Positions 1 to 64,000 of a stretch of 64,000 bases of DNA are shown here, in pieces. Within the stretch, counting starts at the first letter, position 1. Every line of letters begins with the position of its first letter. Made by a program: the position numbers and the translations under genes. The DNA is from a virus, in the IMG/VR virus record IMGVR_UViG_3300017917_003822, positions 206,630 through 270,629 of that record. One strand, 5' to 3'. The notes below the pieces were generated by a model. The model ran no database searches. It was not told the DNA's origin and saw nothing but the letters and a program-made list of their open reading frames with translations.

Positions 1-692
1 GATTTTCAGAAAAACTGAGACAGTATTTTGTAACTGAGGATTTTGTAAAAGATTCCGAGTATGCTAAAGTGATAGCATGGAGAAATAAAACGGTAGCAAC
101 TATGAACAACATCATCAGAAAAACAATCTATGGAGACGTTGCGGAGGGTACTAAAATTCTGGAAGGTGAAAAACTTATCGCCAACAACCCAGTCATCGAA
201 GACAAGATTATTATATTGAATACCAATGATGAGTTTACTGTTGAGCGTTACACTATAGAAAAGGACACAGCAAGATTTGTTATTGATGATCATCCCGATG
301 CGGAACCACTGTCAGTTGAATTAAACTATTATGACACGGAGGTAAGTTACCTGAATGATGCAGATGAGGTTGTTAAGGTCTGGATTAAGATACTACATGA
401 GAGTAGTGAGGTTGAATTTCAGAAGGTTGCTAACATTCTTAAACTTCGAGCAATACAGAAGAGAGGAAAGGATAAATCTTGGCTTCATTATTATAACTTT
501 CTAAGAAGATTTGCTGATGTAAATTACGCTTATGCAATCACCGCACACAAATCCCAAGGAAGTACATATAACACAACATTCGTTCTGGAGGATGATATTG
601 ATATGAATCTGGACATAGTGGAAAGAAACAGAATCAAATATACAGCCTATACAAGAGCGAGTAGAAAGCTCTATGTTCTAAAGAGATTCTAG
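1..692 (+). CDS. SF1 helicase (Dda/RecD-like), C-terminal part; 5' end lies outside window
   Basis: Frame is open from nt 3 with no upstream stop. Motif AITAHKSQGSTYNTTFV matches helicase motif VI (HKSQG). Confidence 0.5.
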   Translation, partial: FSEKLRQYFVTEDFVKDSEYAKVIAWRNKTVATMNNIIRKTIYGDVAEGTKILEGEKLIANNPVIEDKIIILNTNDEFTVERYTIEKDTARFVIDDHPDAEPLSVELNYYDTEVSYLNDADEVVKVWIKILHESSEVEFQKVANILKLRAIQKRGKDKSWLHYYNFLRRFADVNYAYAITAHKSQGSTYNTTFVLEDDIDMNLDIVERNRIKYTAYTRASRKLYVLKRF

Positions 693-696
693 TTAT

Positions 697-727
697 TTTT
701 TTTATCCGGGATTATTTGATAGATTTG
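697..727 (+). promoter_or_regulatory. recurring promoter-like motif copy 1
   Basis: TTTTTTTT-ATCCGGG-N9-TAGATTTG, ~22 nt upstream of ATG 750. Confidence 0.4.
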
Positions 728-749
728 TAATGTTTAAAAAAATAACAAG

Positions 750-998
750 ATGGCATCAAATCATTATGACGTGAATCACGAGGTTGAAATAAAAATTAAG
801 GTTAAAATTAAGGCCCTTCATAATTATCGTGATCTTGACGAGGAAGGAAAGAAGAAAGCTATAGATTCAGTTGTTGACGATCTACCATCCATAGTGGTGC
901 ACAGTCTGAATAATCATAATAGATTTGTCAGTTATGGAGATCATCTGGGGTACAAAGATTCTGCAGATAGCTACACATTGGAAGCTGAAGAAATATAA
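750..998 (+). CDS. hypothetical protein
   Basis: 82-aa ORF directly downstream of promoter motif 697-727. Confidence 0.35.
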   Translation: MASNHYDVNHEVEIKIKVKIKALHNYRDLDEEGKKKAIDSVVDDLPSIVVHSLNNHNRFVSYGDHLGYKDSADSYTLEAEEI

Positions 999-1011
999 AA
1001 AAAAATAAACT

Positions 1012-1470
1012 ATGTTATCGGATTTATCAAGAGGAGAAGAAAATGTATTAAAAAGCATCAGAAACTCCGAAAAGTATCAGGAAAAAAAATTCTCGGACAA
1101 CTATTTTAAGTTGTCAGGAGAAATGGGAAGGGTTGTGGAGGCTGCCAAAATATACATCCTGGACAACTTCCGAAAGGTTGATGACTATTCGGATCTTTCC
1201 ATGATGCTCAGATGTGCAAACCATAAGGGAACCATTTATATTGGTAAGAAGGAGAATAAAAAAAGAAGTAAATCCAACATCATCGATAAGATGTTGTCTG
1301 AATTGAATGAGATAACGATCGAGGTTTCGTCTTTTGATGATGCAGTTTACGATTGGAGCGACGGAGATTTTTCAATCGTTTTAAATGGGGTTGGATACAA
1401 TTGGATAGATCCACTTTCCATCATCAACATAGCGGACCACATAGAAAGCAAACTAGATGAAAACAATTAG
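1012..1470 (+). CDS. hypothetical protein
   Basis: 152-aa ORF, tight spacing with neighbours. Confidence 0.4.
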   Translation: MLSDLSRGEENVLKSIRNSEKYQEKKFSDNYFKLSGEMGRVVEAAKIYILDNFRKVDDYSDLSMMLRCANHKGTIYIGKKENKKRSKSNIIDKMLSELNEITIEVSSFDDAVYDWSDGDFSIVLNGVGYNWIDPLSIINIADHIESKLDENN

Positions 1471-1798
1471 ATTCTATCGAAAAGATACCAGATGGTATGC
1501 TCATTTACCCGAGTACATTGATCAGGGCGGAACTGAGGAGGAATGTGAGATGGTCTCTGGTGCCGACGATTGGTTGGATCGCATTTCAAATTACTCAGAT
1601 TCTGTGGTTCTGAATTTATCGGACAAGGACCCTCTATCAGAAAAAATAGTTCTCTACGAGAAGGATGAATTTGGTGCAACATATGTGGCACATAGCTATA
1701 AAGAGGAGGATATCAACCAGATCATGTGGCTTTGTCCGGTGACTGTTTATGTTTTTGGTTGCTATCCTGAAGTTATTTATTACAGTATTAAAAGATGA
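1457..1798 (+). CDS. hypothetical protein
   Basis: 113-aa ORF, ATGA overlap with the next gene. Confidence 0.35.
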   Translation: MKTIRFYRKDTRWYAHLPEYIDQGGTEEECEMVSGADDWLDRISNYSDSVVLNLSDKDPLSEKIVLYEKDEFGATYVAHSYKEEDINQIMWLCPVTVYVFGCYPEVIYYSIKR

Positions 1799-2043
1799 GA
1801 ATAAAAGCAATTTACAGAAAAAACCTGAAAATGAGCGAGGGGAAGCTCGCCGCACAGATAGCCCACGCAGTTAAGAACCTAGGAGAAACCCCGAGGGATT
1901 GCGATATAGTCGTTCTAAAGGTTTCAGATAAAAAGTTTGACGAGATGGTTTCGGAGCATGATTGTTACGTTCAGATAGACAAGGGTCTAACTGAGGTAGA
2001 ATCAGGAACTAGAACAGCGGCAGCCTGGATAGAAATAAAATAA
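1795..2043 (+). CDS. minimal PTH2-family (archaeal/eukaryotic type) peptidyl-tRNA hydrolase
   Basis: NLKMSEGKLAAQIAHAV, IVVLKV and DKGLTEVESGTRTAAAW align with PTH2 motifs (DLKMGKGKxAAQxxHA ... DAGLTQxxPGTxTVLAIGP). Only 82 aa. Confidence 0.55.
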   Translation: MRIKAIYRKNLKMSEGKLAAQIAHAVKNLGETPRDCDIVVLKVSDKKFDEMVSEHDCYVQIDKGLTEVESGTRTAAAWIEIK

Positions 2044-2055
2044 CCAACAAGAGAA

Positions 2056-2364
2056 ATGAGCATATTGTCAAAGATTTTTGGGACGAAAAAAGAGGCCGAA
2101 GGTGAAATTAAAATCGAGATACCAGAGGAGGTAATCTTCAAGAAAAAAGAAGTTTCCGAATGGGTAGAATTCAAGAAACAAAAACCTCCCCACGAAGTTG
2201 TTTTAGCTGCCTGTGATACGTATGATTGCGGATGGGTGATGGATACCGCTTGGTGGGATGTTAATAAAAAATGTTGGAGAACCACGGGAGCGATTAAATC
2301 AAAAAGAGCACATTTAGAATACACCCATTGGAGAAGACTTCCAGTTTCACCAGATGGAAATTAA
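2056..2364 (+). CDS. hypothetical protein
   Basis: 102-aa ORF. Confidence 0.35.
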   Translation: MSILSKIFGTKKEAEGEIKIEIPEEVIFKKKEVSEWVEFKKQKPPHEVVLAACDTYDCGWVMDTAWWDVNKKCWRTTGAIKSKRAHLEYTHWRRLPVSPDGN

Positions 2365-2388
2365 TAACATAATAAAGGAGACAAGATC

Positions 2389-2688
2389 ATGGATTTATCA
2401 ACTTACAAATTTCCGGAAGTAACCGGTGCAGACCTAGCATTTCCGACATTCGACACAACAAAGGAGCTAGTAGATGAAGCAAAAAGAAGGAACCCTGTGA
2501 AGGGTATGAAAAAGTTTTCCGAACTATTCTACAGCGGAGGAGAAATAAAACTAAAGGAAGACGTAAAGGGCACATGGAAAGAAAACGCCTATCTTTATGC
2601 AAGAGCACTGATGGGGAGCTGGGCACCTAAACACGAGAACAAGGAGTTGGTTGTAGGCATGATTTTCGAAGAATGTCTAGTTCTTTAG
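2389..2688 (+). CDS. hypothetical protein
   Basis: 99-aa ORF. Confidence 0.35.
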   Translation: MDLSTYKFPEVTGADLAFPTFDTTKELVDEAKRRNPVKGMKKFSELFYSGGEIKLKEDVKGTWKENAYLYARALMGSWAPKHENKELVVGMIFEECLVL

Positions 2689-2692
2689 TGGT

Positions 2693-3481
2693 ATGAGCGA
2701 GAGTAAATCTCTATTTAAGGCCTTTATCAGGGTGGTAAAATCCATCTCGGAAAGGGATAATTATTTCCTTGGTGGATTTGGTGCGGTTGAGGTTGTGAGA
2801 GAACCTCTAATAGAGGCCAAAGACAAATCTGAGGTTAAGAAGATATTACTGGAGAGATATCCCCAATTTTTTACCAACGGTAAAGTCCACGAAAGAGAAA
2901 CTAAGGATAATGCTCAATTTTTCTATGTTGTAATATACCCTCTATACGAATGGGAGAAAAAACAAATCGAAGAGGGAGAATGGATATGTGAAAGTTGTGG
3001 ACATATTCATGAAAATCAATATCTGTCAAAACCAAGAATTAACGAGAGGTTATTTGGAACAGATAAGCTCTTCTGTAGGAGTGACGAGGATCTTTGTCTG
3101 GAGAATTACAAGAAGGAATATTATAAGGATGTAGATCTTCCAGATGATCTAGCATACATCAAAAAAGATAGTCCAAATTACATCTATAAATGTACGGAGA
3201 AAGCAACAGGTAAAAGCTACATAGGTAAAACTAGAAATGCTCCATTCTTTAGATGGTGGAATCACCTAACGCACTCAAGCAGTCCCTTTGGAATTTATCT
3301 AAGACAAACCAAATTGAGTGATTGGACTTTCGAAGTTCTTGAGGAGCTGCCAGGAAATATTGATGAGAGCGAAGTTTTTAGAATAGAATCTGAGTACATA
3401 ATGAAATACGATAGCATTCAGAATGGCTATAATACGGTAATTAGTAATAAGAAGGTTCTGGCTGATAACAACGATAACTAA
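2693..3481 (+). CDS. GIY-YIG nuclease domain protein (possible free-standing homing endonuclease) with N-terminal CxxC region
   Basis: C-terminal YIYKCTEKATGKSYIGKT...R..W.H...E...NGYN is the GIY-YIG signature. CESCGH lies upstream. Confidence 0.6.
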   Translation: MSESKSLFKAFIRVVKSISERDNYFLGGFGAVEVVREPLIEAKDKSEVKKILLERYPQFFTNGKVHERETKDNAQFFYVVIYPLYEWEKKQIEEGEWICESCGHIHENQYLSKPRINERLFGTDKLFCRSDEDLCLENYKKEYYKDVDLPDDLAYIKKDSPNYIYKCTEKATGKSYIGKTRNAPFFRWWNHLTHSSSPFGIYLRQTKLSDWTFEVLEELPGNIDESEVFRIESEYIMKYDSIQNGYNTVISNKKVLADNNDN

Positions 3482-3532
3482 CTTTTTGTAGCTTGTTTCA
3501 GTTGCAAATTATTAGCTAAACATGTAAAAATT

Positions 3533-3724
3533 ATGGATAAGTGGAATTACGATAAAAGAGTTAGAGAATTATCTCAAAAAATTGAACAGTATAAAATACA
3601 CGCTAAACGTGAAATTGAAAACAATAAAGTTTGTCATCCAAGCAAAGTGAGAAATAATTCTCAACGATATTTGGAAATCTGTAAACAAAGGTATAAGGAT
3701 TTTACAGGTGAGGACTATGAATAA
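3533..3724 (+). CDS. hypothetical protein (AT-rich island)
   Basis: 63-aa ORF in the compositionally distinct 3.5-4.9 kb island. Confidence 0.3.
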   Translation: MDKWNYDKRVRELSQKIEQYKIHAKREIENNKVCHPSKVRNNSQRYLEICKQRYKDFTGEDYE

Positions 3725-3799
3725 TTTTTATTGCTTATAACGTTCCCACGCTTGGCGAAGTGGCGGATGTAAAGCACTAAATTTTTAATTAAACAAATT

Positions 3800-4018
3800 A
3801 TGAAAAAGAACAAAACTCGAAATATAGACAAACAACTTCAAAAATTGTTATATGAACAATATGGTGAAGAATACACTCAATGGTATATGAAAACTTTTGA
3901 TGTTAAATTATATTTTGATGGAGCGGAAACATCAGATAGAGGTTATTTAACAGATAGAGAGTTTGACGAATGGAAAGAAGAAAAATGGAAACAATTTTTG
4001 TCCAAGTATGGTTATTAA
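3800..4018 (+). CDS. hypothetical protein (AT-rich island)
   Basis: 72-aa ORF preceded by the TATAACGTT...CTAAATTT motif. Confidence 0.3.
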   Translation: MKKNKTRNIDKQLQKLLYEQYGEEYTQWYMKTFDVKLYFDGAETSDRGYLTDREFDEWKEEKWKQFLSKYGY

Positions 4019-4114
4019 AAATTTATTATATATAACGTTTTCCGTGTATAATAAGTGGCGTACACGATAAACCAAGCCACTAAATTTAAAAATTAACTTT
4101 AAAATACAAAACAA

Positions 4115-4399
4115 ATGAAAAATTTAAAACTTAGAAGCCATTTTTTATACACGTTGTTATGTGTAGTTTTTTTAACATCTTGTAATTGTGATAAACAAAA
4201 AAAAGAAATTATTATTGAAGAAAATAATCATCAAGAAGATTATTACATTTACAATGATACATTACAAAATAATGCAATTCAAGAAAAAAATAATAGTAGC
4301 GGTGTAGGTATCACAACAAGTAGTAAATTAGGTGTAGAAGTAACAGAAGGTGTTTATATTAATTCAAGCGGTGAGTTAGAATTAGGATTTGGTTTGTAA
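4115..4399 (+). CDS. putative lipoprotein
   Basis: N-terminus MKNLKLRSHFLYTLLCVVFLTSC: signal peptide plus lipobox Cys, Bacteroidetes style. Confidence 0.45.
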   Translation: MKNLKLRSHFLYTLLCVVFLTSCNCDKQKKEIIIEENNHQEDYYIYNDTLQNNAIQEKNNSSGVGITTSSKLGVEVTEGVYINSSGELELGFGL

Positions 4400-4474
4400 A
4401 ATTACACATAACGGTTTGCGTATTGGCGTTGTTGCCAATACTGATGTTAAATTGAAAAACTAAATTTGAAATAT

Positions 4475-4723
4475 ATGGAAAATGACAATATGAAACAAGA
4501 AGGCAATAACGCTAATACGCTGTTATCGGCAGTTGTTGTTCATCCACATCCGATAATTGAAATGCAAATAAAGAACTTTAAAAAAGATGAAGTTGGCTAC
4601 ATCGCTGAATGTATTTTATACAACAAAGAATTTAAAGAAGTAGAAAGCTCATTCTTTATTGACGAATATAGAGCCAACGAAATCATTGATTTAATGCAGA
4701 CGTTTTTGAACAATTGCCGATAA
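4475..4723 (+). CDS. hypothetical protein
   Basis: Track start 4466 is TTG. First ATG at 4475 gives MENDNMKQ... Confidence 0.3.
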
Positions 4724-4724
4724 A

Positions 4725-4907
4725 AAATATATTGATAATACTTCATCTATACACACTTTAAGACATTCATCATTTACAAATTTACTAGAATCTGGAACAG
4801 ATTTAAGGATAATTCAAAAAATTGCGGGACATTCAAGTTCCAAAACAACAGAAATCTACACCCATGTTTCGAATAATATCCTAAATAAAGTAAAACTTCC
4901 GATTTAA
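4725..4907 (+). pseudogene. remnant of tyrosine recombinase/integrase (C-terminal box II only, no start codon)
   Basis: Frame translates ...[52 protein letters not shown]. This is the HxxR...Y catalytic C-terminus of XerC/D-like integrases. No ATG in frame, and the catalytic N-terminal ~250 aa is absent. Confidence 0.6.
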
Positions 4908-4939
4908 TTTTTTTATGTCGAGATAATTAATTACTTTTG
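4908..4939 (+). promoter_or_regulatory. promoter-like motif copy 2
   Basis: TTTTTTT-ATGTCGAG-N9-TACTTTTG, upstream of 4972. Confidence 0.4.
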
Positions 4940-4971
4940 TTTTCTTAATAATCCACTATAAATCATAAAAA

Positions 4972-5541
4972 ATGGGACTAGATATCACGGTTTATAAACC
5001 AATTAAAGTAAAGGAGGAGGATTTTCAAAAGATTGAGGATTTTTTAAACATCGAAGACCACCCGGAACTTTCAGTGTTTTCTGATTTTATATTCGAGAAA
5101 GAAAACGAATACTATGATCTTGAAAACGAAGCCAGAGATCTGGGTTACAATCTTGAGGATTTAATCTGGACCGGAACATCTTTTGGACCGGAATCTGCTT
5201 ACACTTTCAAAGATAGTGATGGAAATGATGTTAAAATTATCATCACAAAAACAATCAAGAAAATTGATAAGTGTATTGCCATCGAGGAGGTTGGGTATCA
5301 GAGAAAAGGTGCGAATAAAAAATTCTATGAAGATAAGATATGGGACAGTCCATGTGTTATAGATCAGAAGACACTAAACAATCACTGGGAGACTTACTTT
5401 TCAAACCAAACCCCCGAGAGCAAAGGTGGATGGGGAAGCGGGGTTGAATATGAACAGGATGATGAGACCATGAGAAAAAACTTTAAGAAAAATATCATAG
5501 ATAAATTCATCGAGGGGGAAACTTTTGTCATATATCATTAG
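4972..5541 (+). CDS. hypothetical protein
   Basis: 189-aa ORF downstream of promoter motif 4908-4939. Confidence 0.4.
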   Translation: MGLDITVYKPIKVKEEDFQKIEDFLNIEDHPELSVFSDFIFEKENEYYDLENEARDLGYNLEDLIWTGTSFGPESAYTFKDSDGNDVKIIITKTIKKIDKCIAIEEVGYQRKGANKKFYEDKIWDSPCVIDQKTLNNHWETYFSNQTPESKGGWGSGVEYEQDDETMRKNFKKNIIDKFIEGETFVIYH

Positions 5542-5550
5542 GAGAGCTTT

Positions 5551-5775
5551 ATGAAAAATGAAACTATTATAAAAAAGGTTTTTAAGGAATTTGGTGAGAA
5601 CTTTAATGACTTAACAGGTAGTCAATTATTAGCTATTGATGAGTGTATGTTATTAGCAAGACAAGACAAAGCCAATAGAGTAATTAAAGAAATTGAAAAT
5701 CGCACTAATAAAGTGGGTTGTTTTTGGGCTGATGAGGAAAGAACGAAAAAAATAATCCATGGATACGGGAATTAA
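5551..5775 (+). CDS. hypothetical protein
   Basis: 74-aa ORF. Confidence 0.35.
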   Translation: MKNETIIKKVFKEFGENFNDLTGSQLLAIDECMLLARQDKANRVIKEIENRTNKVGCFWADEERTKKIIHGYGN

Positions 5776-5783
5776 GTAATATT

Positions 5784-6053
5784 ATGAGAGTTGGAGATTT
5801 ATATGAAATGGGATTCTTTCATAGAGATGGCAATTATGCAACATCCAAATGGATAGTTAAAGATGATGGATGGGGTGAAAATAGTTCAGCAACCATACAA
5901 TATAGACCAGGAAATGGGATCGTTTTGAATAGCGGAGACGATGTAGATTTTAGCAGATTTTCCCTCTGTATTTATGGTAATTCATCATGTCCCAGTATAC
6001 CAGTAAAAATAAGATCCAAGGAGGACCTGATTCAGCTGGAGAGATTCTTCTAA
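5784..6053 (+). CDS. hypothetical protein
   Basis: 89-aa ORF. Confidence 0.35.
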   Translation: MRVGDLYEMGFFHRDGNYATSKWIVKDDGWGENSSATIQYRPGNGIVLNSGDDVDFSRFSLCIYGNSSCPSIPVKIRSKEDLIQLERFF

Positions 6054-6065
6054 AAAAAATATGCT

Positions 6066-6530
6066 ATGGAAAGAAAAACATCAAAAGAATGGTATGATTT
6101 AATACCGGATGAATATGGATTAAAAATACTAGATCCAGATGGATGGGATAGAGAAAATTTCCAGATTTCTTTTTATGAGGAACTGATAACAAGGGAGGAG
6201 TTCAAAAATAGAATATCACTTTCCACGATTCAATGTAAAAAAATTAATTTCCTCGATGATGTCACATATAAGGGGAGTTCTCTAAATGGGCACACCATAG
6301 AAGACATTAAGGCAGAAATTTCAAAGTCCACAGGTTACGATCCTTCAAATATTAGATTATTTGGTTCAAGAATAACGGGTGGTTGGAACGATCATTCGGA
6401 TCTTGATGTCGCTATAATGGACGAAAATAAAGTTCATTTGTGTTTATCCAGTGTAAACTATCTTGGATTAAACTGTGAGATCCGATTTGTTGAAGATTTT
6501 GAGGTCTCCTGGTTAAAGGATTCAGTTTAA
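6066..6530 (+). CDS. minimal nucleotidyltransferase (Pol-beta superfamily) domain protein
   Basis: LFGSRITGGWNDHSDLDVAI matches the hG[GS]x(9-13)DhD nucleotidyltransferase motif. Confidence 0.5.
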   Translation: MERKTSKEWYDLIPDEYGLKILDPDGWDRENFQISFYEELITREEFKNRISLSTIQCKKINFLDDVTYKGSSLNGHTIEDIKAEISKSTGYDPSNIRLFGSRITGGWNDHSDLDVAIMDENKVHLCLSSVNYLGLNCEIRFVEDFEVSWLKDSV

Positions 6531-6552
6531 TTAACAATAAACCACAAATTTA

Positions 6553-6585
6553 ATTTTTTTATCCCGAAATAATTTACTATGTTTG
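6553..6585 (+). promoter_or_regulatory. promoter-like motif copy 3
   Basis: TTTTTTT-ATCCCGA-N10-TATGTTTG, upstream of rnlA. Confidence 0.4.
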
Positions 6586-6603
6586 CGTCTATAATCCTTA
6601 GAG

Positions 6604-7683
6604 ATGAAATACGACATAAACATATTAAATAGCTATATTGATAATGGGCTGCTGGAAAAAAACCCACATCCAACATTACCTCTCGATATCTACAACTACT
6701 CCCGGGAGTGCCAATTTTCACGTCATTGGGATGAGATAACCCTCAACATGAGGGGCACAGTCTTAGACAGAGATGGAAATGTAGTAGCAAGAACATTTTC
6801 AAAATTCTTCAATCTGGAAGAACATCAACCCGAAGAAATTCCAAATGAATCATTTGACGTTTTTGAAAAAATGGATGGTTCACTGGGTATTTTATTTAAT
6901 TACAACGATCAGTGGATATTTGCAACTAAGGGATCATTCTCGTCAGATCAATCAATCAGAGGTAAGGAAATTTTGGAGAAGTACGACTATCAAAGTCTAG
7001 CGAAAGATTGCACATATTTATTCGAGATCATATATCCAGAAAATAGAATTGTCGTCAGCTACGATTTCGAAGATCTAGTACTATTAGCAATCATCAATAA
7101 CGAGGATGGCTATGAATATGACATACACTCGGAGGAGGCGCTTTCTGATGTACTGGATATCAAGGGTTTTAGAATTGTTAAAAAATACCATGGAGTTCAG
7201 GACTATAAGGAGCTTAAGAAAATCATAGATAACAATGCAGAGGGATTCGTCATCAGATTCAAATCTGGTTTCAGAATGAAGATCAAAGGGGAAGAGTATG
7301 TTAGACTCCATCGGCTTCTAACAAACTTCTCGAACATTGACATCTGGGAACTTTTGAAGAATGGGGAGGATCTTGGTAATTTTCTGGACAGAGTTCCTGA
7401 TGAATTTGATCTCTGGGTCAAGAATATTATCTCAGATCTAAGAAGACAGTACCTGGTAATCGAGGAATCAGCACATGAGGTCCATTCATCATTCTTTGTT
7501 GCGAGACCAGATTTTTCGAGAGAAGCGGGAAAGAAAGAATATGCTCTGTGGGTTAAAGAACAAGAAAAGAATTTGCAAGGTATATTATTTTGTCTGTATG
7601 ACGAGAAAAGGTATTCGGATCACATTTGGAAAATGATAAGACCGAAATACCAAAAACCATTTTGGAACAAAATTGAGGATTGA
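6604..7683 (+). CDS. rnlA: ATP-dependent RNA ligase, T4 RnlA (Rnl1) family
   Basis: MRGTVLDRDGNVVARTFSKFFNLEE and FEKMDGSLGILF...ATKGSFSSDQ align with T4 Rnl1 (ECRGIMFEMDGE...EKFFNLNE; TKEDGSL...SKGSIKSEQ). Motif I is KxDGS, motif IV is EGFVIR. Confidence 0.8.
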   Translation: MKYDINILNSYIDNGLLEKNPHPTLPLDIYNYSRECQFSRHWDEITLNMRGTVLDRDGNVVARTFSKFFNLEEHQPEEIPNESFDVFEKMDGSLGILFNYNDQWIFATKGSFSSDQSIRGKEILEKYDYQSLAKDCTYLFEIIYPENRIVVSYDFEDLVLLAIINNEDGYEYDIHSEEALSDVLDIKGFRIVKKYHGVQDYKELKKIIDNNAEGFVIRFKSGFRMKIKGEEYVRLHRLLTNFSNIDIWELLKNGEDLGNFLDRVPDEFDLWVKNIISDLRRQYLVIEESAHEVHSSFFVARPDFSREAGKKEYALWVKEQEKNLQGILFCLYDEKRYSDHIWKMIRPKYQKPFWNKIED

Positions 7684-8326
7684 TATGAAAATTATATTAG
7701 AAAAAAACCAGAATTTATATTTCACGAGTGATACACACTATAATCACTCCAATATTTGCCGGGGAACGTCAAATTGGCCAGGCGGAAGAGGAACCCGAAA
7801 TTTCCATTCACTTGGAGAGATGAACGATGCCATAGTCTCTGGGATCAATTCTATTGTAGGTCCTGACGATTATCTTGTTCATATGGGAGATTGGAGCTTT
7901 GGTGGATTTGAATCTATCATAGAATTCAGAAAAAGAATAGCATGTAAGAACATTATTCTTTTCCTCGGGAATCACGATCATCATATCAGAAACAATAAGG
8001 AAGGTGTTCAAGGATACTTTAGAAAAGTTTCAAGCTACGATGTACTGGATATTAGAAGACCGGAAGGAAAGGAAACTGCTAAATATCAATTTGTATGTTG
8101 TCACTTTCCCATAGCAAGTTGGGACGGCATGAACAAGAAGGTTCCACATCTACATGGTCACGTTCACTTGCCTCCAAATTTAAAAATTCACGAGGGGAGA
8201 GCAATGGACGTTGGAGTAGATGGAAACAATCTACAACCCTACAGCTTAAATGAAATATTAAAGATCATGAAGGATCGTCCAATTAAACATTTGACTTTAC
8301 CAAAAGACCATCACACAGAGGAATAG
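7673..8326 (+). CDS. calcineurin-like metallophosphoesterase (candidate RNA-end healing phosphatase)
   Basis: SDTHYNH, HMGDWSFGG and GNHDHH are metallophosphoesterase motifs. Position between ligase and kinase. Confidence 0.65.
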   Translation: MRIDMKIILEKNQNLYFTSDTHYNHSNICRGTSNWPGGRGTRNFHSLGEMNDAIVSGINSIVGPDDYLVHMGDWSFGGFESIIEFRKRIACKNIILFLGNHDHHIRNNKEGVQGYFRKVSSYDVLDIRRPEGKETAKYQFVCCHFPIASWDGMNKKVPHLHGHVHLPPNLKIHEGRAMDVGVDGNNLQPYSLNEILKIMKDRPIKHLTLPKDHHTEE

Positions 8327-8470
8327 TATGGAAGTAAATGTGGCACAAAGGAGGTTTTGTATCTGGAGATTAGAATTGTGGTGGATCGCTTTTGATTTGC
8401 ACCAATTTCATCCGGAAGGTAGGGTTCATTTAAGAGGTAACTGGTTCTGGAGAATATAAAAACAAGAGAA

Positions 8471-8644
8471 ATGATAACACAAGAAATTTTAAACACTTTT
8501 GTCTTCGATACAATCGGGGGAGAAAAATTTGGGGTCAATGATCCAATAGCTCATGATGAGATTATTGGATACTATCCATCGAGAGAGGAAGCAGAAAAAG
8601 CTTTCATTGAGTACGTAGAAAAAGAAGGTATAATATTCGAATAA
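8471..8644 (+). CDS. small hypothetical protein (57 aa, below ORF-track cutoff)
   Basis: ATG at 8471. Stop overlaps the next start (TAATG). MITQEILNTFVFDTIGGEKFG... Confidence 0.25.
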   Translation: MITQEILNTFVFDTIGGEKFGVNDPIAHDEIIGYYPSREEAEKAFIEYVEKEGIIFE

Positions 8645-9090
8645 TGGAAAATTCAAGAACTGGATACAGTATAATTAAACCAACCATGTTTCTCATAAGA
8701 GGAATCCCAGGATCTGGTAAATCGACATTTGCAAATCACATCTGGAACGAGTATGCAATCTGCGAAGCAGACAAATACTTCATAGACAAGGAAACTGGTG
8801 AATATAAATTTGATGCCTCTAAGCTGAAGGATGCGCATGAATGGTGCAGAAATGAAGTTGAGAACAGAATGAAAGAACATCATCTTAATCCACAGTACTA
8901 TCCTGAAATAGCAGTGTCCAATACATTCACCCAAGAATGGGAAATGCAAAATTATCTGGATCTTGCTGATAAGTATGGTTATCAGGTTGTTTCTTTGATA
9001 GTGGAGAACCGACACGGAGGATCGAACGTTCACAACGTTCCGGAAGAAACCTTGGATAGAATGAGACAAAGATTTGAAATTAAACTATAA
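8644..9090 (+). CDS. P-loop polynucleotide 5'-kinase-like protein (T4 Pnk kinase-domain-like)
   Basis: Walker A GIPGSGKST. Overall pattern resembles the T4 Pnk kinase domain (ISDTNL...; ...DRMRQRF). Confidence 0.6.
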   Translation: MENSRTGYSIIKPTMFLIRGIPGSGKSTFANHIWNEYAICEADKYFIDKETGEYKFDASKLKDAHEWCRNEVENRMKEHHLNPQYYPEIAVSNTFTQEWEMQNYLDLADKYGYQVVSLIVENRHGGSNVHNVPEETLDRMRQRFEIKL

Positions 9091-9096
9091 CAACCA

Positions 9097-9843
9097 ATGG
9101 AGGAATTAACATTATCGGAAGCTAAAGAAAAATACAGAGTCAGAAAGGCTTTCGACATCTACATAGAGGACAAACTTCATACAGTTTATGATATAGATGG
9201 ATATGAACATAAAAATGGTGAATGGAACGGTACACCAACAACGTGGTGGTTGGATTACAGCAGGGATGTAGTTAGAGGCGAGGTTACTCCGGAGAGAAAT
9301 CTGATTCCATATGTTGATAAGGGAAATAATAGGATCTGCTGGGAAATTCGTTTCAAACAGAGAAATTATATGAAGCACAAATGGGACGAATGGAGCTTGA
9401 GGAACTCTGGAACCTGCGAGATATTTGCAAATGGCAAAAAGGTCTACAGCTTTGGTACATTTGATGTTTCATACGCTCTAAGTAAGGCACAATATCTGAT
9501 GGTTCAGTTAAGAGAACATCCGTATGATTTTCTCAATCCGGAGAATGAGCAAGATAGAAAGATATGGTACTATGGTCTACCGGCTAAGGTTAAGCCTAGC
9601 GATTATGCACCAGGAGAAATTAGTATACTCCCAGATTACACTGGAATTGAACCAGAAAGATGGTGGGATGAATACGAGAAAAGAAGAAAACCTGTGGATT
9701 TGAAATCGGATAGAGAACTCAGCGAGTGGGAAAAACAAGACATTGAATCTGACGAGCAGGATTTTAATGAGACTAGGAGCTACGGCAGAATAAATCACGG
9801 CGATGCACTCTGGGACGGAATGATAAATTGGTTTAGAAACTAA
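9097..9843 (+). CDS. hypothetical protein
   Basis: 248-aa ORF. Confidence 0.4.
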   Translation: MEELTLSEAKEKYRVRKAFDIYIEDKLHTVYDIDGYEHKNGEWNGTPTTWWLDYSRDVVRGEVTPERNLIPYVDKGNNRICWEIRFKQRNYMKHKWDEWSLRNSGTCEIFANGKKVYSFGTFDVSYALSKAQYLMVQLREHPYDFLNPENEQDRKIWYYGLPAKVKPSDYAPGEISILPDYTGIEPERWWDEYEKRRKPVDLKSDRELSEWEKQDIESDEQDFNETRSYGRINHGDALWDGMINWFRN

Positions 9844-9849
9844 TAAGGA

Positions 9850-10233
9850 ATGACAACATCTCTTATCATCAGAGGCGAAGTTTTGGGAGCATATGATCTT
9901 ACTTTTGAAGAATTTAAGACATCGGAGCTCAGAACAGTTTTTTTCGAGGAGATCGAAAGAACAATCAGCATGATATATCAGAGATACGCTTTTGAACCAA
10001 GAAGTCCAAAAGTTTTAGCAAAGATACTCGAGGATTCGAGGGAGATTCTATTTCCAGGTAAACCCAATGTTAGATTAACATTTAGCAAGGACGTAAATAA
10101 AGGAAGACTCGATTTGAATGTCATCATGAACTCGATGAAAATAGTAATCAGGAAGCAAGAGCTTTCCATAGTTGAATATCTGATCCACTTGGCAGCAATT
10201 AAGTGTGGCATCGCTTTTATAAAAATAAAATAA
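9850..10233 (+). CDS. hypothetical protein
   Basis: 127-aa ORF. Confidence 0.35.
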   Translation: MTTSLIIRGEVLGAYDLTFEEFKTSELRTVFFEEIERTISMIYQRYAFEPRSPKVLAKILEDSREILFPGKPNVRLTFSKDVNKGRLDLNVIMNSMKIVIRKQELSIVEYLIHLAAIKCGIAFIKIK

Positions 10234-10238
10234 TAAAC

Positions 10239-10649
10239 ATGGAATATAATTTATTTCTAGACGACTTCAGGCACCCATATGATTGTGTGCCATATATGCC
10301 GAATCGTGAAATTTACGCGAAATGGAAATGGGAGATAGTTAGAAACTATGACGAGTTTGTCGAGTATATTACGAAAAATGGTCTTCCTACTCACGTCTCA
10401 TTCGATCACGATCTTGCTGATGAGCATTATGACGATAGCATGTATGGAGGTCAGGCAGACTATGATAGGATGTATCAGGAATTCAAGGAAAAGACTGGAC
10501 TTGACTGTGCAAAATGGTTAGTTGATTACTGTATGGACAACAACCAGAAGCTTCCTGAATATTCTGTTCACTCGATGAATCCTGCTGGTGGAAAAAACAT
10601 TCTGGAGTACCTTAACAACTTTAAAAAATTTCAGGAAGATGGAAAATAA
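10239..10649 (+). CDS. hypothetical protein with conserved SFDHDL motif
   Basis: Track start 10203 is GTG. First ATG at 10239 gives MEYNLFLDDFRHP... Confidence 0.4.
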   Translation: MEYNLFLDDFRHPYDCVPYMPNREIYAKWKWEIVRNYDEFVEYITKNGLPTHVSFDHDLADEHYDDSMYGGQADYDRMYQEFKEKTGLDCAKWLVDYCMDNNQKLPEYSVHSMNPAGGKNILEYLNNFKKFQEDGK

Positions 10650-11046
10650 GAAACCTCTCAGAACACTATCAAAAGAAGATCTCATTAATAGCTTCAACCA
10701 CGGTCTGACTGTTGGAGGACTTAAAAAATTCATCGAGGAGAACAACGTTCCGGATGATGCCAAAGTTATGGTTCAGAGAGTTCATGACCACTACTTTGAA
10801 AATAATAATTGGGGAGTTTATCTAAAGGAGGGCTATTGGTATTATTCGGCAGAAAAAACAAATGAAAATATGCTCGAGGAGATCGAGAGAAGAAACAAAG
10901 GGCTTGAACCTGAATATGATCTAGAAGATCCAAAATCTTTAATGGTAGAGCTCGGAGATGAACTTAAGGAACAATATTATCCAGCTTGGTCATGTGTTAG
11001 ATACAGAGATGACCAGGATTTATTATTTATAGACTCACATTATTAA
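10639..11046 (+). CDS. hypothetical protein
   Basis: In-frame ATG at 10639 (MENKKPL) overlaps the upstream stop by 11 nt. The track extension overlaps the previous gene. Confidence 0.4.
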   Translation: MENKKPLRTLSKEDLINSFNHGLTVGGLKKFIEENNVPDDAKVMVQRVHDHYFENNNWGVYLKEGYWYYSAEKTNENMLEEIERRNKGLEPEYDLEDPKSLMVELGDELKEQYYPAWSCVRYRDDQDLLFIDSHY

Positions 11047-11060
11047 CAAAAAATAGAAAT

Positions 11061-11729
11061 ATGAACAACTCAGCAGAATTTAGAAAATACGCTTTAAGTC
11101 AGGGTATAAGCTCGCTAACACTGGACTATCACGATAAACAAATCCAGGCATCAATGACTCCGATGATCCTTGAGGAAAGGGAAATGAGAGTCACCCAGAT
11201 GACTGTTTTTGATAGATTGATGATGGATAGAATCCTTTGGGTAGCTGGTCCGGTTAACGATAGAATGTCAACCATAGTTCAGGCTCAACTTATGTTCCTT
11301 GATTCCGTTGATGATAGGGATATTACTATGCACATTGACTCCCCCGGTGGGTCTGTTAAATCTGGTCTGAGTATGGTTGATGTTATGTCGTATATTAAAT
11401 CGGATATCCGAACAGTTAACACAGGGATGGCAGCTTCGATGGGATCAATTTTACTTGGAGCAGGAACTAAAGGAAAAAGATCGTCGTTAAGATTTAGTAA
11501 AGTTATGTTGCACCAATCCAGCGGTGGATTTAGTGGAAACATCCAGGATGCAGAAATCGACATGATAGAATGGAAAAAATACAATGAGATCCTGTTTGAG
11601 TTATTGGGTGAATATTGTGACAAACCAGCAGAACAAGTAATGCAAGATGCGACTAGGGATTTTTGGTTGAGTGCAGATGATGCTGTTGCTTATGGCATTA
11701 TCGACGAGGTAATCAGATCTAAAAAATAA
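11061..11729 (+). CDS. clpP: ClpP-family serine protease (candidate prohead protease)
   Basis: Catalytic triad context is GMAASMGS (Ser), MLHQ (His), DATRDFWLSA (Asp). Overall ClpP alignment: DSPGGSV..., GAGTKGKR. Confidence 0.85.
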   Translation: MNNSAEFRKYALSQGISSLTLDYHDKQIQASMTPMILEEREMRVTQMTVFDRLMMDRILWVAGPVNDRMSTIVQAQLMFLDSVDDRDITMHIDSPGGSVKSGLSMVDVMSYIKSDIRTVNTGMAASMGSILLGAGTKGKRSSLRFSKVMLHQSSGGFSGNIQDAEIDMIEWKKYNEILFELLGEYCDKPAEQVMQDATRDFWLSADDAVAYGIIDEVIRSKK

Positions 11730-11738
11730 TATCGGGAT

Positions 11739-11948
11739 ATGGCCAAGGGAAACTATATAATTCACGAGGAGCTCAACGACAAACAGCAGAAAATGTACGA
11801 AGAATGGATCGCTCACATTAAAGCGATCTATGGTGAGTATGGTACATTTACCTGGAAGGTTACTCCGACAGGTATTGGAAGCGGAATATCCGTTTATAGT
11901 CACAAAACAAAAACTGAATTGGATCTAACAGATGTCGATAGCTGGTAA
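11739..11948 (+). CDS. hypothetical protein
   Basis: 69-aa ORF. Confidence 0.35.
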   Translation: MAKGNYIIHEELNDKQQKMYEEWIAHIKAIYGEYGTFTWKVTPTGIGSGISVYSHKTKTELDLTDVDSW

Positions 11949-12267
11949 CAAGGAAAAAGAATTATGTGAATGCGGGAAGATGGCCGTTTGGTGCTACCTT
12001 CCAGGTTACAGAGATGGTAGCAGTCCATATTCCTGTGAAGATTGCGTAAATCGAGGTTGTGACTGTAATCACCGATATGTTGACCCTAACTCATATCATC
12101 CTCCACTCGATGAACCGGATCTTCCAGATGGTGAGGAGGGGGTTGATTGGACTTGGGTAGATGAAGATAAGAAAGCATGGACATATATCGACGAAAAGGG
12201 AAGACAGTATCCCTGCTGTGAATATCATCATGATCCCGAGGGGTTCGACGTTTACGAGGAAGACTAA
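11932..12267 (+). CDS. cysteine-rich hypothetical protein
   Basis: CECG...CEDC...CDCNH...CCEYHH suggest metal-binding. Confidence 0.35.
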   Translation: MSIAGNKEKELCECGKMAVWCYLPGYRDGSSPYSCEDCVNRGCDCNHRYVDPNSYHPPLDEPDLPDGEEGVDWTWVDEDKKAWTYIDEKGRQYPCCEYHHDPEGFDVYEED

Positions 12268-12280
12268 AAAAAGATAATAT

Positions 12281-12571
12281 ATGGTAGAATTAAAAGAAAA
12301 GAAAGAAATTTTGATCTGTGATTGCCACTCGACAGAACACCAGGTCGTGATATATTACAGTGAGGATGAGTTTGAGGATGGTAGAAAATACCCCATGTGT
12401 TATTTTCATATTCACTTAAACAAATTACCATTTCTGGAGAGACTGAGGTATGCGATCAAATACATATTCGGACGGAAGTCGAGATATGGGGCATTCGATG
12501 AATTTATCATTAACCCATCCGATGCTGATAAGTTACAGGATCTGGTTAATTATTTAAAACAAAAAGAATGA
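12281..12571 (+). CDS. hypothetical protein
   Basis: 96-aa ORF. Confidence 0.35.
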   Translation: MVELKEKKEILICDCHSTEHQVVIYYSEDEFEDGRKYPMCYFHIHLNKLPFLERLRYAIKYIFGRKSRYGAFDEFIINPSDADKLQDLVNYLKQKE

Positions 12572-12795
12572 TCTGGAAAAGTATCGAAGAAGAAACTCCG
12601 GTTGCCTATGAAAGTGGTAACTGGGACGGACTAAGAAGCGAAGAAGTTCTGGTGTCTGATAAAGAAGGTAAATTGAACATAGCCCGAATGTATAAGGGCA
12701 CAATGGACGGATCTCACTTTAGACAATTCTATGACCATCGAGATTTTGAGATACCTGAAGTAACTCACTGGTGTAAAATTCCCATGCTACTTTAG
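12568..12795 (+). CDS. hypothetical protein
   Basis: 75-aa ORF. Confidence 0.3.
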   Translation: MIWKSIEEETPVAYESGNWDGLRSEEVLVSDKEGKLNIARMYKGTMDGSHFRQFYDHRDFEIPEVTHWCKIPMLL

Positions 12796-12826
12796 TGCAT
12801 GGGAATTTTTTTTTGATATATAGTTC

Positions 12827-13564
12827 ATGCTAAAATACCTAAAGGAATATCACGAATTTGAATATTCACAAGAAACAGATCTTAATGAGGGGTTTCTCGG
12901 TGACATCAAGGACATATGGAACAGCTTCATGAGACTAGTCGAAAAAATACTCAAGGAGAAGAAGGCTGGTCAGAAAACAAAGACACCAACAGTAAAAAAA
13001 CCTTCACCCCTGGAGGGTCAACATATGTTATATCTTCCGCATCAACAGGGACCATCCGGTGCTGTTAAATTGGTAGATGTTTATAGAGGTAAAAAGAAAC
13101 TCGATCCAAACGACAGAACAAAGCTACTTAAGAATATGCCATCATCGGATCCAGGCTATCAAAAAGTTTTAAAAGGTAACGATAGGGAGGCGGTAACTGC
13201 TTTTCTGAATTACCAAAAAAATACATGGGATAATTATCAAAAGGAAGCTCTATCAAAAATAAAACTACCAGAAAATAAGGTAGTTAAAAAAGCGATAGAT
13301 AAGCTACCAAATCCAAATTTTCCTAAAGAATTTTTAACCACTGTGGCTTATAAGGAATCGAGATTTGTTCCAAATCCACCAACAAACAAAACATATAGAG
13401 GACTATTTCAAATAGGTCCTTCTGCGTGGGCACAATTAAAAAGAATAAACCCGGAAAAATATAAAGGATCTCTCCCACCAATAGATCCTATCAAAAACAC
13501 CCAAGCGGGTCACGATTATCTTAAGTGGACCTACGAACAATTTGAAAAGGACGTAAGGGTATAA
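12827..13564 (+). CDS. SLT-like (lytic transglycosylase-like) domain protein
   Basis: KESRFVPNPPTNKTYRGLFQIGPSAW resembles the SLT motif ES.FNP.A.S..GA.GLMQ. Paralogous to the 58931-59749 product. Confidence 0.45.
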   Translation: MLKYLKEYHEFEYSQETDLNEGFLGDIKDIWNSFMRLVEKILKEKKAGQKTKTPTVKKPSPLEGQHMLYLPHQQGPSGAVKLVDVYRGKKKLDPNDRTKLLKNMPSSDPGYQKVLKGNDREAVTAFLNYQKNTWDNYQKEALSKIKLPENKVVKKAIDKLPNPNFPKEFLTTVAYKESRFVPNPPTNKTYRGLFQIGPSAWAQLKRINPEKYKGSLPPIDPIKNTQAGHDYLKWTYEQFEKDVRV

Positions 13565-14143
13565 TTATTTTTTATCTTTTAGATTTGCTTTTGCTTGCTT
13601 GTATAGCGCTTTATCACCGACTTCGGTTGTTCTTCCGCCAGTCACAAAAGAATTAACTCTTGCCATGGCCCATTGCTGAGGAGTAGTTCCGGGAACATGA
13701 CCAGTTTTCCAAGCCGCATAGCCTCTAGCCCAAACTTTCTTTAATATACCAAGAGGGAATCCGGTCTTATCCGATTTCTTTTTAAGAGCCTTGTATACCG
13801 GACTATTTTTACCCATTGACGATTCTTGTAAAATTTCCTCCGTCAAATCATCATTTTCTATAAGGATATCCTCAAAAAGATTGTCTGGCAAGCCGAATGA
13901 ATCGAAATCCACTATATTCTTAGGTTCGAAGTTGTCACTTTCACCAAACATCTCCTTATACTTTTTCGTGTATTTAGATGCTTTGGTTGGAACAGGTTTA
14001 CCCTTTCCAGCTTTTCTGCTTTTATAGTCAGCATCCCATGGACCGTATGCTGATGAGTCATCATCTGCTTTGTGTCCGTGTTTTTTAATTTCTCTCTTCA
14101 TCACTTCCGGATTTCTGGTGAGATATTTCTTAGGTAATTTCAT
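13565..14143 (-). CDS. lysine-rich hypothetical protein
   Basis: 192-aa minus-strand ORF, convergent with the upstream + gene. Confidence 0.4.
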   Translation of the reverse strand: MKLPKKYLTRNPEVMKREIKKHGHKADDDSSAYGPWDADYKSRKAGKGKPVPTKASKYTKKYKEMFGESDNFEPKNIVDFDSFGLPDNLFEDILIENDDLTEEILQESSMGKNSPVYKALKKKSDKTGFPLGILKKVWARGYAAWKTGHVPGTTPQQWAMARVNSFVTGGRTTEVGDKALYKQAKANLKDKK

Positions 14144-14174
14144 ATTCTATATATCGTAAAATTTTTTGAATTAA

Positions 14175-14206
14175 TTTTTTTAATTCGAGAGAATGCCCTA
14201 TATTTG
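14175..14206 (+). promoter_or_regulatory. promoter-like motif copy 4
   Basis: TTTTTTT-AATTCGAG-N9-TATATTTG. Confidence 0.4.
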
Positions 14207-14221
14207 AGAAAAAAATACAAC

Positions 14222-15076
14222 ATGAGTCATTTCACAGTAATGGTTATCGGGGAGAATCCAGAAGATCAACTTGCCCCGTTTCAAGAAAATAACATGAGCA
14301 ATTGTCCGGAGGAGTATCTGGAATTCAACGACGAAACTGAAATTCTACAGAAAGAATGGGAGAGCCTATCTGAGGATGAAAAAAACGAATATGATGACTT
14401 CGAATCTTTCGTTGGTGATCGTGGATATGATGAACATGAAGGTAAGTTTGGTTATTGGGAGAACCCAAACGCCAAATGGGACTGGTATGTTCTGGGAGGA
14501 AGATGGACCGGTTTCTTTAAAATGAAACCAGGTCACAAAGGAGAATCTGGCAGGGGTGGATTGTTTACACCACCACCAGCGTCAGGAACTGCGGATTCAG
14601 CTCTCAAGAAGGATATAGACTTCAGAGAGATGCGAAGAAGTGCTGGTGAGGAGGCTGGTAAAACTTGGGATAAAGTCATGAAAATCGTTGGTAATTTGAA
14701 AGATTATGCAACTTGGGAATATGTTAGGGATACCATATCATCAGGTGATATTGATGCTGCCAGAGAGTATTATGCCAATCAGAAAGCAGTTGTCAAGCTA
14801 AATGAATACAACAGAAAAAACAGCTACAAGATGGCATTTATTAATCTTGATGATTTTGTGGGTTCAAGAGAGGATTACTGTATCGATGCTGCCAATTCTT
14901 CATTCGTAACTTTCGCAGTAATTAAGGACGGAGTTTGGTATGAAAAAGGATCAATGGGATGGTGGGGAATGGTTAGCAACGAGAAAAATCAGGATGATTG
15001 GAATTCGGAGGTTTCTAAAATGATCGACGAACTACCGGAGGACACACTAATCTCAGTTTACGACTGTCATATTTAA
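14222..15076 (+). CDS. hypothetical protein
   Basis: Track start 14204 is TTG inside the promoter -7 box. First ATG at 14222 gives MSHFTVMV... Confidence 0.4.
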   Translation: MSHFTVMVIGENPEDQLAPFQENNMSNCPEEYLEFNDETEILQKEWESLSEDEKNEYDDFESFVGDRGYDEHEGKFGYWENPNAKWDWYVLGGRWTGFFKMKPGHKGESGRGGLFTPPPASGTADSALKKDIDFREMRRSAGEEAGKTWDKVMKIVGNLKDYATWEYVRDTISSGDIDAAREYYANQKAVVKLNEYNRKNSYKMAFINLDDFVGSREDYCIDAANSSFVTFAVIKDGVWYEKGSMGWWGMVSNEKNQDDWNSEVSKMIDELPEDTLISVYDCHI

Positions 15077-15080
15077 TCCA

Positions 15081-15536
15081 ATGATTAAGAATAACGAAAA
15101 TAAATCCATCTGCTTCGGTTGCGGACAGTGCTGCAAATCTCTTCCTGGTATAGTCTCTCCAAGTGATCTGAAAGAGGTTACTGTGGAGTCACTAACAGAT
15201 CTTTTTGAGTCTGGCTATCAGTTTGATTACTGGGAAGGCAATCTAACGGGTAACCCGGAACATGATGACATAACTTTCTTCTACCTACGTCCGCAGACAA
15301 AGAGCTCGGTTAACAAGATAGTTGATGCCTCCTGGGGGGGAGAATGTGTTTTTCTAAATGATGACGGATGTTCAAAATCTTTCGAAGAAAGACCATCCCA
15401 ATGCAGAGCTTTGACACCATCGAAAGATGGTAACTGCTACCTTGATAAAAAATACGAGAAAAAGATCATGATAGAGGAATGGTTACCGTACAATGAAATA
15501 ATTATCGAAACGATTGATAAGATAAGTAAGGATTGA
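15081..15536 (+). CDS. cysteine-rich protein (CxxCxxCC cluster)
   Basis: CFGCGQCCKS motif. Confidence 0.4.
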   Translation: MIKNNENKSICFGCGQCCKSLPGIVSPSDLKEVTVESLTDLFESGYQFDYWEGNLTGNPEHDDITFFYLRPQTKSSVNKIVDASWGGECVFLNDDGCSKSFEERPSQCRALTPSKDGNCYLDKKYEKKIMIEEWLPYNEIIIETIDKISKD

Positions 15537-15540
15537 TAAT

Positions 15541-15624
15541 ATGTATTACATTTTAACATTTTTAGCTGGTTTTATCATCGGAGCAGCAAGGGAAAGAGTG
15601 CTAAATTATAAAAATAAAAAATAA
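15541..15624 (+). CDS. small hydrophobic peptide (27 aa)
   Basis: MYYILTFLAGFIIGAAREKVLNYKNKK. Fills the gap between genes. Below track cutoff. Confidence 0.2.
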   Translation: MYYILTFLAGFIIGAARERVLNYKNKK

Positions 15625-15625
15625 T

Positions 15626-16240
15626 ATGCCAACAGGATACACAGCAGGAATTATAGAAGGTAAAATCACCACTTTTGAACAGTTTGCTAAAAAATGTATG
15701 AGAGCTTTCGGAGCAACAATTCATATGAGGGACGAGTCGCTAGATGCTGAATATGAACCTAGGACTCCATCAGATTATTATGTTGCTAGTCTGGAACGGG
15801 CAAAGAGAAAAATTAAGGAATTAGACGAATTACCAGATTCTCATTTTATTCAGGAGGAGATTTCACAAATCAAAAACGAAATAGTAAGAATAACCGATAA
15901 AATAGAGGAGATCAAAAAATCAAAAAAAAGATTGGAAACAATACTTTCTGATGTTGAAGCGTGGGTCCCCCCTGGGGAGGACCACATGAACTTCAAGGAT
16001 TTCATGATCCAACAGTTGACCGATACTATTGATAGAGATTGCGACACGGAATATTATGATGCCGAGTTGGACAAATATTACAAAAAACTCGAATCCCCTA
16101 TCGACGTGGAGTCAATAAAAGAGGAGTTAAGAAATTCTTTTGAATATGATATTGAGAGATGTCAAAAAAATCTAGACGAGGAAATAGCTAGATGTAAATC
16201 ATCAAACGATTGGGTTGAAACTTTATTAAAATCTATATAA
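15626..16240 (+). CDS. hypothetical protein (coiled-coil-like)
   Basis: 204-aa ORF. Confidence 0.4.
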   Translation: MPTGYTAGIIEGKITTFEQFAKKCMRAFGATIHMRDESLDAEYEPRTPSDYYVASLERAKRKIKELDELPDSHFIQEEISQIKNEIVRITDKIEEIKKSKKRLETILSDVEAWVPPGEDHMNFKDFMIQQLTDTIDRDCDTEYYDAELDKYYKKLESPIDVESIKEELRNSFEYDIERCQKNLDEEIARCKSSNDWVETLLKSI

Positions 16241-16417
16241 ATGGAACAAATTGTCATTATAACTAGTAGTCAATCGACTATCAACGAGCATCTCCGCTCC
16301 GGATGGAGGGTTAAATCTGTGACAGCACAACATGTGGTAACAGGAAGTACCTCCCAAATGAGAGGTGATTTTTGTTTTGTTTTGGAAAAAAATAACGAAC
16401 ACAAATAAACTATAACA

Positions 16418-17560
16418 ATGGAAAGAAAATTAGCAAGTATACAGAAAATAGGAAAAGTTCTGCCTATAGAGGGAGCAGATGCAATCGAGATGGTAATGGT
16501 TAACTCGTGGAAGGTCGTTTCTAAGAAGGATGAATTCAAGGAAGGTGACTATTGCGTTTATTTTGAAATTGATTCATTTCTTCCAATTAGAGAGGAATTT
16601 GAGTTCTTGAGAAAATCCTCCTATAGAAAGATGGGGGATCTTGAGGGATTCAGACTAAAAACCATAAAACTTAGAGGACAGGTTAGTCAGGGGCTTTGTT
16701 TACCAATCTCCATATTGGAGGGAGATGGTGAAATGAAAATTGGAATCAGCAAGCAACCTTGGGGAGATCAATTACAGCTTGGTCCTTATGACGATGCTCT
16801 TGTTATTCAAGAAGGAGTTGATGTCACAGAACATTTGGGAGTTGTTAAATTTGAACCACCTATACCGGCTGAACTTGCAGGAAAGGTTAAAGGAAATTTC
16901 CCTGGTTTCATCAGAAAAACAGACGAGGAAAGAATCCAGAATATGACGAAGCAATTTGAGGAGATGAAGTCACATCAATACTACATCACGGAAAAACTTG
17001 ACGGTAGTTCAGCAACTTACTATTTTAGAGACGGGGTTTTCGGTGTCTGTTCAAGAAACCTTGAGTTAGCGGATCCTGGAGAATTTGTACCTGGTACTAT
17101 CATTGGTGAAGATGGTGTCGAAAGACCCAAAAAAGAAAATACATTCTGGAAGGTTGCTAGAGAGCTAAAGATAGCAGAAAAACTAGGATCTCTTAATCAA
17201 AATTACGCAATCCAGGGGGAGCTTATTGGGGAAGGAGTGCAAGGAAATCCTTACAAGATCAAAGGACACACACTTAGAATATTTAATGTATTCAATATCG
17301 ATCAACAGGAGTATCTGGGACTTGATGAAATGAGGGATTTTCTTTCGAAGGTTAATGTTGACGATTCACCATTGGAATTGGTTCCTGTCATTGATGAAAA
17401 CTACAAGCTGCATGGAACCATCGAGGAAATTCTACAATATGCTGAGGGTAAATCAGTTCTTCATAATGAGGCCGAGAGAGAAGGAATTGTTATCAGAAAC
17501 AAAGACAAGAGCATCTCATTCAAGGCTATTTCTAATAAATTCTTGCTAAAGGAAAAATAG
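16418..17560 (+). CDS. second ATP-dependent RNA ligase (Rnl5/DraRnl-like: N-terminal OB-like domain + KxDG nucleotidyltransferase)
   Basis: Motif I ITEKLDGSS, motif IV EGIVIRNK, motif V KAISNKF. N-terminal ASIQKIGKVLPIEGADAIEMV...WKVVSKKDEFKEGDYCVYFEIDSFLP. Confidence 0.55.
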   Translation: MERKLASIQKIGKVLPIEGADAIEMVMVNSWKVVSKKDEFKEGDYCVYFEIDSFLPIREEFEFLRKSSYRKMGDLEGFRLKTIKLRGQVSQGLCLPISILEGDGEMKIGISKQPWGDQLQLGPYDDALVIQEGVDVTEHLGVVKFEPPIPAELAGKVKGNFPGFIRKTDEERIQNMTKQFEEMKSHQYYITEKLDGSSATYYFRDGVFGVCSRNLELADPGEFVPGTIIGEDGVERPKKENTFWKVARELKIAEKLGSLNQNYAIQGELIGEGVQGNPYKIKGHTLRIFNVFNIDQQEYLGLDEMRDFLSKVNVDDSPLELVPVIDENYKLHGTIEEILQYAEGKSVLHNEAEREGIVIRNKDKSISFKAISNKFLLKEK

Positions 17561-17561
17561 T

Positions 17562-17885
17562 ATGCAGAAACATCAATTAGAATATTTCGATTGGTTCGAT
17601 ATCCAAAGAGAAATCTGTAAGGAGATGGGTATTGAAGAACAATACTTCAGAGATTATCACAAGTTAGTTGGTGGAGAATATAAGGATCTTTGGCATATTT
17701 GGCTGGAATACTTCCAGTCGGAGGTTACAAATGATACGATAGTTCGTAATGATTGCGATGAAAGAATGGAAATTAAAATTGAATGGATAACCGAAGAAGG
17801 TGACGAATGGGCAATACCCTTTGTTGAGGCGGTTTACAAGGTTTGGGATAAATTCGGAATCGAGTATGTAAGATACAGCTGGTAA
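17562..17885 (+). CDS. hypothetical protein
   Basis: 107-aa ORF. Confidence 0.35.
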   Translation: MQKHQLEYFDWFDIQREICKEMGIEEQYFRDYHKLVGGEYKDLWHIWLEYFQSEVTNDTIVRNDCDERMEIKIEWITEEGDEWAIPFVEAVYKVWDKFGIEYVRYSW

Positions 17886-17901
17886 ATACAAAATACTATA
17901 A

Positions 17902-18936
17902 ATGAAAATAATTATCACAGGAGGTGCGGGTTATATTGGATCCCACACTGCAGTAGAAGCACTAAGAGCAGGTCATGAAGTTATCATTATAGATTCCTTC
18001 ATCAATTCATCGAGAGATGTACTTAAAAACATAGAAAAAGCATCAGGCAAGCCTTTTGTAGCTATCGATGTATGTATGACTCAGAATACGCTAGATATTG
18101 CGGAGAAGCTTTTTGGTTTTGCACATAACACCGATGCAATTATTCACTTTGCTGCATTAAAGGATTCCCCAGGATCAACAGAAAACCCGCTGGGATATTA
18201 TAGAAACAATATAGACTCATTGCTTAGTGCGCTGGGGGTTTCTAAATTACTTAAAATCAAGAACTTCATATTCTCCAGTTCTGCGACGGTTTATGGTTAT
18301 CCCGAGTATCTACCGATCAAAGAAACACACCCAATTCTAAGAGGAACTACACCATACGGGACTTCAAAAATAATGGGAGAATGGATTCTAGAGGATGTAA
18401 CCAGAGGTAACGATATGAGGTCCGTTGCACTGAGGTATTTTAATCCGGCTGGTGCAGATCACACTGGACTTATTGGGGAAATGCCAATAGGTAGAGCAAC
18501 AAACCTTGTACCTATTATAACACAATCAGCCGCTGGAATATATGGTCCGTTAAAAATAACTGGTACTGATTATTCAACTCCAGATGGCTCTGCGATTAGA
18601 GACTACATCCACGTGACGGACTTAGCAAAGGCGCACTTAGCGGCTCTAGATTGGATGGTTGACCACGAAATGAAGTTCTTTGAGACTTTTAATCTGGGTA
18701 CGGGTAGAGGAACATCGGTAATTGAAATGGCTGAATTGTTCGACAAGGAGATTGCCCCGGGCTTATTAAAAACAGAGTTTGCTGATAGAAGACCAGGAGA
18801 TCCGGCCGAAGTTTGGTGTGATTCATCAAAGGCACAAAGAATTCTTGGATGGAGATCTGAATTAGACAACTTGGATATTTTGAGAAGTGCCTGGGAGTGG
18901 CAGAAGAACATTGCAACTGAGAATTCGGATATATAA
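17902..18936 (+). CDS. galE: UDP-glucose 4-epimerase (NAD-dependent epimerase/dehydratase)
   Basis: GGAGYIGSH Rossmann motif, catalytic YGTSK, length 344 aa. Confidence 0.85.
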   Translation: MKIIITGGAGYIGSHTAVEALRAGHEVIIIDSFINSSRDVLKNIEKASGKPFVAIDVCMTQNTLDIAEKLFGFAHNTDAIIHFAALKDSPGSTENPLGYYRNNIDSLLSALGVSKLLKIKNFIFSSSATVYGYPEYLPIKETHPILRGTTPYGTSKIMGEWILEDVTRGNDMRSVALRYFNPAGADHTGLIGEMPIGRATNLVPIITQSAAGIYGPLKITGTDYSTPDGSAIRDYIHVTDLAKAHLAALDWMVDHEMKFFETFNLGTGRGTSVIEMAELFDKEIAPGLLKTEFADRRPGDPAEVWCDSSKAQRILGWRSELDNLDILRSAWEWQKNIATENSDI

Positions 18937-18939
18937 TGG

Positions 18940-19584
18940 ATGAAAAACATTAAACTATTCGAAGATTTTAGTAACATACCGGATTTCAATGATATTATTG
19001 ATCAGGTCGTAAAATTCCTTGAGAAGGATAAGAAGGACCTGATTTCAGTTAACAAGATGCATATAATCATAAAAAAAGCTTTTGATTCGGTCACGTTGGC
19101 CGAATTATTTAGCTTTCTGAATAATCTGGGATATAAAATGACAATATATCCCGACATTTCACCCTCCTCAATGAATTCGAGATTTACTGTAAGTAAAATA
19201 AACTACAAGGATCCCATAGGTGATCTAAAATACGGTCTTAGTTTATTAATAGATTCAAAGTTAGGAGAAAAGCAGACTAAAACCTGCATTAACATATTGG
19301 GAAACAACATTGGAATAACCAGTCTGGGTAATTTCATGCAGGATATTTTAATCAAAAAAATCAACGACAATGAAATTGATTTGCTTTTCTGGAACGGGAA
19401 ATATTTAGTTACAGGCGAATTTGAACAGACGTCCATCCACCGGGAGGATGATATGGTTGCATTAGACTTTGAAAGCTACGAGACTTCAGATAAAAGAGAC
19501 TATATTCTTTCCGCTACTGCATCAGGATCTTGGGCGGCAGGATATGATATTGAACAAATCGAATATATAGATTTTTTAAATTAA
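18940..19584 (+). CDS. hypothetical protein with MKNIKLFEDF N-terminal motif
   Basis: N-terminus matches the recurring motif seen on the minus-strand block proteins. Confidence 0.4.
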   Translation: MKNIKLFEDFSNIPDFNDIIDQVVKFLEKDKKDLISVNKMHIIIKKAFDSVTLAELFSFLNNLGYKMTIYPDISPSSMNSRFTVSKINYKDPIGDLKYGLSLLIDSKLGEKQTKTCINILGNNIGITSLGNFMQDILIKKINDNEIDLLFWNGKYLVTGEFEQTSIHREDDMVALDFESYETSDKRDYILSATASGSWAAGYDIEQIEYIDFLN

Positions 19585-20051
19585 TTCCCTATAGACATCC
19601 TTCTGTGTATTTGTTTTTTTGCATGATTTATCAGGTAGTCTCCAACTCCAGGAACTTTAAGAAGGTATGCTAATTCGGCTCTGTAACACACCAATTCTTC
19701 CTCATTTTCCGACATTTTTTGGTTACTCATCCTAATCATTAGGTGAAAGGATTCATGTACTAAAACCGCACATATGTTGTCTATATCATCATACTGAATG
19801 TCTCTTCGGGAGATGATGATAGTTCCTTTGGTGTCTATACCCCCGCCACTGTTGGTTGAAAAAGAACCATTCCAAAAGGAAATATTATTGCACGAGTTAA
19901 CTATAATGTCATAGTAGGCAGGATCAACGGATTTAATTTTATCCAAAGCCATCTGTGCCTTAACTTCCCAAAAATCACCAGCACGGTCTATTTTAATTTG
20001 GGCAGTTGAAAAAATGGGAAGGATAAATATTATCAATAGGTTTTTTAGCAT
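19581..20051 (-). CDS. secreted HExxH-motif protein (putative metallopeptidase)
   Basis: N-terminal signal MLKNLLIIFILPIFSTAQ. HESFH motif. Confidence 0.35.
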   Translation of the reverse strand: MLKNLLIIFILPIFSTAQIKIDRAGDFWEVKAQMALDKIKSVDPAYYDIIVNSCNNISFWNGSFSTNSGGGIDTKGTIIISRRDIQYDDIDNICAVLVHESFHLMIRMSNQKMSENEEELVCYRAELAYLLKVPGVGDYLINHAKKQIHRRMSIGN

Positions 20052-20078
20052 AACCTATATATTTTTAAAAAAGAGAGA

Positions 20079-20522
20079 ATGATGACTAGATCAAAAACAA
20101 AAAAGCAACCGGAAAAAAGAAGTGACGAGATTACCGATCTGGAGGTTGCTAGAAAAATGTTAAAAATATACCAGAGCGCACAGGACAGAAAGCTTGACTT
20201 TGATCTTGGCTTTGAGTCGGTTAAAAAATTATTGTCATACCCAACTTGTTACTATACTGGAAGAAGATTTGAAGAGGAAGGTTCGTTTTCCAGAAGTTTC
20301 GATAGAGTTGATTCATCCAAGGGATACGTCGAGGGAAATGTTGTTGCATGCACTGTTGACATTAACGGGAAAAAGAGCAATTTATCGGTGGAGGAAATAG
20401 AATGTCTGTACATTAAATTGGTTAAGCCTCAATCGTTTAAAATGGAGGAGTCCAAAAAAATAGAAATGGAGGTAAATTTCCAGGAAATAAATAATCTGGA
20501 GGGGAACCAGGAGGATATATAA
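20079..20522 (+). CDS. HNH-family endonuclease-like protein
   Basis: CYYTG...SFDRVDSSKGYVEGNVVACTVDINGKKSN resembles phage HNH homing endonucleases (SIDRIDxxKGY...N). Confidence 0.4.
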   Translation: MMTRSKTKKQPEKRSDEITDLEVARKMLKIYQSAQDRKLDFDLGFESVKKLLSYPTCYYTGRRFEEEGSFSRSFDRVDSSKGYVEGNVVACTVDINGKKSNLSVEEIECLYIKLVKPQSFKMEESKKIEMEVNFQEINNLEGNQEDI

Positions 20523-20525
20523 TGA

Positions 20526-21329
20526 ATGGAGATAAAAAATTTTAATACCTGGATAACTGAATCTGAAGACCCGGATAATGGTATAGTAAACAAGGACCAC
20601 ATAGATAAATTAATCAACGATGTGGATTTTTTAAAAAGAGTACCCAAGGGAGATCTACGTTTTGAGGTTCTTAAAAACGGTCAGCAACCACCATTAAAGT
20701 TTTATCTAATTAGGATAATGACGCATGGAAGCCTCTATAGACAAATAAACAGGCTGCTGGATGAAACCGGATTTGATGTTGTACCCGATATGGTTGGTAA
20801 TTATATTACAATTACAATTTTAATTGATGATAGCCTTCCCGGAGGCGATTTTAAAATCAAACAGCTATATGACTGGAGTGAAAGACATAATATGACTGTT
20901 TTATCAAACCCGAAGAACTATGATCAATTAAAAAACGTTGTAGAGAAATCAATTGAACATATTTTCGAGAAAATAAAACAGGTTAGATTGATTGTCCCAT
21001 CAAACATAAGAAAGATTGAAGGATTCTCGGATAAGATTAAGGAGAGCGTAAAGTCCCTTTACGATGGTATAATTGATAATTTTATTGAGAATGGAAGTAT
21101 ACCAAACGAACTAATTGATGATGATATTCTGACTGAAATTTTCACTAAAACTCTTCATGAAAATCCACAGTACATTGAGAAAATAAACAATCTACCTCCA
21201 TCTGCTAAGAAGAGGATTTTTAAAAGCTCGTTGGATCTTTTCAAGGACGATAATATTGAAATAAATCAAAAAACTCTGAACGGCATAGTGGCGTTCTTCA
21301 AAGTTAAAAAAACATGGGGGATGATATGA
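20526..21329 (+). CDS. hypothetical protein
   Basis: 267-aa ORF. Confidence 0.4.
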   Translation: MEIKNFNTWITESEDPDNGIVNKDHIDKLINDVDFLKRVPKGDLRFEVLKNGQQPPLKFYLIRIMTHGSLYRQINRLLDETGFDVVPDMVGNYITITILIDDSLPGGDFKIKQLYDWSERHNMTVLSNPKNYDQLKNVVEKSIEHIFEKIKQVRLIVPSNIRKIEGFSDKIKESVKSLYDGIIDNFIENGSIPNELIDDDILTEIFTKTLHENPQYIEKINNLPPSAKKRIFKSSLDLFKDDNIEINQKTLNGIVAFFKVKKTWGMI

Positions 21330-21724
21330 CAAAAAATCTAAAAACCTTTGAAAGCTGGAATAGTAAGGACGACGAAATAGAGAATCTTCAGGAGTTGCTT
21401 AATTATAACATGGATTATATTAGAGAACTCTTCGATGAGAGAACCATGGAATCGGATTTCTTGGAAATTTCGGAACCGGAAGAATTTGTGGTTGAATATT
21501 GGCCTAAATCTTTGGATGGAGCCATTCCAAAGAGAATCTCATATTATATAGACGAGATCGCGGAGAAAATATCGGAGCGAATGAAAAATAAAATCGATTG
21601 GAGATTCTCACCTAACGGCAACGTGCAGAGAATAATTTTCGAACTCGATAGTCCTGTAAATACGGAACATTTGGAACTCGTCAGAAAATTTAATAAAACA
21701 AAAGAAAAACTAAGATACACATAA
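21314..21724 (+). CDS. hypothetical protein
   Basis: 136-aa ORF. Confidence 0.35.
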   Translation: MGDDMTKNLKTFESWNSKDDEIENLQELLNYNMDYIRELFDERTMESDFLEISEPEEFVVEYWPKSLDGAIPKRISYYIDEIAEKISERMKNKIDWRFSPNGNVQRIIFELDSPVNTEHLELVRKFNKTKEKLRYT

Positions 21725-21754
21725 ATCCGGATTTAACCCCGGATTTATTTTTTT
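21722..21754 (+). terminator. rho-independent terminator
   Basis: 9-bp stem TAAATCCGG/CCGGATTTA, 8-nt loop, then a T7 run. It overlaps the stop codon. Confidence 0.5.
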
Positions 21755-21779
21755 GTAACGGATTCATTTATTACATTTG
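21748..21779 (+). promoter_or_regulatory. promoter-like motif copy 5
   Basis: TTTTTTT-GTAACGGA-N9-TACATTTG, immediately after terminator 21722-21754. Confidence 0.4.
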
Positions 21780-21797
21780 CCAGATAATATAGAAAAA

Positions 21798-22085
21798 ATG
21801 GATCATCTTTCAAAATACTTATCTTCGCCAAAACCGGAGGAAATAGTAGTCCAGTCCAGATATTCATATGTTGATCAATTACATTTGGAGAATAGTAATG
21901 TGGATATCGAGAGTGCACTTAAGAACGATATAGCTAGAAAAATGGTTGATATTTTAATCGAGAGGAATCTGATTGAATTTAAAATGATTAACACAACAAA
22001 TCCATACGAAGCTTCAGTTACGATTTCAGGTAAAATAAAAGTCCAACCTCCGTATTTAGAATTTAAACTTTCAGGAATGATATGA
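21798..22085 (+). CDS. hypothetical protein
   Basis: Track start 21777 is TTG inside the -7 box. ATG at 21798 gives MDHLSKY... Confidence 0.35.
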   Translation: MDHLSKYLSSPKPEEIVVQSRYSYVDQLHLENSNVDIESALKNDIARKMVDILIERNLIEFKMINTTNPYEASVTISGKIKVQPPYLEFKLSGMI

Positions 22086-22525
22086 TCAAGAAATCTGTAA
22101 ATATAGTTAATAAAAAGGCAAAATTTGAGTTCGAGTTCATCAGGGTTTTAGATGCTGGAATTCAGCTAACCGGATCCGAGGTCAAATCAATTAGGGATTC
22201 AAAAGTGGATTTTACAGATTCATATTGCTATTTTGTAAATAATGAGTTATTCATTAAGAATTTACACATTTCGTCCAATGACTATCGTTATTCACACGAT
22301 CCCAAAAGAGAAAGAAAACTACTTCTTAAAAGGAGAGAACTAGATAAGCTACAGAAGGATCTCGTTAAAAATATGAGCATAGTTCCATATAGAATTCACG
22401 AAAACGGAAAATCTCTACTAAAAATAGAAATAGCTTTGGGTAGAGGAAAAAAACTTTATGATAAAAGAGAAACTATCAAAAGTAGGGACATCGAAAGAGA
22501 AACACAAAAACAACTTAAGGGATAA
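22082..22525 (+). CDS. smpB: SsrA-binding protein SmpB homolog
   Basis: NKKAKFEFEFIRVLDAGIQLTGSEVKSIRDSKVDFTDSY, HDPKRERKLLLKRRELDKL and GRGKKLYDKRETIK align closely with bacterial SmpB. Confidence 0.85.
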   Translation: MIKKSVNIVNKKAKFEFEFIRVLDAGIQLTGSEVKSIRDSKVDFTDSYCYFVNNELFIKNLHISSNDYRYSHDPKRERKLLLKRRELDKLQKDLVKNMSIVPYRIHENGKSLLKIEIALGRGKKLYDKRETIKSRDIERETQKQLKG

Positions 22526-22541
22526 TCAAAATTTATTTATC

Positions 22542-23093
22542 ATGGAAAAGAAAATCAACTTCGTCATCAGCAAAGAAGATAAGATTCGTTGGATCATAGA
22601 AAAACACGTTCAGACAAATCACCAATATTCAGAATATTTACCGTACGAGTTTCATTTAAGAATGGTAGCTCAGGTTGCTAAAGACTTCGACTACCTTATA
22701 CCATCCGAAGAAATGAGGGAGTCGATATTGATAGCTGCATACGGTCACGATCTTATCGAGGATACCAGAGTTTCCTATAATGATGTTAAATCTATCCTCG
22801 GCGTAACTGTGGCTGATATTATCTATGCATTAACCAATGAGAAGGGTAAAAATAGAAAGGAGAGAGCAAATTCTAAATATTATGAGGGCATCTTAGAAAC
22901 TCCAGGTGCAGTTTTTGTTAAACTCTGCGATCGTATTGCCAATGTTCAGTATTCTAAAATGACCAAAAGCAGAATGTTCGAAATGTACAAGAAGGAGAAT
23001 CCAGAATTTCTAACCAGTCTGGGATTTCCTAAGGGACAAAGTCACCCATTGGAGCCAATGAGTAAATATTTGTTAAATTTATTTGAGGATTAA
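22542..23093 (+). CDS. HD-domain hydrolase resembling small alarmone (p)ppGpp hydrolases (Mesh1/SpoT-HD-like)
   Basis: AAYGHDLIEDT...LGVTVADIIYALTNEKG...VFVKLCDRIANV fits the RelA/SpoT HD pattern (HDxxED...LADRLHN). ATG at 22542; the track extension overlaps smpB. Confidence 0.5.
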   Translation: MEKKINFVISKEDKIRWIIEKHVQTNHQYSEYLPYEFHLRMVAQVAKDFDYLIPSEEMRESILIAAYGHDLIEDTRVSYNDVKSILGVTVADIIYALTNEKGKNRKERANSKYYEGILETPGAVFVKLCDRIANVQYSKMTKSRMFEMYKKENPEFLTSLGFPKGQSHPLEPMSKYLLNLFED

Positions 23094-23096
23094 ATT

Positions 23097-23375
23097 ATGA
23101 AACATAAGGCCATCAGAGGTAACAGGGGTAACGGAAAACCAGCTAATCCCTACGCATATCCGGTTTCAAGTAACAGTACCACATATTATGGAATGACCCT
23201 GAGGGACCATTTTGCTGGGATAGCAATGCAGGGTCTGATCAGTAATTTTAAAGGTGATGTTTCCGCTAATTATGAAATTGTATCTATTGCTTCCTACAAG
23301 ATGGCCGATGCCATGCTAAAGGAAAGATGCATAGAGAGATCATTAGATACTGATGACGACCAATCAAAATTTTAA
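23097..23375 (+). CDS. hypothetical protein
   Basis: 92-aa ORF. Confidence 0.35.
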   Translation: MKHKAIRGNRGNGKPANPYAYPVSSNSTTYYGMTLRDHFAGIAMQGLISNFKGDVSANYEIVSIASYKMADAMLKERCIERSLDTDDDQSKF

Positions 23376-23384
23376 CGTTTATAA

Positions 23385-23417
23385 TTTTTTAATCCCGAAT
23401 GATATTCATATATTTAG
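23385..23417 (+). promoter_or_regulatory. promoter-like motif copy 6
   Basis: TTTTTT-AATCCCGA-N10-TATATTTAG. Confidence 0.35.
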
Positions 23418-23435
23418 GAAACTAAAATTAAAAGG

Positions 23436-23843
23436 ATGAAAAGATTAGAAAATTTTTTAGATACTGCCTCGACATGGAAGGTTTTTATTTTTGGATGGGT
23501 ATTTTCTGGAGTATTGGCCTTTCTATTATTTCAGTTCCTTCCAGACGGTACAGAATTGGAGAGAGACGCATTTATTAATTTTAAGATTGGTGCCACGATG
23601 GGGATTATATTAGGATTAGTTTTCGCTCTTCTGAACTCAATGGCCAAAAAATCTCAAAAATTTTGGGATTACTCAAAAGAAGTTAAATCGTTAATAGATA
23701 AGGCGGAAACTAAGGAGGAATTAAGTTCCATTTATAAAAATGAATTTAATACTTTGAGAAATTTATCGATGGGCAACCCACACTCAATGGAACTAACAAG
23801 ATTGTTCGCAATCTTGCAAACAAAACATAAATATGGAAAATAA
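23436..23843 (+). CDS. membrane protein
   Basis: Two hydrophobic segments near the N-terminus. Confidence 0.4.
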   Translation: MKRLENFLDTASTWKVFIFGWVFSGVLAFLLFQFLPDGTELERDAFINFKIGATMGIILGLVFALLNSMAKKSQKFWDYSKEVKSLIDKAETKEELSSIYKNEFNTLRNLSMGNPHSMELTRLFAILQTKHKYGK

Positions 23844-24501
23844 AAAGAAACATTTGGATGTGGAAAATCCAATGGCAATTCTTGCTGCTTTTACTCAAAT
23901 GATTTCTGATCCAGGTATCGGAAATTACTTTGGTGGTCTCATCAAAGAAATGGATCCAGAATCAAAGTACCCACACGACAAATTAGGTGGCGGCTATGAA
24001 TTACGTGAAATTGAAATTCTTGCAGAGGGTGGTCAATTCATCGTAAATAATCGAGAAAAATACTCACATTTATACCATAACGGATTAAAAGTTTCTGATG
24101 AAGTCTTTCGTAGAGGTGGAACCGGTGGTAAATTCAAGGATGGTTATTGTAAACTAATTCATTACATTCAAAAGGAGCCTCATACTGAAAAACGTCACGG
24201 ATTTGATTTTGGTACTCATGTTATCATTAATCACTTAGGTGATATTAAGCTGAAAGGAGAAGGTATATCCTCATACCCGGACCATATAGGAGGACACTTG
24301 GGATCTCTTGGTAATTATGTATATGACTTAAGAACAGGTGAAGCGATTGCGGTGAAAAGCTCAACCTCCATTACTGGCTCTAATTGTATCATAATCGATC
24401 ACCGTTACGAATGGTACAATAAGGATATCTCAATGCCTCTAGGCATTTACCAAATAGATTTCTGGACAGCAGAAATCAAAAAAATTGACGACGTAAAATA
24501 A
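23833..24501 (+). CDS. hypothetical protein
   Basis: 222-aa ORF. Confidence 0.4.
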   Translation: MENKKKHLDVENPMAILAAFTQMISDPGIGNYFGGLIKEMDPESKYPHDKLGGGYELREIEILAEGGQFIVNNREKYSHLYHNGLKVSDEVFRRGGTGGKFKDGYCKLIHYIQKEPHTEKRHGFDFGTHVIINHLGDIKLKGEGISSYPDHIGGHLGSLGNYVYDLRTGEAIAVKSSTSITGSNCIIIDHRYEWYNKDISMPLGIYQIDFWTAEIKKIDDVK

Positions 24502-24508
24502 ATCTACT

Positions 24509-25009
24509 ATGAAATTTAACTATATAGAAGGGGATTTAATCAAGTTAGCTAAAGAGGGTAAATTTGATGTCATCACACACGGATGCAACTGTTTATCCAC
24601 AATGGGAGCCGGAATTGCACCACAAATGGCAAAAGCTTTCGGGTGCGACAAATTTGAGATGGAGTTAATCGGACCAGATATCAATAAACTGGGAAACATC
24701 GACTACCAAACCATGGTTTTAGGTGAGAATGCAGTTTGGTCACTGGAGGATTTTAAAAATAATAGAAATGAACCTGAATTGATTGTTATTAATTCATACA
24801 CTCAATATCACTACGGAGGTCAAAAACCTCTAGATTATGAGGCATTGACATTGTGTCTCCGTAAAATCAATCATCAATTCAAAGGAAAGCATATCGGATT
24901 ACCAAAGATTGGAGCTGGATTGGCAGGAGGAAACTGGAATCGAATAGAGCACATCATACAAACGGAATTAAAAGACATGGAGGTGTCAGTGGTAATCTAT
25001 AAAGGATAA
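24509..25009 (+). CDS. Macro domain protein (ADP-ribose binding/processing)
   Basis: GDLIKL...DVITHGCNCLSTMGAGIA and IGLPKIGAGLAGGNW resemble macro-domain motifs (GDIT..DAIVNAAN..GGGV; AFPAISTG). Confidence 0.5.
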   Translation: MKFNYIEGDLIKLAKEGKFDVITHGCNCLSTMGAGIAPQMAKAFGCDKFEMELIGPDINKLGNIDYQTMVLGENAVWSLEDFKNNRNEPELIVINSYTQYHYGGQKPLDYEALTLCLRKINHQFKGKHIGLPKIGAGLAGGNWNRIEHIIQTELKDMEVSVVIYKG

Positions 25010-25030
25010 GAAACAAAGAAAAATATTAAA

Positions 25031-25189
25031 ATGAAAAGATTAAAAGACTTACTGGCTCCAGCCTACTTAGGATTTGCACTTTCTTTTTTTGCAAATCTGA
25101 GCTTTACAAACCCAAAATTTTGGGCAATATTAATTCCATTCCTGGTTATTGTAAAAGTAACAGGATTTAACACAAAAGAGAATGAGTAG
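25031..25189 (+). CDS. small membrane protein (52 aa, not in track)
   Basis: MKRLKDLLAPAYLGFALSFFANLSFTNPKFWAILIPFLVIV... Confidence 0.25.
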   Translation: MKRLKDLLAPAYLGFALSFFANLSFTNPKFWAILIPFLVIVKVTGFNTKENE

Positions 25190-25763
25190 AACAGAATTTC
25201 ACACAGGAAAATTATACCCGGTTAGATTCTCAGGATCTTTAGAAGAGGCCTGCAGGGATATTGCTAGAAGACACAATTTTGATCTTGGAGAAAACTGGAA
25301 GGAAGAATTCAGAGATAAATTTGACGAATATTCAAATAAAAAGGATCATGCCTCAGAGGAGTACTTTATTCATGGTGAAAATTTATATCGGGTAATAGAT
25401 CACGAGGAGAGTGACTCAGAGGAATATTTCATGAAGCTTATTAGAAATTCGGACGGTAGCATCTCATTTATAGGTCAATTTTATAACGGGGGTACATGTT
25501 TCTCGGAAATGCTGGAAGATGCACTTAGTGAACTAAAGCCGACCTACGTTGAACTTATAAGAAATGAGATTGATGAAATTGTTAAAGAACACAACCAACC
25601 TCAACCTAAGACTGTTCCAAGTGCAGGATCTCTGATTATGAAATATAGAGGTCTTGATAGAGCAAGGAAGCTTTTTGAGGGTGCAGCAGAGGAAACGAAA
25701 TCAGACGTATTTAAAAGTTCGGCTTACGAAGCAACCCTGAAAACAATTCTTAAATCTAATTAA
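25182..25763 (+). CDS. hypothetical protein
   Basis: 193-aa ORF. Confidence 0.4.
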   Translation: MSRTEFHTGKLYPVRFSGSLEEACRDIARRHNFDLGENWKEEFRDKFDEYSNKKDHASEEYFIHGENLYRVIDHEESDSEEYFMKLIRNSDGSISFIGQFYNGGTCFSEMLEDALSELKPTYVELIRNEIDEIVKEHNQPQPKTVPSAGSLIMKYRGLDRARKLFEGAAEETKSDVFKSSAYEATLKTILKSN

Positions 25764-26285
25764 ATGAAAACAATAGAGATAGAGGATTCGGTATACGAAA
25801 AGCTAATTGAGCTTGCAACCGAGATGACGACTCAAGATCCTAGATGTACGAGGATGCCTCACATGTTCCAGATCAGAGACTGGGAAAGAGATTATGATTG
25901 GAACCTAAATGGTGATACTAAGTGCTGGATCGATCGAGATGACGACTTTACTGTTATTGAGACGCTCGAAGAGTTCAAAGATCATCTGGCGTACTTGGGA
26001 ATTGATGCACCTGAAAATATTAATGAGCTTTGGGAGGACGATTGGGATTTAAAGGATTGGATCTCCGATAACTGCGATCGATTAGAAGAATGCTCGTATT
26101 CAATGAGAGCAATCTATAAGAACTGCTTCTTAACCGCAAAGGCTGCTGAAGAACATTTAAAGTCGAATTATTATCACTATCATCCAAACGCGGATGTTTA
26201 TTTAAATCATGCTTGGAGAAATCCGGAGGCAGATCTTGTATCGGAGTTTCTGTGCAGTTTGGTAGGAAAATCACTACATACATAG
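25764..26285 (+). CDS. hypothetical protein
   Basis: 173-aa acidic ORF. Confidence 0.4.
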   Translation: MKTIEIEDSVYEKLIELATEMTTQDPRCTRMPHMFQIRDWERDYDWNLNGDTKCWIDRDDDFTVIETLEEFKDHLAYLGIDAPENINELWEDDWDLKDWISDNCDRLEECSYSMRAIYKNCFLTAKAAEEHLKSNYYHYHPNADVYLNHAWRNPEADLVSEFLCSLVGKSLHT

Positions 26286-26364
26286 AACTTTTTCGGAGTA
26301 CTGATCTATAATAACAATTAACCAGCATCCAACCCAACGGAAGGTTGCACAATACCATATAATT

Positions 26365-27138
26365 ATGAAAGACGCACTAGGCGACAGAATGAAAGAGTTC
26401 TATGAGGATAGAACTAGAATCAAACTCCCAAGGAGAACCTACACAATTATCCGCATCGACGGAAAAGCATTTCACACTTACACAAAAGGATTAGAAAGAC
26501 CGTTTGACGAAGGTCTAATTGAAGACATGAACGGCACGACTGCATACCTGTGCAAGAATATACAGGGTGCTAAATTCGGTTACGTCCAATCCGATGAGAT
26601 CTCACTAGTATTAACAGATTTTGATGATCTAAGTACACACGCATGGTTTGATAACAATCTTCAAAAGATGGCTTCTGTTGCAGCATCGATGGCCACATCT
26701 GAATTTAATCGATTGAGATTGATGAGAGATTCAAAGAACGGAGCACTTGATATTCGAGAGCTAAACCTTTTTAAAATGGCACAGTTTGATGCTAGAGTGT
26801 TTCAAATTCCATTTATCGATGAAGTTGAAAACTACTTCATCTGGAGACAACAGGATGCAGTAAGGAATAGTATATCATCAGTTGCACAAAGCCTATACAG
26901 TCCAAAGCAACTACACGGGGTTAAGACTGATCAGATGCAGGAGATGATCTTTCAAAAAGGAATTAATTGGAACGACTATGATTTCCGTCTGAAAAGAGGT
27001 GCAGTTATCGGGAAGGTCCCAGTTGAGCTAACCAGCGGGGACGTAACTTACACAAGGAATAGATGGATGGTAATAGACACTCCAACATTTACTCAGGATA
27101 GAGAATTCATTAAAAATCTTTTAAAAATAGAAAAATGA
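26365..27138 (+). CDS. Thg1-like protein (tRNA-His guanylyltransferase family, 3'-5' nucleotidyltransferase)
   Basis: TIIRIDGKAFHTY, YVQSDEISLVL and FDARVFQIP...IWRQQDAVRNS align with the Thg1 N-terminal catalytic core (VVRLDGRNFHRF; YGQSDEYSFVF; FDGRVVVYP...SWRQADCHINN). Confidence 0.8.
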   Translation: MKDALGDRMKEFYEDRTRIKLPRRTYTIIRIDGKAFHTYTKGLERPFDEGLIEDMNGTTAYLCKNIQGAKFGYVQSDEISLVLTDFDDLSTHAWFDNNLQKMASVAASMATSEFNRLRLMRDSKNGALDIRELNLFKMAQFDARVFQIPFIDEVENYFIWRQQDAVRNSISSVAQSLYSPKQLHGVKTDQMQEMIFQKGINWNDYDFRLKRGAVIGKVPVELTSGDVTYTRNRWMVIDTPTFTQDREFIKNLLKIEK

Positions 27139-27527
27139 AAAGTAAATTTTACTTTCAAGCAGGAAAGGTCCATTCAATTACATTAACTCCAGAAAGGGAA
27201 TCCGGTTACGAATGGTTTGAAGCAATTCCAGAACAATCCAAAAAGTTCCTAGGATTTACAATCGGTACCATACCATCAGTTCCAGCTGGATGGTCTGATT
27301 ATGAAGATGGCAGATTACGAAAAGAATCATCATATTTCGAACAGTACTCCTGGTATCGTGTTGACGAGGTAAATAAAAAAGTCTTTAATAAAGCAAACAT
27401 TAGCATTCGCTTTAATTATAAGGAGAGTTATGGAATGAATTTTAATTCTAATGAGGAGGCTCAACAGTGGATTGACGATTTAATCAAAGAAACCGGATTG
27501 GAATTTTCAGTAATCGTTAACAAATAA
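27135..27527 (+). CDS. hypothetical protein
   Basis: 130-aa ORF. Confidence 0.35.
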   Translation: MKSKFYFQAGKVHSITLTPERESGYEWFEAIPEQSKKFLGFTIGTIPSVPAGWSDYEDGRLRKESSYFEQYSWYRVDEVNKKVFNKANISIRFNYKESYGMNFNSNEEAQQWIDDLIKETGLEFSVIVNK

Positions 27528-27533
27528 GCATAA

Positions 27534-27565
27534 TTTTTTTATGCCGAGGATATTTTATATCTTTG
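27534..27565 (+). promoter_or_regulatory. promoter-like motif copy 7
   Basis: TTTTTTT-ATGCCGAG-N9-TATCTTTG. Confidence 0.4.
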
Positions 27566-27582
27566 TTAAAAAATAAAAAATA

Positions 27583-28341
27583 ATGGAAGAAAATGTTTTC
27601 GATAGGGGTTTACCTAAATGGCCAGCTCTAGTAGTAAAAGGGAAACCCGTTACGAAAGATCAGGCTAAGGAGATCATAGTTCGAACCTCTGGATTTTATT
27701 TTGGATGTAACGACAGGGAGTGGGAATCAATTATAAACGAGCTCATCTTCGGAATTCGAGCAACTAGTAACGAATTCGATAAGTTGCTGAAAGAAAAACA
27801 TGGAATAGACGAAAAGGATTTCAATAAATTCTGGGAAGTCAAGGAGAGTTATTACGAAAAATATAGCCCTGTAGAGAATCTTGACTATCTAACAAATAGT
27901 AGGATTTCGTCAGCCTGGATTGGTGGACCACATGGATGGTGCTCGTGGAACGGTAAGATTGGTTGTTCTAATTACAACATCGGAAAATACCCATCAGTTA
28001 CGGATGTCTATAACGAATGGGTAGAAATAGCCAAAGCATTTCCATTTCTAGATCTTAAATGTCAACTTATGAATGGAGAGGCTGGAGAGGACGAAGTTCC
28101 AGTTCCAGTTGTTGAATTCGAAGTTAAAGATGGGGAGGTTAAGGCATACGCTCCGAAAGAAATTCTAGATTACCCTTGCTTCGGATCTGATGATATTGCA
28201 CTTAGATTTTCAAATCCGTATGCGGAGAGAGGCTGTGACAGAGAAACCCTTAAAGATGCGCTTGAATACGTTTCAGCGGAATTTGTAACAAGAGAAAAAA
28301 TCAAGAAAAATGAATTTTGGGTGGATTTACCCGAAATCTAA
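27583..28341 (+). CDS. hypothetical protein
   Basis: 252-aa ORF downstream of promoter motif. Confidence 0.4.
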   Translation: MEENVFDRGLPKWPALVVKGKPVTKDQAKEIIVRTSGFYFGCNDREWESIINELIFGIRATSNEFDKLLKEKHGIDEKDFNKFWEVKESYYEKYSPVENLDYLTNSRISSAWIGGPHGWCSWNGKIGCSNYNIGKYPSVTDVYNEWVEIAKAFPFLDLKCQLMNGEAGEDEVPVPVVEFEVKDGEVKAYAPKEILDYPCFGSDDIALRFSNPYAERGCDRETLKDALEYVSAEFVTREKIKKNEFWVDLPEI

Positions 28342-28361
28342 TTAACTAAATTATAGAAAAA

Positions 28362-28904
28362 ATGAAATTAAATTTAAATTCAACATCAGCAAGATTATAT
28401 CGATGGGTATTTGCAACTAGTAGAATGCCAGATTCTCTTTGTCCATATTTTTGGAAACTCGTACTTATGTGGATCGTCTTGATTCCATACACGATACTTT
28501 CCTTGCCGTATATGACGATTCAAAAATTGTCAGAAGGCGATTTTTTCGAAAGAGGAAGTTCTTTCGGTGAAAAGCCTGGTTCAGGTTTGGTGATTTGGGG
28601 AGCTATTTATTTAGCTGGAGTTATGCTCTTCTCAATCTCAGTTTTTTGGGTCGATTTTCCAAAAGAATCGTTCGCTGAACACATGCAGATTTTAGGAATT
28701 TTCCTGTGGATCATCACATTAGGTGTTGGCGGATGGAACGGTACTAAATGGTTGATTGAGAAGTATAAGGACTCTAAAATAAAGTACGATGAAAATGGTT
28801 ACCGAATCTGGGAACCGGTTAAGGAAAAATCTGACTCAATCATAGTATCATTCGTTAAATCGACGTACCATAAGTACTGTCCTAAAATTGAATGGTTTAA
28901 ATAA
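28362..28904 (+). CDS. membrane protein
   Basis: Several hydrophobic helices. Confidence 0.4.
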   Translation: MKLNLNSTSARLYRWVFATSRMPDSLCPYFWKLVLMWIVLIPYTILSLPYMTIQKLSEGDFFERGSSFGEKPGSGLVIWGAIYLAGVMLFSISVFWVDFPKESFAEHMQILGIFLWIITLGVGGWNGTKWLIEKYKDSKIKYDENGYRIWEPVKEKSDSIIVSFVKSTYHKYCPKIEWFK

Positions 28905-28912
28905 TAGAAATC

Positions 28913-29350
28913 GTGGAAGAGAAAGATTTAAGGAGTTTGTCTCAGAGAATGAAGGATTGGTTTGATAGTCCGGAGGGAAGGAAGTCAGCCGAGGACTACT
29001 TCGAAAAGCTTAAAAAGAAAGAAGAGGTTTTAGAAAAAAGATGCGAGAGATTAAAAACTCATTTTAGTGACAATCAATCTTTCGATTCTCTAATGTCAAG
29101 GATCTTAGAGAAACAAGAAAAATACGACAAGAGACACTATTACACGTATACCGAGAGGCCTCTGCATGTAACCGATCTGGTCTGGGAATTGGCTTCAAGC
29201 GAGGGAACCCCAATCGAACCAGTTGATGGTTTAACGGAAAACTTTCCCTCCTCTATCTATGAATATTTTGGATATCAATTTGCTATCACACACGGACAAG
29301 GTTCGGTGTTAAGCATCTACAAAAACAAGGAATGCTTGTATAGAAGTTAA
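28913..29350 (+). CDS. hypothetical protein
   Basis: 145-aa ORF. Confidence 0.35.
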   Translation: MEEKDLRSLSQRMKDWFDSPEGRKSAEDYFEKLKKKEEVLEKRCERLKTHFSDNQSFDSLMSRILEKQEKYDKRHYYTYTERPLHVTDLVWELASSEGTPIEPVDGLTENFPSSIYEYFGYQFAITHGQGSVLSIYKNKECLYRS

Positions 29351-29360
29351 TCTGGTAATT

Positions 29361-29738
29361 ATGAGAATAAGAATCAATAACATAGAGTGCAGAAAGTACA
29401 CATCAACAAAAACTGATGATGTTCATTATGAGATCATAAAATGGGAACCTAATGAATACTTCGGTCAGGAGGAGAAACTGAGAAAAGAGGGTTATGAGGA
29501 TAGCTTTGGTGGCGATTTTCTAGTGAAGAATGGACATAATATACAAAAAACATTTTTCTCTAGTCCTGAATATTGCTTTACTATAGCATCATTATATCTC
29601 AATAGAAGAGAACCTTGCGTGTATTTAGAAAGCGTAGCTTCAAGACTTCTTGACTTGAACGAAGACGAGATCAAAGATTTTTTTGAGGTCTACAGATCAG
29701 CTGTTCCTAGGATAGAGAAAAAACATTTTAGAGATTAG
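29361..29738 (+). CDS. hypothetical protein
   Basis: 125-aa ORF. Confidence 0.35.
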   Translation: MRIRINNIECRKYTSTKTDDVHYEIIKWEPNEYFGQEEKLRKEGYEDSFGGDFLVKNGHNIQKTFFSSPEYCFTIASLYLNRREPCVYLESVASRLLDLNEDEIKDFFEVYRSAVPRIEKKHFRD

Positions 29739-29741
29739 AAC

Positions 29742-29894
29742 ATGGACAGAGAAACTGAAAAAATCTGGATTGGAATTCTCATCTTTCTTTTCGGATTTGC
29801 TGCAGGATATTTGCTTGCAAGTTCTATTCTAGATAAGAGGGAAGTTACTGAGGAGGATATGATAGAATTAAATAAAACACAATACTACGAATAA
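29742..29894 (+). CDS. small membrane protein (50 aa, not in track)
   Basis: MDRETEKIWIGILIFLFGFAAGYLLASSIL... Confidence 0.25.
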   Translation: MDRETEKIWIGILIFLFGFAAGYLLASSILDKREVTEEDMIELNKTQYYE

Positions 29895-29895
29895 T

Positions 29896-30228
29896 ATGAA
29901 AACAAAAATTGTTATTTTGATTGGGCTTCTACTTGCTCTTATCATTGCGTGCGAGGAAGCTGGGATCACCAGAACTAAAATACAGGGCACGGAGGGAAAC
30001 CTACCTCCAGAATTGAAGGGATTAAAGATCTATGACGTTTCTACCGGAGGTGGATCTTATGTTAAGGTTGGTATTTTAAACGGAGAGGTCAATGGACTAA
30101 CATACCCGAAGGGAAAACTTCAGGAATCTTTAATAATGGTCCAGAACGGTAAAAATAGAGTAATAGAAATTGAATCAATCATTTCGGAAAATGATTCCAT
30201 CATCGTTGTTAAAAAATCAACCAAGTAA
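29896..30228 (+). CDS. putative lipoprotein
   Basis: MKTKIVILIGLLLALIIAC has a lipobox-like Cys. Confidence 0.4.
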   Translation: MKTKIVILIGLLLALIIACEEAGITRTKIQGTEGNLPPELKGLKIYDVSTGGGSYVKVGILNGEVNGLTYPKGKLQESLIMVQNGKNRVIEIESIISENDSIIVVKKSTK

Positions 30229-30437
30229 TGGTATCTGCTGATTTTAAAAGAATGATGTCCGAGAGTGACGGTAGTCAAAGATCAAAAGAATATATCGAAC
30301 AACTTGCAAGACAACACGGCTACATTCTTGAATGGGATAAAGGGATTGCTTATGCCGAGACCAGATGTGGCTGGAGGGAAGAGATGCAAAGAGATAGGGA
30401 AGCAGTAAGAAGAGCCAAAGCTAGAGGTTGCTTTTAA
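30228..30437 (+). CDS. hypothetical protein
   Basis: 69-aa ORF. Confidence 0.3.
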   Translation: MVSADFKRMMSESDGSQRSKEYIEQLARQHGYILEWDKGIAYAETRCGWREEMQRDREAVRRAKARGCF

Positions 30438-30449
30438 AAATATAATATT

Positions 30450-30650
30450 ATGAACGAAAAAGACGAAAAAATGAATGATGATTTATGGTGTCACTACAGC
30501 AATCTTCCCTCGCCGATGGCTTACGCCGAATGTGCAGATTATGACAGCATGGGAAATCACGGGAGATTTCCGGAAACAAAGAAAAAGAATCCTAAATCAA
30601 TTCTTAAAAGGATGAAGAAGCTAAAATTAATCTCAACAATACTTCATTAA
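30450..30650 (+). CDS. hypothetical protein
   Basis: 66-aa ORF. Confidence 0.3.
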   Translation: MNEKDEKMNDDLWCHYSNLPSPMAYAECADYDSMGNHGRFPETKKKNPKSILKRMKKLKLISTILH

Positions 30651-30667
30651 TTATCAAGACTAGAAAA

Positions 30668-31153
30668 ATGAATAAAGAAAATCAACCATGGCTAAGAGCC
30701 AGCATTAAAATAACAAAACCAATAGTTCTAATTGATATGGACGGGGTTATTTGTGATTTTGATAAGAGAGCTAAAGAACTGGAGGCACAAGGTATTAAAG
30801 GTCACAGTCTTTTCAAACATCCGAGTGCATACAGAGCTTTAGAACCCATAGAAGGAGCGGTTGATGCATGGCACGATTTACAGGATAAGTACGAGACCTA
30901 TATTTTAAGTACTCCACCTTGGAGTAATCCTGATGCTTGGTCAGAAAAAAGAATCTGGGTTCAGCAGTATCTAGGTGACAGTGCTAAGAAAAAACTGATC
31001 CTATGTCACAACAAAGGTCTAGTTATCGGTGATTATCTTATCGATGATCGAATTGCCAACGGTGTAGCTGATTTCAAGGGGGAACACATTCACTTTGGAA
31101 CAGATAAGTTTCCTGGATGGGAAAGTGTACTTGAGTATCTTAAATCTAAATAA
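30668..31153 (+). CDS. 5'(3')-deoxyribonucleotidase (NT5C-family HAD phosphatase)
   Basis: VLIDMDGVICDF (DxDG HAD motif I) and LIDDR align with cytosolic 5'(3')-deoxyribonucleotidase. Confidence 0.7.
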   Translation: MNKENQPWLRASIKITKPIVLIDMDGVICDFDKRAKELEAQGIKGHSLFKHPSAYRALEPIEGAVDAWHDLQDKYETYILSTPPWSNPDAWSEKRIWVQQYLGDSAKKKLILCHNKGLVIGDYLIDDRIANGVADFKGEHIHFGTDKFPGWESVLEYLKSK

Positions 31154-31170
31154 TATGAATTTTGATATAG

Positions 31171-31404
31171 ATGAGAGGTGGCTTTAAATCTCTAAGAGAT
31201 CAGTATTATGACATTATATTAGGAAAGGTCATGATACCCAAGGAAGATCTCAATGAGGTAGAAATGGAAATAATCGATGCTGGTTTCGAACTGATGAAGG
31301 AAAAACTTGAGGATATAAAAATTCTCAATGATGAGATAAAGAGACTATCGATAGAGAACGCAAATCTAAAAGCATATAACGACGATAAAGAATACGGTGA
31401 ATAA
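31171..31404 (+). CDS. hypothetical protein (coiled-coil)
   Basis: 77-aa ORF. Confidence 0.35.
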   Translation: MRGGFKSLRDQYYDIILGKVMIPKEDLNEVEMEIIDAGFELMKEKLEDIKILNDEIKRLSIENANLKAYNDDKEYGE

Positions 31405-31427
31405 TTTTTATTCACCGTATTCTTTTA
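31389..31427 (+). terminator. rho-independent terminator
   Basis: ~16-bp stem AGAATACGGTGAATAA/TTATTCACCGTATTCT, then TTTTA. It overlaps the gene's 3' end. Confidence 0.55.
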
Positions 31428-31452
31428 TTAATCTTGCTAAAAAATAAAAAGG

Positions 31453-32196
31453 ATGTTTAAATTTTACGAAGTAGGTGGAAAAGTTAGAGATGAGATTTTA
31501 GGTCTAGAATCTAAGGACGTTGATTATGTTGCAGTTCCGAACGATGGGCTATTGGAAAAGAATCATGACGCTTATGAGATGTTTGTCATTCTCGAAACCT
31601 ATCTGCACAATCAGAATTTTGAAATTTTTCTAACAACACCAGAATGCTTTACGATCAGAGCAAAATTCCCGAAGGATCATAAATATCAAGGGGTTGCTGA
31701 TTTCGTGATGGCAAGGAAAGAGGTTGGATACATTCAGGGTACAAGAACTCCGATCATTAAACCTGGAACACTATATGATGATCTTGAAAGAAGAGACTTT
31801 ACTCTTAATGCACTAGCAAGAGATGAAGACGGTCAAATTATTGATTATTTCAATGGTTTAAACGATCTAAATGAGAAAAAGCTTGTAACCCCTCTGGAAG
31901 CAAAAACAACGATGCTAGACGATCCCTTAAGGCTTCTAAGAGCTTTCAGATTTTCAATCACCAAGGGATTTGAGATATCACCGGACATTATGAATACCTG
32001 CACGAGCAACGAGGTTATAGATAAGTTGGAGACTGTTGTTTCTCAGGAAAGAATCCGGGAGGAGATTTTTAAAATGACGAAGCATGACACATTAGGTACG
32101 TTGGAACTATTCGAGAGAATAAGAGTTCTAAACCCAAGAATTTTGAAAATTATATTCAGTAACGGTATGTGGCTAAAACCAACAAACGAGAAATAA
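31453..32196 (+). CDS. class II nucleotidyltransferase, CCA-adding enzyme / poly(A) polymerase head-domain type
   Basis: N-terminal YEVGGKVRDEILGLESKDVDYV matches the GG.VRD..LG...D.D head-domain signature. Confidence 0.55.
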   Translation: MFKFYEVGGKVRDEILGLESKDVDYVAVPNDGLLEKNHDAYEMFVILETYLHNQNFEIFLTTPECFTIRAKFPKDHKYQGVADFVMARKEVGYIQGTRTPIIKPGTLYDDLERRDFTLNALARDEDGQIIDYFNGLNDLNEKKLVTPLEAKTTMLDDPLRLLRAFRFSITKGFEISPDIMNTCTSNEVIDKLETVVSQERIREEIFKMTKHDTLGTLELFERIRVLNPRILKIIFSNGMWLKPTNEK

Positions 32197-32198
32197 TT

Positions 32199-32420
32199 AT
32201 GGACAAGAAAAACGAGTTTAAAAACGTAATCCCAGGCAAAATCTATAGACACTATAAGGGAGGTCTGTATGAGGTTTTACATTTAGCAACGCACACTGAT
32301 GACGATTCGATAATGGTCATCTATCGCTCAGTTCACTTCGGAACATATTATGCTAGACCATTGTCTGATTGGAACACACCAGTAAACAACAACCCAAGAT
32401 TTTATGAATACAACGGATAG
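32199..32420 (+). CDS. DUF1653-like hypothetical protein
   Basis: GKIYRHYKGGLYEV...HTDD...VIYRS...W.RP pattern. ATG at 32199. Confidence 0.35.
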   Translation: MDKKNEFKNVIPGKIYRHYKGGLYEVLHLATHTDDDSIMVIYRSVHFGTYYARPLSDWNTPVNNNPRFYEYNG

Positions 32421-32715
32421 GAACAAATTTTTAGAAATGGATGGACTTTATTGGGAATCTGAGACCCATGAATGGTTCAATGACAAGATATCTACGGATT
32501 ATGCCAGAAAAAAATCCGTTCTATGGGGAAGCGGAGAACAGAACGATGCACTGGACGTAGTTTGCTTTGTGGTTAGAAACAAAGAGACCGGAGAGTATGA
32601 TCGGGTTATGGTTGACGCTAAAACTAGTCAGCCAATCTACGATACAAAATCACTGGAGGATCTTTCATACAAGATAGATCAAATGAAAGTAACAAAAAGA
32701 TTCAACAATGCCTGA
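32404..32715 (+). CDS. hypothetical protein
   Basis: 103-aa ORF. Confidence 0.35.
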   Translation: MNTTDRNKFLEMDGLYWESETHEWFNDKISTDYARKKSVLWGSGEQNDALDVVCFVVRNKETGEYDRVMVDAKTSQPIYDTKSLEDLSYKIDQMKVTKRFNNA

Positions 32716-33445
32716 ATTTAAACTACTTTGTCCCGTCTGTAGATCTGAACTGGAGATTACACACACCGGTCGATATCAGGATATGTGCGAGCATGTATCA
32801 AATCCAAATTCCGAACCTAGCCTGAAGGATGGCTACCAATGCACAAACGTTGATTGGTGCGAAGCTGCACTGATGAATTTCACTTGGATAGCTGACGGTG
32901 ATGTTTTTCTATCTGATCCTCCACCAGGAGTAACAAGAAGTGGTGCGTTTGATAAACTAGAGAAGTTAAGCACCAGTGGCATGACATATGCGATAAACTC
33001 ATGGAATCATTTTTACCGTAGAGGCAAAGCTGAAATAGCTAAACGTTCTAGAAAAATTCATATCGGGAAATATACACTCAAGATCGAACCTAAAGAACTT
33101 GGATATAAGTACCCAACGTATAAACAATATATGCCAAGTACATTCAGCTGGAGATATGAGATATGGAAAAAAAATGAAAATCACACTTCAACACATATTA
33201 TACCAATCCATGAAATGGTCCTTTATACAGTCGGTAGCTTTAAAAGAACCTATGGATTAATTCAGAGGGGAAGTGAACACAAGTCTAATGTAAGAGAATG
33301 TATGGAATATATGACAGGGAGAAGGTATGGTCAGGATGACGATAGACTCTATGTCAGAATTTCGGCATTTCTGATTAAATTTTTATATCCGCTAAAATGC
33401 AGAAAGATACGAAGATTAACTAAAGAATTGAATATAACATGGTGA
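32708..33445 (+). CDS. hypothetical protein with N-terminal CxxC zinc-ribbon
   Basis: LLCPVCRSEL...CEH. Confidence 0.4.
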   Translation: MPEFKLLCPVCRSELEITHTGRYQDMCEHVSNPNSEPSLKDGYQCTNVDWCEAALMNFTWIADGDVFLSDPPPGVTRSGAFDKLEKLSTSGMTYAINSWNHFYRRGKAEIAKRSRKIHIGKYTLKIEPKELGYKYPTYKQYMPSTFSWRYEIWKKNENHTSTHIIPIHEMVLYTVGSFKRTYGLIQRGSEHKSNVRECMEYMTGRRYGQDDDRLYVRISAFLIKFLYPLKCRKIRRLTKELNITW

Positions 33446-33786
33446 GAATGAGCAGACAAAGTGGGAGGACATCAAAAATAGCTCTTTTTGCAGCTACCCA
33501 GCTATTCGAGGTTGGACAGGTGGTCGTTACAGATCACACCTCATTTGAATATAAGTCAGCTAGAAATGATACTCAGATGTATCTTGTTGATAAGATCAAA
33601 AGAATATATCATGCCATTAATTCGAGGGACACTGATGAGTATGAAATTCATCATAACATAATCCCAGCTGGACAGAGAGGGCGTAATGATTTTATGGTTG
33701 TTCATCTATGGGTGGAATTTAAAAAGAAGAGAAAAAATACTGAAGATGAGGAAGTTGAATGGATAAAACTAAAAGATTATGAATAA
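33439..33786 (+). CDS. hypothetical protein
   Basis: 115-aa ORF. Confidence 0.35.
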   Translation: MVRMSRQSGRTSKIALFAATQLFEVGQVVVTDHTSFEYKSARNDTQMYLVDKIKRIYHAINSRDTDEYEIHHNIIPAGQRGRNDFMVVHLWVEFKKKRKNTEDEEVEWIKLKDYE

Positions 33787-34033
33787 AGCAAAATATGTAA
33801 TAGTAGAAGGAAGTGCCATCGTTTTCTCTGCAGCTATCCAACATAAAGATATGGTTGGATTTAACCAAAAATGCGAGGGTGCTGGGTTTGTAACTTTTTA
33901 CACACAATTGGATACCTACGGTGATACCATTATCAAAGCCGATTGTTATGGTGAATCAATTTCACTTGGGATTAAATCAAGAGGGGCTGAAGATAGCGCC
34001 ATTGTAACCAGACAAATTTCAAACATCTTCTGA
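33779..34033 (+). CDS. hypothetical protein
   Basis: 84-aa ORF. Confidence 0.3.
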   Translation: MNKAKYVIVEGSAIVFSAAIQHKDMVGFNQKCEGAGFVTFYTQLDTYGDTIIKADCYGESISLGIKSRGAEDSAIVTRQISNIF

Positions 34034-34037
34034 TAAC

Positions 34038-34457
34038 ATGTACAGAGAATATTCACTTCTTGAAATTGGTAAACCAAATTCTATTGGCAACATCTATGAC
34101 AGAGAAGGTGTTGAAAAGATATTAGAGATATTTCACGATAAGGGCTCTCTATCGGGCGAATTTGTTGAAACACGTACGGGGGAAAGGGATTCGATTTTAT
34201 CTAAAACTCATGACATACATCACATGTATGTCGAGGACGATTTCTTGGTGATAGTGGTGAAATTTATGGACACTAAAAACGGGAGGATAGCAGAGAGAGC
34301 GTTTAGTGAGGGTGAGGCCGTATTTAGACCAACGATCAGAGGAAAAATCAACTACGATACTCAAATAATCAAAGTGATTGATGTTATAAGCATAGATCTG
34401 ATCTCAATAAACGATAGAATAACATCCCCCGATATATCATGGAAAAAATTAAAATAA
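34038..34457 (+). CDS. hypothetical protein
   Basis: 139-aa ORF. Confidence 0.35.
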   Translation: MYREYSLLEIGKPNSIGNIYDREGVEKILEIFHDKGSLSGEFVETRTGERDSILSKTHDIHHMYVEDDFLVIVVKFMDTKNGRIAERAFSEGEAVFRPTIRGKINYDTQIIKVIDVISIDLISINDRITSPDISWKKLK

Positions 34458-34468
34458 CCTTCAAATAA

Positions 34469-34500
34469 TTTTTTATTACCGAATAACTTATCTACATTTG
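34469..34500 (+). promoter_or_regulatory. promoter-like motif copy 8
   Basis: TTTTTT-ATTACCGA-N10-TACATTTG. Confidence 0.4.
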
Positions 34501-34527
34501 TCAAACAATCTTAAAAAAAAAGAAGTC

Positions 34528-34944
34528 ATGGCGGTAATATCAATCAATTACGACGGAGGCGGTAAAGAATATGACGATAACGATAACGTTATTGGGGAAA
34601 TACCAATAGTATACGAATCAGTTGAACTGAGTATCTCAGGTTCAGACAGAATTATTTTTTCTAGTGGTAATTTTATTAAAGATTGGTATGATGCTAAGAA
34701 GAAATATCTGGAGAATGATGAGGATCCAGTTTTTTGTCACTCGTCATCAGTCGATCATTTCTTCATGGACGGTGCAAAATACGACAGCGCATATCTACAT
34801 GTTGTTGACGGGTCACCAGTTCTTAAGTATTTAGATCGAACCAAGGAAGATTGGTATCTAGATCCAATTGGTGAAGGATGGGAATTCTTTGTTAACGAGG
34901 GAGAAACCCCAACATTTGAAGAACTTAAAGAGTTTTGTAAATAA
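34528..34944 (+). CDS. hypothetical protein
   Basis: Track start 34498 is TTG inside the -7 box. ATG at 34528 gives MAVISINYDGGG. Confidence 0.35.
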   Translation: MAVISINYDGGGKEYDDNDNVIGEIPIVYESVELSISGSDRIIFSSGNFIKDWYDAKKKYLENDEDPVFCHSSSVDHFFMDGAKYDSAYLHVVDGSPVLKYLDRTKEDWYLDPIGEGWEFFVNEGETPTFEELKEFCK

Positions 34945-35564
34945 TGAAAGCCACTGTAAAATATGATGTTCTTTTCTACAATGGTGAAAGGGGAACGGTA
35001 AGAGAAACGTACGATTGTCCAGACTTTGAGGATATGGGTCCACAACAGGTAGTAATAAACGGAGAAAAAATCTCGGACGAGTACAACAACACAATAGAGA
35101 ACCAGATCGATGAATGGGTCTCGGATCTTGATAAGAGAGACTTAATGAATTCCAGAGACATTGCCATCATATTTAATTGGGAGATTATATCGGCTAAAAA
35201 GGAGACAACCAAAAATTTAATCGTCAAAGAAAGAAAGCTTACCCAGTCTGAGTTGGTTGGTTTATTTGTTAAGATGTCTCCAATGTCAGACGAATTAAAA
35301 ACTGAATTCGTTGCAGTTTACAAGGAACTAAAACCATCAATCAAGAATCTTAAGTTCGACAAGCAAATTGATATAACATTCAAGGGATTAAATATTGGAA
35401 TGAAAGCTGCGAGTCAGGCATATAAGTACATTAACGAATTTTCAAAGACCATGAGCGATATGAAAACTGAGGACTATAAATCTGTTTCATGGGGAGAAAC
35501 GGTTTTTAATAAAAAGAAGATGTTGGAGGATGCTAAGGAAAAAACAACTAAGAAATTAGAATAG
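34944..35564 (+). CDS. hypothetical protein
   Basis: 206-aa ORF. Confidence 0.4.
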   Translation: MKATVKYDVLFYNGERGTVRETYDCPDFEDMGPQQVVINGEKISDEYNNTIENQIDEWVSDLDKRDLMNSRDIAIIFNWEIISAKKETTKNLIVKERKLTQSELVGLFVKMSPMSDELKTEFVAVYKELKPSIKNLKFDKQIDITFKGLNIGMKAASQAYKYINEFSKTMSDMKTEDYKSVSWGETVFNKKKMLEDAKEKTTKKLE

Positions 35565-35568
35565 ACAT

Positions 35569-35718
35569 ATGGAAACTATTTATATTATCTCAATTTTACT
35601 ATTTTTTAATCTGTTGTTATTCTTAATTATCTACATGGACAAAAAGATCTCAGAACTACCAGACAACCACCGCTTTAAGAAATGGTGGGAGAGAAATATA
35701 ATAGGTCCGGAGGAATAA
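35569..35718 (+). CDS. small membrane protein (49 aa, not in track)
   Basis: METIYIISILLFFNLLLFLIIYMDKK... Confidence 0.25.
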   Translation: METIYIISILLFFNLLLFLIIYMDKKISELPDNHRFKKWWERNIIGPEE

Positions 35719-35796
35719 TATTTATCAACAACTAAAATTTTTATAATAAGGAATGACTAAATTTGTAATTTTTAACTTTAATTTTAATTTATATTT

Positions 35797-37239
35797 ATGA
35801 CAACTATTTTATCTTTGGTATCTTACATAGTACCTGCAATTATCGGAATCTTTATTTTAATTTATATTCTCTCATTAAGGAGAATTGTACCAACCAATGT
35901 GGTTCACATCGTTCAAAGAGGAAACCAAACTGTTTCATACGGAACAAATAAACAATCAAATGTTTATTATGAATGGCCAAGCTGGCTACCTAAATTAGGG
36001 GTAACTGTTCGTGTTCTTCCTGTATCTAACTTCGATATTGATTTGAAACGTTATGAAGCTTATGATAAAGATCGTGTACCATTTGTCGTCGACGTTAAAG
36101 CTTTCTTCCATATTTCGAATACAAACATTGCAGCTGAAAAGGTTGAATCTTTCGAAGAACTTAGAGGCCAATTAGAAAATGTAGTTCAAGGTGCGGTTCG
36201 TTCAATCTTAGCTAAATCTAAATTGGAAGAGATCATGGAGGAACGTTCAGTCTTTGGTAAACAATTTACCGACGCAGTCAACACAGATTTACAAAACTGG
36301 GGTGTTGAAGCAATAAAAAGTATTGAATTAATGGACGTAAGAGACGCTGACGGATCTCACGTAATCCAACAGATCATGGCAAAACGTATGTCAGCAATCG
36401 ACATGGAATCAAGAACTGAAGTTGCTAAAAACCAGAAACTTGCGAAACAGGCAGAGCTTGAAGCCAAAAAAGAGATTGATGTAACTACGGCGGAGACTGA
36501 GAGAATTGCCGGAGAAGCACAAGCACAATCTCAACAAGCAATCGGTATCGCCAAAGCAGAATCGATGAAGAAAACTGGTATTGCCGAACAAGAGTCAATT
36601 TCAGAAATTGCCAGAGCCGAAAGAGCCACTGCAGAACAGCAAATGGAGGTTGTTAAGGTCAACCAGGTAAAACAAGCAGAGATCGACAGAGAGCGTGAAA
36701 TTATTACTGCCGAACAGGAAAAACAAAAAATGGAAATCCAGGCACAGGCTGATAAATTTAGAATTGAAACCGAAGCTGCTGCTCAATTAGAAGCAAAAAG
36801 AAAAGAGGCTGAGGCTGTTAAAACCGTCGGATCCGCAGAAGCAGAGGTTATTAAGGCTAAGGGTATTTCAGAGGCTGAATCTAAAAAGGCAATGGAATTG
36901 GCAGGGGTAACTGCACAAACAACACTGGCGAAAGAAATTGGTGAGAACAAGCCTTATCAAGAGTACTTAATTAAAGTTAAGGAAGTTGAAGTTAGTCAAG
37001 TTGTTGGAGTTGCTCAGTATGAGTCTATGGCAAAAGCATTATCAGCAGCTGACTTAAAGCTATTAGTTAACAGTGGAGATGTTCATTCTGGAATTGGTAA
37101 GTTATCTGACTTATTTACATCAAAGGGTGCATCTCAGATTAACGGGTTACTTGAAGGTCTAAAACAAACCGACGAGGGCAAGAATTTATTAGAGATGCTG
37201 AACGGCTTAACTTCGTCTAAGGTTACTAAATCTGAATAA
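35797..37239 (+). CDS. SPFH/band-7 (flotillin-like) domain protein with long coiled-coil
   Basis: N-terminal TM, then an SPFH-like region (VVHIVQRGNQ...VPFVVDVKAFFHISN...). A long E/A/K/Q-rich heptad region follows. Confidence 0.65.
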   Translation: MTTILSLVSYIVPAIIGIFILIYILSLRRIVPTNVVHIVQRGNQTVSYGTNKQSNVYYEWPSWLPKLGVTVRVLPVSNFDIDLKRYEAYDKDRVPFVVDVKAFFHISNTNIAAEKVESFEELRGQLENVVQGAVRSILAKSKLEEIMEERSVFGKQFTDAVNTDLQNWGVEAIKSIELMDVRDADGSHVIQQIMAKRMSAIDMESRTEVAKNQKLAKQAELEAKKEIDVTTAETERIAGEAQAQSQQAIGIAKAESMKKTGIAEQESISEIARAERATAEQQMEVVKVNQVKQAEIDREREIITAEQEKQKMEIQAQADKFRIETEAAAQLEAKRKEAEAVKTVGSAEAEVIKAKGISEAESKKAMELAGVTAQTTLAKEIGENKPYQEYLIKVKEVEVSQVVGVAQYESMAKALSAADLKLLVNSGDVHSGIGKLSDLFTSKGASQINGLLEGLKQTDEGKNLLEMLNGLTSSKVTKSE

Positions 37240-37243
37240 CAGG

Positions 37244-37591
37244 ATGAAGGTTATTATAGCAGGAAGCAGAGAATTCTCAAATTTCCAACTCATGTTTGCC
37301 AAATGCGAGGAGATACTCGGGGACGCTGAACAGGTAGAAATTGTCAGCGGAACAGCAAGAGGAGCGGATAAAATGGGAGAGCACTATGCTAGTCTAAAAG
37401 GGTTCAAAGTTAAACAATTTCCCGCTGACTGGAATAAATTCGGCAAGGCTGCTGGTCACATTAGAAATAAAGAGATGGCAGAATACGCAGATATGCTGAT
37501 AGCTTTCTGGGATGGAATAAGTTCAGGAACCAGTAGCATGATTAATCTCGCTAAGGAGAATGGACTTGAAGTTCACGTCATTAGATATTAA
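37244..37591 (+). CDS. SLOG-family (DUF2493/DprA-like Rossmann) protein
   Basis: VIIAGSREF...VSGTARGADKMGE...IAFWDGISSGTSSMINLA pattern. Confidence 0.4.
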   Translation: MKVIIAGSREFSNFQLMFAKCEEILGDAEQVEIVSGTARGADKMGEHYASLKGFKVKQFPADWNKFGKAAGHIRNKEMAEYADMLIAFWDGISSGTSSMINLAKENGLEVHVIRY

Positions 37592-37612
37592 ATAATCTCG
37601 AAACACACTAAC

Positions 37613-37642
37613 AAAAAACCCAATCATCAGATTGGGTTTTTT
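37613..37642. terminator. bidirectional hairpin terminator between convergent genes
   Basis: AAAAACCCAATC-ATCAG-GATTGGGTTTTTT stem-loop with A-run and T-run flanks. Confidence 0.5.
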
Positions 37643-37654
37643 ATTGTTTTTTTA

Positions 37655-37924
37655 TTATGAGTAGGGTTTATCCATCGTTGGGTAACCTGTTCTGTCCATA
37701 CATTTTTTAAGATACCCCATGGCCTCATTAATATATCCCTCATATGTGTGTGCCTCCTCCATATCATCGTGATAATCTTTAGCTTCCTTTGTCAGATACT
37801 CCTCACAAAGTTTTTCCATCTGCATTTTAGCAGATTCACTCATACAAGAACTTCCCTCCTGCATTCCGTAATTTTCCTGAATTTCGGAAATCCCGTAATT
37901 TTCATAAGATTGTAAATTTTTCAT
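37655..37924 (-). CDS. hypothetical protein
   Basis: 89-aa minus ORF. Confidence 0.35.
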   Translation of the reverse strand: MKNLQSYENYGISEIQENYGMQEGSSCMSESAKMQMEKLCEEYLTKEAKDYHDDMEEAHTYEGYINEAMGYLKKCMDRTGYPTMDKPYS

Positions 37925-37942
37925 AGTATTTTATTTAATTTT

Positions 37943-38191
37943 TTATTGTTCGTCTCCAGTTTTTTTGGAATTTTTAGCTGAAAATATTTTTTCGATTACA
38001 GTTAAACCTAAACCACCACCTGCTATTAAAACAAGGGCATCAAACATAAACTCCGGAGTAACGAAATCCTTAGAATTTATTGTTGCAACCCAGGTTAAGA
38101 TTATCACATTAAATAATGCAAAAAGTGCGGCGAACCTCTTGCTAGAAGTATCACTTTGCCCCGAAAGTAGGTCGTTAAAAAACTTTTTCAT
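37943..38191 (-). CDS. small two-TM membrane protein (holin-like architecture, speculative)
   Basis: 82 aa with two hydrophobic helices and charged C-terminus SAKNSKKTGDEQ. Preferred over the overlapping + ORF 37965-38243. Confidence 0.3.
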   Translation of the reverse strand: MKKFFNDLLSGQSDTSSKRFAALFALFNVIILTWVATINSKDFVTPEFMFDALVLIAGGGLGLTVIEKIFSAKNSKKTGDEQ

Positions 38192-38246
38192 GTCTATTTT
38201 GGTTATTTTAATCTATATATCTGAAAATGACTTAAATATATAGTAC

Positions 38247-38684
38247 ATGAAGAATCTACTTGAATATAATCACTGGAACAATAACAGCATAAAATGGAAC
38301 CAAGGAGGCTGGTTGTTGATTAAAGGTAAACCTAATAAAGAGGGTAAATCTCACATTTTCGCAGCACAGGTTAGAAACGTGAGCCAGCTTGCTAGATATA
38401 AGACTAGTGGCAAGGAAGGTATACCCGTTAATATGGCGAATCTATATCCAGATTTTTATGGGATTGTTACCGATAGTTCGGGTGAAATAAAGGCTATGAA
38501 ACTTATTTCAGATACAGCTTATATAGATAAGTGGATTGGTTTAAAAAATCTTAGTGTTGGTCTAAATAAAAACAAGACTCTAAATTGGAGAGAAACCATT
38601 GCAGAAACATCACTGAGCAAGGTACTAAAATCAAATGAAGGTTTACTAAAAAATTCAGATGAATTTATAATACCTCAGAAATAA
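38247..38684 (+). CDS. hypothetical protein
   Basis: 145-aa ORF. Confidence 0.35.
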   Translation: MKNLLEYNHWNNNSIKWNQGGWLLIKGKPNKEGKSHIFAAQVRNVSQLARYKTSGKEGIPVNMANLYPDFYGIVTDSSGEIKAMKLISDTAYIDKWIGLKNLSVGLNKNKTLNWRETIAETSLSKVLKSNEGLLKNSDEFIIPQK

Positions 38685-38716
38685 ACCGGCAGTTTATATT
38701 TTAAATATAAAATAAA

Positions 38717-39292
38717 CTATTTCTTATTTTTTAATAGATCATTAATAACCCATTGATCTCTCTCATCAATATGGATATCACTTAGATCCGTGTATGGTAT
38801 TTTTTCTAGTTCCAAATAATTTTTAATTATGGAGTCTATTTTGACGATTTCCTCCTTATCGTGGAATCTTATCCCGTCTGAAGTCTCCTCGTCATCCAAA
38901 AATGGAGGAACGTAATATATCTTGTGCCATCTCCCTATTGATTTTAATATCTCTTTCTGAATGTGATTGATGGTTGCAATATCCTTCAGACTGAGATTTG
39001 TACTAAATAGAGATCTGAAATAAAAATAATTAAGAACAGAGCTGGAGTCACAAACTATCCACTCCTTACTTCCCATGTACATGCTCTCCCTTGCAAGCTG
39101 CTTATAGAATATAACAATCTGATCCGTCGGGGTATCAGGTATTCCCCACTCGGCTATGTAATCAGTAGCAGCCTCACCTACAAAGACTGAATTTTTCTTT
39201 CTAATCTTTAAACCATGATGTACCGAAGTTGCCAATGTGCTTTTTCCTGAACTTGGTGCACCTATAACTGAAACTAATTTAGATGTGCTCAT
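38717..39292 (-). CDS. P-loop NTPase/kinase-like protein
   Basis: Walker A VIGAPSSGKSTLA at N-terminus. Confidence 0.45.
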   Translation of the reverse strand: MSTSKLVSVIGAPSSGKSTLATSVHHGLKIRKKNSVFVGEAATDYIAEWGIPDTPTDQIVIFYKQLARESMYMGSKEWIVCDSSSVLNYFYFRSLFSTNLSLKDIATINHIQKEILKSIGRWHKIYYVPPFLDDEETSDGIRFHDKEEIVKIDSIIKNYLELEKIPYTDLSDIHIDERDQWVINDLLKNKK

Positions 39293-39344
39293 TATTTTCT
39301 ATTTTAATTTTATATCAAAGGTGTTTAAAATAATTTCACATTTA

Positions 39345-39376
39345 TTTTTTATTACCGTGAATCTTTTTTACATTTG
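39345..39376 (+). promoter_or_regulatory. promoter-like motif copy 9
   Basis: TTTTTT-ATTACCGTG-N9-TACATTTG. Divergent intergenic region. Confidence 0.4.
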
Positions 39377-39411
39377 TCATCTATAAAAACAAAAAACAAA
39401 ATTATTAAAAA

Positions 39412-39969
39412 ATGGAAACATCAAAAATTATTAAGTACTCAATTATTGCATTAGTTGCATTTTTATTCATTGGGATATTCTCCAGTGTGATCTCAGTTTC
39501 TAACCAGGAGGTTGATTTAAGAAACAGATTCAAACAAAAGATGGATCAGAGAACTGCATTTTACGACAAAATGTGGAAGACTATTTCTCAGAAATCTCAA
39601 GTTGCGATCAAGAATGATAGCTCATTCGCAAAGAATGTTAATGTCATCATGGAGGGAAGAAAGGATGCACCTCAAGTCTTTATGAAGTGGGTCCAAGAAA
39701 GTAATCCGAACGCAAATTATGAATCAGTTGCAGCTTTATATGGAGACCTTAGCAGAGCTATCGAGGGACAAAGAAACGATTTCTTCATGGAGGAAAAAAT
39801 GATCCAGGGAATAGTTTTAGAGCACGATAATATAATGTCAAAATTCCCATCTGGATTTATCCTATCAACATTTATGGGCAGAACAAAACTTGTCTATAAG
39901 CCTATCACATCGGACAGAACCGACGAGGTCATTAAAACCGGCAAGGATAACGACGTGGACGTATTCTAA
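39412..39969 (+). CDS. LemA-like membrane protein
   Basis: N-terminal TM, then VSNQEVDLRNRFKQKMDQRTAFYDKMW. Length ~185 aa, typical of LemA. Confidence 0.35.
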   Translation: METSKIIKYSIIALVAFLFIGIFSSVISVSNQEVDLRNRFKQKMDQRTAFYDKMWKTISQKSQVAIKNDSSFAKNVNVIMEGRKDAPQVFMKWVQESNPNANYESVAALYGDLSRAIEGQRNDFFMEEKMIQGIVLEHDNIMSKFPSGFILSTFMGRTKLVYKPITSDRTDEVIKTGKDNDVDVF

Positions 39970-39986
39970 TATTCAATAAAAAACTA

Positions 39987-40020
39987 AAGCCAGTCTTAGG
40001 ACTGGCTTCTTATAATTTTT
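39987..40020 (+). terminator. rho-independent terminator
   Basis: AAGCCAGTC-TTAG-GACTGGCTT hairpin followed by a T-rich tract. Confidence 0.5.
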
Positions 40021-40033
40021 AAATCGTATCAAT

Positions 40034-41242
40034 ATGTCAATCTGGTTTTGTTTACTTATACCCGTAGTGGGTGCTTTAGTTATGCTAAAGTGGTTCAGAA
40101 AAAATCTTGCCTGGTGGGAGGTTATTGTTCCCGCTGTTGTTTGTTTTTTATTCATACTAATCTTTAAACTGACGGTTGAAAGAATCCAGGTTAATGATAC
40201 TGAATATCACGGAGCAATCATAACGGAGGCAAGATATTATGAGTATTGGGAAACTTATGTTCATAAAACATGCACAAGGACAGTTAGCTGTGGTAAGAAT
40301 TGCACGACCACGGTTAGCTACGATTGTTCATATTGTGACGAGACACCGAAACGTTGGACCGTTGTTAATTCATTGGGTGAGGAATTTAGAGTATCGGAAG
40401 AATATTATAAATATCTGACTAAAAAATGGAAAGCAACACCAAAATTTGTTGAACTTAATAGAGATATTGATTATACTGGTGGTTGTGGACAGGACGGAGA
40501 TATGTACGTCATTAAATGGAATGTTGATCCGATGACTGCTGAATCAACCACAACTGATCACTGGTACGAAAATAGAATACAGGCAGCACACACCGCATTC
40601 GATTTCGTTGATGTTACTGAAGAAGATGTCAAAAAATACTCTCTCTACGATTATCCCGACGTAAATGGATTCCACCAGGAAACTGTTCTTGGAATGGATA
40701 AAGCCAAATGGATCACCAAGATCCAAACTAACCGAATGAAACAATGGGGTAAATTTCTAAATGGTCATCTGGGAGTAAAGAAACATGCCCGCATCTATTT
40801 TCTTTTCTTTGTTGATAAATCAATGTTAGCTGCAAATATGCAGGAGGCTTATTGGGACGGAGGAAATGATAACGAGCTAGTTGTTTGCATTGGACTTAGC
40901 AGTAAATCCAAGGAGATTCAATGGGTTAAACCTTTCTCATGGTCACCAACGGGAAGAATAGTTCCTGATGTTCGTGAGGGTATAATGAAAAATCCAGATT
41001 TTAATGTTGATCAAATAGCAAAAACCGTTTGGAGTACTGTCGATAAAGAATATGTTAGAAGAGACTTCGAGGAATTTTCATATGTAACGGTTGAACCTCC
41101 TACATGGGCTATTTGGGTAACATTCTTTATAACTTTGGCAATAACAATTGGAATTTGTTATTGGGCAGTTGTTAATGATATAGATGGGGGCAACGATCCG
41201 ATATTCGGAAAAACAAATCGCTATGGAGGATATAGATATTAA
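40034..41242 (+). CDS. large cysteine-rich membrane protein
   Basis: 402 aa. N-terminal and C-terminal hydrophobic helices. Many Cys. Confidence 0.45.
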   Translation: MSIWFCLLIPVVGALVMLKWFRKNLAWWEVIVPAVVCFLFILIFKLTVERIQVNDTEYHGAIITEARYYEYWETYVHKTCTRTVSCGKNCTTTVSYDCSYCDETPKRWTVVNSLGEEFRVSEEYYKYLTKKWKATPKFVELNRDIDYTGGCGQDGDMYVIKWNVDPMTAESTTTDHWYENRIQAAHTAFDFVDVTEEDVKKYSLYDYPDVNGFHQETVLGMDKAKWITKIQTNRMKQWGKFLNGHLGVKKHARIYFLFFVDKSMLAANMQEAYWDGGNDNELVVCIGLSSKSKEIQWVKPFSWSPTGRIVPDVREGIMKNPDFNVDQIAKTVWSTVDKEYVRRDFEEFSYVTVEPPTWAIWVTFFITLAITIGICYWAVVNDIDGGNDPIFGKTNRYGGYRY

Positions 41243-41564
41243 AAAAACGGTGTCTTTTAAAAATAGACACGGAAAGGAGATCCTAATTTCAAGAACTGGA
41301 CTAAATGAATTTAGAATGAGAGGGATTGACACCTTCTTTATGAGAACTTCAACAACCGATGATGGAAAACTTATTATGTTTGATCCTTCAGGTGGTCCTT
41401 ATATGACAGCAGAGCACAATGATAGTCCAGGAATAGATATGGGATTTTTTGATATCGAGTGGGAAGGACTTAGAGTTGAATCTATGACCTGGGGTGAAAT
41501 TAGTGGAGAAGTTATTCTAAAGTGCTATTCAGAAAAACCAGTAGATTGGGTTGAAGTTAAATAA
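41223..41564 (+). CDS. hypothetical protein
   Basis: ATG at ~41223 gives MEDIDIKK. The track extension overlaps the upstream gene. Confidence 0.3.
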   Translation: MEDIDIKKTVSFKNRHGKEILISRTGLNEFRMRGIDTFFMRTSTTDDGKLIMFDPSGGPYMTAEHNDSPGIDMGFFDIEWEGLRVESMTWGEISGEVILKCYSEKPVDWVEVK

Positions 41565-42141
41565 AAGCTCTCTTCTTAATCTCCAGATACTTATTTATAT
41601 TCTTTTCGAACTCTTCCTTGGTCTGGTTTATTTTTCCGAGGAAGATTTCTCTTTCCCTTTCTGTTAATCTATTGTAAACCTTGATAAAGGAACCCGGATC
41701 TGATTTATAGACGTCAACAATCACATTTCCAAAGTTGGCATCTTGTCCCGTTGTTGCGTAGTCTATCGCTCTGCCCTTTCTGCTTTTATATCTCTTTCTT
41801 GCCCATTCCAGAACGTAGAAAAATCTAAGATTCCAATCATCAAGAGTTCTTATCTCGGTAAATCTCTTAAGAATATGAACATGGAATGAATTTTGATATC
41901 CCGGGGTCGATTTTCTTATCGGCCCATTTCCATAAATTGTGATGCAATTACCGGGCCTATCCATATCAAGTTCATCATTATAAAGTCTCATATTTCCATT
42001 ATCCCAGATCCTGTCGGTTGTGGAATCATAAAACCCAACAGATTCTAAAACTGAAAAAATAGGCAGGGCCTTTACCTCATCCAGGGTATAGTTATAACCA
42101 TTAGATTCGAAAAGAGCAAAGGACTTTAAATTGATCATCAT
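41557..42141 (-). CDS. hypothetical protein
   Basis: 194-aa minus ORF, divergent from 42215. Confidence 0.4.
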   Translation of the reverse strand: MMINLKSFALFESNGYNYTLDEVKALPIFSVLESVGFYDSTTDRIWDNGNMRLYNDELDMDRPGNCITIYGNGPIRKSTPGYQNSFHVHILKRFTEIRTLDDWNLRFFYVLEWARKRYKSRKGRAIDYATTGQDANFGNVIVDVYKSDPGSFIKVYNRLTEREREIFLGKINQTKEEFEKNINKYLEIKKRAFI

Positions 42142-42170
42142 ACGTGTGGTTTAAATTTATCCCATATATA

Positions 42171-42203
42171 TTTTTTTTATTCCGATGCTTTTTTATACAT
42201 TTG
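42171..42203 (+). promoter_or_regulatory. promoter-like motif copy 10
   Basis: TTTTTTTT-ATTCCGAT-N9-TACATTTG. Divergent intergenic region. Confidence 0.4.
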
Positions 42204-42214
42204 TAAAAAAAATA

Positions 42215-42973
42215 ATGGATATGAACCCTATATTGGAATCAGTAAAAGATTTTTGTCAGGTTAGAAACACCGGAAGAGCGTATGAGAATGGACCAGAACC
42301 AACTCCAAGGGTTAATTTCATAATCAGCCTATTAGAAAAGTTTGAGATACCGTACGAGATCGATGTGTTCGATGATTTTGATACGAATCTATATAATATC
42401 GTCATGAGAGGAACGAGTAAAAGAATGGTGATAGCACATCATGATATAGTCAATCCCAACTCAGAAAATGCCAATGATAACTCAGCATCAGTTATTAATG
42501 CGATCTATTTAAAGTCGCTGGTACCTGAACTTAACGTGGTTATTACCGACGGTGAGGAAGTTGGTTTCCGCGGTGCTAGAAGATTGGCCAAGAGAATAGT
42601 TAGCGGCGATTTTGGTGAGATTGAGTGGGTTCTCAATATAGAACTATCGGGAAGAGGGGGTAAACATTTCATGATAGGTAAACATGACGGCAAACTAACC
42701 GAACATATCGTGGACATGTTCGATCCACCGATTGTGCAGACCCCAGGAAGCGATTGTTATGCGCTTGCTTCATATGGGATAGATACTAATGTAATCAATC
42801 CACTTCCACTTCTGAGCGAAGGTCAGATTTCAGAAATAGCTAGCAACAATGGGTATTTGGATAATTCGTCATGGTGGTTATGTCACAGCGACGAGGACAC
42901 TCTAGACAAGATATCAACGAAAGACATGGAAGAGTTCGTAACTGAGGTTCTTGTTCCGATTGTAACAAAATAA
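42215..42973 (+). CDS. M28/M20-like zinc peptidase domain protein
   Basis: VIAHHDIV...NANDNSASV and DGEEVGFRGARRLA resemble the M28 aminopeptidase metal-binding motifs. Track ATG 42185 lies inside the promoter box; ATG 42215 (MDMNPIL) is preferred. Confidence 0.45.
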   Translation: MDMNPILESVKDFCQVRNTGRAYENGPEPTPRVNFIISLLEKFEIPYEIDVFDDFDTNLYNIVMRGTSKRMVIAHHDIVNPNSENANDNSASVINAIYLKSLVPELNVVITDGEEVGFRGARRLAKRIVSGDFGEIEWVLNIELSGRGGKHFMIGKHDGKLTEHIVDMFDPPIVQTPGSDCYALASYGIDTNVINPLPLLSEGQISEIASNNGYLDNSSWWLCHSDEDTLDKISTKDMEEFVTEVLVPIVTK

Positions 42974-42981
42974 AAATATAA

Positions 42982-43182
42982 ATGATAGGAGCAGTTGTAA
43001 TTAAAGCGGAGTACATCTCGGAGGCCAAAGAGAAATACGGTAATGAAATGGTGGATAAGATCTTCACTCTAATGAAAGGACAACATCCGGATACCATTTT
43101 ATGGGAACTAGAAAATGAGGAAAAAGAATGTTTTTTGTTACTGATGAAAAATAGATATCAAAAAGATGAAACAAAAAACTAA
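42982..43182 (+). CDS. hypothetical protein
   Basis: 66-aa ORF. Confidence 0.3.
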   Translation: MIGAVVIKAEYISEAKEKYGNEMVDKIFTLMKGQHPDTILWELENEEKECFLLLMKNRYQKDETKN

Positions 43183-43316
43183 ATGGCGGATATAGTAAAA
43201 GACAACTCTAGAAGGCTTGGTTTAAACCACTCATAGATGTTTGTTTTGGTTCACCAGGGTCCAATTGGACTCTGGTTTTTTGTTTCCCGTGAATATATAA
43301 AAAAAATCTTGTTGTT

Positions 43317-43502
43317 ATGGGTCTAACTAGTTCAGAAATAGTTGAAGAAATTCTTCATGAATGCCACAAATTGGGTATACACAAATCCGTTATGAGCTTA
43401 GCAAAAACTTACATCATAAAGGGTAAACCCGTTGCAGACTCCTACGAGAAAGCATTCAGCGAAGTTACCAGATCTTCAAAAACAGAAAAAGTCAATCCGT
43501 AG
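43317..43502 (+). CDS. hypothetical protein
   Basis: 61-aa ORF. Confidence 0.3.
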   Translation: MGLTSSEIVEEILHECHKLGIHKSVMSLAKTYIIKGKPVADSYEKAFSEVTRSSKTEKVNP

Positions 43503-43818
43503 GATCAACTTTCTCTTTCTTTGGGCCGAATATCAATAGCATCGGTGATTTACCCGAGAGCCAAAAATACAACCCAAAAAACAAGGCTGAGAGGCAATAG
43601 AAGATTCCGTCCGTAATCCAATATGACCCTGTCCACTTCATGACAAGAGCAAAGAGTGCATCGAACCCCAGGGGGTTGAAGAATGTCGCCAGTATCAGCA
43701 CAGCCGTCTGAAGTTTTTTCTTTTGCATTTCGTTTATTACTATCGGTGTCCATAATGGAAATATTTTGCACTTTTTTGATCCATGGTGGAAAAAAATAGC
43801 GGGATTCGAGTTATCCAA
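43492..43818 (-). CDS. membrane protein
   Basis: 108 aa with hydrophobic helices. Confidence 0.35.
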   Translation of the reverse strand: MDNSNPAIFFHHGSKKCKIFPLWTPIVINEMQKKKLQTAVLILATFFNPLGFDALFALVMKWTGSYWITDGIFYCLSALFFGLYFWLSGKSPMLLIFGPKKEKVDPTD

Positions 43819-43936
43819 TCTATATATTGGAAATTTTTTTTATTTTTCGAGTATAATTATTATGTTTGCAGAAAGATACGTAAAACACACTAGAAGTCAC
43901 TAAAAAAATAGATGAATAAAAACACCATGGTACAAG

Positions 43937-44260
43937 ATGAGTAAAGCCAAATTTAAAAAAATTGTAAAGGAGTATAAGGACGCAAGTTTCGCTGAGATAT
44001 TCGAGGGTATAAGAGATAATTTCACCTTCGGGTTACTTGGTGCCATCTTGGTGGTCTTTATCTCAGCCAGAGTTGATTTAGCTGTTCTCATTGGCTATAT
44101 TGTCTACTACTTCTATATGGGAAGAATTGTTAACAGACCCAAGTACGTGACATCATTAGGCAGACTTATAGTCTTTCCTATCCCATCGGCACTTGGGGCT
44201 TTCACAGGTTACAAGTTAGCTTCCATCTTAGCAGCAGCAATAGAAACATTCCCTAAATAA
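43937..44260 (+). CDS. membrane protein
   Basis: 107 aa with hydrophobic helices. Confidence 0.35.
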   Translation: MSKAKFKKIVKEYKDASFAEIFEGIRDNFTFGLLGAILVVFISARVDLAVLIGYIVYYFYMGRIVNRPKYVTSLGRLIVFPIPSALGAFTGYKLASILAAAIETFPK

Positions 44261-44280
44261 ATCTTAAAAAAATATAAATT

Positions 44281-44592
44281 ATGCCAGAATTTGAAGCATC
44301 AGTCGAAATCGAAACTTATGAATTTATCGAAGCTTGTTCAAGAAGAGAAAAAATCTCACTAGTTAATAATGTCATCGAGGAATGTGTAGTTGACAACGAC
44401 ATGGAGAAGGCACTTAGAAGTTCCCTTCGTGAACATTTTCCAGGAACTGATATTGAAACAGGGGAAGGTCTTAGCTACGATCATGAGTTCTTTATAAGCT
44501 CGCTAAGAGCCCTAGCAAGCTCGTATTATCAACTTTCTAACGAGGTAATAGAAAACATCAATTCGGTAGCAAACCCCTTTAGATATCGCTAA
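44281..44592 (+). CDS. hypothetical protein
   Basis: 103-aa ORF. Confidence 0.35.
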   Translation: MPEFEASVEIETYEFIEACSRREKISLVNNVIEECVVDNDMEKALRSSLREHFPGTDIETGEGLSYDHEFFISSLRALASSYYQLSNEVIENINSVANPFRYR

Positions 44593-44615
44593 AACAAGCT
44601 AAAAACAAAAGTATA

Positions 44616-44876
44616 ATGGGAGAACATAAATGCAAATGTGGGGATCAGGCAAAACTGAGGATCTACACAGATTCAGAAATGGGCAATTTTGTTGATTGTT
44701 GTCAAAAATGTGCAGATAAGTTTAAGAAAGATCTCGAAGACTGGAAAGAAGACGAAATGTACAGACAAGGGAGAAGCTTGAGCCATTATAACAGAAACAT
44801 CAGATTGGTTGAGATAGTGGTTGTTGCGTTTCTGGTGATTTTAGCTACAATCGTCATATCTAAAATAATAACATAA
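44616..44876 (+). CDS. zinc-ribbon protein with C-terminal TM anchor
   Basis: CKCGD...CCQKC. C-terminal VVAFLVILATIVISKII. Confidence 0.35.
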   Translation: MGEHKCKCGDQAKLRIYTDSEMGNFVDCCQKCADKFKKDLEDWKEDEMYRQGRSLSHYNRNIRLVEIVVVAFLVILATIVISKIIT

Positions 44877-44893
44877 TTCTAAAAATAAACAAA

Positions 44894-45136
44894 ATGAAAA
44901 AAAGCAGAGTTATTCAAGCTTTAAAGGCTCAAGCTGTAGCTGATAGAGAAAAAGCATTATTGGCGTTACATCTTATGAGGGATCAAGCAGTCGCTATTGG
45001 TGACCACACGGCAAATGATTTTTTAAAGGATGCAACTGAATCCCTACAGCTTCTAGTAGATGCCGAAGATAAATTGGAAGTAATCGAAAAGTATTTCGGC
45101 GAGGATGAATCAGCATTATCAACAGGAGCCAGATAA
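44894..45136 (+). CDS. hypothetical protein
   Basis: 80-aa ORF. Confidence 0.3.
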   Translation: MKKSRVIQALKAQAVADREKALLALHLMRDQAVAIGDHTANDFLKDATESLQLLVDAEDKLEVIEKYFGEDESALSTGAR

Positions 45137-45172
45137 TATCGAAACAAAATCATAATTTAAAAAAAATATATC

Positions 45173-45442
45173 ATGGCAAAAATTAAATTACTTGAGGACG
45201 TTCAAGTTGTGTGGTGGGTTGAAACAATTCAAGGGAAAGCAGAAGTTGATGGTGAAGTTGTTGAATTTAGATATTCAGAAAATCCCAAAGGAGTAGATTG
45301 TTATATCTGGGATGAAGAGTCCGGTAGATGGACCGATGAATATGATGAAAAATACGACTCCATTTTTAATGTGTGCGGAAGTCTTGAGATTAACAAGGAT
45401 TCGGAGGCTGGTGAGGAATTTGATTCGGAGGATTACGAATAA
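45173..45442 (+). CDS. acidic hypothetical protein
   Basis: 89-aa ORF. Confidence 0.35.
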   Translation: MAKIKLLEDVQVVWWVETIQGKAEVDGEVVEFRYSENPKGVDCYIWDEESGRWTDEYDEKYDSIFNVCGSLEINKDSEAGEEFDSEDYE

Positions 45443-45466
45443 GAGTCTAACAAAAACATATTTTCA

Positions 45467-45497
45467 AGCCCGGAATTTTTTTATTCCGGGCTTTTTA
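45467..45497 (+). terminator. rho-independent terminator
   Basis: AGCCCGGAAT-TTTTTT-ATTCCGGGCT hairpin plus T-run. Its 3' arm doubles as the ATTCCGGG promoter element. Confidence 0.5.
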
Positions 45498-45507
45498 GTT
45501 ATCTTTG
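45476..45507 (+). promoter_or_regulatory. promoter-like motif copy 11
   Basis: TTTTTTT-ATTCCGGG-N9-TATCTTTG. Overlaps terminator 45467-45497. Confidence 0.4.
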
Positions 45508-45533
45508 CTTTTGTAATTTAATTAGAAACGCTG

Positions 45534-46241
45534 ATGAAAAATATTTTTAAAGTTGCGAAGTATAAAAAAACCGAGGAGGGTTTCTCACATCTGGGTTATG
45601 ATGAATATGTCATCGAATACCTCAAAGGTAAAAAGGTACATCAACTAAGAATTGTTGTTAACGGGATTTTAACAAATAGCGTTATTAATCTGGTTGATCC
45701 AGGTAAGGGTTACAGAAACAGTATATTGATGGGCATTAGCGACTATGTAAACGGTAGGATAAGCCACAATAATACCATCTCAGAAAAGAAGAAAATCACA
45801 ATTTCTAACATCTCAAATTTTTACAGCAAACATATTGTTAGTAATGTTAAGAATTATCTTATCGGAATCAATAAGGAAGAAAGCAGAGACAGATTGACAA
45901 AATATGGGTTAATTCCAAAAGAAGAGTCTCAAAATCTGGAAAACTTTAGAAAATTGGTCAGTGATGAGGTTTCTCCTGCTATGTCAAATTTCATAGAGGA
46001 GAAGAAGACAGATGAAAGAATTAAGAAGATAGCCGAAAGATTTTTTGAAGAGCAAGAAAAATTAAACTACAGCTACGATTCCATTGAATCTTTTATTGAG
46101 GGTTATAAATTAGCACAACAACAAATGTATAACGAAGATGATATGGAAGAATGCTGGAATGCTTGCTTAGCTTTTAATAGACCCGCTGGTTTTGACAGTG
46201 GTATCAATTTCAAGGATTTTATTAAATCAAAAAGAAAATAA
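45534..46241 (+). CDS. hypothetical protein
   Basis: 235-aa ORF. Confidence 0.4.
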   Translation: MKNIFKVAKYKKTEEGFSHLGYDEYVIEYLKGKKVHQLRIVVNGILTNSVINLVDPGKGYRNSILMGISDYVNGRISHNNTISEKKKITISNISNFYSKHIVSNVKNYLIGINKEESRDRLTKYGLIPKEESQNLENFRKLVSDEVSPAMSNFIEEKKTDERIKKIAERFFEEQEKLNYSYDSIESFIEGYKLAQQQMYNEDDMEECWNACLAFNRPAGFDSGINFKDFIKSKRK

Positions 46242-46245
46242 TATT

Positions 46246-46530
46246 ATGAAAAAATTAATTTTTTTAATCTGCTTTATGTTTCTATTTTCTTGTCAGGAAA
46301 AAAAATACGAGCATATAGGTCAGGAGGTAATCGACGGTAAGGTCTCTGCTACTAAGGAGGGAAAGACAGCCTCATATGGGAGTCCAGCATATTCTCCAAA
46401 AATATGGGTACAAACACCAACAGAAACTAAAGAAGTGGAAATTCCATTTCGATACGAGGGGAGATGGAAAGTCGGTGACAGCTGCTTATTAATTATTGAA
46501 AAATATAAAGAAGTAACGGATGGAAAATAA
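46246..46530 (+). CDS. putative lipoprotein
   Basis: ATG at 46246 gives MKKLIFLICFMFLFSCQEKK (signal plus lipobox). Confidence 0.45.
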   Translation: MKKLIFLICFMFLFSCQEKKYEHIGQEVIDGKVSATKEGKTASYGSPAYSPKIWVQTPTETKEVEIPFRYEGRWKVGDSCLLIIEKYKEVTDGK

Positions 46531-47110
46531 GAATATATTCATATTACCCACAGACAGACCGACCTGGTTACATAAATCATTATTGAGTGGAATTTTAAGA
46601 AAATCATCAGCCTGTATTGGTGATATGAAACAAGCACAAGGGATGAATATCTATATTACTTCCAACGAAGAAATTAAAGAGGGTGATTGGTGTTTGGATG
46701 AAGATGGGTTAAAGAAATGTACTGCTCACGCAGGTGCTATGAATCATTATTTTGAAAAAATCATCCTAACAACAGACCAAGACTTAATCAACGATGGTGT
46801 ACAAGCTATTGATGATGAGTTTTTAGAATGGTTTGTTAAGAATCCAAGTTGTGATGAGGTTGAAGTTGGATATGGGCGGATTAGGCTCACCGAAACTGAC
46901 AATAAAGGATATTGGGTTGCTATTCCTAATGCAGAATTTAATATGCAAGAAGAAAAACCTAAACAAGAAAAATCTGAAGATAAATTCCAATCTTGGGATG
47001 AATTAATAAAAGAAGTAGGTGGTGAAAAAGAATTATTAAGAATACTAAAACTTCCACATATAGCACCTTTAGTCAGAGAAGCAATGAGGAGTAATTGTAA
47101 AAACAAATAA
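46520..47110 (+). CDS. paralog family A member 1
   Basis: Shares NIYITS(N/D)E(E/K)IKEGDW and ILTTDQDLI(N/K)DGVQAIDDEFLEWFVKNPSC with the two following genes. Confidence 0.45.
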   Translation: MENKNIFILPTDRPTWLHKSLLSGILRKSSACIGDMKQAQGMNIYITSNEEIKEGDWCLDEDGLKKCTAHAGAMNHYFEKIILTTDQDLINDGVQAIDDEFLEWFVKNPSCDEVEVGYGRIRLTETDNKGYWVAIPNAEFNMQEEKPKQEKSEDKFQSWDELIKEVGGEKELLRILKLPHIAPLVREAMRSNCKNK

Positions 47111-47199
47111 GACTATGATGGAAGACTTTTTACTTATTTTCGCAATAATCTATACCTTAATGTATGGATTAAAAATTTGGGAGGAAAACAAATAATGAT

Positions 47200-47913
47200 A
47201 TGAAAAACATACACGTATTACCAACAGAAAAAGCAAGCAATGGATATGTTCTTGGAAAATGTATCAAAGAATTATCAGATGTAAAAATAGGTCAATTTAC
47301 TAAAACCTATTATTTAATGTTTGATGAAAAATATTTTCAACCACATAACATCTACATTACTTCCGATGAAAAAATTAAAGAAGGAGATTGGTTCTTACCG
47401 CAAGGACATATAAATCCTCATAAACTAAAAGGATATAATAAAATCAATGGGGATTTAGAAAGTTATAATGGGTTATGTTATGATATTTCAAAATGTAAAA
47501 AAATCATCCTAACAACAGACCAAGATTTAATCAAGGATGGTGTACAAGCTATTGATAATGAGTTTTTAGAATGGTTTGTTAAGAATCCAAGTTGTGAGTG
47601 GGTTGAGGTTGAAATAGAATCAAAGTTTGACAGAGTTGATGGTCATTATCATGATGTGTGGGAAATAATCATTCCAAAAGAAGAAGCTAAACAAGAAACA
47701 CTTGAAGAAGCTGCAGAGAGATGGGTATTTGAAACAAATGGGCATAAATGGTCCAATAACGACGATAGCGCAGGGGACAATTTCGGATCTTTCGTTGCAG
47801 GTTCAAGGTGGAGATCTGATAATTCATACACTCTGGATGAATTAAAGGAGGCTTATTCTATGGGGAGATTAGGAAAATCGATCTCAGAATTCAACGAAAG
47901 ATTCAAAAATTAA
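47200..47913 (+). CDS. paralog family A member 2
   Basis: ~100 nt of DNA is near-identical with member 1 (46748-46850 vs 47506-47608). Confidence 0.45.
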   Translation: MKNIHVLPTEKASNGYVLGKCIKELSDVKIGQFTKTYYLMFDEKYFQPHNIYITSDEKIKEGDWFLPQGHINPHKLKGYNKINGDLESYNGLCYDISKCKKIILTTDQDLIKDGVQAIDNEFLEWFVKNPSCEWVEVEIESKFDRVDGHYHDVWEIIIPKEEAKQETLEEAAERWVFETNGHKWSNNDDSAGDNFGSFVAGSRWRSDNSYTLDELKEAYSMGRLGKSISEFNERFKN

Positions 47914-47916
47914 TCT

Positions 47917-48591
47917 ATGAAAAATTTACATATATTACCGACATCCAAACCAAGTAGATTATATGAATTTGGTGGTGCATATTATATTCAAGACAAGCCA
48001 CAAGAAAATTTTAGAAGTTATAATATCTACATCACTGGGGAGGAAAAAATTAGGATAGGGGATTGGGTAATTGATGATGATTATGACGAACCAGTATTAT
48101 ATAAAGCAGACAAATATTTTTTTGATATTGGTAAGGAAGCTAGAAAAATCATATTAACAACCGACACAGAATTAATTGACGGAGGGGTACAGAACATCCA
48201 AGATGTATTTTTAAGTTGGCTGATCCAGAATCCAACTTGTGAGAAGGTCGAGGTTAGAAAAAATCCAAAAGTGAGTGGAATAGTAAAAGGTTTGGGTATT
48301 AAAAGTTTCGACAACGGTTATAAAATAATAATACCCAAGAATAAGAATAAAGAAGAGAAAGTTAACGAACCTCAAAACTTAAAAAACTTTAAAAAATTAG
48401 ACAGTGCAGCCATGGACGATTCCATAAAGAAAAAAGAAGCAATTGACGGGATTATTGGGGGATTATTTAAGAAATATTCAAACAATACTTCACTAGCTGA
48501 GGGTGATTATGAACACCTAATGGATAGCGAAGATTTTAGAGAAGCTTCTATTGAATTGATTGAATGGTTAGAAAAATTTAAAAAGGAATAG
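47917..48591 (+). CDS. paralog family A member 3 (more diverged)
   Basis: MKNLHILPTSKPSRL...NIYITGEEKIRIGDW...ILTTDTELIDGGVQNIQDVFLSWLIQNPTC. Confidence 0.45.
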   Translation: MKNLHILPTSKPSRLYEFGGAYYIQDKPQENFRSYNIYITGEEKIRIGDWVIDDDYDEPVLYKADKYFFDIGKEARKIILTTDTELIDGGVQNIQDVFLSWLIQNPTCEKVEVRKNPKVSGIVKGLGIKSFDNGYKIIIPKNKNKEEKVNEPQNLKNFKKLDSAAMDDSIKKKEAIDGIIGGLFKKYSNNTSLAEGDYEHLMDSEDFREASIELIEWLEKFKKE

Positions 48592-48594
48592 TTC

Positions 48595-48864
48595 ATGAGC
48601 ATTTTTTGTAAATTGGGATTTCATTCATATATCGAAAAAACCATCCATATTAATTGGCTAATGTCAACGGATCCATCAATCGAATGGGCAAAAAAACATT
48701 CAGGATGGCATGAATTTAGAGAGTGTGAAAGATGCGGTAACATTCAACAAAAAAGGATCTCTGTCTTCTATGGAAGGGTTTCTTATATAAGCAAATGGTC
48801 CGAGATGAATAAGGAATCGGAGATGGTTTTTAGAATGTATCTGGGTTTTAATAAAAAAAATTAA
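48595..48864 (+). CDS. hypothetical protein
   Basis: 89-aa ORF with CERCG. Confidence 0.3.
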   Translation: MSIFCKLGFHSYIEKTIHINWLMSTDPSIEWAKKHSGWHEFRECERCGNIQQKRISVFYGRVSYISKWSEMNKESEMVFRMYLGFNKKN

Positions 48865-48865
48865 T

Positions 48866-49234
48866 ATGGAGGGGGTACTGAAAATACGAAACATAGATTC
48901 ATTAAGAAAGCTTAGCTTAAAAAGGGCTATGGGTAAAAGAAAACACGTTTCTGAGATGTATAAATCAATTGACGTGACTCTAAAAACTCTTGAGGAAATT
49001 CAAGAACTCACACCGGAATTACTATGTAGATTAATCAGGAAAAAGGGATTGGTTGGAAAGGAGATTTATAAATTGGATCATGTTATATTTTGCAGACAGC
49101 GAGAGATCCCGGTGAGAGAAGAGGATGTTAATGCACACCTAAACAGACAATCAAATTTAAAAATACCGGTGTTGTTGGTTCCTTATGAATTTAGAGATAA
49201 GTATTCAAGATACATTTACGAGCATTTCAAATAG
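48866..49234 (+). CDS. hypothetical protein
   Basis: 122-aa ORF. Confidence 0.35.
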   Translation: MEGVLKIRNIDSLRKLSLKRAMGKRKHVSEMYKSIDVTLKTLEEIQELTPELLCRLIRKKGLVGKEIYKLDHVIFCRQREIPVREEDVNAHLNRQSNLKIPVLLVPYEFRDKYSRYIYEHFK

Positions 49235-49253
49235 TCACTACAATTCATTAAAA

Positions 49254-49287
49254 TATTTTTTTGAACCGGGATTCTGTTCTATATTAG
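49254..49287 (+). promoter_or_regulatory. promoter-like motif copy 12
   Basis: TTTTTTT-GAACCGGG-N9-TATATTAG. Confidence 0.35.
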
Positions 49288-49310
49288 CACTATCATTAAA
49301 AAAAAAGCAC

Positions 49311-49484
49311 ATGGCAAAACCTAGAGTTATTCTACAAGAAAAATACAAAAAAGGTGTGGTTGTAGATAAAAATGAAATAAAGAGGATGGTTGATGAAAAC
49401 ATCGAAAAAATAGTTGTTGAAATCAGAGAGACTCTTAAATACAGCGACGGAACTGAGGGTATAGTTATCGAAATCAGATTCTAA
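49311..49484 (+). CDS. small hypothetical protein
   Basis: The track ORF 49185-49484 contains a promoter motif at 49254-49287. In-frame ATG at 49311 (MAKPRVIL) is preferred. Confidence 0.25.
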   Translation: MAKPRVILQEKYKKGVVVDKNEIKRMVDENIEKIVVEIRETLKYSDGTEGIVIEIRF

Positions 49485-49495
49485 ATCTAGTCTAT

Positions 49496-49864
49496 ATGGA
49501 AAAAGAATTTATACCTTATGAACAGGCATTAGCTTTAAAAGAATTAGGATTTGATGAACCATGTTTTTGGTTATATGATGGAAAAATACTTAAAACTCAA
49601 ATTATACCAAGTAGTAATTCTGATTTTAAATATATTGATATAGTTCAAGCACCACTTAAACAACAAGCATTTAGATGGTTTAGAGAAAAGTATAAATTAT
49701 GTGGTTTAATTGAGATTGGAACACAAGAGTTTTCTTATCAAGTTTTTAATAATAAAGGGAATAGACAACTTGGAACTGAACCTATAAGCTATAATGGAAC
49801 CTACGAAGAAGCAGAACTTGAATGTTTAAAGAAACTAATTGAAATTGTTAAAGATAAGAAATAA
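49496..49864 (+). CDS. paralog family B member 1
   Basis: MEKEFIPYEQALALKELGFDEPCF...FRWFREKYKL...GTYEEAELECLKKLIEIVKDKK. Confidence 0.4.
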   Translation: MEKEFIPYEQALALKELGFDEPCFWLYDGKILKTQIIPSSNSDFKYIDIVQAPLKQQAFRWFREKYKLCGLIEIGTQEFSYQVFNNKGNRQLGTEPISYNGTYEEAELECLKKLIEIVKDKK

Positions 49865-50271
49865 TGGAAAAAGAATTTGTGCCTTATGAACAAGCACTAA
49901 CTTTAAAAGAACTTGGTTTTGATGAACCTTGTTTAGGTTACTACTTAACTAATTTGTTAACAAACGAAGTAAAACTATTTATTGATAATAGAACAGGACT
50001 TTCATCATTTGAAAAAACTACACCTGCTCCAACATTCTCTCAAGTATTTAGATGGTTTAGAGAGAAGTATAACTTGAGAGGATTTATTGGATTTAGACCA
50101 AATGTAAAAAAATTTGATTGTCATGTTTATGATATGTCTCTGTCTGGCAAAGAATATGTTGAACAAAGAACTATGGAAGAGTTTAACAAAGACCCTAAAG
50201 TTGGAACCTACGAAGAAGCAGAACTTGAATGTTTAAAGAAACTAATTGAAATTGTTAAAGATAAGAAATAA
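49864..50271 (+). CDS. paralog family B member 2
   Basis: C-terminal ~80 nt (including stop and next start) is identical to member 1 (49797-49875 vs 50204-50282). Confidence 0.4.
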   Translation: MEKEFVPYEQALTLKELGFDEPCLGYYLTNLLTNEVKLFIDNRTGLSSFEKTTPAPTFSQVFRWFREKYNLRGFIGFRPNVKKFDCHVYDMSLSGKEYVEQRTMEEFNKDPKVGTYEEAELECLKKLIEIVKDKK

Positions 50272-50777
50272 TGGAAAAAGAATTTATTCCTTACGAACAA
50301 GCATTAGTTTTAAAAGAATTAGGATTTGATGAACCTTGTTTTAAATATGTTTATATTGGAGATACTGGAAATAACTTTGATCATTATCTTGAAGTAGAAC
50401 CATCAAAGGCAAAAAATTATAATGAGGATGATTTATGTATATCACAGCCAACTTACTCAGCAGCATTTAGATGGTTTAGAGAGAAGTATAATATTCATCA
50501 TTCAATGAGACCCGTGGTTGGATCTAAAAATGGATACGACTCATATCCAATTTTGGGGTGGGAATCAGATATTTTTGCTACAAATCAAGGAACTCAAAAT
50601 TCATATTACATGGGATATCCGGTCTGTGAGTGGTTCACAGCAACACTAGATAATTTTGACGAGGGTGACACATTGAAGGATTTGAATTTAGATCCACTTA
50701 AATATGAAGAGGCAGAGCTTAAATGTTTAAAAAATATTATAAAATACGTCAAAAAAGAAAAGCTGAATGGAAGATAA
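50271..50777 (+). CDS. paralog family B member 3 (diverged C-terminus)
   Basis: Same N-terminus MEKEFIPYEQALVLKELGFDEPCF and the FRWFREKYN motif. Confidence 0.4.
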   Translation: MEKEFIPYEQALVLKELGFDEPCFKYVYIGDTGNNFDHYLEVEPSKAKNYNEDDLCISQPTYSAAFRWFREKYNIHHSMRPVVGSKNGYDSYPILGWESDIFATNQGTQNSYYMGYPVCEWFTATLDNFDEGDTLKDLNLDPLKYEEAELKCLKNIIKYVKKEKLNGR

Positions 50778-50883
50778 CTCATTAGGTACCGGTATAGGTA
50801 TGATCCTAGTTTTTATTGTTATTCCATTATTCTCAGAAATTATTTCCATTATCCTTAGTTGGAACAAAAGGAATAGGAAATAG
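50767..50883 (+). CDS. small hydrophobic peptide (38 aa)
   Basis: MEDNSLGTGIGMILVFIVIPLFSEIISIILSWNKRNRK. Directly precedes the first tRNA-like gene. Confidence 0.2.
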   Translation: MEDNSLGTGIGMILVFIVIPLFSEIISIILSWNKRNRK

Positions 50884-50894
50884 TAAAATGAAGG

Positions 50895-50982
50895 AGTCAG
50901 GTGACTGGTGTCTGCACAGTAAGCTGTGTGTTGGTTCGATCCCAACGAGGTGTAAATTCAGGTTCGAATCCTGTCCTGACTA
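50895..50982 (+). tRNA. tRNA-like gene U1 (non-canonical: two T-loop-like hairpins)
   Basis: 7-bp acceptor AGTCAGG/CCTGACT, D-like hairpin ACTG-GTGTCTGCA-CAGT, internal GTTGG-TTCGATC-CCAAC, T arm CAGG-TTCGAAT-CCTG, discriminator A. No encoded CCA. 88 nt. Confidence 0.4.
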
Positions 50983-51335
50983 CTAAGGTTAAACATTGAA
51001 TACCTTTGTAAATGTTAGAAGTGAGGAAGAGTACCTCAATAAAAAATAAGTTCAATTAAGAACAAATAATTTACATAAAGATACTATCAGTAATGGTAGA
51101 TGTGTTGTTCCCTTGAGAAAGGAATGGGCAAAGGTGGCTAATTAAAGTTAACAACAACTCCACACAACACAAATGAGTTCTCAGCAAGTAGTTCGAAAAG
51201 CTATGCAGTTTTAAAACTCTTATGGAGCCTTACAAACTAGAACTACGTGACCCTACTCCACTTGGGCGATTCACAGATGAGTTGTTAAGACAGGTTTGAA
51301 TCCTGTATTGTCCTACCGAAAGAGGGTGCTAAAAA

Positions 51336-51457
51336 AGTCAGGTGGCAGAATGGTAAACGCATGCTCCATCGGTGATACATCTCCTCGATGGACATGGTAT
51401 TTATTAAGTTCGCTTAATAATGTAAAACTGGTGCAGGTTCGAATCCTGCCCTGACTT
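51336..51457 (+). ncRNA. tRNA-like gene U2 with ~45-nt extra structure (122 nt)
   Basis: Same acceptor AGTCAGG/CCTGACT and T arm GCAGG-TTCGAAT-CCTGC. Leu-like D region GCAG-AATGGTAAA-CGC. Internal 11-bp hairpin with 14-nt loop, plus a 7-bp hairpin with a UUCG tetraloop. Confidence 0.4.
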
Positions 51458-51474
51458 CTATTAACTACAAAGAA

Positions 51475-51696
51475 ATGAAAAATCCAAAAATCAAAACGAA
51501 GGTTGTGCATTCAGAATCAAAACCTGCATGGAATATAATAGGAACAACATTGGGAGGAAAGTACAAAATAGCAAGAGTCCCTTATTTAGTGGAAACTGGA
51601 AATGATATTATAGACGCCAGGGAAAAAGCTGAAGCACTTGAACATGCAAATTTCATATCCTTCTGTTTTAACAATTCAGATTCAATCTGCAAGTAA
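51475..51696 (+). CDS. hypothetical protein
   Basis: 73-aa ORF between tRNA-like genes. Confidence 0.35.
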   Translation: MKNPKIKTKVVHSESKPAWNIIGTTLGGKYKIARVPYLVETGNDIIDAREKAEALEHANFISFCFNNSDSICK

Positions 51697-51716
51697 CTAA
51701 AAAAATCTCAAGAATT

Positions 51717-51749
51717 ATTTTTTTATTCCGATCTGATATCTTACATTAG
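51717..51749 (+). promoter_or_regulatory. promoter-like motif copy 13
   Basis: TTTTTTT-ATTCCGAT-N9-TACATTAG. Inside the tRNA-like array. Confidence 0.35.
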
Positions 51750-51781
51750 CAAAGTAAAAATAAACAAAAAGTTAAATCTAG

Positions 51782-51913
51782 ATGTTGGTAGAAATTTGTA
51801 ATTATTGCAACAAGTTGCTGGGAATATTAATCTTTAACGGTAAACCCTGCTGTCAATTTTGTGAGGAGGAACAGAAAAAGAAATCAAAAAATACCAAAGA
51901 AAATGAAAAGTAG
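51782..51913 (+). CDS. mini zinc-ribbon protein (43 aa, not in track)
   Basis: MLVEICNYCNKLLGILIFNGKPCCQFCEEEQKKKSKNTKENEK has two CxxC pairs. Follows promoter motif 51717-51749. Confidence 0.25.
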   Translation: MLVEICNYCNKLLGILIFNGKPCCQFCEEEQKKKSKNTKENEK

Positions 51914-52151
51914 AGGATGCAACGATTGCAAGAACTACAAATCAGAATTCGATTTCTGGGGAGAGAAACCAACACAAAGAATATGTTTATCTGGTAATGA
52001 TCTCGAGGTAAATGCATGGTGGAGGGATAATGGCAGAAAAAATATCAATGATGAGGTGGATTCAATGGATTGTTTCGAGGAGACAGAGTCTTCGAAAATG
52101 CTGAATAAAATGTCATCTTTATTGGATAAGATGAACGAAGTTCTAAAATAA
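51903..52151 (+). CDS. hypothetical protein with CxxC motif
   Basis: ATG at 51903 gives MKSRGCNDCKNYK. The track start 51861 overlaps the mini-ORF. Confidence 0.35.
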   Translation: MKSRGCNDCKNYKSEFDFWGEKPTQRICLSGNDLEVNAWWRDNGRKNINDEVDSMDCFEETESSKMLNKMSSLLDKMNEVLK

Positions 52152-52155
52152 AAAA

Positions 52156-52325
52156 GGTCGGGTGGCGGAATTTAATCGATTGCTGAAATTGGCCAATCTA
52201 CGAATCGATTATCGGTAGACGTTATGAGAAAACCCAAATACTGAGGGCGTCCATCTAGGGAGTGATAAAGGCAATACTAGTTTACCAATCAGGCTCCCGT
52301 CCAGGTTCGAATCCTGTACCGACTA
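52156..52325 (+). ncRNA. tRNA-like gene U3 with ~95-nt palindrome-rich insertion (170 nt)
   Basis: Acceptor GGTCGGG/ACCGACT (one mismatch) and T arm CCAGG-TTCGAAT-CCTGT. Leu-like GCGGAAT D region. Insert contains paired palindromes AATCGATT x2 and ATTGGCCAAT. Confidence 0.35.
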
Positions 52326-52486
52326 CAATGAGTTGATTACTCAGATGGATTCATCTATCCTGAAAGATGCCGACATACTCTTGGGCGTAAGGCAAGAGCG
52401 GGTTTTGAAATTCAGTAGCGCCGTTACGGAAACTGAGCTCGGAGGGCAATAAACTTCGTGAGGTCTAATCAACCGTAATTGCAAAT

Positions 52487-52564
52487 AGTCAGGTGGCGGA
52501 ATTGGTAGCGCATTTCTCTATACCAACGAGAATCGGAGTGCAGGTTCGAATCCTGTCCTGACTA
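52487..52564 (+). tRNA. tRNA-like gene U4 (canonical length, 78 nt; anticodon arm irregular so isotype unassigned)
   Basis: AGTCAGG-TG-GCGGAATTGGTAGCGC (Leu-like D arm) ... GCAGG-TTCGAAT-CCTGT-CCTGACT-A. Best anticodon stem TCTC/GAGA leaves an ATACCAA loop. Confidence 0.45.
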
Positions 52565-52579
52565 CTAAAAATTGGAAGT

Positions 52580-53194
52580 ATGATAGTAAATAAAATTGAA
52601 TTTCCTAAGTTCACTGGAGTAAAATGTAATATGATGCCATTCATCCAGGGGGACAGTTCATCATTACCAGATGAATATAAATCCTACTCAAAAATAGTCG
52701 AGGAGAATTATATTGAGAAGGGAGAGGTTGGCTATCTAACTATTGACGAATCCTTTGTTAGTTCGGGTGAATCCCAAAGAGGGTACAATTCCAAAGGGAT
52801 TAACAGAAACGTTCATATAGAAGTTGGACGATGTGGTGATAAAAACAGATGGGGAGGAAGTGGAGGAGGATCGTCTTGGGGAGGTAGAAATCAAACTTTT
52901 CTTTCCGACGACACAATGGTTCTAATTGCCAATAACATTTCTGACACTTGCAGGGTGTGGGACACAAAGGAGTTATCATACACAGATGACGGGGATTTGA
53001 GTGAGTACATAGACAAATATCCTGAGAATACCGGGATTATGTTAAAATCGGGTGAGGTTGCAAAGATAAGTATTTTTACTCCGCATGAATGCGTTACACA
53101 AAAAGAATCAGGTCTTAGACAATTCTTCAGGATTGTCGGTAAAGGTGTCACTGGGAGAGAAGAATATTTTACAATTAATCCATTGTTGAATTAG
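52580..53194 (+). CDS. hypothetical protein (Gly-rich centre)
   Basis: 204-aa ORF between tRNA-like genes. Confidence 0.4.
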   Translation: MIVNKIEFPKFTGVKCNMMPFIQGDSSSLPDEYKSYSKIVEENYIEKGEVGYLTIDESFVSSGESQRGYNSKGINRNVHIEVGRCGDKNRWGGSGGGSSWGGRNQTFLSDDTMVLIANNISDTCRVWDTKELSYTDDGDLSEYIDKYPENTGIMLKSGEVAKISIFTPHECVTQKESGLRQFFRIVGKGVTGREEYFTINPLLN

Positions 53195-53321
53195 TTACAA
53201 AAGCCCTAAGGCCAAGGGATCGTAGAACAGAAGCTGCCTCTTAACAATGCACACTGACTTCTCTGAATCGTAAGTCAGCACAGTTTCGGATGTTCTGGTG
53301 GTATTATAAAAACATCTAAAA

Positions 53322-53431
53322 GGTCAGGTGGCGGAATTGGCTATCGCACTCCACTTAAATATGGAGAGTATTGTTTCAACACAGTTAATCAGGTGAAAGG
53401 CACCATACAGGTTCGAGTCCTGTCCTGACCA
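53322..53431 (+). ncRNA. tRNA-like gene U5 with ~35-nt insertion in the variable region (110 nt)
   Basis: Perfect acceptor GGTCAGG/CCTGACC and T arm ACAGG-TTCGAGT-CCTGT. D arm GCGG-AATTGGCTAT-CGC. Anticodon-like hairpin CTCCA-CTTAAATA-TGGAG has an 8-nt loop containing UAA. Confidence 0.4.
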
Positions 53432-53444
53432 CAAAAATAAAGTT

Positions 53445-53627
53445 ATGATTGTAGAAATTTATCAATCCGAAATTGAAAATAGTATAACTGTGATATCCGA
53501 TGAATCTCAGAAGAAATTATTAGAACCCGATGCGGTACTATTAAGAACCATTGAGGGTGATGATTGGAATGATTGTATGACTCAACATCATAAATTAATG
53601 GGATGGGAACCTTATAAACCATTTTAA
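53445..53627 (+). CDS. hypothetical protein
   Basis: 60-aa ORF. Confidence 0.3.
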   Translation: MIVEIYQSEIENSITVISDESQKKLLEPDAVLLRTIEGDDWNDCMTQHHKLMGWEPYKPF

Positions 53628-53633
53628 AAAACT

Positions 53634-54245
53634 ATGGAATTTGTAAAAAAACCGGCATTTAATTATACACATCTCAAAGGATTGAGAAAATACATTAAGA
53701 ATACTAAAGGATTTATAGCCGGAGGGTGTTTTAAAGATATTTTTTCAGGAAAGAAACTTAGAGACGTCGATATTTTCTTCCCAACTGAGGAGGACTATAA
53801 CAAGGCACTTGAGATCTACACAAAAAAATGCAAGGGTAAAAAAGGGGGATTGAGTGAGATATACTCTAATGATAATTGCACAGGATACAGAGATTCCAAA
53901 AGAGGTATAAATATTGAGCTTATAAAATCTATATTTGGAAATCCGGAGGATGTTATTAATCAATTTGATTTTACTGTGGTTCAAGCGGCATATTTCAATC
54001 CGGAGGGGGACGAACCAATACAGTTCATATATCACCCGCAGTTTTTTGAACACCTAACCCTAAAAAGGTTGGTTGTTAACTCCGATAATATAGTAAAACC
54101 TGTCTCAACTCTAAACAGGGCATTTAAATATGCCGGGTATGGGTTTGGTTTATGTCGGGAGAGTAAGGTAACTTTGACTAAAGCTGTTATCGAGAGAGGA
54201 GTTGTTGACGATATTAACGGCGATCTTTATTTTGGATTCGATTAA
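53634..54245 (+). CDS. second nucleotidyltransferase with poly(A) polymerase/CCA-enzyme head-like motif
   Basis: KGFIAGGCFKDIFSGKKLRDVDIFFP follows the GG.hRD..hG....D.Dh head pattern, as in 31453-32196. Confidence 0.4.
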   Translation: MEFVKKPAFNYTHLKGLRKYIKNTKGFIAGGCFKDIFSGKKLRDVDIFFPTEEDYNKALEIYTKKCKGKKGGLSEIYSNDNCTGYRDSKRGINIELIKSIFGNPEDVINQFDFTVVQAAYFNPEGDEPIQFIYHPQFFEHLTLKRLVVNSDNIVKPVSTLNRAFKYAGYGFGLCRESKVTLTKAVIERGVVDDINGDLYFGFD

Positions 54246-54259
54246 TTAAATACTAAAAT

Positions 54260-54466
54260 ATGAGAAATTTGTTTATATTTCTGATCTTTTTAACTTTAAC
54301 ATCATGCTCAGTTGAGAAGAGAATCAAGGATCACAGCTACACTGAAGAGTGGCACTTCGAGAACGGAACAAGATACCAAGTCTATAAAACAAAGACTGGT
54401 AGAAAATACATCATAGTTTTTACACGAAACAACTACAATTTAAAAAGGAAATACATTAGAACCTAA
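54260..54466 (+). CDS. putative lipoprotein
   Basis: MRNLFIFLIFLTLTSCSVEKR. Confidence 0.4.
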   Translation: MRNLFIFLIFLTLTSCSVEKRIKDHSYTEEWHFENGTRYQVYKTKTGRKYIIVFTRNNYNLKRKYIRT

Positions 54467-54518
54467 AAAGAGAAACTAATACATTTTAGCAGCATAGAAT
54501 AATAAAAAGATAAACAAA

Positions 54519-54953
54519 ATGAGTAAAGTAAAGATTTCAACAGATAAGGGAGATATGATCGCGGAATTATATGATAAGGAAACTCCGATCACAGTAAACA
54601 ACTTTTTAAAGTTGATCAACGAGGGATTTTATAACGGATTGAATTTTCATCGAGTTATTCCAAATTTCGTTATCCAAGGAGGATGTCCAAATGGGACAGG
54701 TGCAGGTGGTCCTGGTTACACTATTCCGTGTGAGGTAACCGCACCTAATCAATACCATGACAGAGGAGTTTTATCCATGGCGCATGCAGGGCGTAATACC
54801 GGAGGATCTCAGTTCTTCATCTGTCACAGCAGACAAAACACTGCACACCTTGACGGAAACCACACATGCTTCGGTAAAGTTGTGGAGGGATTGGATATTA
54901 TAGATTCGATCCAAATGGGAGATAAAATTAATTCAATCACAGTAACAGAGTAA
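54519..54953 (+). CDS. cyclophilin-type peptidyl-prolyl cis-trans isomerase
   Basis: [29 protein letters not shown] and [10 protein letters not shown] are cyclophilin signatures. Confidence 0.85.
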
Positions 54954-54955
54954 TT

Positions 54956-55189
54956 ATGGCAAAGATCAATAAAACAAACACGATGGTGAGCTACTCTATT
55001 GAGAAGGATAATGTCGAGTATGCAGTAAGAATCAACACTAATCACGAGACAGGTAAAGATGAGTGGACTATTCTGGATTCGGATGGCAACGATGTTGCTG
55101 ATGTCGATCTTGTTGAGGAAATGGTATTTTTGGTTGAAGCTTACATTAATTACGAAATCATAAATAAGCATGACTTCCATAACAACTAA
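54956..55189 (+). CDS. hypothetical protein
   Basis: 77-aa ORF. Confidence 0.3.
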   Translation: MAKINKTNTMVSYSIEKDNVEYAVRINTNHETGKDEWTILDSDGNDVADVDLVEEMVFLVEAYINYEIINKHDFHNN

Positions 55190-55403
55190 CAAGATGCGTC
55201 ATATGGTTGAGTTAACCAAGATCGACGTTCTTGGTGATAGAAAAATAGCAATCAACACCCAGCTAATAGAGGCATTTTGGGAAAGACAAGGAGGAGAGGG
55301 GACAATCATTAGATTGGCGGCCAGCTCATATGAGTATCACATTAAAGAAAACTACGACGAGGTTAAAAAAGCAGTTAAAACAGCTAAAGATTTCGTCTTT
55401 TAA
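55170..55403 (+). CDS. hypothetical protein
   Basis: 77-aa ORF. Confidence 0.3.
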   Translation: MTSITTNKMRHMVELTKIDVLGDRKIAINTQLIEAFWERQGGEGTIIRLAASSYEYHIKENYDEVKKAVKTAKDFVF

Positions 55404-55415
55404 ATTGAATAAGAG

Positions 55416-55673
55416 ATGAAAAGAGAAAATTGGTTAGATTATGGAGATTTTTTAGATCTTGGATCGAATGTAGCTCAAAATTCTAATCTATTGGCAAATC
55501 TATGGGGTGAAGATGGGACAATAACTTCACAGAAACTCAGCGCAGAGAGGGAAATCGAGGAACTTCATAAGCTGTTCGATGAATTGGCTCCGGATACCTC
55601 AGGAATGAAAAGTATTGCCGATAAGCTTAGATCGATATTAACTGAGCCTAGATTTGAATCAGTTAGAAAATAG
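55416..55673 (+). CDS. hypothetical protein
   Basis: 85-aa ORF. Confidence 0.3.
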   Translation: MKRENWLDYGDFLDLGSNVAQNSNLLANLWGEDGTITSQKLSAEREIEELHKLFDELAPDTSGMKSIADKLRSILTEPRFESVRK

Positions 55674-55685
55674 AACTAATTAAAA

Positions 55686-55718
55686 AAAGGAATCTGTGAT
55701 AGATTCCTTTTTTTTGTT
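55686..55718. terminator. bidirectional hairpin terminator
   Basis: AAAGGAATCT-GTGAT-AGATTCCTTT flanked by an A-run and a T-run. Sits between convergent genes. Confidence 0.5.
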
Positions 55719-56387
55719 TTATACTGAGTATTTCTTAGCGAGATTTGCAAGACCCTGAAATAATCCCTTCCAGTTTGGATCGAGTTTAATCAACTGATCC
55801 ATCGTAAAGTATGATGCGTTCTCCATCTGAAAATCCTCACCATTTCTTTTATAGACAGCAACAAATCCATTATATGCTCCTGGAGCAACTTTGAGATCCT
55901 GCTTTTTAACTTTATCAAAGGGAGAATGCCATTCAAAATTTAAAGCTTTCTGATCATACCCAACTGCAACATCAATAAAAACTGTTGGATAATATCGGTC
56001 ATCATATTTAGACTCCTGGGTTCTCGTAGCATACATCCAAACTCCAGCACCTTTTCTAGGTCCTGATGCTGACCAAGAAGCATCAGCCCATTTTTCAATC
56101 TTGAAAGTTGCAGGTTTTATTTGTCCCCATTCCGGTATTTTGAAATCCTTTCCACCATAAGCAGCAACTAAATTTTTGGTGTCCTGATAATATGCCTTGG
56201 ATTTATTCTTATCGGTGTAATACGGATCCTCATTAACTTTAGCCTGATCACCGCTTGCAAGCATATTCTCAACCTGAGATTTATAATCCGCAATGTCTGA
56301 AGTTTTTCCTTTTAATTCAGGAGCCTCCATTGCTTCCATTGATGCTGACTCGTTTAAAAAGTCATCAAATCTTAATAATTTATTCAT
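55719..56387 (-). CDS. hypothetical protein with MNKLLRFDDFLNES N-terminal motif
   Basis: 222-aa minus ORF. Confidence 0.4.
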   Translation of the reverse strand: MNKLLRFDDFLNESASMEAMEAPELKGKTSDIADYKSQVENMLASGDQAKVNEDPYYTDKNKSKAYYQDTKNLVAAYGGKDFKIPEWGQIKPATFKIEKWADASWSASGPRKGAGVWMYATRTQESKYDDRYYPTVFIDVAVGYDQKALNFEWHSPFDKVKKQDLKVAPGAYNGFVAVYKRNGEDFQMENASYFTMDQLIKLDPNWKGLFQGLANLAKKYSV

Positions 56388-56391
56388 TTTA

Positions 56392-56748
56392 TTATTTATT
56401 TTGTCTAATTAATAATTCCCCTAAGACCTCGATTTTACCAACAATCTCCTGGAAATCAACCTGTGATATGTTCATATCATTTTTTGTTGATGAGTAAAGA
56501 ACATCAAGAAGATCTTTATACTCCTTCTCTGCCTCTGCTCTGTCAAATTTCCCCTCCTTTGCTTTCTTATAAGTCGATAGTTTAACCTTAAAGTGGTGAT
56601 ATGTTAACATCGCATCGCCGCCTTTTTCTTTAGCTGAGTCAGCTATTTTGGTAGCTCCTGCCAATCTAGTAGCAGAAAATTCTTCGAACGTCTCCTTAGT
56701 TTTGGATTCGTTTAAAAATTGGTTGTATTTTTTAATTTGTTCGCTCAT
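56392..56748 (-). CDS. hypothetical protein with ...KKYNQFLNESK N-terminal motif
   Basis: Track start is TTG. ATG five codons in gives MSEQIKKYNQFLNESK. Confidence 0.4.
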   Translation of the reverse strand: MSEQIKKYNQFLNESKTKETFEEFSATRLAGATKIADSAKEKGGDAMLTYHHFKVKLSTYKKAKEGKFDRAEAEKEYKDLLDVLYSSTKNDMNISQVDFQEIVGKIEVLGELLIRQNK

Positions 56749-56781
56749 ACATCTATATATCAATAAAAAAAACCAGTTTTA

Positions 56782-56813
56782 TTTTTTTATTCCGAGATAA
56801 TATCTTATATTTG
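56782..56813 (+). promoter_or_regulatory. promoter-like motif copy 14
   Basis: TTTTTTT-ATTCCGAG-N9-TATATTTG. Divergent intergenic region. Confidence 0.4.
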
Positions 56814-56838
56814 TATAACAAATTTAAAATATTTTAAA

Positions 56839-57258
56839 ATGTACGTAAAAAAACCAGTAAACAGCGCAGCACCATCTAATAACAAGATCTGGACAGCTGA
56901 AGAAGATGCTATTTTAAGAAAAATGGCTGAAGAAAAATCAACAACAGCAAAAATTGCTAAAGCTCTAGGAAGAACTAAAGCTTCAATTTGGGGCAGAAAA
57001 AGCATTCTAGGAATCAAAACTCGTTTGCTATCTTCTAAAGGACACAACATTTCGGTTCCAACAACTCTTTCTACAAAAAACAGAGGAGCAAAATCGAAAG
57101 TGAACAGCTCACCGAAAAACGTGGTTAAGGTCTCTACTCAATCAAACAAATCACAGGCTGCAGTTGAAAAATCTTATCAGGGTATGTGTTACGAGTTTGA
57201 TATGCTATCTAAATTAGCTAAACAAACTGGTGCTAAAATCGTTGTTACCTTCGAATAA
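56839..57258 (+). CDS. SANT/Myb-like DNA-binding domain protein (possible regulator)
   Basis: WTAEEDAILRK...IAKALGRTKASIWGRK resembles a Myb/SANT repeat. S/K-rich tail. Confidence 0.3.
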   Translation: MYVKKPVNSAAPSNNKIWTAEEDAILRKMAEEKSTTAKIAKALGRTKASIWGRKSILGIKTRLLSSKGHNISVPTTLSTKNRGAKSKVNSSPKNVVKVSTQSNKSQAAVEKSYQGMCYEFDMLSKLAKQTGAKIVVTFE

Positions 57259-57283
57259 GAAGGAACGAATAATCTTATTAAAA

Positions 57284-57311
57284 AGCCTGATGAGTCATCA
57301 GGCTTTTTTTA
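57284..57311 (+). terminator. rho-independent terminator
   Basis: AAGCCTGATGA-G-TCATCAGGCTT hairpin plus T7. Confidence 0.5.
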
Positions 57312-57327
57312 TGTAGATATATAAAGC

Positions 57328-57789
57328 ATGTTTAAATTTATTAGAACCTTCGACGATTACGACACGCCAATTTTACCATCCGGATTAAGTATAACTAAAG
57401 ACGGAATAGAAAATTTGGCAAATAGTTTTTTGGAAGAGATAGAGAAGAATTATAATATAGGGAGAAATAAGCCATTCGACAAAAAGATTGGGAACTGTGC
57501 TTGGTTCACCGAATCATTTTACGAGTGGAGCGAGATTAATAATGTACCAGCTAGAATCATATATTTTCCAGAAACTCAAAAGGCCAAGGATGCACACATA
57601 GCAATTCTGATTGGCGGATATGTTCTGGACTTCACACATAAACAATTTAGTAAGGATCCCAAAGATAATTTCTCAATCAACAAAGTTGACCACTATAAAA
57701 AATTCGGATATGATGTTGATGATGCGGAGGTGGTCGACGAATTTCCTTCCTGGATTGATGACATTCACCCGCCAAAAGAAAAAAAATAA
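57328..57789 (+). CDS. hypothetical protein
   Basis: 153-aa ORF. Confidence 0.35.
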   Translation: MFKFIRTFDDYDTPILPSGLSITKDGIENLANSFLEEIEKNYNIGRNKPFDKKIGNCAWFTESFYEWSEINNVPARIIYFPETQKAKDAHIAILIGGYVLDFTHKQFSKDPKDNFSINKVDHYKKFGYDVDDAEVVDEFPSWIDDIHPPKEKK

Positions 57790-57794
57790 GACAC

Positions 57795-58610
57795 ATGAAA
57801 CACATTCAACTATTCGAATGGTTTTTGAAAACAAGAGAACCGGAGGAAATTCTTAGATGGGACAAACCAATCAACAACCCATTGAAGCAGGGAAGATTTA
57901 AAGACGTTATTGTCAATTCAAAGAGAGTTTCTCCGAGAACAACCAAGGGGGTAAGAACCCTAGCAAGAGAAATGTATGAATTTCCAAACGATAAAGAATT
58001 ACTTAGAGATGTTAAATACATGACTAATTTATCAGACCGAGAAATTTCCACTCTGGTTGACTATGGACTTTCTCATATGCCCGCTAAAATAGACCTTATG
58101 GATTATGATACAATCCTTATACCCCAAACTGGATCTAAGATAGTTTATAAAATTCTAGATTCACTTTATAACGTTGAGACTGAATTTGGATCAAATAAGA
58201 AAACTCAGTGGAACCCTAAAGTTTATGATAACGCCTTCATAAAAAGAAAATGGAAAGACGTTGAGTGGAACATGGATTTAATTAACAAGACCGGTGAGAA
58301 AACTAAAAACGATGTTCTTAATATGATCGAGAGGCTAAAAACACAAAAAGGCAACGAGGATGCTAAATTAGGGGGAAATGTGATACCAATCTATAGAAAA
58401 TTTCTTGATAAGTTCATGGATATTAATCCAGAAATAGCTAAGGATCTGGCTGGAAAAAGGGTAATTATTCTGGACGATTTTGTAACAGATGGTGCGACTA
58501 GAAAACAGATGAGAAATTTAACGATTCCATATGGACCAAAGTCAATTCTAAATTTAGCTTTATTCCACATAAGAGGTCAAAAGAGAGAATCAGACCCTGA
58601 CTACGAATAA
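57795..58610 (+). CDS. hypothetical protein with MKHIQLFEWF N-terminal motif
   Basis: 271-aa ORF. Confidence 0.4.
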   Translation: MKHIQLFEWFLKTREPEEILRWDKPINNPLKQGRFKDVIVNSKRVSPRTTKGVRTLAREMYEFPNDKELLRDVKYMTNLSDREISTLVDYGLSHMPAKIDLMDYDTILIPQTGSKIVYKILDSLYNVETEFGSNKKTQWNPKVYDNAFIKRKWKDVEWNMDLINKTGEKTKNDVLNMIERLKTQKGNEDAKLGGNVIPIYRKFLDKFMDINPEIAKDLAGKRVIILDDFVTDGATRKQMRNLTIPYGPKSILNLALFHIRGQKRESDPDYE

Positions 58611-58639
58611 TCGATATATACAATAAATAAAAACTCAAT

Positions 58640-58930
58640 ATGTTACAAGGAAATAATTGCTATCGTTTAGTTGCAAGTACGAATTATCAACCAGGTGCTA
58701 CTGGTGCCACTGCGGGACCAACCTTAATGGAAGGACCAATTACATTAGTTTATGTTGCTCCTGGAGCAGCGGTCTTGGATTTTTATGATGCCAAGAATAA
58801 TAGGAATACGATTAATATAGGATCTACCAATACAGGTGTGCTTTTACCAATTACTGTTACCGCAACAGGATCAAGTTTATCTGGTACCATCTTTGGATTC
58901 TCACAAGGTGGAATCTATGCTAATAGATAA
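58640..58930 (+). CDS. Gly/Thr/Ala-rich small protein
   Basis: 96-aa ORF. Confidence 0.35.
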   Translation: MLQGNNCYRLVASTNYQPGATGATAGPTLMEGPITLVYVAPGAAVLDFYDAKNNRNTINIGSTNTGVLLPITVTATGSSLSGTIFGFSQGGIYANR

Positions 58931-59749
58931 TTAGGCTAGATTTTTAGCCCAAGATGCTATATTTAAGGAGGCAAGAGTTCTAGGTCCTAGAGTTTTCTTA
59001 AACTCCTTGATATTATCTTTTAGTGTTTGTATTCCAGCACTTGCATTATCATCTGCACTAAATATATTACCGCCAGGGACGTATTTGTTAAATCCAGGTT
59101 GACTTAGAGCATACAGACCTTTATATTTATTATTACCTGCCTTAGGATTAAATCCTGATTCTATCTTAGCTACAGTTGTTGCAAAATCAAAGGGAACACC
59201 GAACTTGGAGCTGTATTTCTGTATGGTTTGTTTAACTGCGGAGTTTTGTGGTTTATTGATATCGATTTTAGCCTGTTCTCCCTGTTTTTTCCATTTTTCT
59301 TTCCACATATTTAAGAAGAGAGCAGCAGCTGTTTTTTGATCTCCAGCATCAAGAGCTTTGATGATTGATGTCTTAACTTGAGGTTTATCGCTAGGAATAT
59401 TCTTTACTAGATTTGCGTATTTAACACCTCCCTTAGTTTTAATTGTGTCAGGTGCAAGTTTACCTGTACCCAAAGAAGCCTCTATTAAACCCTTAGCACC
59501 AGCTATTCCCTGTTGGTGCTGCATATAAAGTGTGAAATCATCGTTACCTGGGATTGGATTGAAGTCGGCAGGTAAAAAGGCTCCTTGTGAAGTATCGGAT
59601 ACCCCGGTGTCATCCGCCTTTTGTTTCTTAAGCTCTTCCGCTTTTTTCTGTGCTTCTATTTCCATATTACCCAGCATCGGAGCTATAGCTGACAAGAAAC
59701 TTCCAGTTCCTTCATTGATAAATTCTTCAAAAGATGATATTTTCTTCAT
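58931..59749 (-). CDS. SLT-like domain protein, paralog of 12827-13564, with MKKISSFEEFINE N-terminus
   Basis: YMQHQQGIAGAKGL and TVAKIESGFNPKAGNNKYKGLYALSQPGF parallel the + strand paralog (YLPHQQGPSGAVKL; TVAYKESRFVPNPPTNKTYRGLFQIGPSAW). Confidence 0.45.
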   Translation of the reverse strand: MKKISSFEEFINEGTGSFLSAIAPMLGNMEIEAQKKAEELKKQKADDTGVSDTSQGAFLPADFNPIPGNDDFTLYMQHQQGIAGAKGLIEASLGTGKLAPDTIKTKGGVKYANLVKNIPSDKPQVKTSIIKALDAGDQKTAAALFLNMWKEKWKKQGEQAKIDINKPQNSAVKQTIQKYSSKFGVPFDFATTVAKIESGFNPKAGNNKYKGLYALSQPGFNKYVPGGNIFSADDNASAGIQTLKDNIKEFKKTLGPRTLASLNIASWAKNLA

Positions 59750-59785
59750 ATGATGTTTATTGATTGTACTATATATCCAAAAAAA

Positions 59786-59817
59786 GACGGAAGTAGCGAA
59801 TTTCCGTCTTATATGTA
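59786..59817 (-). terminator. minus-strand hairpin terminator
   Basis: On the minus strand, AAGACGGAA-ATTCGCTAC-TTCCGTCTT followed by T7. Confidence 0.4.
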
Positions 59818-59881
59818 GTCGTAACTACTCCGGTCCTAAAATGGGGCACTGAGCCCGCCGGATATGTTTTAATGTGATAGT

Positions 59882-60334
59882 TTATTCTTCGTGAGCCAAA
59901 ACTCTTTTTAATCTACCCAATTCTCTAACCATGTCCTTATTTGTGTTATCCTCCAATACTATTTTGGGTGATTGTGATTCTTTATTTCCGACGGTATCCA
60001 GAACGATAGCATTTCTTTTTCTTGTTATACCCATATTCATGATCTTTTGGATCTGAATTGCAATCTCTTCCTCTCTTTCTATGATTTTGTTCGTACATTC
60101 TCTCTGTCCTCTGATTAATTCAAGATTAAGACGGGAAGTTTCGTTTTGTAATACACGTATTTGTGCTGATTGCTTCTCCAATGTGACATTAACATCATCA
60201 GGTGTACCTTTGATTGCTTTAATCAAATCGCTACCATTAGTCATTAGCACGATTGAAAATAGCAATAACAATAATGCAATCACTCTTTGTTGAGGTGTAA
60301 ATTTACCTAATATTTCTGATACGTAACTTAGCAT
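59882..60334 (-). CDS. membrane-anchored coiled-coil protein
   Basis: TM segment VIALLLLLFSIVLM near the N-terminus. Confidence 0.4.
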   Translation of the reverse strand: MLSYVSEILGKFTPQQRVIALLLLLFSIVLMTNGSDLIKAIKGTPDDVNVTLEKQSAQIRVLQNETSRLNLELIRGQRECTNKIIEREEEIAIQIQKIMNMGITRKRNAIVLDTVGNKESQSPKIVLEDNTNKDMVRELGRLKRVLAHEE

Positions 60335-60474
60335 AATTATTTCTTATTTATATTAAAATCCCTCGGACCTCATTTTTTATTCTTAAATTTGTCAACAATG
60401 AAAAATAATAAAATTACAAAAAATGGTGAGAGTATAATAAGAACAGACTCGGAGTGATACATTTCTGTGAATTA

Positions 60475-60828
60475 TTAACGTCTTAGAAATGCAAGATCTC
60501 TACCGCCTCTTTCACCTCCGTGCATCTTAGCCATTACAAGACCAAATAAAAACGCGTTAAACGCTTCGTAATGATCCGTAGCGTAAATTACATTGTTATC
60601 TATTGCTACACCTGATTGTCCGTCTGTGGTGTGTCTAATTGATAAATTTGGATATAATCTCTTAACATCCGATTCCAATTTAGCTCTCATTGCTTCTTGT
60701 TCTCTGTTTGCAACCGTATGATCCGCTGGAGAAGCAACATCGGTAGTTCCAGTAGATGTAGTCTGTGGTAGATTAGACATCTCAGGGGATTCGTTTACGA
60801 AGTTCTCGTATACTTTTAAATTTTCCAT
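60475..60828 (-). CDS. hypothetical protein with MENLKVYENFVNES N-terminal motif
   Basis: Internal ATG (CAT at 60826-60828) preferred. The track extension overlaps the upstream gene. Confidence 0.35.
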   Translation of the reverse strand: MENLKVYENFVNESPEMSNLPQTTSTGTTDVASPADHTVANREQEAMRAKLESDVKRLYPNLSIRHTTDGQSGVAIDNNVIYATDHYEAFNAFLFGLVMAKMHGGERGGRDLAFLRR

Positions 60829-60847
60829 CTCAAAAATCTGATATTTT

Positions 60848-61153
60848 TTATAAGTTCCAAGCAGGATTTGCAATTATGAGGATATCTCCCTCTATTCTAG
60901 GTAACTCCTTTGTTGAGTGATAATCATCATACTTTATCTGGTCAGGATAAAATTTCTTCCCATTAAAAACTATATAGTTATCCTCGGATCTTTCACCCTC
61001 ACCTCTAAGACTAAAATCATTTGTTTTTAGGACATCATGAGTTGCAGATTTAATGGTGGGTTTACCGAAGATGCTGTCCCAGAAGCTCTCGTTTACATCA
61101 GCATTTTCTGTAACTACTCCTCTGAAATCTTCGTATTTTTTAATGTTTTCCAT
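60848..61153 (-). CDS. hypothetical protein with MENIKKYEDF N-terminal motif
   Basis: 101-aa minus ORF. Confidence 0.35.
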   Translation of the reverse strand: MENIKKYEDFRGVVTENADVNESFWDSIFGKPTIKSATHDVLKTNDFSLRGEGERSEDNYIVFNGKKFYPDQIKYDDYHSTKELPRIEGDILIIANPAWNL

Positions 61154-61200
61154 GTGATATTTTTTCTTTATATATCACATAACAAATAGAGAAAGATTGA

Positions 61201-62190
61201 TTAGATGAGATCCTTGAGATTGTTATATCTTCTAAGGTTGGAGTATTTTTTAATCTCATCCTCCGAGAGATATGGGTTATCCTGAAACATATGAATCTGG
61301 TCCTCAATCGGTATTTTCTTCCAGACCTTAGAAAGGCCCATCCCGTAATCACCCTTCTCCTTTTTCATCGAGTTAAAGACCACTTTCAAGGTCTTCTCAC
61401 TTACTACGTTTCCTTTAAAGTTGAGTTGTCTTAGTGTTAAATTGATAGGTGCACCTTTTACAGATATTAACTGATTGAACGAAACATCTAGCCAATCAGT
61501 GATTTCCGGACATCCAATTAAATCCGTGAGTTGATTATAGGAGCATTTGAGAGATTCCATTTTTTTAACTCTTAGCCCAGAAAGTGATGTGATTGCATTT
61601 TTATTGCAGCTCATTGATTCAACCTTTATTGGTGCTCCTTCTAGACTTTTGAGTTCATTATATGAGCAATCGTAGTTATCAAGGACTTTAACCGGTCCAC
61701 CCTTAAGGGACTTAAGCTTATTATGTGACCCATCAAATCTTCTACATTTTTTTGGAAAATTCGGCCAGAATTTTGAAACCTTGCAAGATCTGATTGATAT
61801 CGAGGAAATGAATGAAAATTTGATACCCCTAGCTATCTTGGCATCTTTCTCTCTTTGTTTTTTCTCCTTAGCGCTTTCTTTATTCCATGTCCTGGAAGAT
61901 AAACCCCAGTCATCGGAGTACATGTGATCGATTACCACACCTCCATTTTCAGAATCAATATACCAGTTATTACTGGAACCATCAAGCAATCTGATCCCGT
62001 CCTCGGTTAGGCTATCACTTTTTCTGTATTTGTCGAATAAAAAATCCGATGCTGCAATGATCTGTGCATGTTGTTCAGGATGGTCCTTACTCATGCCAGA
62101 TATGAGATTCTCCAGTGCGGTTTTTTGTGAAGAGGTCCACTTAAATCTTCTCTCAATCATATCTACAATTCTAATAATGAATATCATCAT
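61201..62190 (-). CDS. leucine-rich repeat (LRR) protein
   Basis: Tandem ~22-aa repeats CSYNELKSLEGAP / CSYNQLTDLIGCP / VSFNQLISVKGAP / CNKNAITSLSGL. Confidence 0.5.
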   Translation of the reverse strand: MMIFIIRIVDMIERRFKWTSSQKTALENLISGMSKDHPEQHAQIIAASDFLFDKYRKSDSLTEDGIRLLDGSSNNWYIDSENGGVVIDHMYSDDWGLSSRTWNKESAKEKKQREKDAKIARGIKFSFISSISIRSCKVSKFWPNFPKKCRRFDGSHNKLKSLKGGPVKVLDNYDCSYNELKSLEGAPIKVESMSCNKNAITSLSGLRVKKMESLKCSYNQLTDLIGCPEITDWLDVSFNQLISVKGAPINLTLRQLNFKGNVVSEKTLKVVFNSMKKEKGDYGMGLSKVWKKIPIEDQIHMFQDNPYLSEDEIKKYSNLRRYNNLKDLI

Positions 62191-62234
62191 TATAGATAAT
62201 TGGGATGCGTGGGTTTCGGTAAAAAAATAGTGAT

Positions 62235-62741
62235 TTATTCTAGTGCGTGATTCTCCCAGTGGCCTTCAGGATAACTTGGATTCACGTAACAGATGTAATC
62301 TGTCCAGCCATTTCCTTTATCATCTTTCCAGTGGTTATAGACTGCATCCTCGTCCATGAATGGCACGTAACCAGACTTCTTAAGCAACTCAACGAACCAT
62401 TTTAGTAGATCCCGTTTGAATTCCTCAGGTTTCTCTCCTTCCAACGAGATCTGACATGCGATCCAAGGTGTTCTCATGGCTTTACCTGGTGAGTCCGGAT
62501 CGCCATAAGCAAGTAACTCTGGATAAAACACCATTGTGGTTTTATTAACCCAGTCCCTGTTCTTAGCATCAGGATTGATCTCAAATGGAGTCTTAACTTC
62601 CAAAACACCCTCATCAACAACCTCACATTCTGGATTTTGTAACATTTTATCGACCAATTCCTTGATCTCAGCATCAAGTTCAGCCGATACGTTGATCAAC
62701 GACTCGTTGATGAAGCTATTGAAATTTAATATTCTGATCAT
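62235..62741 (-). CDS. hypothetical protein with MIRILNFNSFINES N-terminal motif
   Basis: 168-aa minus ORF. Confidence 0.4.
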   Translation of the reverse strand: MIRILNFNSFINESLINVSAELDAEIKELVDKMLQNPECEVVDEGVLEVKTPFEINPDAKNRDWVNKTTMVFYPELLAYGDPDSPGKAMRTPWIACQISLEGEKPEEFKRDLLKWFVELLKKSGYVPFMDEDAVYNHWKDDKGNGWTDYICYVNPSYPEGHWENHALE

Positions 62742-62742
62742 C

Positions 62743-63030
62743 TTATTTCTTTTTATCAGTTTTAAACTTTTTGATGAATCTTTCTCTTCTACCCTTGTCC
62801 TCGCCTAAACCTGTGCCTGATATCATGTCCCTAACATCATATTTTTCTTTATGATCCTTATTAGCTTTCACGTATGCTGCTAGTTTTTCGGCATCTATGT
62901 CGTTGTCGTCGATGAAATTCTGAATTGAATTCTGTCCGGATCCAGTGATCTGATGAATATAAACAGCCTCCATTGAAACTTTCTCATTCAGAAAGTTCTC
63001 GTATAGTTCAATGTGTTTCATGTTTTTCAA
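62743..63030 (-). CDS. hypothetical protein with MKNMKHIELYENFLNE N-terminal motif
   Basis: 95-aa minus ORF. Confidence 0.35.
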   Translation of the reverse strand: MKNMKHIELYENFLNEKVSMEAVYIHQITGSGQNSIQNFIDDNDIDAEKLAAYVKANKDHKEKYDVRDMISGTGLGEDKGRRERFIKKFKTDKKK

Positions 63031-63044
63031 TTTTATATTTATGT

Positions 63045-63290
63045 TTATTCTATTACTCCATCGGTTCCATCCAGACTATCATGAACTGAATTAAGGCCAT
63101 TCACTGCTGAGGTTAATTTGGAATACATCCATGGGGACAGCTGTTGTCCTTTATTTACTCTATCCAGAATCATGTTGGCGTAATCTGAGATTCGTTCCAA
63201 ATCTCCTTTTGCCATCCTATTTAACCCATCGACAACCTCCTGTGGGGTTCTTTCAGCTGAAAATTCCTCTAGTAGTTTAATATTTTTCAT
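63045..63290 (-). CDS. hypothetical protein with MKNIKLLEEFSAE N-terminal motif
   Basis: 81-aa minus ORF. Confidence 0.35.
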   Translation of the reverse strand: MKNIKLLEEFSAERTPQEVVDGLNRMAKGDLERISDYANMILDRVNKGQQLSPWMYSKLTSAVNGLNSVHDSLDGTDGVIE

Positions 63291-63292
63291 GA

Positions 63293-63757
63293 TTATGATT
63301 TGTGATTTAATGTTTCAAAAACAACCTTCTGTTCCTGTAGATAAACGTCAGTGTCAACATAAACCATACCCAGATGATTCTCTTTGTCACGATCACTGAT
63401 GTCGGTGATGGAAAGCAAGGTTACATTCACTTTCTCACCTTTTCTACCCTGCATCATTAGCTGGTAGTCATTCAACCAATACTGGCTGTTGTGAATTCTA
63501 TATGTTGGACGATCTGGTGAATTTCCATTCGGTCTCACATCGAAATACTGATAGTGAACAAACATCGTACTTCCATAGAATGAAAAAACTCTTCTCTCTG
63601 CTTCATCTACAGTTGCTGCAGTTTTGGGCATGAGAGATGCAAAGAAAGCAGGATCTATCTCATTCTCAACATCAAGCTCCTTCGGATCAAATCTGTCGAT
63701 TGTCATCTCATTTAGAACGCTACCTGAGAAGTCCTCGTATAGTGCAATGTGTTTCAT
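63293..63757 (-). CDS. hypothetical protein with MKHIALYEDFSG N-terminal motif
   Basis: 154-aa minus ORF. Confidence 0.4.
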   Translation of the reverse strand: MKHIALYEDFSGSVLNEMTIDRFDPKELDVENEIDPAFFASLMPKTAATVDEAERRVFSFYGSTMFVHYQYFDVRPNGNSPDRPTYRIHNSQYWLNDYQLMMQGRKGEKVNVTLLSITDISDRDKENHLGMVYVDTDVYLQEQKVVFETLNHKS

Positions 63758-63765
63758 GTTATTAG

Positions 63766-64000
63766 TTATATATTATTTTGATCGGCATCTGAAATATCAT
63801 CTTCAAAAAATTCAAAATTTTCAATGACTTCTTCATTAATTACCGGTTCCTTATACTCCACATTAAAAAATAAAAGCCTTTCAATTAATGAATCCAAATC
63901 ATTAAAAAATTCTAAATTGGGTTGGGTTGTATTAACCACTTGTTCCTCCGTGATTTCACTATAGTGAAAAATGTCTACTGAATTATGTGCTAAAAAATAT
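63766..64000 (-). CDS. partial CDS (C-terminal 77 aa; N-terminus beyond window end)
   Basis: Minus-strand frame is open from the window edge to stop TAA (forward TTA at 63766-63768). Acidic ...EEVIENFEFFEDDISDADQNNI*. Confidence 0.35.
   Translation of the reverse strand, partial: YFLAHNSVDIFHYSEITEEQVVNTTQPNLEFFNDLDSLIERLLFFNVEYKEPVINEEVIENFEFFEDDISDADQNNI

Follow-up and report, generated by a model that had tools for sequence, protein, structure and literature searches.

Within the window, the whole 64,000-nucleotide stretch of viral DNA analysed here, five tRNA-like units (U1 to U5) occupy positions 50895-53431 on the + strand, all of them where they were originally predicted, and they are accompanied by spacer RNAs and small ORFs. 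We propose that the units share a chassis, consisting of a 7-bp acceptor AGUCAGG/CCUGACU, U8, a Leu-type D arm (A14, A15, G18G19), U48, a T arm, A73 and C74, and that a replaceable insert takes the anticodon/variable-arm position and sometimes the D loop as well. The features of the locus are arranged as follows:

50895-50982, + strand: U1, with intact acceptor AGTCAGG/CCTGACT, T arm and A73, and without the Leu-type D arm
50983-51335, + strand: spacer RNA "type 2" between U1 and U2, with conserved blocks, a pseudoknot motif and a T-loop-like hairpin
51336-51457, + strand: U2, 122 nt, with intact acceptor and T arm, D region GCAGAATGGTAAACGC and discriminator U
51475-53194, + strand: small ORFs interleaved with the units (context)
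51475-51696, + strand: ORF73 (phrog_38014), starting 17 nt after the unit 3' end
51782-51913 and 51861-52151, + strand: further small ORFs between units
52156-52325, + strand: U3, 170 nt, with acceptor GGTCGGG/ACCGACT and two insertions
52326-52486, + strand: spacer RNA "type 3" between U3 and U4, homologous to the inter-unit spacer of locus L148
52487-52564, + strand: U4, 78 nt, with the complete Leu-type chassis and a short variable region
52580-53194, + strand: ORF204 (phrog_8970), starting 15 nt after the unit 3' end
53195-53321, + strand: spacer RNA "type 4" upstream of U5, with the 25-nt block CTCTGAATCGTAAGTCAGCACAGTT
53322-53431, + strand: U5, 110 nt, with a G1-C72 acceptor variant, a complete Leu-type D arm and T loop TTCGAGT
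53634-54245, + strand: class II-like nucleotidyltransferase of 203 aa with GGxxxD...DxD and DFT motifs, about 200 nt downstream of U5

Most of the RNA-repair context suggested in the original prediction was found: the window encodes Rnl1-type and Rnl2-like ligases, an AAA_33 kinase, a metallophosphoesterase, a Thg1-like protein and SmpB, together with cREC and Macro domains; PTH2 was not detected among the ORFs scanned in the window. In place of the two expected CCA-type nucleotidyltransferases, a CCA-type head domain was found, together with a second nucleotidyltransferase, the class II-like enzyme adjoining U5. The latter matches phrog_1614 "nucleotidyltransferase" (2e-10) and phrog_4400 (1e-50), its match to E. 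coli poly(A) polymerase is at motif level, weak and not significant (E 1.6), and its homologue in locus L157 also has an aberrant tRNA-like element upstream. No Pfam match to a splicing endonuclease was obtained among the 60 ORFs scanned.

Structure of the five tRNA-like units

The shared ends of the five units are more than a local oddity, and the earlier observation is confirmed and was, if anything, understated. When up to 3 mismatches are allowed for it, CAGGTTCGAATCCTG occurs in 7 copies in the 64-kb window against 1.28 expected, a number reached in 0 of 100 shuffles, and GTCAGGTGGCGGAATTGG occurs in 4 copies against 0.02 expected. As had been claimed, none of the five units encodes CCA; position 74 is C in all five, and the discriminator is A in every unit except U2. 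The units are richer in GC than the window (0.44-0.50 vs 0.36), and three of them fold better than shuffled sequences, with z from -2.4 to -2.8 (U1, MFE -28.2 kcal/mol, z -2.41; U2, -37.9 kcal/mol, z -2.77; U5, -34.3 kcal/mol, z -2.43). The Leu-type D region attributed to four units is exact (GCGGAATTGG) in U4 and U5 only; it reads GCAGAATGG in U2 and is split in U3.

Between these ends, the middles diverge. The T-loop-like hairpin described for U1 (GTTGG-TTCGATC-CCAAC) is present within its insert, and similar internal hairpins are found in other members, e.g., in loci L067, L104, L110 and L130. In U2, the long hairpin, which is bulged, and the UUCG-capped hairpin are both present and together constitute the insert. 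The palindrome TAATCGATT...AATCGATTA of U3 was likewise found, not as part of one insert of ~95 nt; the D motif is split by a 39-nt D-loop hairpin (52173-52211) between A14/A15 and G18/G19, and U3 therefore carries two separate insertions, the second of ~75 nt in the anticodon/variable region. Insertions at this point of the D loop also occur in L029, L064, L066, L082/L148, L089/L135, L184 and L208. Direct reading of the U3 sequence also reveals two neighbouring mismatches, G7.A66 and C49.U65, where the acceptor stem meets the T stem. U4 has an anticodon-like stem of 5 bp closing a 9-nt loop (UAUACCAAC), and U5 has an anticodon arm (CTCCA-CUUAAAUA-TGGAG) with an 8-nt, UAA-type loop, followed by a variable region in which a 36-nt insert with two small hairpins precedes the T arm.

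In the whole 64 kb, ARAGORN called a single tRNA, U4, as "Tyr ata" with the 9-nt loop. The Rfam tRNA model recovered U5 (48.2 bits) and U4 (45.9 bits) above threshold and nothing else, even at E<=10, whereas U1 and U2 received no call by ARAGORN or Rfam. Hence these programs do not fold every unit into an ordinary cloverleaf, a fold that would have made the inserts unremarkable, since only U4 and U5 are called and their loops are of 9 and 8 nt.

A multi-copy family in phage-type contigs

At least 119 IMG/VR contigs contain the 3' module of the units, often in multiple copies and often as arrays inside phage tRNA clusters. Of 32 million GTDB contigs, by comparison, only 30 contain it, all from MAGs and 17 of them titled Bacteroidota. 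Among 50,697 cultured-phage records, the 5' and 3' halves never occurred together. We collected 187 distinct units of 69-191 nt, carrying ~163 unrelated inserts that range from 20 to more than 140 nt, have no k-mer common to the family and in most cases resemble no anticodon arm. The inserts gave no match to known RNA families, no antisense target for them was found in the window, and the unit family is absent from Rfam and was not found in the searchable literature. As a class, the inserts display a modest excess of structure (mean z -0.62 vs -0.27 in controls, p = 0.0015). Units are accessory, being variably present or absent between related phages, and lack a consistent protein neighbour, the best cluster occurring in 16 of ~150 loci.

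Conservation follows the tRNA top half. At positions outside the search patterns, A73 is present in 90% of the 187 units, C74 in ~95%, U(-1) in 82% and U48 in 87%, and CCA is encoded in only 5; U8 (99%), A14 (95%) and A15 (94%) lie inside the 5' search pattern, which tolerates up to 3 mismatches, and are partly ascertained. The T loop is also conserved across the family. The exact conservation of the acceptor is partly an ascertainment effect of the search pattern, and independent support for it comes from the paralogues of the window itself and from L152, L184 and L208, which were retrieved through a protein. One insert family (C106) sits on three different acceptor stems, all fully compensated; double changes were observed in 9 of 31 pairs, and no pair of the acceptor or T stems was broken. 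All five L184 units counted have in common the T-stem variant ACAAG/CTTGT. The genuine tRNA-Leu(UAA) genes that accompany the units in their loci, used as a control, display the inverse pattern, with a conserved anticodon arm and variable acceptors. Furthermore, loci with ~1% of 10-14 kb otherwise in common carry units that match over their whole length, insert and all, at 82-100% identity. In unrelated phages, however, such identity might stem from recent horizontal transfer instead of purifying selection on the insert.

As a description, the best fit among the three options originally offered is that of a family diversified by insertion while keeping the parts recognised by RNase P, the CCA enzyme or repair enzymes, with key positions conserved at 82-99%. 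The option of small introns that have to be excised found no support. When introns were permitted, ARAGORN returned scattered isotypes, many A34 anticodons, which are biologically implausible, and intron positions from 26 to 42, and no consistent intron model or anticodon emerges across the family. It is therefore very unlikely, in our judgement, that the units are insert-containing pre-tRNAs, cut by an endonuclease and resealed by kinase, phosphoesterase and ligase, or that U4 and U5 are expanded-loop decoders for frameshifting or recoding. The repair enzymes of the window, its CCA enzymes included, would suit such a pathway, as would the UAA-type loop of U5 with its one extra nucleotide and a few short members that look like ordinary tRNAs on the same chassis, called by ARAGORN as Lys(ttt) in L051 and Ile(tat) in L086. 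Against this, the D loop also holds inserts, group I and group II intron models match neither units nor inserts, the scanned ORFs include no Pfam splicing endonuclease, and canonical tRNA-Leu(UAA) genes already exist in the same loci; moreover, no recoding is evident, since all three stop codons are used in the window.

Another possible, if unlikely, reading is that the units are top-half decoys or sponges that titrate host tRNA-directed toxins or sensors reading the acceptor, T arm, elbow or CCA end, with an insert of little weight or tuned against cleavage. Candidate targets would be acceptor-stem nucleases, CCA-modifying toxins and aminoacyl-tRNA acetyltransferases, and, for a few units, anticodon nucleases. 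The conserved part is exactly the top half, the dense RNA/tRNA-repair island (two ligases, kinase, phosphoesterase, cREC, Macro, Thg1-like protein and CCA enzymes) signals a conflict over tRNA integrity, the units vary between related phages as anti-defence genes do, and U5 retains a tRNA-Leu(UAA)-like loop. Inserts of decoys should nevertheless shrink or drift, and here they are conserved across unrelated phages and kept while the acceptor is replaced; in addition, no defence system against tRNA-Leu top halves was identified in this analysis. The narrower option of decoys for anticodon nucleases meets a further difficulty, as most inserts are unlike an anticodon arm, which argues against anticodon-loop mimicry.

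Spacer RNAs, ORFs and transcript layout

The non-coding gaps between the units are themselves conserved elements. The type 2 spacer contains a probable, predicted Bacteroidota-type promoter block (TAAACATTGAATACCTTTGTAAAT, ~50990-51013), followed by a pseudoknot motif whose P1 pairs GTGTTGT (51102-51108) with ACAACAC (51164-51170) and whose TTGAGAA-loop hairpin (51109-51124) has the loop TTCTCA (51178-51183) as partner, and it includes the 3' block AAGAGGGTGCTAA (51320-51332). Counterparts of these blocks were found in L082 and L184; the 5' block recurs in 13 loci, and in every case a unit follows downstream. In this structure, 95.5% of cells are paired, compared to 36-58% in slid controls, with double changes in 3 pairs; the spacer gave no Rfam match. 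It also contains a T-loop-like hairpin at 51290-51306, conserved and covarying. This is the sixth T-arm-like copy (CAGGTTTGAATCCTG, 51291-51305), which was overlooked in the original prediction and has no matching 5' acceptor strand. The type 3 spacer (GC 0.447 vs 0.361 in the window) aligns with that of L148 over 36 nt at 94% and 22 nt at 100%, in the same order, and both stop right at the 5' end of the next unit. For type 4, CTCTGAATCGTAAGTCAGCACAGTT and its flanking blocks are common to L080 and L239, each ~45 nt upstream of a unit.

These data bear on the view that the units are tRNA pseudogenes in decay, products of duplication within a hyperplastic region. The missing D arm of U1 and the two mismatched helix positions of U3 suggest that some copies may be degenerating, and the solo T-arm-like hairpin could be regarded as a further remnant. 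That hairpin is, however, part of a conserved, covarying spacer RNA, and identical ends with divergent, structured middles had been held to differ from decaying pseudogenes, a point borne out by family-wide conservation, whole-unit identity across phages and compensatory stem changes. For the family, this explanation is extremely improbable and, in our judgement, largely refuted by the comparative data.

Units and ORFs are tightly packed in the window: the 3' end of a unit is followed by an ATG after 13-17 nt, and an ORF stop by a unit after 4-11 nt. Family-wide, an ORF starts 8-35 nt downstream of 26% of the units, a three-fold excess over random positions (8.9%). No + strand terminator lies between units and ORFs, the sole match being inside U5. 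This layout, together with conserved spacer RNAs that stop exactly at unit 5' ends, would be expected if the units were pure punctuation, i.e., only RNase P/RNase Z cut signals in polycistronic phage transcripts, after the model of mitochondrial tRNA punctuation or MALAT1-mascRNA, with inserts as functionless filler. We consider this quite unlikely, given that many units belong to arrays made up of tRNAs alone, without an ORF close by, that filler is not expected to remain 82-100% identical between unrelated loci nor to be retained under acceptor turnover, and that a minimal signal needs neither 40-140-nt inserts nor D-loop hairpins.

ORFs and units are independent cassettes, since most of the homologues that ORF73 and ORF204 have in other phages are found without units beside them; the closest relatives of ORF204 (~80% nucleotide identity) share the ORF only, with homology beginning 3 nt after the end of U4. 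Such mosaicism, units at cassette borders in L152, L184 and L208, and an identical unit in unrelated genomes would agree with a role as DNA-level recombination linkers, in which the ~25-nt identical ends are homology patches for cassette shuffling by co-infecting phages and the fold is an ancestral relic. We find this highly improbable. In the acceptor and T stems, substitutions on one strand are compensated on the other, and the tertiary-interaction nucleotides, A73, C74 and U(-1) are conserved. These are RNA-level signatures needless for a DNA patch, and recombination may be a by-product and not the function.

Interpretation and comparison with known systems

Integrating these findings, we lean, with modest confidence, towards the interpretation of the units as non-decoding, tRNA-Leu-derived chassis RNAs with replaceable payload inserts, found almost only in phage-type contigs. 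Phages probably exploit the tRNA shape as a handle that secures processing and stability for RNAs with other functions, since a near-invariant leucine-tRNA top half carries many different inserts at the place of the anticodon. We envisage that each unit shares its transcript with neighbouring tRNAs, spacer RNAs and small ORFs, and that RNase P, which according to PMC4919913 measures the acceptor/T stack and elbow, would recognise the L-shaped top half and cut the 5' end, with U at -1. The 3' cut would be made by RNase Z or another nuclease, and a CCA-adding enzyme, one or two of which may be phage-encoded, would complete the tail after the encoded C74. Excision would free a stable tRNA-shaped RNA displaying its insert, and would at the same time divide the polycistronic transcript into spacer RNAs of defined extent and mRNAs that begin with short A-rich leaders. 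Chassis RNAs may also be leucylated, because the chassis keeps the bacterial LeuRS identity set (A73 and the U8-A14, A15-U48, G18-U55, G19-C56 core), which ignores the anticodon arm, dispensable for charging (PMC2377443). The units would be unable to decode, since their predicted structures lack a standard anticodon loop. The inserts would then be selected payload, behaving like exchangeable accessory cassettes, and our best guess for their role is host takeover or anti-defence.

Class II tRNA-Leu of bacteria and phages has in common with the units the D arm GGCGGAAUUGGUAGACGC, U8, A14, A15-U48, G18G19, the T loop and A73, and the CUUAA-type loop of tRNA-Leu(UAA) is kept in U5 and a few relatives. 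In contrast, most units lack a 5-bp/7-nt anticodon arm, and their acceptor sequence is essentially absent from bacterial genomes (GTDB). The tRNA-like domain of tmRNA resembles the units in that paired 5' and 3' ends form an acceptor/T domain without an anticodon arm, with a large functional insert between; in addition, SmpB is encoded by the phage, and tmRNA genes are present in related phage loci. Nevertheless, position 3:70 of the units is U-A and not the G.U AlaRS determinant, neither ARAGORN nor Rfam found a tag ORF or resume codon, and the inserts are too short and too diverse.

In MALAT1-mascRNA and the MHV68 TMERs, a tRNA-shaped module recruits tRNA-processing enzymes, defines neighbouring RNAs and is released as a small RNA, the same working principle as proposed here; these systems are eukaryotic nuclear or herpesviral, place the functional RNA beside the module and not inside it, and have no homology to the units. 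The engineered "tRNA scaffold" (Ponchon and Dardel approach) keeps the acceptor, D and T arms and replaces the anticodon arm with arbitrary RNA for processing and stability. Its architecture is that of the units but synthetic, whereas the units are natural, multi-copy, confined to phage-type contigs and also accept D-loop insertions. The topology of the bacterial Y RNA-like YrlA RNAs is reversed, the RNA ends lying at the anticodon-equivalent position. YrlA RNAs are presented as tRNA mimics in PMC4201824, and Rfam Yrl models gave no match in the window. A 2023 survey reported unnamed tRNA-like candidate RNAs in IMG/VR with inconsistent ARAGORN calls, and described no shared chassis or variable inserts (PMC10690425).

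By analogy, the nearest precedent is T4 RNA C (species 1 RNA, rnaC), a stable small RNA of ~139 nt which, like the units, lies inside a phage tRNA cluster, and whose function is still unknown (PMC3014915, PMC9697503). A canonical T arm (CCGGG-UUCGAAU-CCCGG) lies in its 3' part, and the strand after this arm pairs with the 5' end; its middle comprises ~95 nt of long hairpins that replace the anticodon arm, as in the units. By sequence reading, its 7-bp acceptor-like stem has 5 standard pairs and two U.U, of which the MFE fold pairs 3. T4 RNA D differs from the units in having no T arm. T4 RNA C has no sequence similarity to the units and no Leu-type D arm, and it is present in single copy, whereas the units form a family of many copies in which a single chassis carries many different inserts.

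Five tRNA-like units and their family

The five tRNA-like units of the original prediction were located exactly where it had placed them:

50895-50982, + strand: unit U1
51336-51457, + strand: unit U2
52156-52325, + strand: unit U3
52487-52564, + strand: unit U4
53322-53431, + strand: unit U5

The shared ends of these units far exceed chance, as the T-arm word CAGGTTCGAATCCTG (up to 3 mismatches) occurs in 7 copies in the window against 1.28 expected, and the 5' word GTCAGGTGGCGGAATTGG in 4 copies against 0.02 expected. In U1, U2, U4 and U5 the two ends pair into a 7-bp acceptor stem, and a T arm with a 5-bp stem and a 7-nt loop is also present; direct reading of U3 gives two mismatches at the acceptor/T junction. 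U2 to U5 possess a D arm containing A14 and G18G19, along with the tertiary partners U8 and U48; in U3 a hairpin splits this arm, and U1 lacks it. Some details of the first description had to be amended: the common ends and D region stand in general, but U2 departs from the other units in D region and discriminator; what had been taken for a single insert in U3 proved to be a pair of insertions, of which one is a 39-nt hairpin within the D loop; and the list of T arms had missed a sixth T-arm-like hairpin (51290-51306), which is a covarying hairpin of the long form of the non-coding spacer 50983-51335. The reported absence of an encoded CCA was borne out in every unit; C74, however, is encoded in all.

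A standard 5-bp/7-nt anticodon arm (U33, anticodon, purine 37, normal distance) is predicted in none of the five units, the loop having 9 nt in U4 and 8 nt in U5, and no arm of this type appears in the predictions or folds of U1, U2 and U3. ARAGORN recognizes one tRNA in the 64 kb, namely U4, called as 'Tyr ata' on the fold with the 9-nt loop. The Rfam tRNA model exceeds its threshold in the window for U5 (48.2 bits; 8-nt loop CUUAAAUA, 36-nt insert 5' of the T arm) and U4 (45.9 bits), with no further match at E<=10, including tmRNA and group I/II introns. Both programs had been proposed as checks on the units, and they returned no standard anticodon arm, so the units are not predicted to be ordinary cloverleaves. 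Furthermore, the folding of U1, U2 and U5 beats that of shuffled sequences (z -2.4 to -2.8), and the GC content of the units is 0.44-0.50 versus 0.36 for the window.

Hereafter, the near-invariant tRNA-Leu-type acceptor, D and T part of a unit is referred to as the chassis, and the variable part as the insert. An exact search of IMG/VR with the 22-nt 3' module retrieved at least 119 stretches, frequently with multiple copies per contig (eight in 3.4 kb in L011; L-numbers designate the related loci collected in the search). The same module was found in 30 bacterial or archaeal contigs (one genome per species, 185,579 species), all of them from MAGs, 17 titled Bacteroidota, several lake-derived, and at least two corresponding to ordinary Patescibacteria tRNAs that share the pattern by coincidence. 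Both chassis halves together, searched as the two conserved end modules joined, occurred in none of the 50,697 cultured-phage genomes of INPHARED. The units thus constitute a large family almost confined to phage-type contigs and nearly absent from bacterial genomes and cultured phages. Sequence searches of the literature retrieved no paper containing the end sequences, nor did searches by keyword turn up any account of the chassis family; a 2023 survey mentions unnamed tRNA-like candidates in IMG/VR (PMC10690425).

In the related loci the units sit within phage tRNA arrays, such as those of L048 (19 tRNAs) and L089 (about 30 tRNAs and a tmRNA), where they reach Rfam tRNA scores of 31-50 bits versus 55-77 bits for the best genuine tRNAs alongside. 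In total, 187 different complete units were collected, and their lengths span 69-191 nt. Among the tRNA-shaped elements of these loci, those with the AGTCAGG chassis are mostly longer than 92 nt (134/200), and those with other acceptors are mostly of 77 nt or less (160/265).

The chassis and the decoding, intron and tmRNA readings

Several chassis nucleotides are conserved at positions lying outside the search patterns: the discriminator A73 (90% of units), C at position 74 (about 95%), U at -1 (82%) and U48 (87%), with CCA encoded in 5/187. Within the 5' search pattern (up to 3 mismatches), U8 is found in 99%, A14 in 95% and A15 in 94%. Both the acceptor and the T stem are supported by family-wide covariation. 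For instance, in C106, a family of units with a shared insert, six of the eight aligned members carry the acceptor AGTCAGG/CCTGACT, the pairs GACCGGG/CCCGGTC and AACAGAG/CTCTGTT also occurring. By RNAalifold, 9 of 31 base pairs show a double compensatory change, and no pair of the acceptor or T stem is disrupted. The T-stem variant ACAAG/CTTGT is common to all five counted units of L184, a locus found through a protein and not through the RNA pattern.

The identity of bacterial tRNA-Leu for leucyl-tRNA synthetase (LeuRS) consists of A73 and the core U8-A14, A15-U48, G18-U55 and G19-C56, and charging by this enzyme does not need the anticodon arm (PMC2377443). RNase P and other 'molecular ruler' enzymes measure that same set (PMC4919913). 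The set is retained exactly in the chassis, which, as judged from its conserved nucleotides, appears to be a working tRNA top half; leucylation of the units by LeuRS is possible.

Genuine tRNA-Leu(UAA) genes of the same loci display a conserved anticodon arm, CAGGACUUAAAAUCCUG, and variable acceptors, which is the inverse of the units; these phages therefore already possess a Leu decoder. Over the family, ARAGORN assigns scattered anticodons, often with A34 or of 2 or 4 nt. A recoding or suppressor role was rejected, as the stops used in the window include TAA, TGA and TAG.

The original prediction had offered small introns as one option. When introns of 0-200 nt were allowed, ARAGORN fitted most units, but the isotypes were scattered, A34 anticodons were numerous and the introns were placed anywhere from position 26 to 42; since this model fits almost anything, it was discarded as evidence. 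The option is disfavoured by the inconsistency of these sites and isotypes, by the location of some inserts in the D loop, and by the lack of any match to Intron_gpI or Intron_gpII, even at E<=10, in Rfam searches of the window and related loci. The inserts are mostly shorter than 150 nt. Regarding a tmRNA, neither the tmRNA mode of ARAGORN nor Rfam RF00023 detects one in the window, and both detect tmRNAs in related loci; position 3:70 of the units is U-A, not the G3.U70 determinant for AlaRS of tmRNA type.

Inserts, neighbouring genes and spacer RNAs

About 163 inserts of the 187 units are unrelated to any other, and 6-mer enrichment among 163 non-redundant inserts revealed no shared k-mer or motif other than residual D-arm words. 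Conversely, there are pairs of loci with units whose inserts are 82-100% identical. The flanks of these units cannot be aligned over 150 nt, and for most of 15 locus pairs tested about 1% of the remaining 10-14 kb is shared (blastn or tblastx). In C106 the insert is about 90% identical although 12 of 14 acceptor nucleotides are replaced, and C83, a further family with a shared insert, displays D-stem covariation (CTACA/TGTAG versus CGACA/TGTCG). Insertions in the D loop use one recurring site, between A15 and G18, in U3 of the window and in L029, L064, L066, L082/L148, L089/L135, L184 and L208. Predicted architectures comprise two to six arms, the structure of inserts as a class being modest (mean z -0.62 versus -0.27 in controls, p = 0.0015). 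Considering these comparisons, we regard the inserts as neither filler nor introns.

Rfam, at gathering and permissive thresholds over the window and 27 multi-unit or related loci, matched no insert, the same runs recovering tRNA, tmRNA and one near-threshold freshwater-1 RNA only. A comparison with 241 loci gave no orthologue of any insert of the window, and the complementarity of these inserts to the other 61 kb did not exceed chance (11-12 nt); a same-strand match of 15 nt at 26701, located in coding sequence and at the chance limit, was rejected. In 12 small viral contigs, including L214-L216, L220, L221, L225, L227, L230, L232 and L234, a conserved gene has an invariant stretch (...GANVRAYDLTQAG...) to which the C83 16-mer TAGGTCGTAAGCCCTA is antisense without mismatch. 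Antisense targeting was discarded here, since by a rough estimate a collection as large as this could give as many hits by chance, and the match is probably fortuitous because it extends by only 1 nt.

Open reading frames adjoining the units include:

51475-51696: ORF73, between U2 and U3
52580-53194: ORF204, between U4 and U5
53634-54245: nucleotidyltransferase (NTase)-like ORF, downstream of U5

Homologues of ORF204 occur in 55 loci, and chassis units adjoin them only in L152, L184 and L208, with all inserts different; in its closest relatives (about 80% nucleotide identity) the ORF alone is shared, homology beginning 3 nt past the end of U4. Homologues of ORF73 in other phages lack units. 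Altogether, synteny assessed via ORF73, ORF204 and the NTase covered 63 homologous loci, three of them with chassis units nearby and none of these three with the same insert, which marks the units as accessory elements in a mosaic region. When 1,959 ORFs of about 150 loci were clustered all against all in search of a dedicated protein partner, none emerged, as no family is consistently nearby; the best cluster, present in 16 loci, resembles an ordinary phage protein. Family-wide, an ORF starts 8-35 nt past the unit in 26% of units versus 8.9% of random positions, and the leaders between unit and ORF are short and A-rich, CAAAAATAAAGTTATG being identical after U5 and after a unit of L089. No terminators were found between units and ORFs in the window, for which a sigma-70 promoter and terminator scan gave results no different from shuffles.

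Shortly before the array, at 49496-50777 and 46520-48591, come two groups of small ORFs, each made up of three tandem paralogues; one group starts MEKEF(I/V)PYEQAL.LKELGFDEPC. Homologues of the two groups are found close to units in 11 and 8 further loci, in that order. The ORFs display no Pfam domain, and the sole member tested, 50271-50777, matches unannotated PHROGs weakly.

Each of the array's three long non-coding stretches, listed here with two elements of the first, is homologous to sequence lying directly 5' of units in unrelated contigs:

50983-51335: spacer between U1 and U2
50990-51013: conserved block TAAACATTGAATACCTTTGTAAAT, after U1
51102-51183: pseudoknot motif within the first spacer
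52326-52486: spacer between U3 and U4
53195-53321: spacer upstream of U5

The motif of the first spacer, GTGTTGT-TCCC-TTGAGAA-AGGA ... ACAACAC-AGAGGA-CTTCTCA-TCCTC, was identified 15 times in 13 loci (also in L237, L092, L013, L020, L031/L219, L054, L071, L075, L089, L132, L184 and L082), immediately upstream of units and ending a few nucleotides before +1 of the next one. GTGTTGT pairs with ACAACAC, and the hairpin loop TTGAGAA with the loop of the second hairpin, TTCTCA(A); the pairings, including the loop-loop one, are supported by compensatory changes (GATAA/TTATC in L020, GAGAAC/GTTCTC in L054, TTTC/GAAA in L237), and 95.5% of alignment cells are paired versus 36-58% in slid controls. The motif is absent from the Rfam results for the window and related loci, and a literature search by sequence did not find it; it could act in processing, be released as a small RNA or represent an unrecognized ribozyme. 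The spacers 52326-52486 and 53195-53321 have counterparts in the unrelated contigs L148 (160-273), L080 (about 6750-6900) and L239 (about 265-410); all of these run up to the 5' end of a unit, and the differences between their internal hairpins look compensatory. The block after U1 is conserved in L082 (about 5690-5662, minus strand), with similar words in L011, and contains TAnnTTTG, which we take to be the Bacteroidota -7 promoter element. This suggests a promoter, probably driving the spacer and U2, and a Bacteroidota host.

Other structured RNAs were observed in the loci. A second long tRNA-like family (138-176 nt) is present in the viral contigs L015, L045, L062 and L108 and in L137 (3789-3925), the last on the complete Chitinophagales chromosome OZ244113.1. 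Its discriminator is G, its acceptors covary (TGTCAGG, TGTAGAG, TGTAAGG, TGACAGG), and it has no Rfam match; the four viral copies share the core ...CGTCTCGTGGGCGCTGA...GGGTTGACCACAAAGCCGGCT..., and L137, a looser relative, has the first block only. At L157 (3912-3982), 5' of a homologue of the NTase-like ORF, lies a different aberrant tRNA-like element with acceptor AGCCAAT/ATTGGCT, a T arm (GTTGG-TTCGATT-CCAAC) equal to that of the internal hairpin of U1, and an ARAGORN 'anticodon' of 2 nt. A freshwater-1 RNA (RF02979; 70.1 bits versus a 72-bit gathering score) lies at L020 4124-4186, within a tRNA array with four chassis units, and thus these arrays gather several kinds of orphan structured RNAs.

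Genome context, proposed model and known systems

The window derives from a huge-phage-like genome, as it has weak nucleotide matches to uncultured phage records of 462-735 kb, and the IMG/VR contigs carrying ORF204 homologues reach 391 kb, with three in the range of 210-391 kb. It carries a dense RNA-repair and translation-rescue island in four segments:

6066-11046: island, first segment
16418-17560: island, second segment
22082-27138: island, third segment
31453-32196: island, fourth segment

The island as a whole encodes a pol-beta nucleotidyltransferase, an Rnl1-type ligase, a metallophosphoesterase, an AAA_33 kinase and a cREC (cyclic-phosphate processing) domain, as well as an Rnl2-like ligase with a PHA02142 OB fold, SmpB, an HD protein, a Macro domain, a Thg1-like protein and a CCA-type head domain. 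Adjoining U5 is a second nucleotidyltransferase (53634-54245), which is class II-like. Such a gene set is what one would expect of a phage strongly committed to tRNA-end chemistry, but alone it does not link the enzymes to the units. As SmpB is encoded and the window has no tmRNA, one is implied elsewhere in the genome. Other cargo, notable though ordinary for a phage, includes a cyclophilin-type peptidyl-prolyl isomerase (54519-54953), a ClpP protease (11061-11729) and an SPFH/Band 7 protein (35797-37239).

The best-supported model is that of a small RNA built from chassis and insert. We infer that the units are transcribed, and that the tRNA-Leu top half would recruit RNase P, a 3' nuclease, the CCA-adding enzyme and possibly LeuRS; excision would yield a stable tRNA-shaped RNA displaying the insert, and the same cuts would divide the transcript into spacer RNAs and short-leader mRNAs. 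A wider scenario, which we consider tentative and rather doubtful, is that many unrelated, probably Bacteroidota-infecting phages, several of them from freshwater metagenomes, hijack host tRNA maturation and possibly LeuRS through this chassis in order to deliver more than 150 small RNA payloads, swapped horizontally like integron cassettes and accompanied by pseudoknotted spacer RNAs freed by the same cuts, as an RNA accessory arsenal for host takeover or anti-defence missed by current annotation. If the reading as chassis and insert is right, tRNA maturation would be a general phage platform for small-RNA expression and processing, a natural counterpart of the engineered tRNA scaffold, and gene finders and tRNA predictors would systematically overlook the units or give them spurious anticodons. 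The role of non-decoding tRNA mimics in infection, their acceptance by LeuRS, RNase P and CCA enzymes, and the link to huge-phage RNA-repair islands would become testable, and the arrays would also flag at least three additional uncharacterized conserved spacer RNAs.

Among known systems, Y RNA-like (YrlA) RNAs form the Ro-binding stem from their termini and carry the tRNA-like module internally, whereas the termini of the units form the acceptor stem; Rfam gave no Yrl match in the window. T4 RNA C provides the nearest precedent: this stable RNA of 139 nt from the T4 tRNA cluster has a canonical T arm and an acceptor-like stem, and its role is still unsettled (PMC3014915, PMC9697503). Regarding homology to T4 rnaC, the chassis query covers both halves in no cultured-phage record, and T4 is not among the matches listed. 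As with T4 RNA C, the related units lie in phage tRNA arrays; the window itself has no canonical tRNA nearby. The units may work like T4 RNA C without being members of its class, the likeness being one of architecture, namely an acceptor-like stem and a T arm around a long structured middle. Stable RNAs of unknown function have been known in phage tRNA clusters for 50 years (T4 RNA C and D), and to these the family adds hundreds of natural variants with a modular logic, in which a constant tRNA-Leu top half is combined with a variable insert.

Follow-up and report, generated by a model that had tools for sequence, protein, structure and literature searches.

The internal proteins IPI, IPII and IPIII of phage T4, together with Alt, carry a short N-terminal capsid targeting sequence (CTS) that is removed by gp21. 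IPII and IPIII start with MKTYQEFIAE and IPI with MKTFKEF (NC_000866), and mutagenesis has shown residues 4 and 7 of the CTS to matter for targeting and residues 8 and 10 for processing (PMC9026906). T4 gp24 is listed among the head proteins with a propeptide of 10-20 residues, and in phiKZ, 201phi2-1 and SPN3US a gp21-related protease removes the ejection and inner-body propeptides by cleavage after Glu, with conserved N-termini among paralogs (PMC5694885).

In the window, by which we mean the whole 64-kb stretch of viral DNA analysed here, eleven open reading frames encode proteins with the N-terminus M-[KE]-x-[IL]-K-x-[FY]-E-x-F-[LIV]-N-E, a 13-residue tag whose copies start at residue 1-3 (Table 1). 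We consider it likely that this tag is the lineage's version of the T4 CTS, and that the tagged cargo, once packaged, loses it to a gp21-family (S77) prohead protease that cuts at an h-x-E site. As in the T4 proteins, a short N-terminal peptide after the Met is found on unrelated, fast-evolving proteins, often small and often clustered. An earlier note on this DNA had claimed a resemblance to the T4 CTS, and the residue spacing is indeed that of IPII and IPIII (NC_000866; mapping in PMC9026906), with an aromatic residue at position i, a second one at i+3, an aliphatic residue at i+4 and Glu at i+6 (MKT-YQEFIAE compared with MKNIKL-FEDFLNE). The variable-length form seen in T4 IPI (MKTFKEF...ITE) has a counterpart in the window carrier 63293 (MKHIALYEDFSGSVLNE). 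On the other hand, the tag has 13 residues and not 10, contains a conserved I-K-L insert and has Asn where the CTS has Ala before the Glu. Its consensus, MKHIKLFEQFINE, is three residues longer than the T4 decapeptide and differs from it at most positions, so that the two have only the spacing pattern in common. Unlike the CTS, the tag is also found on far more carriers per genome and on more than 100 cargo families, and has internal copies at module junctions.

In phiKZ, 201phi2-1 and SPN3US, too, N-terminal propeptides direct proteins to the head, but these usually exceed 100 residues in length, have no short motif in common and end at an A/S/G-x-E site. A long, protein-specific propeptide of the phiKZ/SPN3US type was rejected, since our carriers have a 13-mer in common and a [LIV]-x-E site, and the proteases on tag-bearing contigs match S77 better than S80. 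The T7 gp16-type internal virion proteins offer a parallel in that an SLT-domain protein is predicted inside the capsid, but they are large components of the core and do not have a cleavable tag in common.

Definition and frequency of the tag

The coordinates and N-termini of all eleven reading frames listed in the earlier note were verified in the window sequence. Their products had been called otherwise unrelated, and BLASTP among the carrier bodies revealed no similarity apart from two exceptions, the pair of SLT paralogs 12827 and 58931 (E 2e-19) and a weak match between 60475 and 62743. The weaker copies noted at 12827, 20526 and 21314 are real, yet degenerate; further degenerate copies not on that list are located at 37655 (minus strand), 38247 (plus), 41557 (minus) and 57328 (plus).

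Could the similarity have arisen by chance, or reflect the composition of AT-rich gene starts with their MK-rich N-termini? Lys, Asn and Ile are favoured at gene starts in AT-rich genomes. However, in a leave-one-out PSSM analysis the eleven members score 9.0-23.6 bits, with every match beginning at residue 2 or 3, while the top non-member 13-mer in the 130 called window proteins reaches 10.9 bits and is itself the second, internal copy within carrier 56392; the runner-up scores 9.5 bits. Shuffles of the window give 0.00 expected matches to the degenerate DNA pattern for the motif, and another phage lineage with T4-like heads and comparable AT-richness (79 loci, 855 kb, 1013 genes), used as a control, contains one N-terminal PSSM match at ≥9 bits. 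A search of 1.84 billion proteins returned 18 significant motif matches, 12 of them at residue 1. The frequency of the tag is far above chance, and these counts refute an artefact, to which we assign practically no probability.

Judged by eye, the carrier sequences have an acidic, amphipathic tag that lacks a hydrophobic core and is followed by polar linkers. We rejected a Sec, Tat or lipoprotein signal peptide, which would combine a positive n-region with a hydrophobic core of ≥10 residues, for this reason. True lipoprotein signals are present elsewhere in the window and differ in look from the tag.

Table 1. Tag carriers, degenerate tag copies and GATATATA boxes in the window
Feature	Position	Strand	Remarks
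Carrier, 214 aa, MKNIKLFEDFSNIP	18940..19584	+	Leave-one-out 22.9 bits; no family match; GATATATA box 12 nt upstream
Carrier, 222 aa, MNKLLRFDDFLNES	55719..56387	-	Leave-one-out 11.6 bits
Carrier, 118 aa, MSEQIKKYNQFLNES	56392..56748	-	Internal second copy at residues 16-28; GATATATA box 13 nt upstream
Carrier, 271 aa, MKHIQLFEWFLKT	57795..58610	+	Weak phosphoribosyltransferase-like C-terminus (PF00156, 22.2 bits, below cut-off)
Carrier, 272 aa, MKKISSFEEFINEG	58931..59749	-	SLT lytic transglycosylase domain from ~residue 65 (PF01464, 27.9 bits); GATATATA box 28 nt upstream
Carrier, 117 aa, MENLKVYENFVNES	60475..60828	-	Start is ATG at 60828, not upstream TTG at 60873
Carrier, 101 aa, MENIKKYEDFRGVVTE	60848..61153	-	GATATATA box 23 nt upstream
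Carrier, 168 aa, MIRILNFNSFINES	62235..62741	-	60% homolog on IMG/VR contig L121 (248 kb)
Carrier, 92 aa, MKHIELYENFLNEK	62743..63021	-	ATG at 63021 (MKHIELYENFLNE) is a better start than TTG at 63030; domain recurs fused to other modules via internal tag copies
Carrier, 81 aa, MKNIKLLEEFSAER	63045..63290	-	
Carrier, 154 aa, MKHIALYEDFSGSVLNE	63293..63757	-	56% homolog on an IMG/VR contig with gp21-type scaffold tail and gp23-type MCP
Degenerate tag (MLKYLKEYHEF...DLNE), second SLT protein	12827..13564	+	PF01464, 39.8 bits; paralog of 58931; box 12 nt upstream
Degenerate tag, MEIKNFNTWITESE	20526..21329	+	Box 12 nt upstream
Degenerate tag, MKNLQSYENYGISE	37655..37924	-	PSSM 5.1 bits
Degenerate tag, MFKFIRTFDDYDT	57328..57789	+	Box 12 nt upstream
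GATATATA promoter-like box	12815..12822	+
GATATATA promoter-like box	18928..18935	+
GATATATA promoter-like box	20514..20521	+
GATATATA promoter-like box	57316..57323	+
GATATATA promoter-like box	58613..58620	+
GATATATA promoter-like box	56754..56761	-
GATATATA promoter-like box	59770..59777	-
GATATATA promoter-like box	61169..61176	-
GATATATA promoter-like box	38214..38221	-
GATATATA promoter-like box	14148..14155	-

Boundary of the tag and the h-x-E site

In a logo of 255 non-redundant carriers the conservation stops at the Glu, and the residue that follows is mostly Ser, Ala, Gly or Asn. The same boundary is seen in an alignment of 51 SLT orthologs, in which E13 is invariant, F10 and N12 are conserved in more than 90%, and columns 14-67 are unconserved. 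An AlphaFold model of the SLT carrier, with pLDDT values below 50 at residues 1-30 and above 90 across the enzyme body, places the tag outside the folded domain.

The earlier note assigned every carrier an (L/I/V)-x-E tripeptide within the first 8-16 residues. This holds for ten of the eleven; 63045 falls just short of that range, having no such tripeptide other than the core L-L-E at residues 6-8. More generally, the sole [LIV]-x-E site of 18940, 57795 and 63045 is the L-[FL]-E within the motif core, with none after the second aromatic residue, and the remaining eight carriers have an [LIV]-[NT]-E that ends at residues 13-17. Many relatives in L207 likewise have none there. This counts against the T4-like reading, and cleavage of the tag may not be universal across carriers.

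Head genes of the tag-bearing lineage

A family-library scan, which took in a minority of the immediate ClpP neighbours, detected neither portal nor capsid nor scaffold genes in the window. The window's own clade consists of contigs of 319-373 kb. Loci seeded with the motif contain homologs of T4 gp20, gp21, gp23 and gp18 (Pfam Portal_T4, Peptidase_S77 and Gp23), and the head genes seen on tag-bearing contigs are of the T4 type only, with gp20 as portal, gp23 as capsid protein and, as protease, a gp21-family enzyme (S77) with a scaffold-like tail. On these contigs a gp21-family protease accompanies a gp23-type capsid, as it does with the T4 CTS.

The gene order in 78 portal-seeded loci is portal, a protein of ~115 amino acids, S77 protease and MCP. 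The ~115-residue protein has the motif core at its start in all 38 alignable sequences, and in these an h-x-E directly precedes the conserved mature part and is retained even where insertions or deletions occur; on the full 13-mer, about 31 of 54 such proteins reach ≥9 bits. It has no detectable homology to T4 gp67 or gp68. The tag is also found on the protein after the MCP, whereas none of the sheath or tail genes seen in the portal-seeded loci had it.

Unlike the T4 protease, the protease of the tag lineage is fused to a scaffold-like tail of ~400 amino acids, and the function of the tag, unlike that of the CTS, is a predicted one. The tail is rich in [LIVM]-[NSA]-E (672 sites vs. 200 in shuffles) and has repeats such as Y-L-A-E-K. 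The MCP of the lineage starts with a nearly invariant M-A-N-L-I-N-E-A-E, comparable to MAKINELLRE of T4 gp24, and its [LI]-N-E site is also present in the tag. The cleavage of this N-terminus is putative, and it does not have the two aromatic residues of the tag. The closest link between the window carriers and T4-type head genes is the 92-kb IMG/VR contig 3300009507_000012, which combines the tagged homolog of carrier 63293 with the protease-scaffold tail and the MANLINEAE MCP, and also holds T4-like replisome genes.

These loci bear on the suggestion of the earlier note that the ClpP homolog at 11061-11729 may be the prohead protease. ClpP could act in this way, or the tag could be a degron or adaptor signal that hands proteins to it for timed degradation. 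The window does encode a full-length ClpP, and ClpP-family head proteases exist in other phages. With a Pfam score of 186.9 bits, however, the protein belongs to the canonical Clp proteases, the scan, with a minority of its neighbours covered, detected no head gene anywhere in the window, and related contigs have a gp21-like S77 enzyme, which adjoins the tagged head proteins in 56 of the 78 portal loci. S77/S80 is the only protease family beside carriers among 25 of the 50 matched Pfam families, with no Clp, and the h-x-E specificity matches gp21-type enzymes (PMC5694885). We therefore regard a role of ClpP, in either form, as very improbable. For the window's own genome, in whose 64 kb the scan detected no head gene, we infer an S77 protease by analogy with the related contigs.

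The tag might also be a recognition peptide for a process other than capsid packaging, such as docking to a phage chaperone, export of enzymes that degrade the wall, or delivery to another part of the virion such as the tail or baseplate. The carriers include murein hydrolases (SLT and CHAP) of kinds that many phages place in the tail or use for lysis, part of the cargo looks cytoplasmic, and several carriers lack the h-x-E end. Yet the acidic tag is none of the export signals considered above, and it is present on the conserved protein between portal and protease and on the post-MCP protein, while no tagged sheath or tail gene was seen. The persistence of the h-x-E junction through insertions and deletions and the match to the spacing of the experimentally mapped T4 CTS also favour capsid targeting, and we consider another process unlikely.

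The GATATATA box

Ten GATATATA boxes are present in the window, where 4.0 are expected. All ten have an ATG on the same strand 12-30 nt downstream, and seven precede genes with a tag or degenerate tag. In related loci the box occurs, with the same 12-nt mode, upstream of the portal (31/72), core protein (26/54), protease (42/56) and post-MCP (24/32) genes, and it lies upstream of 55% of carriers vs. 19% of non-carriers. A gp55-type late sigma factor is encoded in the lineage with GATATATA-preceded head genes. GATATATA is probably a gp55-type late promoter, and the carriers would be co-regulated with the head genes.

Immediately ahead of the ATG, several carriers have a cassette of hairpin, T-run and promoter box, an arrangement similar to the PeSL promoter/stem-loop cassettes of T4-like phages, which are reportedly early-promoter cassettes. 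Those are DNA-level elements, whereas the tag is selected as a peptide.

This distinction matters for a further explanation, in which the conserved feature is RNA or DNA, either an initiation element of leaderless or short-leader mRNA or a recombination handle for cassette shuffling, and the peptide is incidental. Because the box lies merely 12 nt ahead of many ATGs, leaders would be very short; the Lys codons of the tag are somewhat biased to AAA (87-89% vs. 72% background), and the hairpin cassettes just described would suit such a feature. Nevertheless, the choice among synonymous codons for the conserved F, E and N positions follows background usage, and selection is thus on the peptide and not on the DNA. 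Moreover, the tag is found with the box at 12 nt, with the box at 23-30 nt or without a box inside operons, portal and protease genes follow the same box yet have no tag, and internal copies occur mid-protein in fusions. We give an RNA or DNA feature scarcely any chance.

Spread and cargo

The degenerate DNA pattern matched at least 119 IMG/VR stretches, and our carrier set comprises about 255 non-redundant carriers from 197 loci. The tag occurs throughout a lineage with many uncultured phages and is no peculiarity of the window genome. Carriers are dense, with at least 11 in the 64 kb of the window and 11 of the 32 genes in L004. The tag is absent near the head genes of Tenacibaculum phage PTm1, it was not found in any cultured phage with virion proteomics, and a literature search did not find the motif in print.

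The cargo, which falls into more than 100 families with enzymes among them, is a large and fast-evolving arsenal. It includes SLT and CHAP murein hydrolases, LRR arrays, an ART-PolyVal ADP-ribosyltransferase, the Thoeris inhibitor Tad3, NUDIX and RNase_T proteins, all of which are compatible with injected effectors, as well as nucleotide-handling enzymes and many small orphan proteins. The SLT-like transglycosylase pointed out earlier among the window carriers has the Pfam match given in Table 1, and this protein (58931) also weakly matches the PHROG "internal virion protein with endolysin domain". Metabolic cargo with no obvious role in a capsid, namely adenylate kinase, RimK-type ATP-grasp proteins and, as predicted from its sequence, a HAD-like phosphatase, speaks against capsid targeting, as do the negative searches for gp67 or gp68 homology and for a tagged cultured phage.

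Proposed role of the tag

The earlier note read the tag as a T4-like propeptide removed by a prohead protease. The T4-like part is well supported, because the tag has the spacing of the T4 CTS, its conservation ends at the Glu, the ~115-residue protein of the head module is tagged and the GATATATA box is common to carriers and head genes. ClpP as the protease found no support, and packaging and cleavage are steps that we infer by analogy with T4.

In such a scheme, carrier genes would be transcribed from a GATATATA promoter in common with the head genes, probably of the gp55-dependent late type. The free, unstructured tag would bind the prohead scaffolding core via its two aromatic residues, and the cargo would be enclosed in the prohead. 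The gp21-family (S77) protease would then cut after the Glu of [LIV]-x-E and free the mature protein inside the head, from which it could later be ejected with the DNA. Because the tag is most likely a head-addressing peptide that is removed by a protease, it may mark proteins that are carried in the particle and possibly injected, likely anti-defence proteins included.

An N-terminal tag on otherwise unrelated window proteins

The earlier note had listed eleven open reading frames that share an N-terminal motif on otherwise unrelated bodies; all eleven are present in the window with the N-termini described, and BLASTP of their bodies shows no kinship except between the SLT paralogs 12827 and 58931 (proteins are named by start coordinate) and in one weak pair. 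Anchored on the two aromatic residues, the N-termini align gap-free as M-[KE]-[NH]-[IL]-K-L-[FY]-E-[DN]-F-[LIVS]-N-E-S. Position matrices for the resulting 13-residue tag, each built from ten members, gave the held-out eleventh 9.0-23.6 bits, in each case from residue 2 or 3 onward. Among all 13-mers in the 130 ORFs called in the window, the top non-member reached 10.9 bits; it is a second copy within carrier 56392. The weaker copies claimed on three further proteins exist in degenerate form, and additional degenerate tags were found, as were better start codons for two carriers (Table).

Tag codons differ synonymously between window carriers, and in the conserved F, E and N columns synonymous codon use equals background. 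Readings of the tag as an mRNA-level element or recombination handle, as a degron, as a secretion signal or as a product of chance were each contradicted by specific tests.

Recognisable domains occur in just two of the eleven carriers: 58931 has the SLT lytic transglycosylase domain that had been suspected in one tag bearer, and 57795 has a phosphoribosyltransferase-like end (weak match). A second SLT protein is encoded at 12827, where the tag is degenerate. The remainder of the window consists of accessory genes of a large phage, among them two RNA ligases, a Thg1-like enzyme, a CCA/poly(A) polymerase, ClpP, an SPFH protein and an M28 peptidase; no structural gene was identified there. Tandem paralogs without assigned function form two triplets (34-47 % identity) and share N-termini of their own (MKNIHVLPT..., MEKEFIPYEQAL...), distinct from the tag.

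Table. Coordinates of features in the window and in compared metagenome loci
Feature	Position (strand)	Remarks
GATATATA boxes	12815, 18928, 20514, 57316, 58613 (+)	
GATATATA boxes	14155, 38221, 56761, 59777, 61176 (-)	
Untagged genes behind a box	58640 (+), 37943 (-), 13565 (-)	37943-38191: small membrane-type protein
Weaker tag copies of the earlier note	12827, 20526, 21314	degenerate
Further degenerate tags	37655 (-), 38247 (+), 41557 (-), 57328 (+)	
Better carrier start codons	60828, 63021	ATG
Carrier with second tag copy	56392-56748	copy at residues 16-28
ClpP	11061-11729	
Possible RNA/tRNA repair toolkit	6604-8326, 16418-17560, 26365-27138, 31453-32196	putative members: T4 Rnl1-type ligase; metallophosphatase; second RNA ligase with OB domain; Thg1-like guanylyltransferase; CCA/poly(A) polymerase head domain
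Tandem paralog triplets	46520-48591, 49496-50777	
Gad2-family protein (PF26128) and peptidyl-prolyl isomerase	53634-54245 and 54519-54953	immediately upstream of the carrier cluster; precomputed Pfam, identical Logan contig
LRR-like protein in the cluster	61201-62190 (-)	no tag
Homolog of 37943	L074 3898-4140	28 % identity
Tagged tandem arrays	L213 698-7047, L207 951-7252	~300-aa paralogs, up to seven copies
Tagged CHAP-domain protein	L002 11487-12308	373-kb relative

Occurrence of the tag in other sequences

IMG/VR was searched with a degenerate DNA pattern for M-x-x-h-K-x-[FY]-x-x-F-h-N-E, which matches at least 119 stretches; among the matches listed, 211 of the 1439 called genes are N-terminal carriers, often in tandem, on contigs of 5 to 675 kb. 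The logo of 255 non-redundant carriers, pooled from the motif-seeded loci listed and the portal-seeded loci described below, reads M K H I K L F E [EQD] F [ILV] N E. Conservation stops after the glutamate, which is usually followed by a small residue; median carrier length is 151 aa. L004, a locus closely related to the window, keeps the entire carrier set, and more distant relatives have arrays of their own. Locus L207 holds eight carriers of at least 9 bits plus several degenerate copies within 20 kb, and L213 seven tandem LRR-type paralogs, all beginning MKRI[IV]NYKTF[IV]NES. The paralogs of these arrays are similar in size to the untagged window protein 61201.

A profile of the eleven window N-termini gave 18 significant matches, 12 of them at residue 1, among 1.84 billion proteins. 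Several of these proteins bear internal tag copies at module junctions, and because fusions run through such copies the tag may act as a polyprotein junction too. Internal second copies occur in proteins P0138, P0139, P0141, P0142, P0151 and P0152, and in metagenomic homologs of 62743 the domain is joined to other modules via an internal K-x-F-[LV]-x-x-F-V-N-E-S.

The motif was not found printed in the literature searched. An exact 41-mer had no match in IMG/VR, and identical proteins turned up only on a 10.6-kb Logan contig whose end nearly coincides with that of the window. Megablast of the carrier cluster against 50,697 phage records gave no match, tblastn of a 28-aa consensus tag against cultured phages returned a chance match only, and carrier 55719 has no relative found in IMG/VR. 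The tag is absent from the 30 kb around the head genes of Tenacibaculum phage PTm1, and the 50 kb examined around those of LR756500 (462 kb) contain one carrier.

Association with T4-type head genes

The T4 internal proteins IPII and IPIII begin with MKTYQEFIAE and IPI with MKTFKEF. Mutagenesis of this capsid targeting sequence assigned targeting to residues 4 and 7 and processing to residues 8 and 10 (PMC9026906); the tag has identical residue spacing. Homologs of T4 gp20, gp21, gp23 and gp18 were found in the motif-seeded loci, where the head homologs were confirmed as Portal_T4, Peptidase_S77 and Gp23 and T4-like replication genes adjoin. A portal-seeded scan yielded 78 further loci with a fixed gene order: portal, a ~115-aa acidic protein, an S77 (gp21-family) protease with a ~400-aa tail, the MCP and a variable protein. 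The tagged lineage also encodes homologs of the gp55-type late sigma, gp4 and gp2.

In all 38 alignable ~115-aa proteins the motif core MK-x-x-K-T-F-E-x-F stands at the start and h-x-E, the putative prohead protease site, directly precedes the conserved mature part at any insert length; the full 13-mer scores at least 9 bits in about 31 of 54. These proteins showed no similarity to T4 gp67 or gp68 by hhalign and no match in PHROGs or Pfam. The post-MCP protein is often tagged too. Across the diverged MCPs of the portal-seeded loci (L128-L205) the N-terminus M-A-N-L-I-N-E-A-E is almost invariant and resembles that of T4 gp24 (MAKINELLRE), which is listed among the T4 head proteins with propeptides of 10-20 residues (PMC5694885). 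In the protease tail [LIVM]-[NSA]-E shows a 3.4-fold enrichment, and repeats such as Y-L-A-E-K occur; this enrichment is as expected of a scaffold degraded by the protease.

Could the ClpP homolog be the protease that cuts the tag, as had been suggested? It is a canonical Clp protease in a window where no head gene was identified, and the S77 protease lies beside tagged head proteins elsewhere, which argues against this candidate. The other part of that proposal, a T4-like targeting sequence trimmed by a prohead protease, is favored by the common spacing and the head context. The tag is thus probably a T4-type capsid targeting propeptide of new consensus, cut by a gp21-family protease, with packaging, cleavage and ejection of the carriers as predictions.

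The nearest direct link to the window is IMG/VR contig 3300009507_000012, which encodes a tagged 56 % homolog of carrier 63293, holds T4-like replisome genes and starts with a protease-scaffold tail followed by a MANLINEAE MCP. The head module of the window's own clade was sought around the SLT gene on 332-, 373- and 159-kb contigs, where no head gene was seen within 10 kb. Contigs of this clade include IMGVR_UViG_3300024239_000013 (319 kb, SLT protein 73 % identical), Ga0492746_0000002 (333 kb) and Ga0453726_0000001 (373 kb). Among 1013 genes of a control lineage with T4-like heads and an unfused 240-aa gp21, obtained by re-ranking the portal scan on the portal of locus L074, there is 1 carrier, and GATATATA boxes are few; the tag is therefore specific to a lineage and not general to T4-like heads.

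A promoter-like box upstream of carriers

The window contains ten copies of the promoter-like box GATATATA compared with 4.0 expected, all of them 12-30 nt upstream of a same-strand ATG (mode 12 nt); seven stand ahead of genes with the tag or a degenerate form of it. Within the portal loci the box precedes portal, core (~115-aa), protease and post-MCP genes with a sharp 12-nt mode, and is found ahead of 55 % of carriers vs. 19 % of other genes. None of 47 MCP genes in these loci has it. The 12-nt mode suggests very short or absent leaders. The shared box links the window to the portal-locus lineage and would couple expression of the carriers, with its predicted timing, to that of head genes. 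A hairpin with a T-run often precedes the box, as at 12827, 56392, 57328 and 58931, a layout resembling the promoter/stem-loop cassettes of T4-like phages. The homolog of the boxed membrane-type protein 37943 lies in an untagged, unrelated T4-like-head lineage, where one gene and about 750 bp separate it from the portal gene upstream.

Nature of the putative cargo

Carriers 140 aa or longer number 184 and fall into 116 sequence clusters. Pfam matches among the representatives include RimK-type ATP-grasp, adenylate kinase, Tad3 (Thoeris inhibitor), ART-PolyVal, NUDIX, CHAP, SLT, RNase_T, PAP2 and GNAT; most have no match. For some of these enzymes a function within a capsid is not obvious, and the cargo would fit a variable injected effector set like T4 IPI and Alt.

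For the SLT carrier more than 240 metagenome homologs were found, some on 330-373 kb contigs. Nearly all begin M-x-K-I-K-S-F-x-E-F-[ILV]-N-E, followed by 30-60 wholly different residues. Alignment of 51 sequences shows an invariant E13, more than 90 % conservation at F10 and N12, and none in columns 14-67. AlphaFold, run with this alignment, assigned residues 1-30 a pLDDT <50 and the body, from about residue 65 on, >90; the tag in this model is outside the folded domain. A scan of genome contigs with the SLT family found bacterial SLT domains only, mostly from Bradyrhizobium and other Alphaproteobacteria, and no host clue. In the 373-kb relative (L002) the tagged CHAP protein has alanine before the glutamate as in T4 (MEKLKSFSEFLAEA); its gene lies ~660 bp downstream of the SLT gene, with two small opposite-strand genes between. 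This relative is probably not a 'Jug' gut phage (GC 37 % vs. 27-30 % reported).

Implications

A wider reading, which we regard as possible if somewhat short of probable, is that all proteins packaged and injected by a large T4-like-head lineage, abundant and uncultured, with genomes reaching about 370 kb or beyond, are addressed by the tag as by a universal zip code. Delivery along with the DNA would then take in more than 100 unrelated families of cargo. These would include anti-defence proteins, for instance a Thoeris inhibitor, ADP-ribosyltransferases, LRR arrays, enzymes that modify nucleotides, and wall hydrolases, and internal copies would turn some cargo into polyproteins that the head protease separates within the capsid. 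If so, the first-strike arsenal of such phages would be legible straight from sequence.

If the tag works as we infer, one short rule reveals the head-packed, injected proteins of large uncultured phages, a set otherwise obtainable only via virion proteomics of cultured phages, and the carriers, most without known family, become ready candidates for early-acting effectors and for proteins that counter defence. The GATATATA box is a candidate promoter of these genes that can be put to the test, and the tag may serve as a portable label with which foreign proteins are loaded into such capsids. Capsid targeting of the T4 kind, described chiefly in T-even coliphages, would then extend with another consensus to a distant, environmentally abundant lineage.
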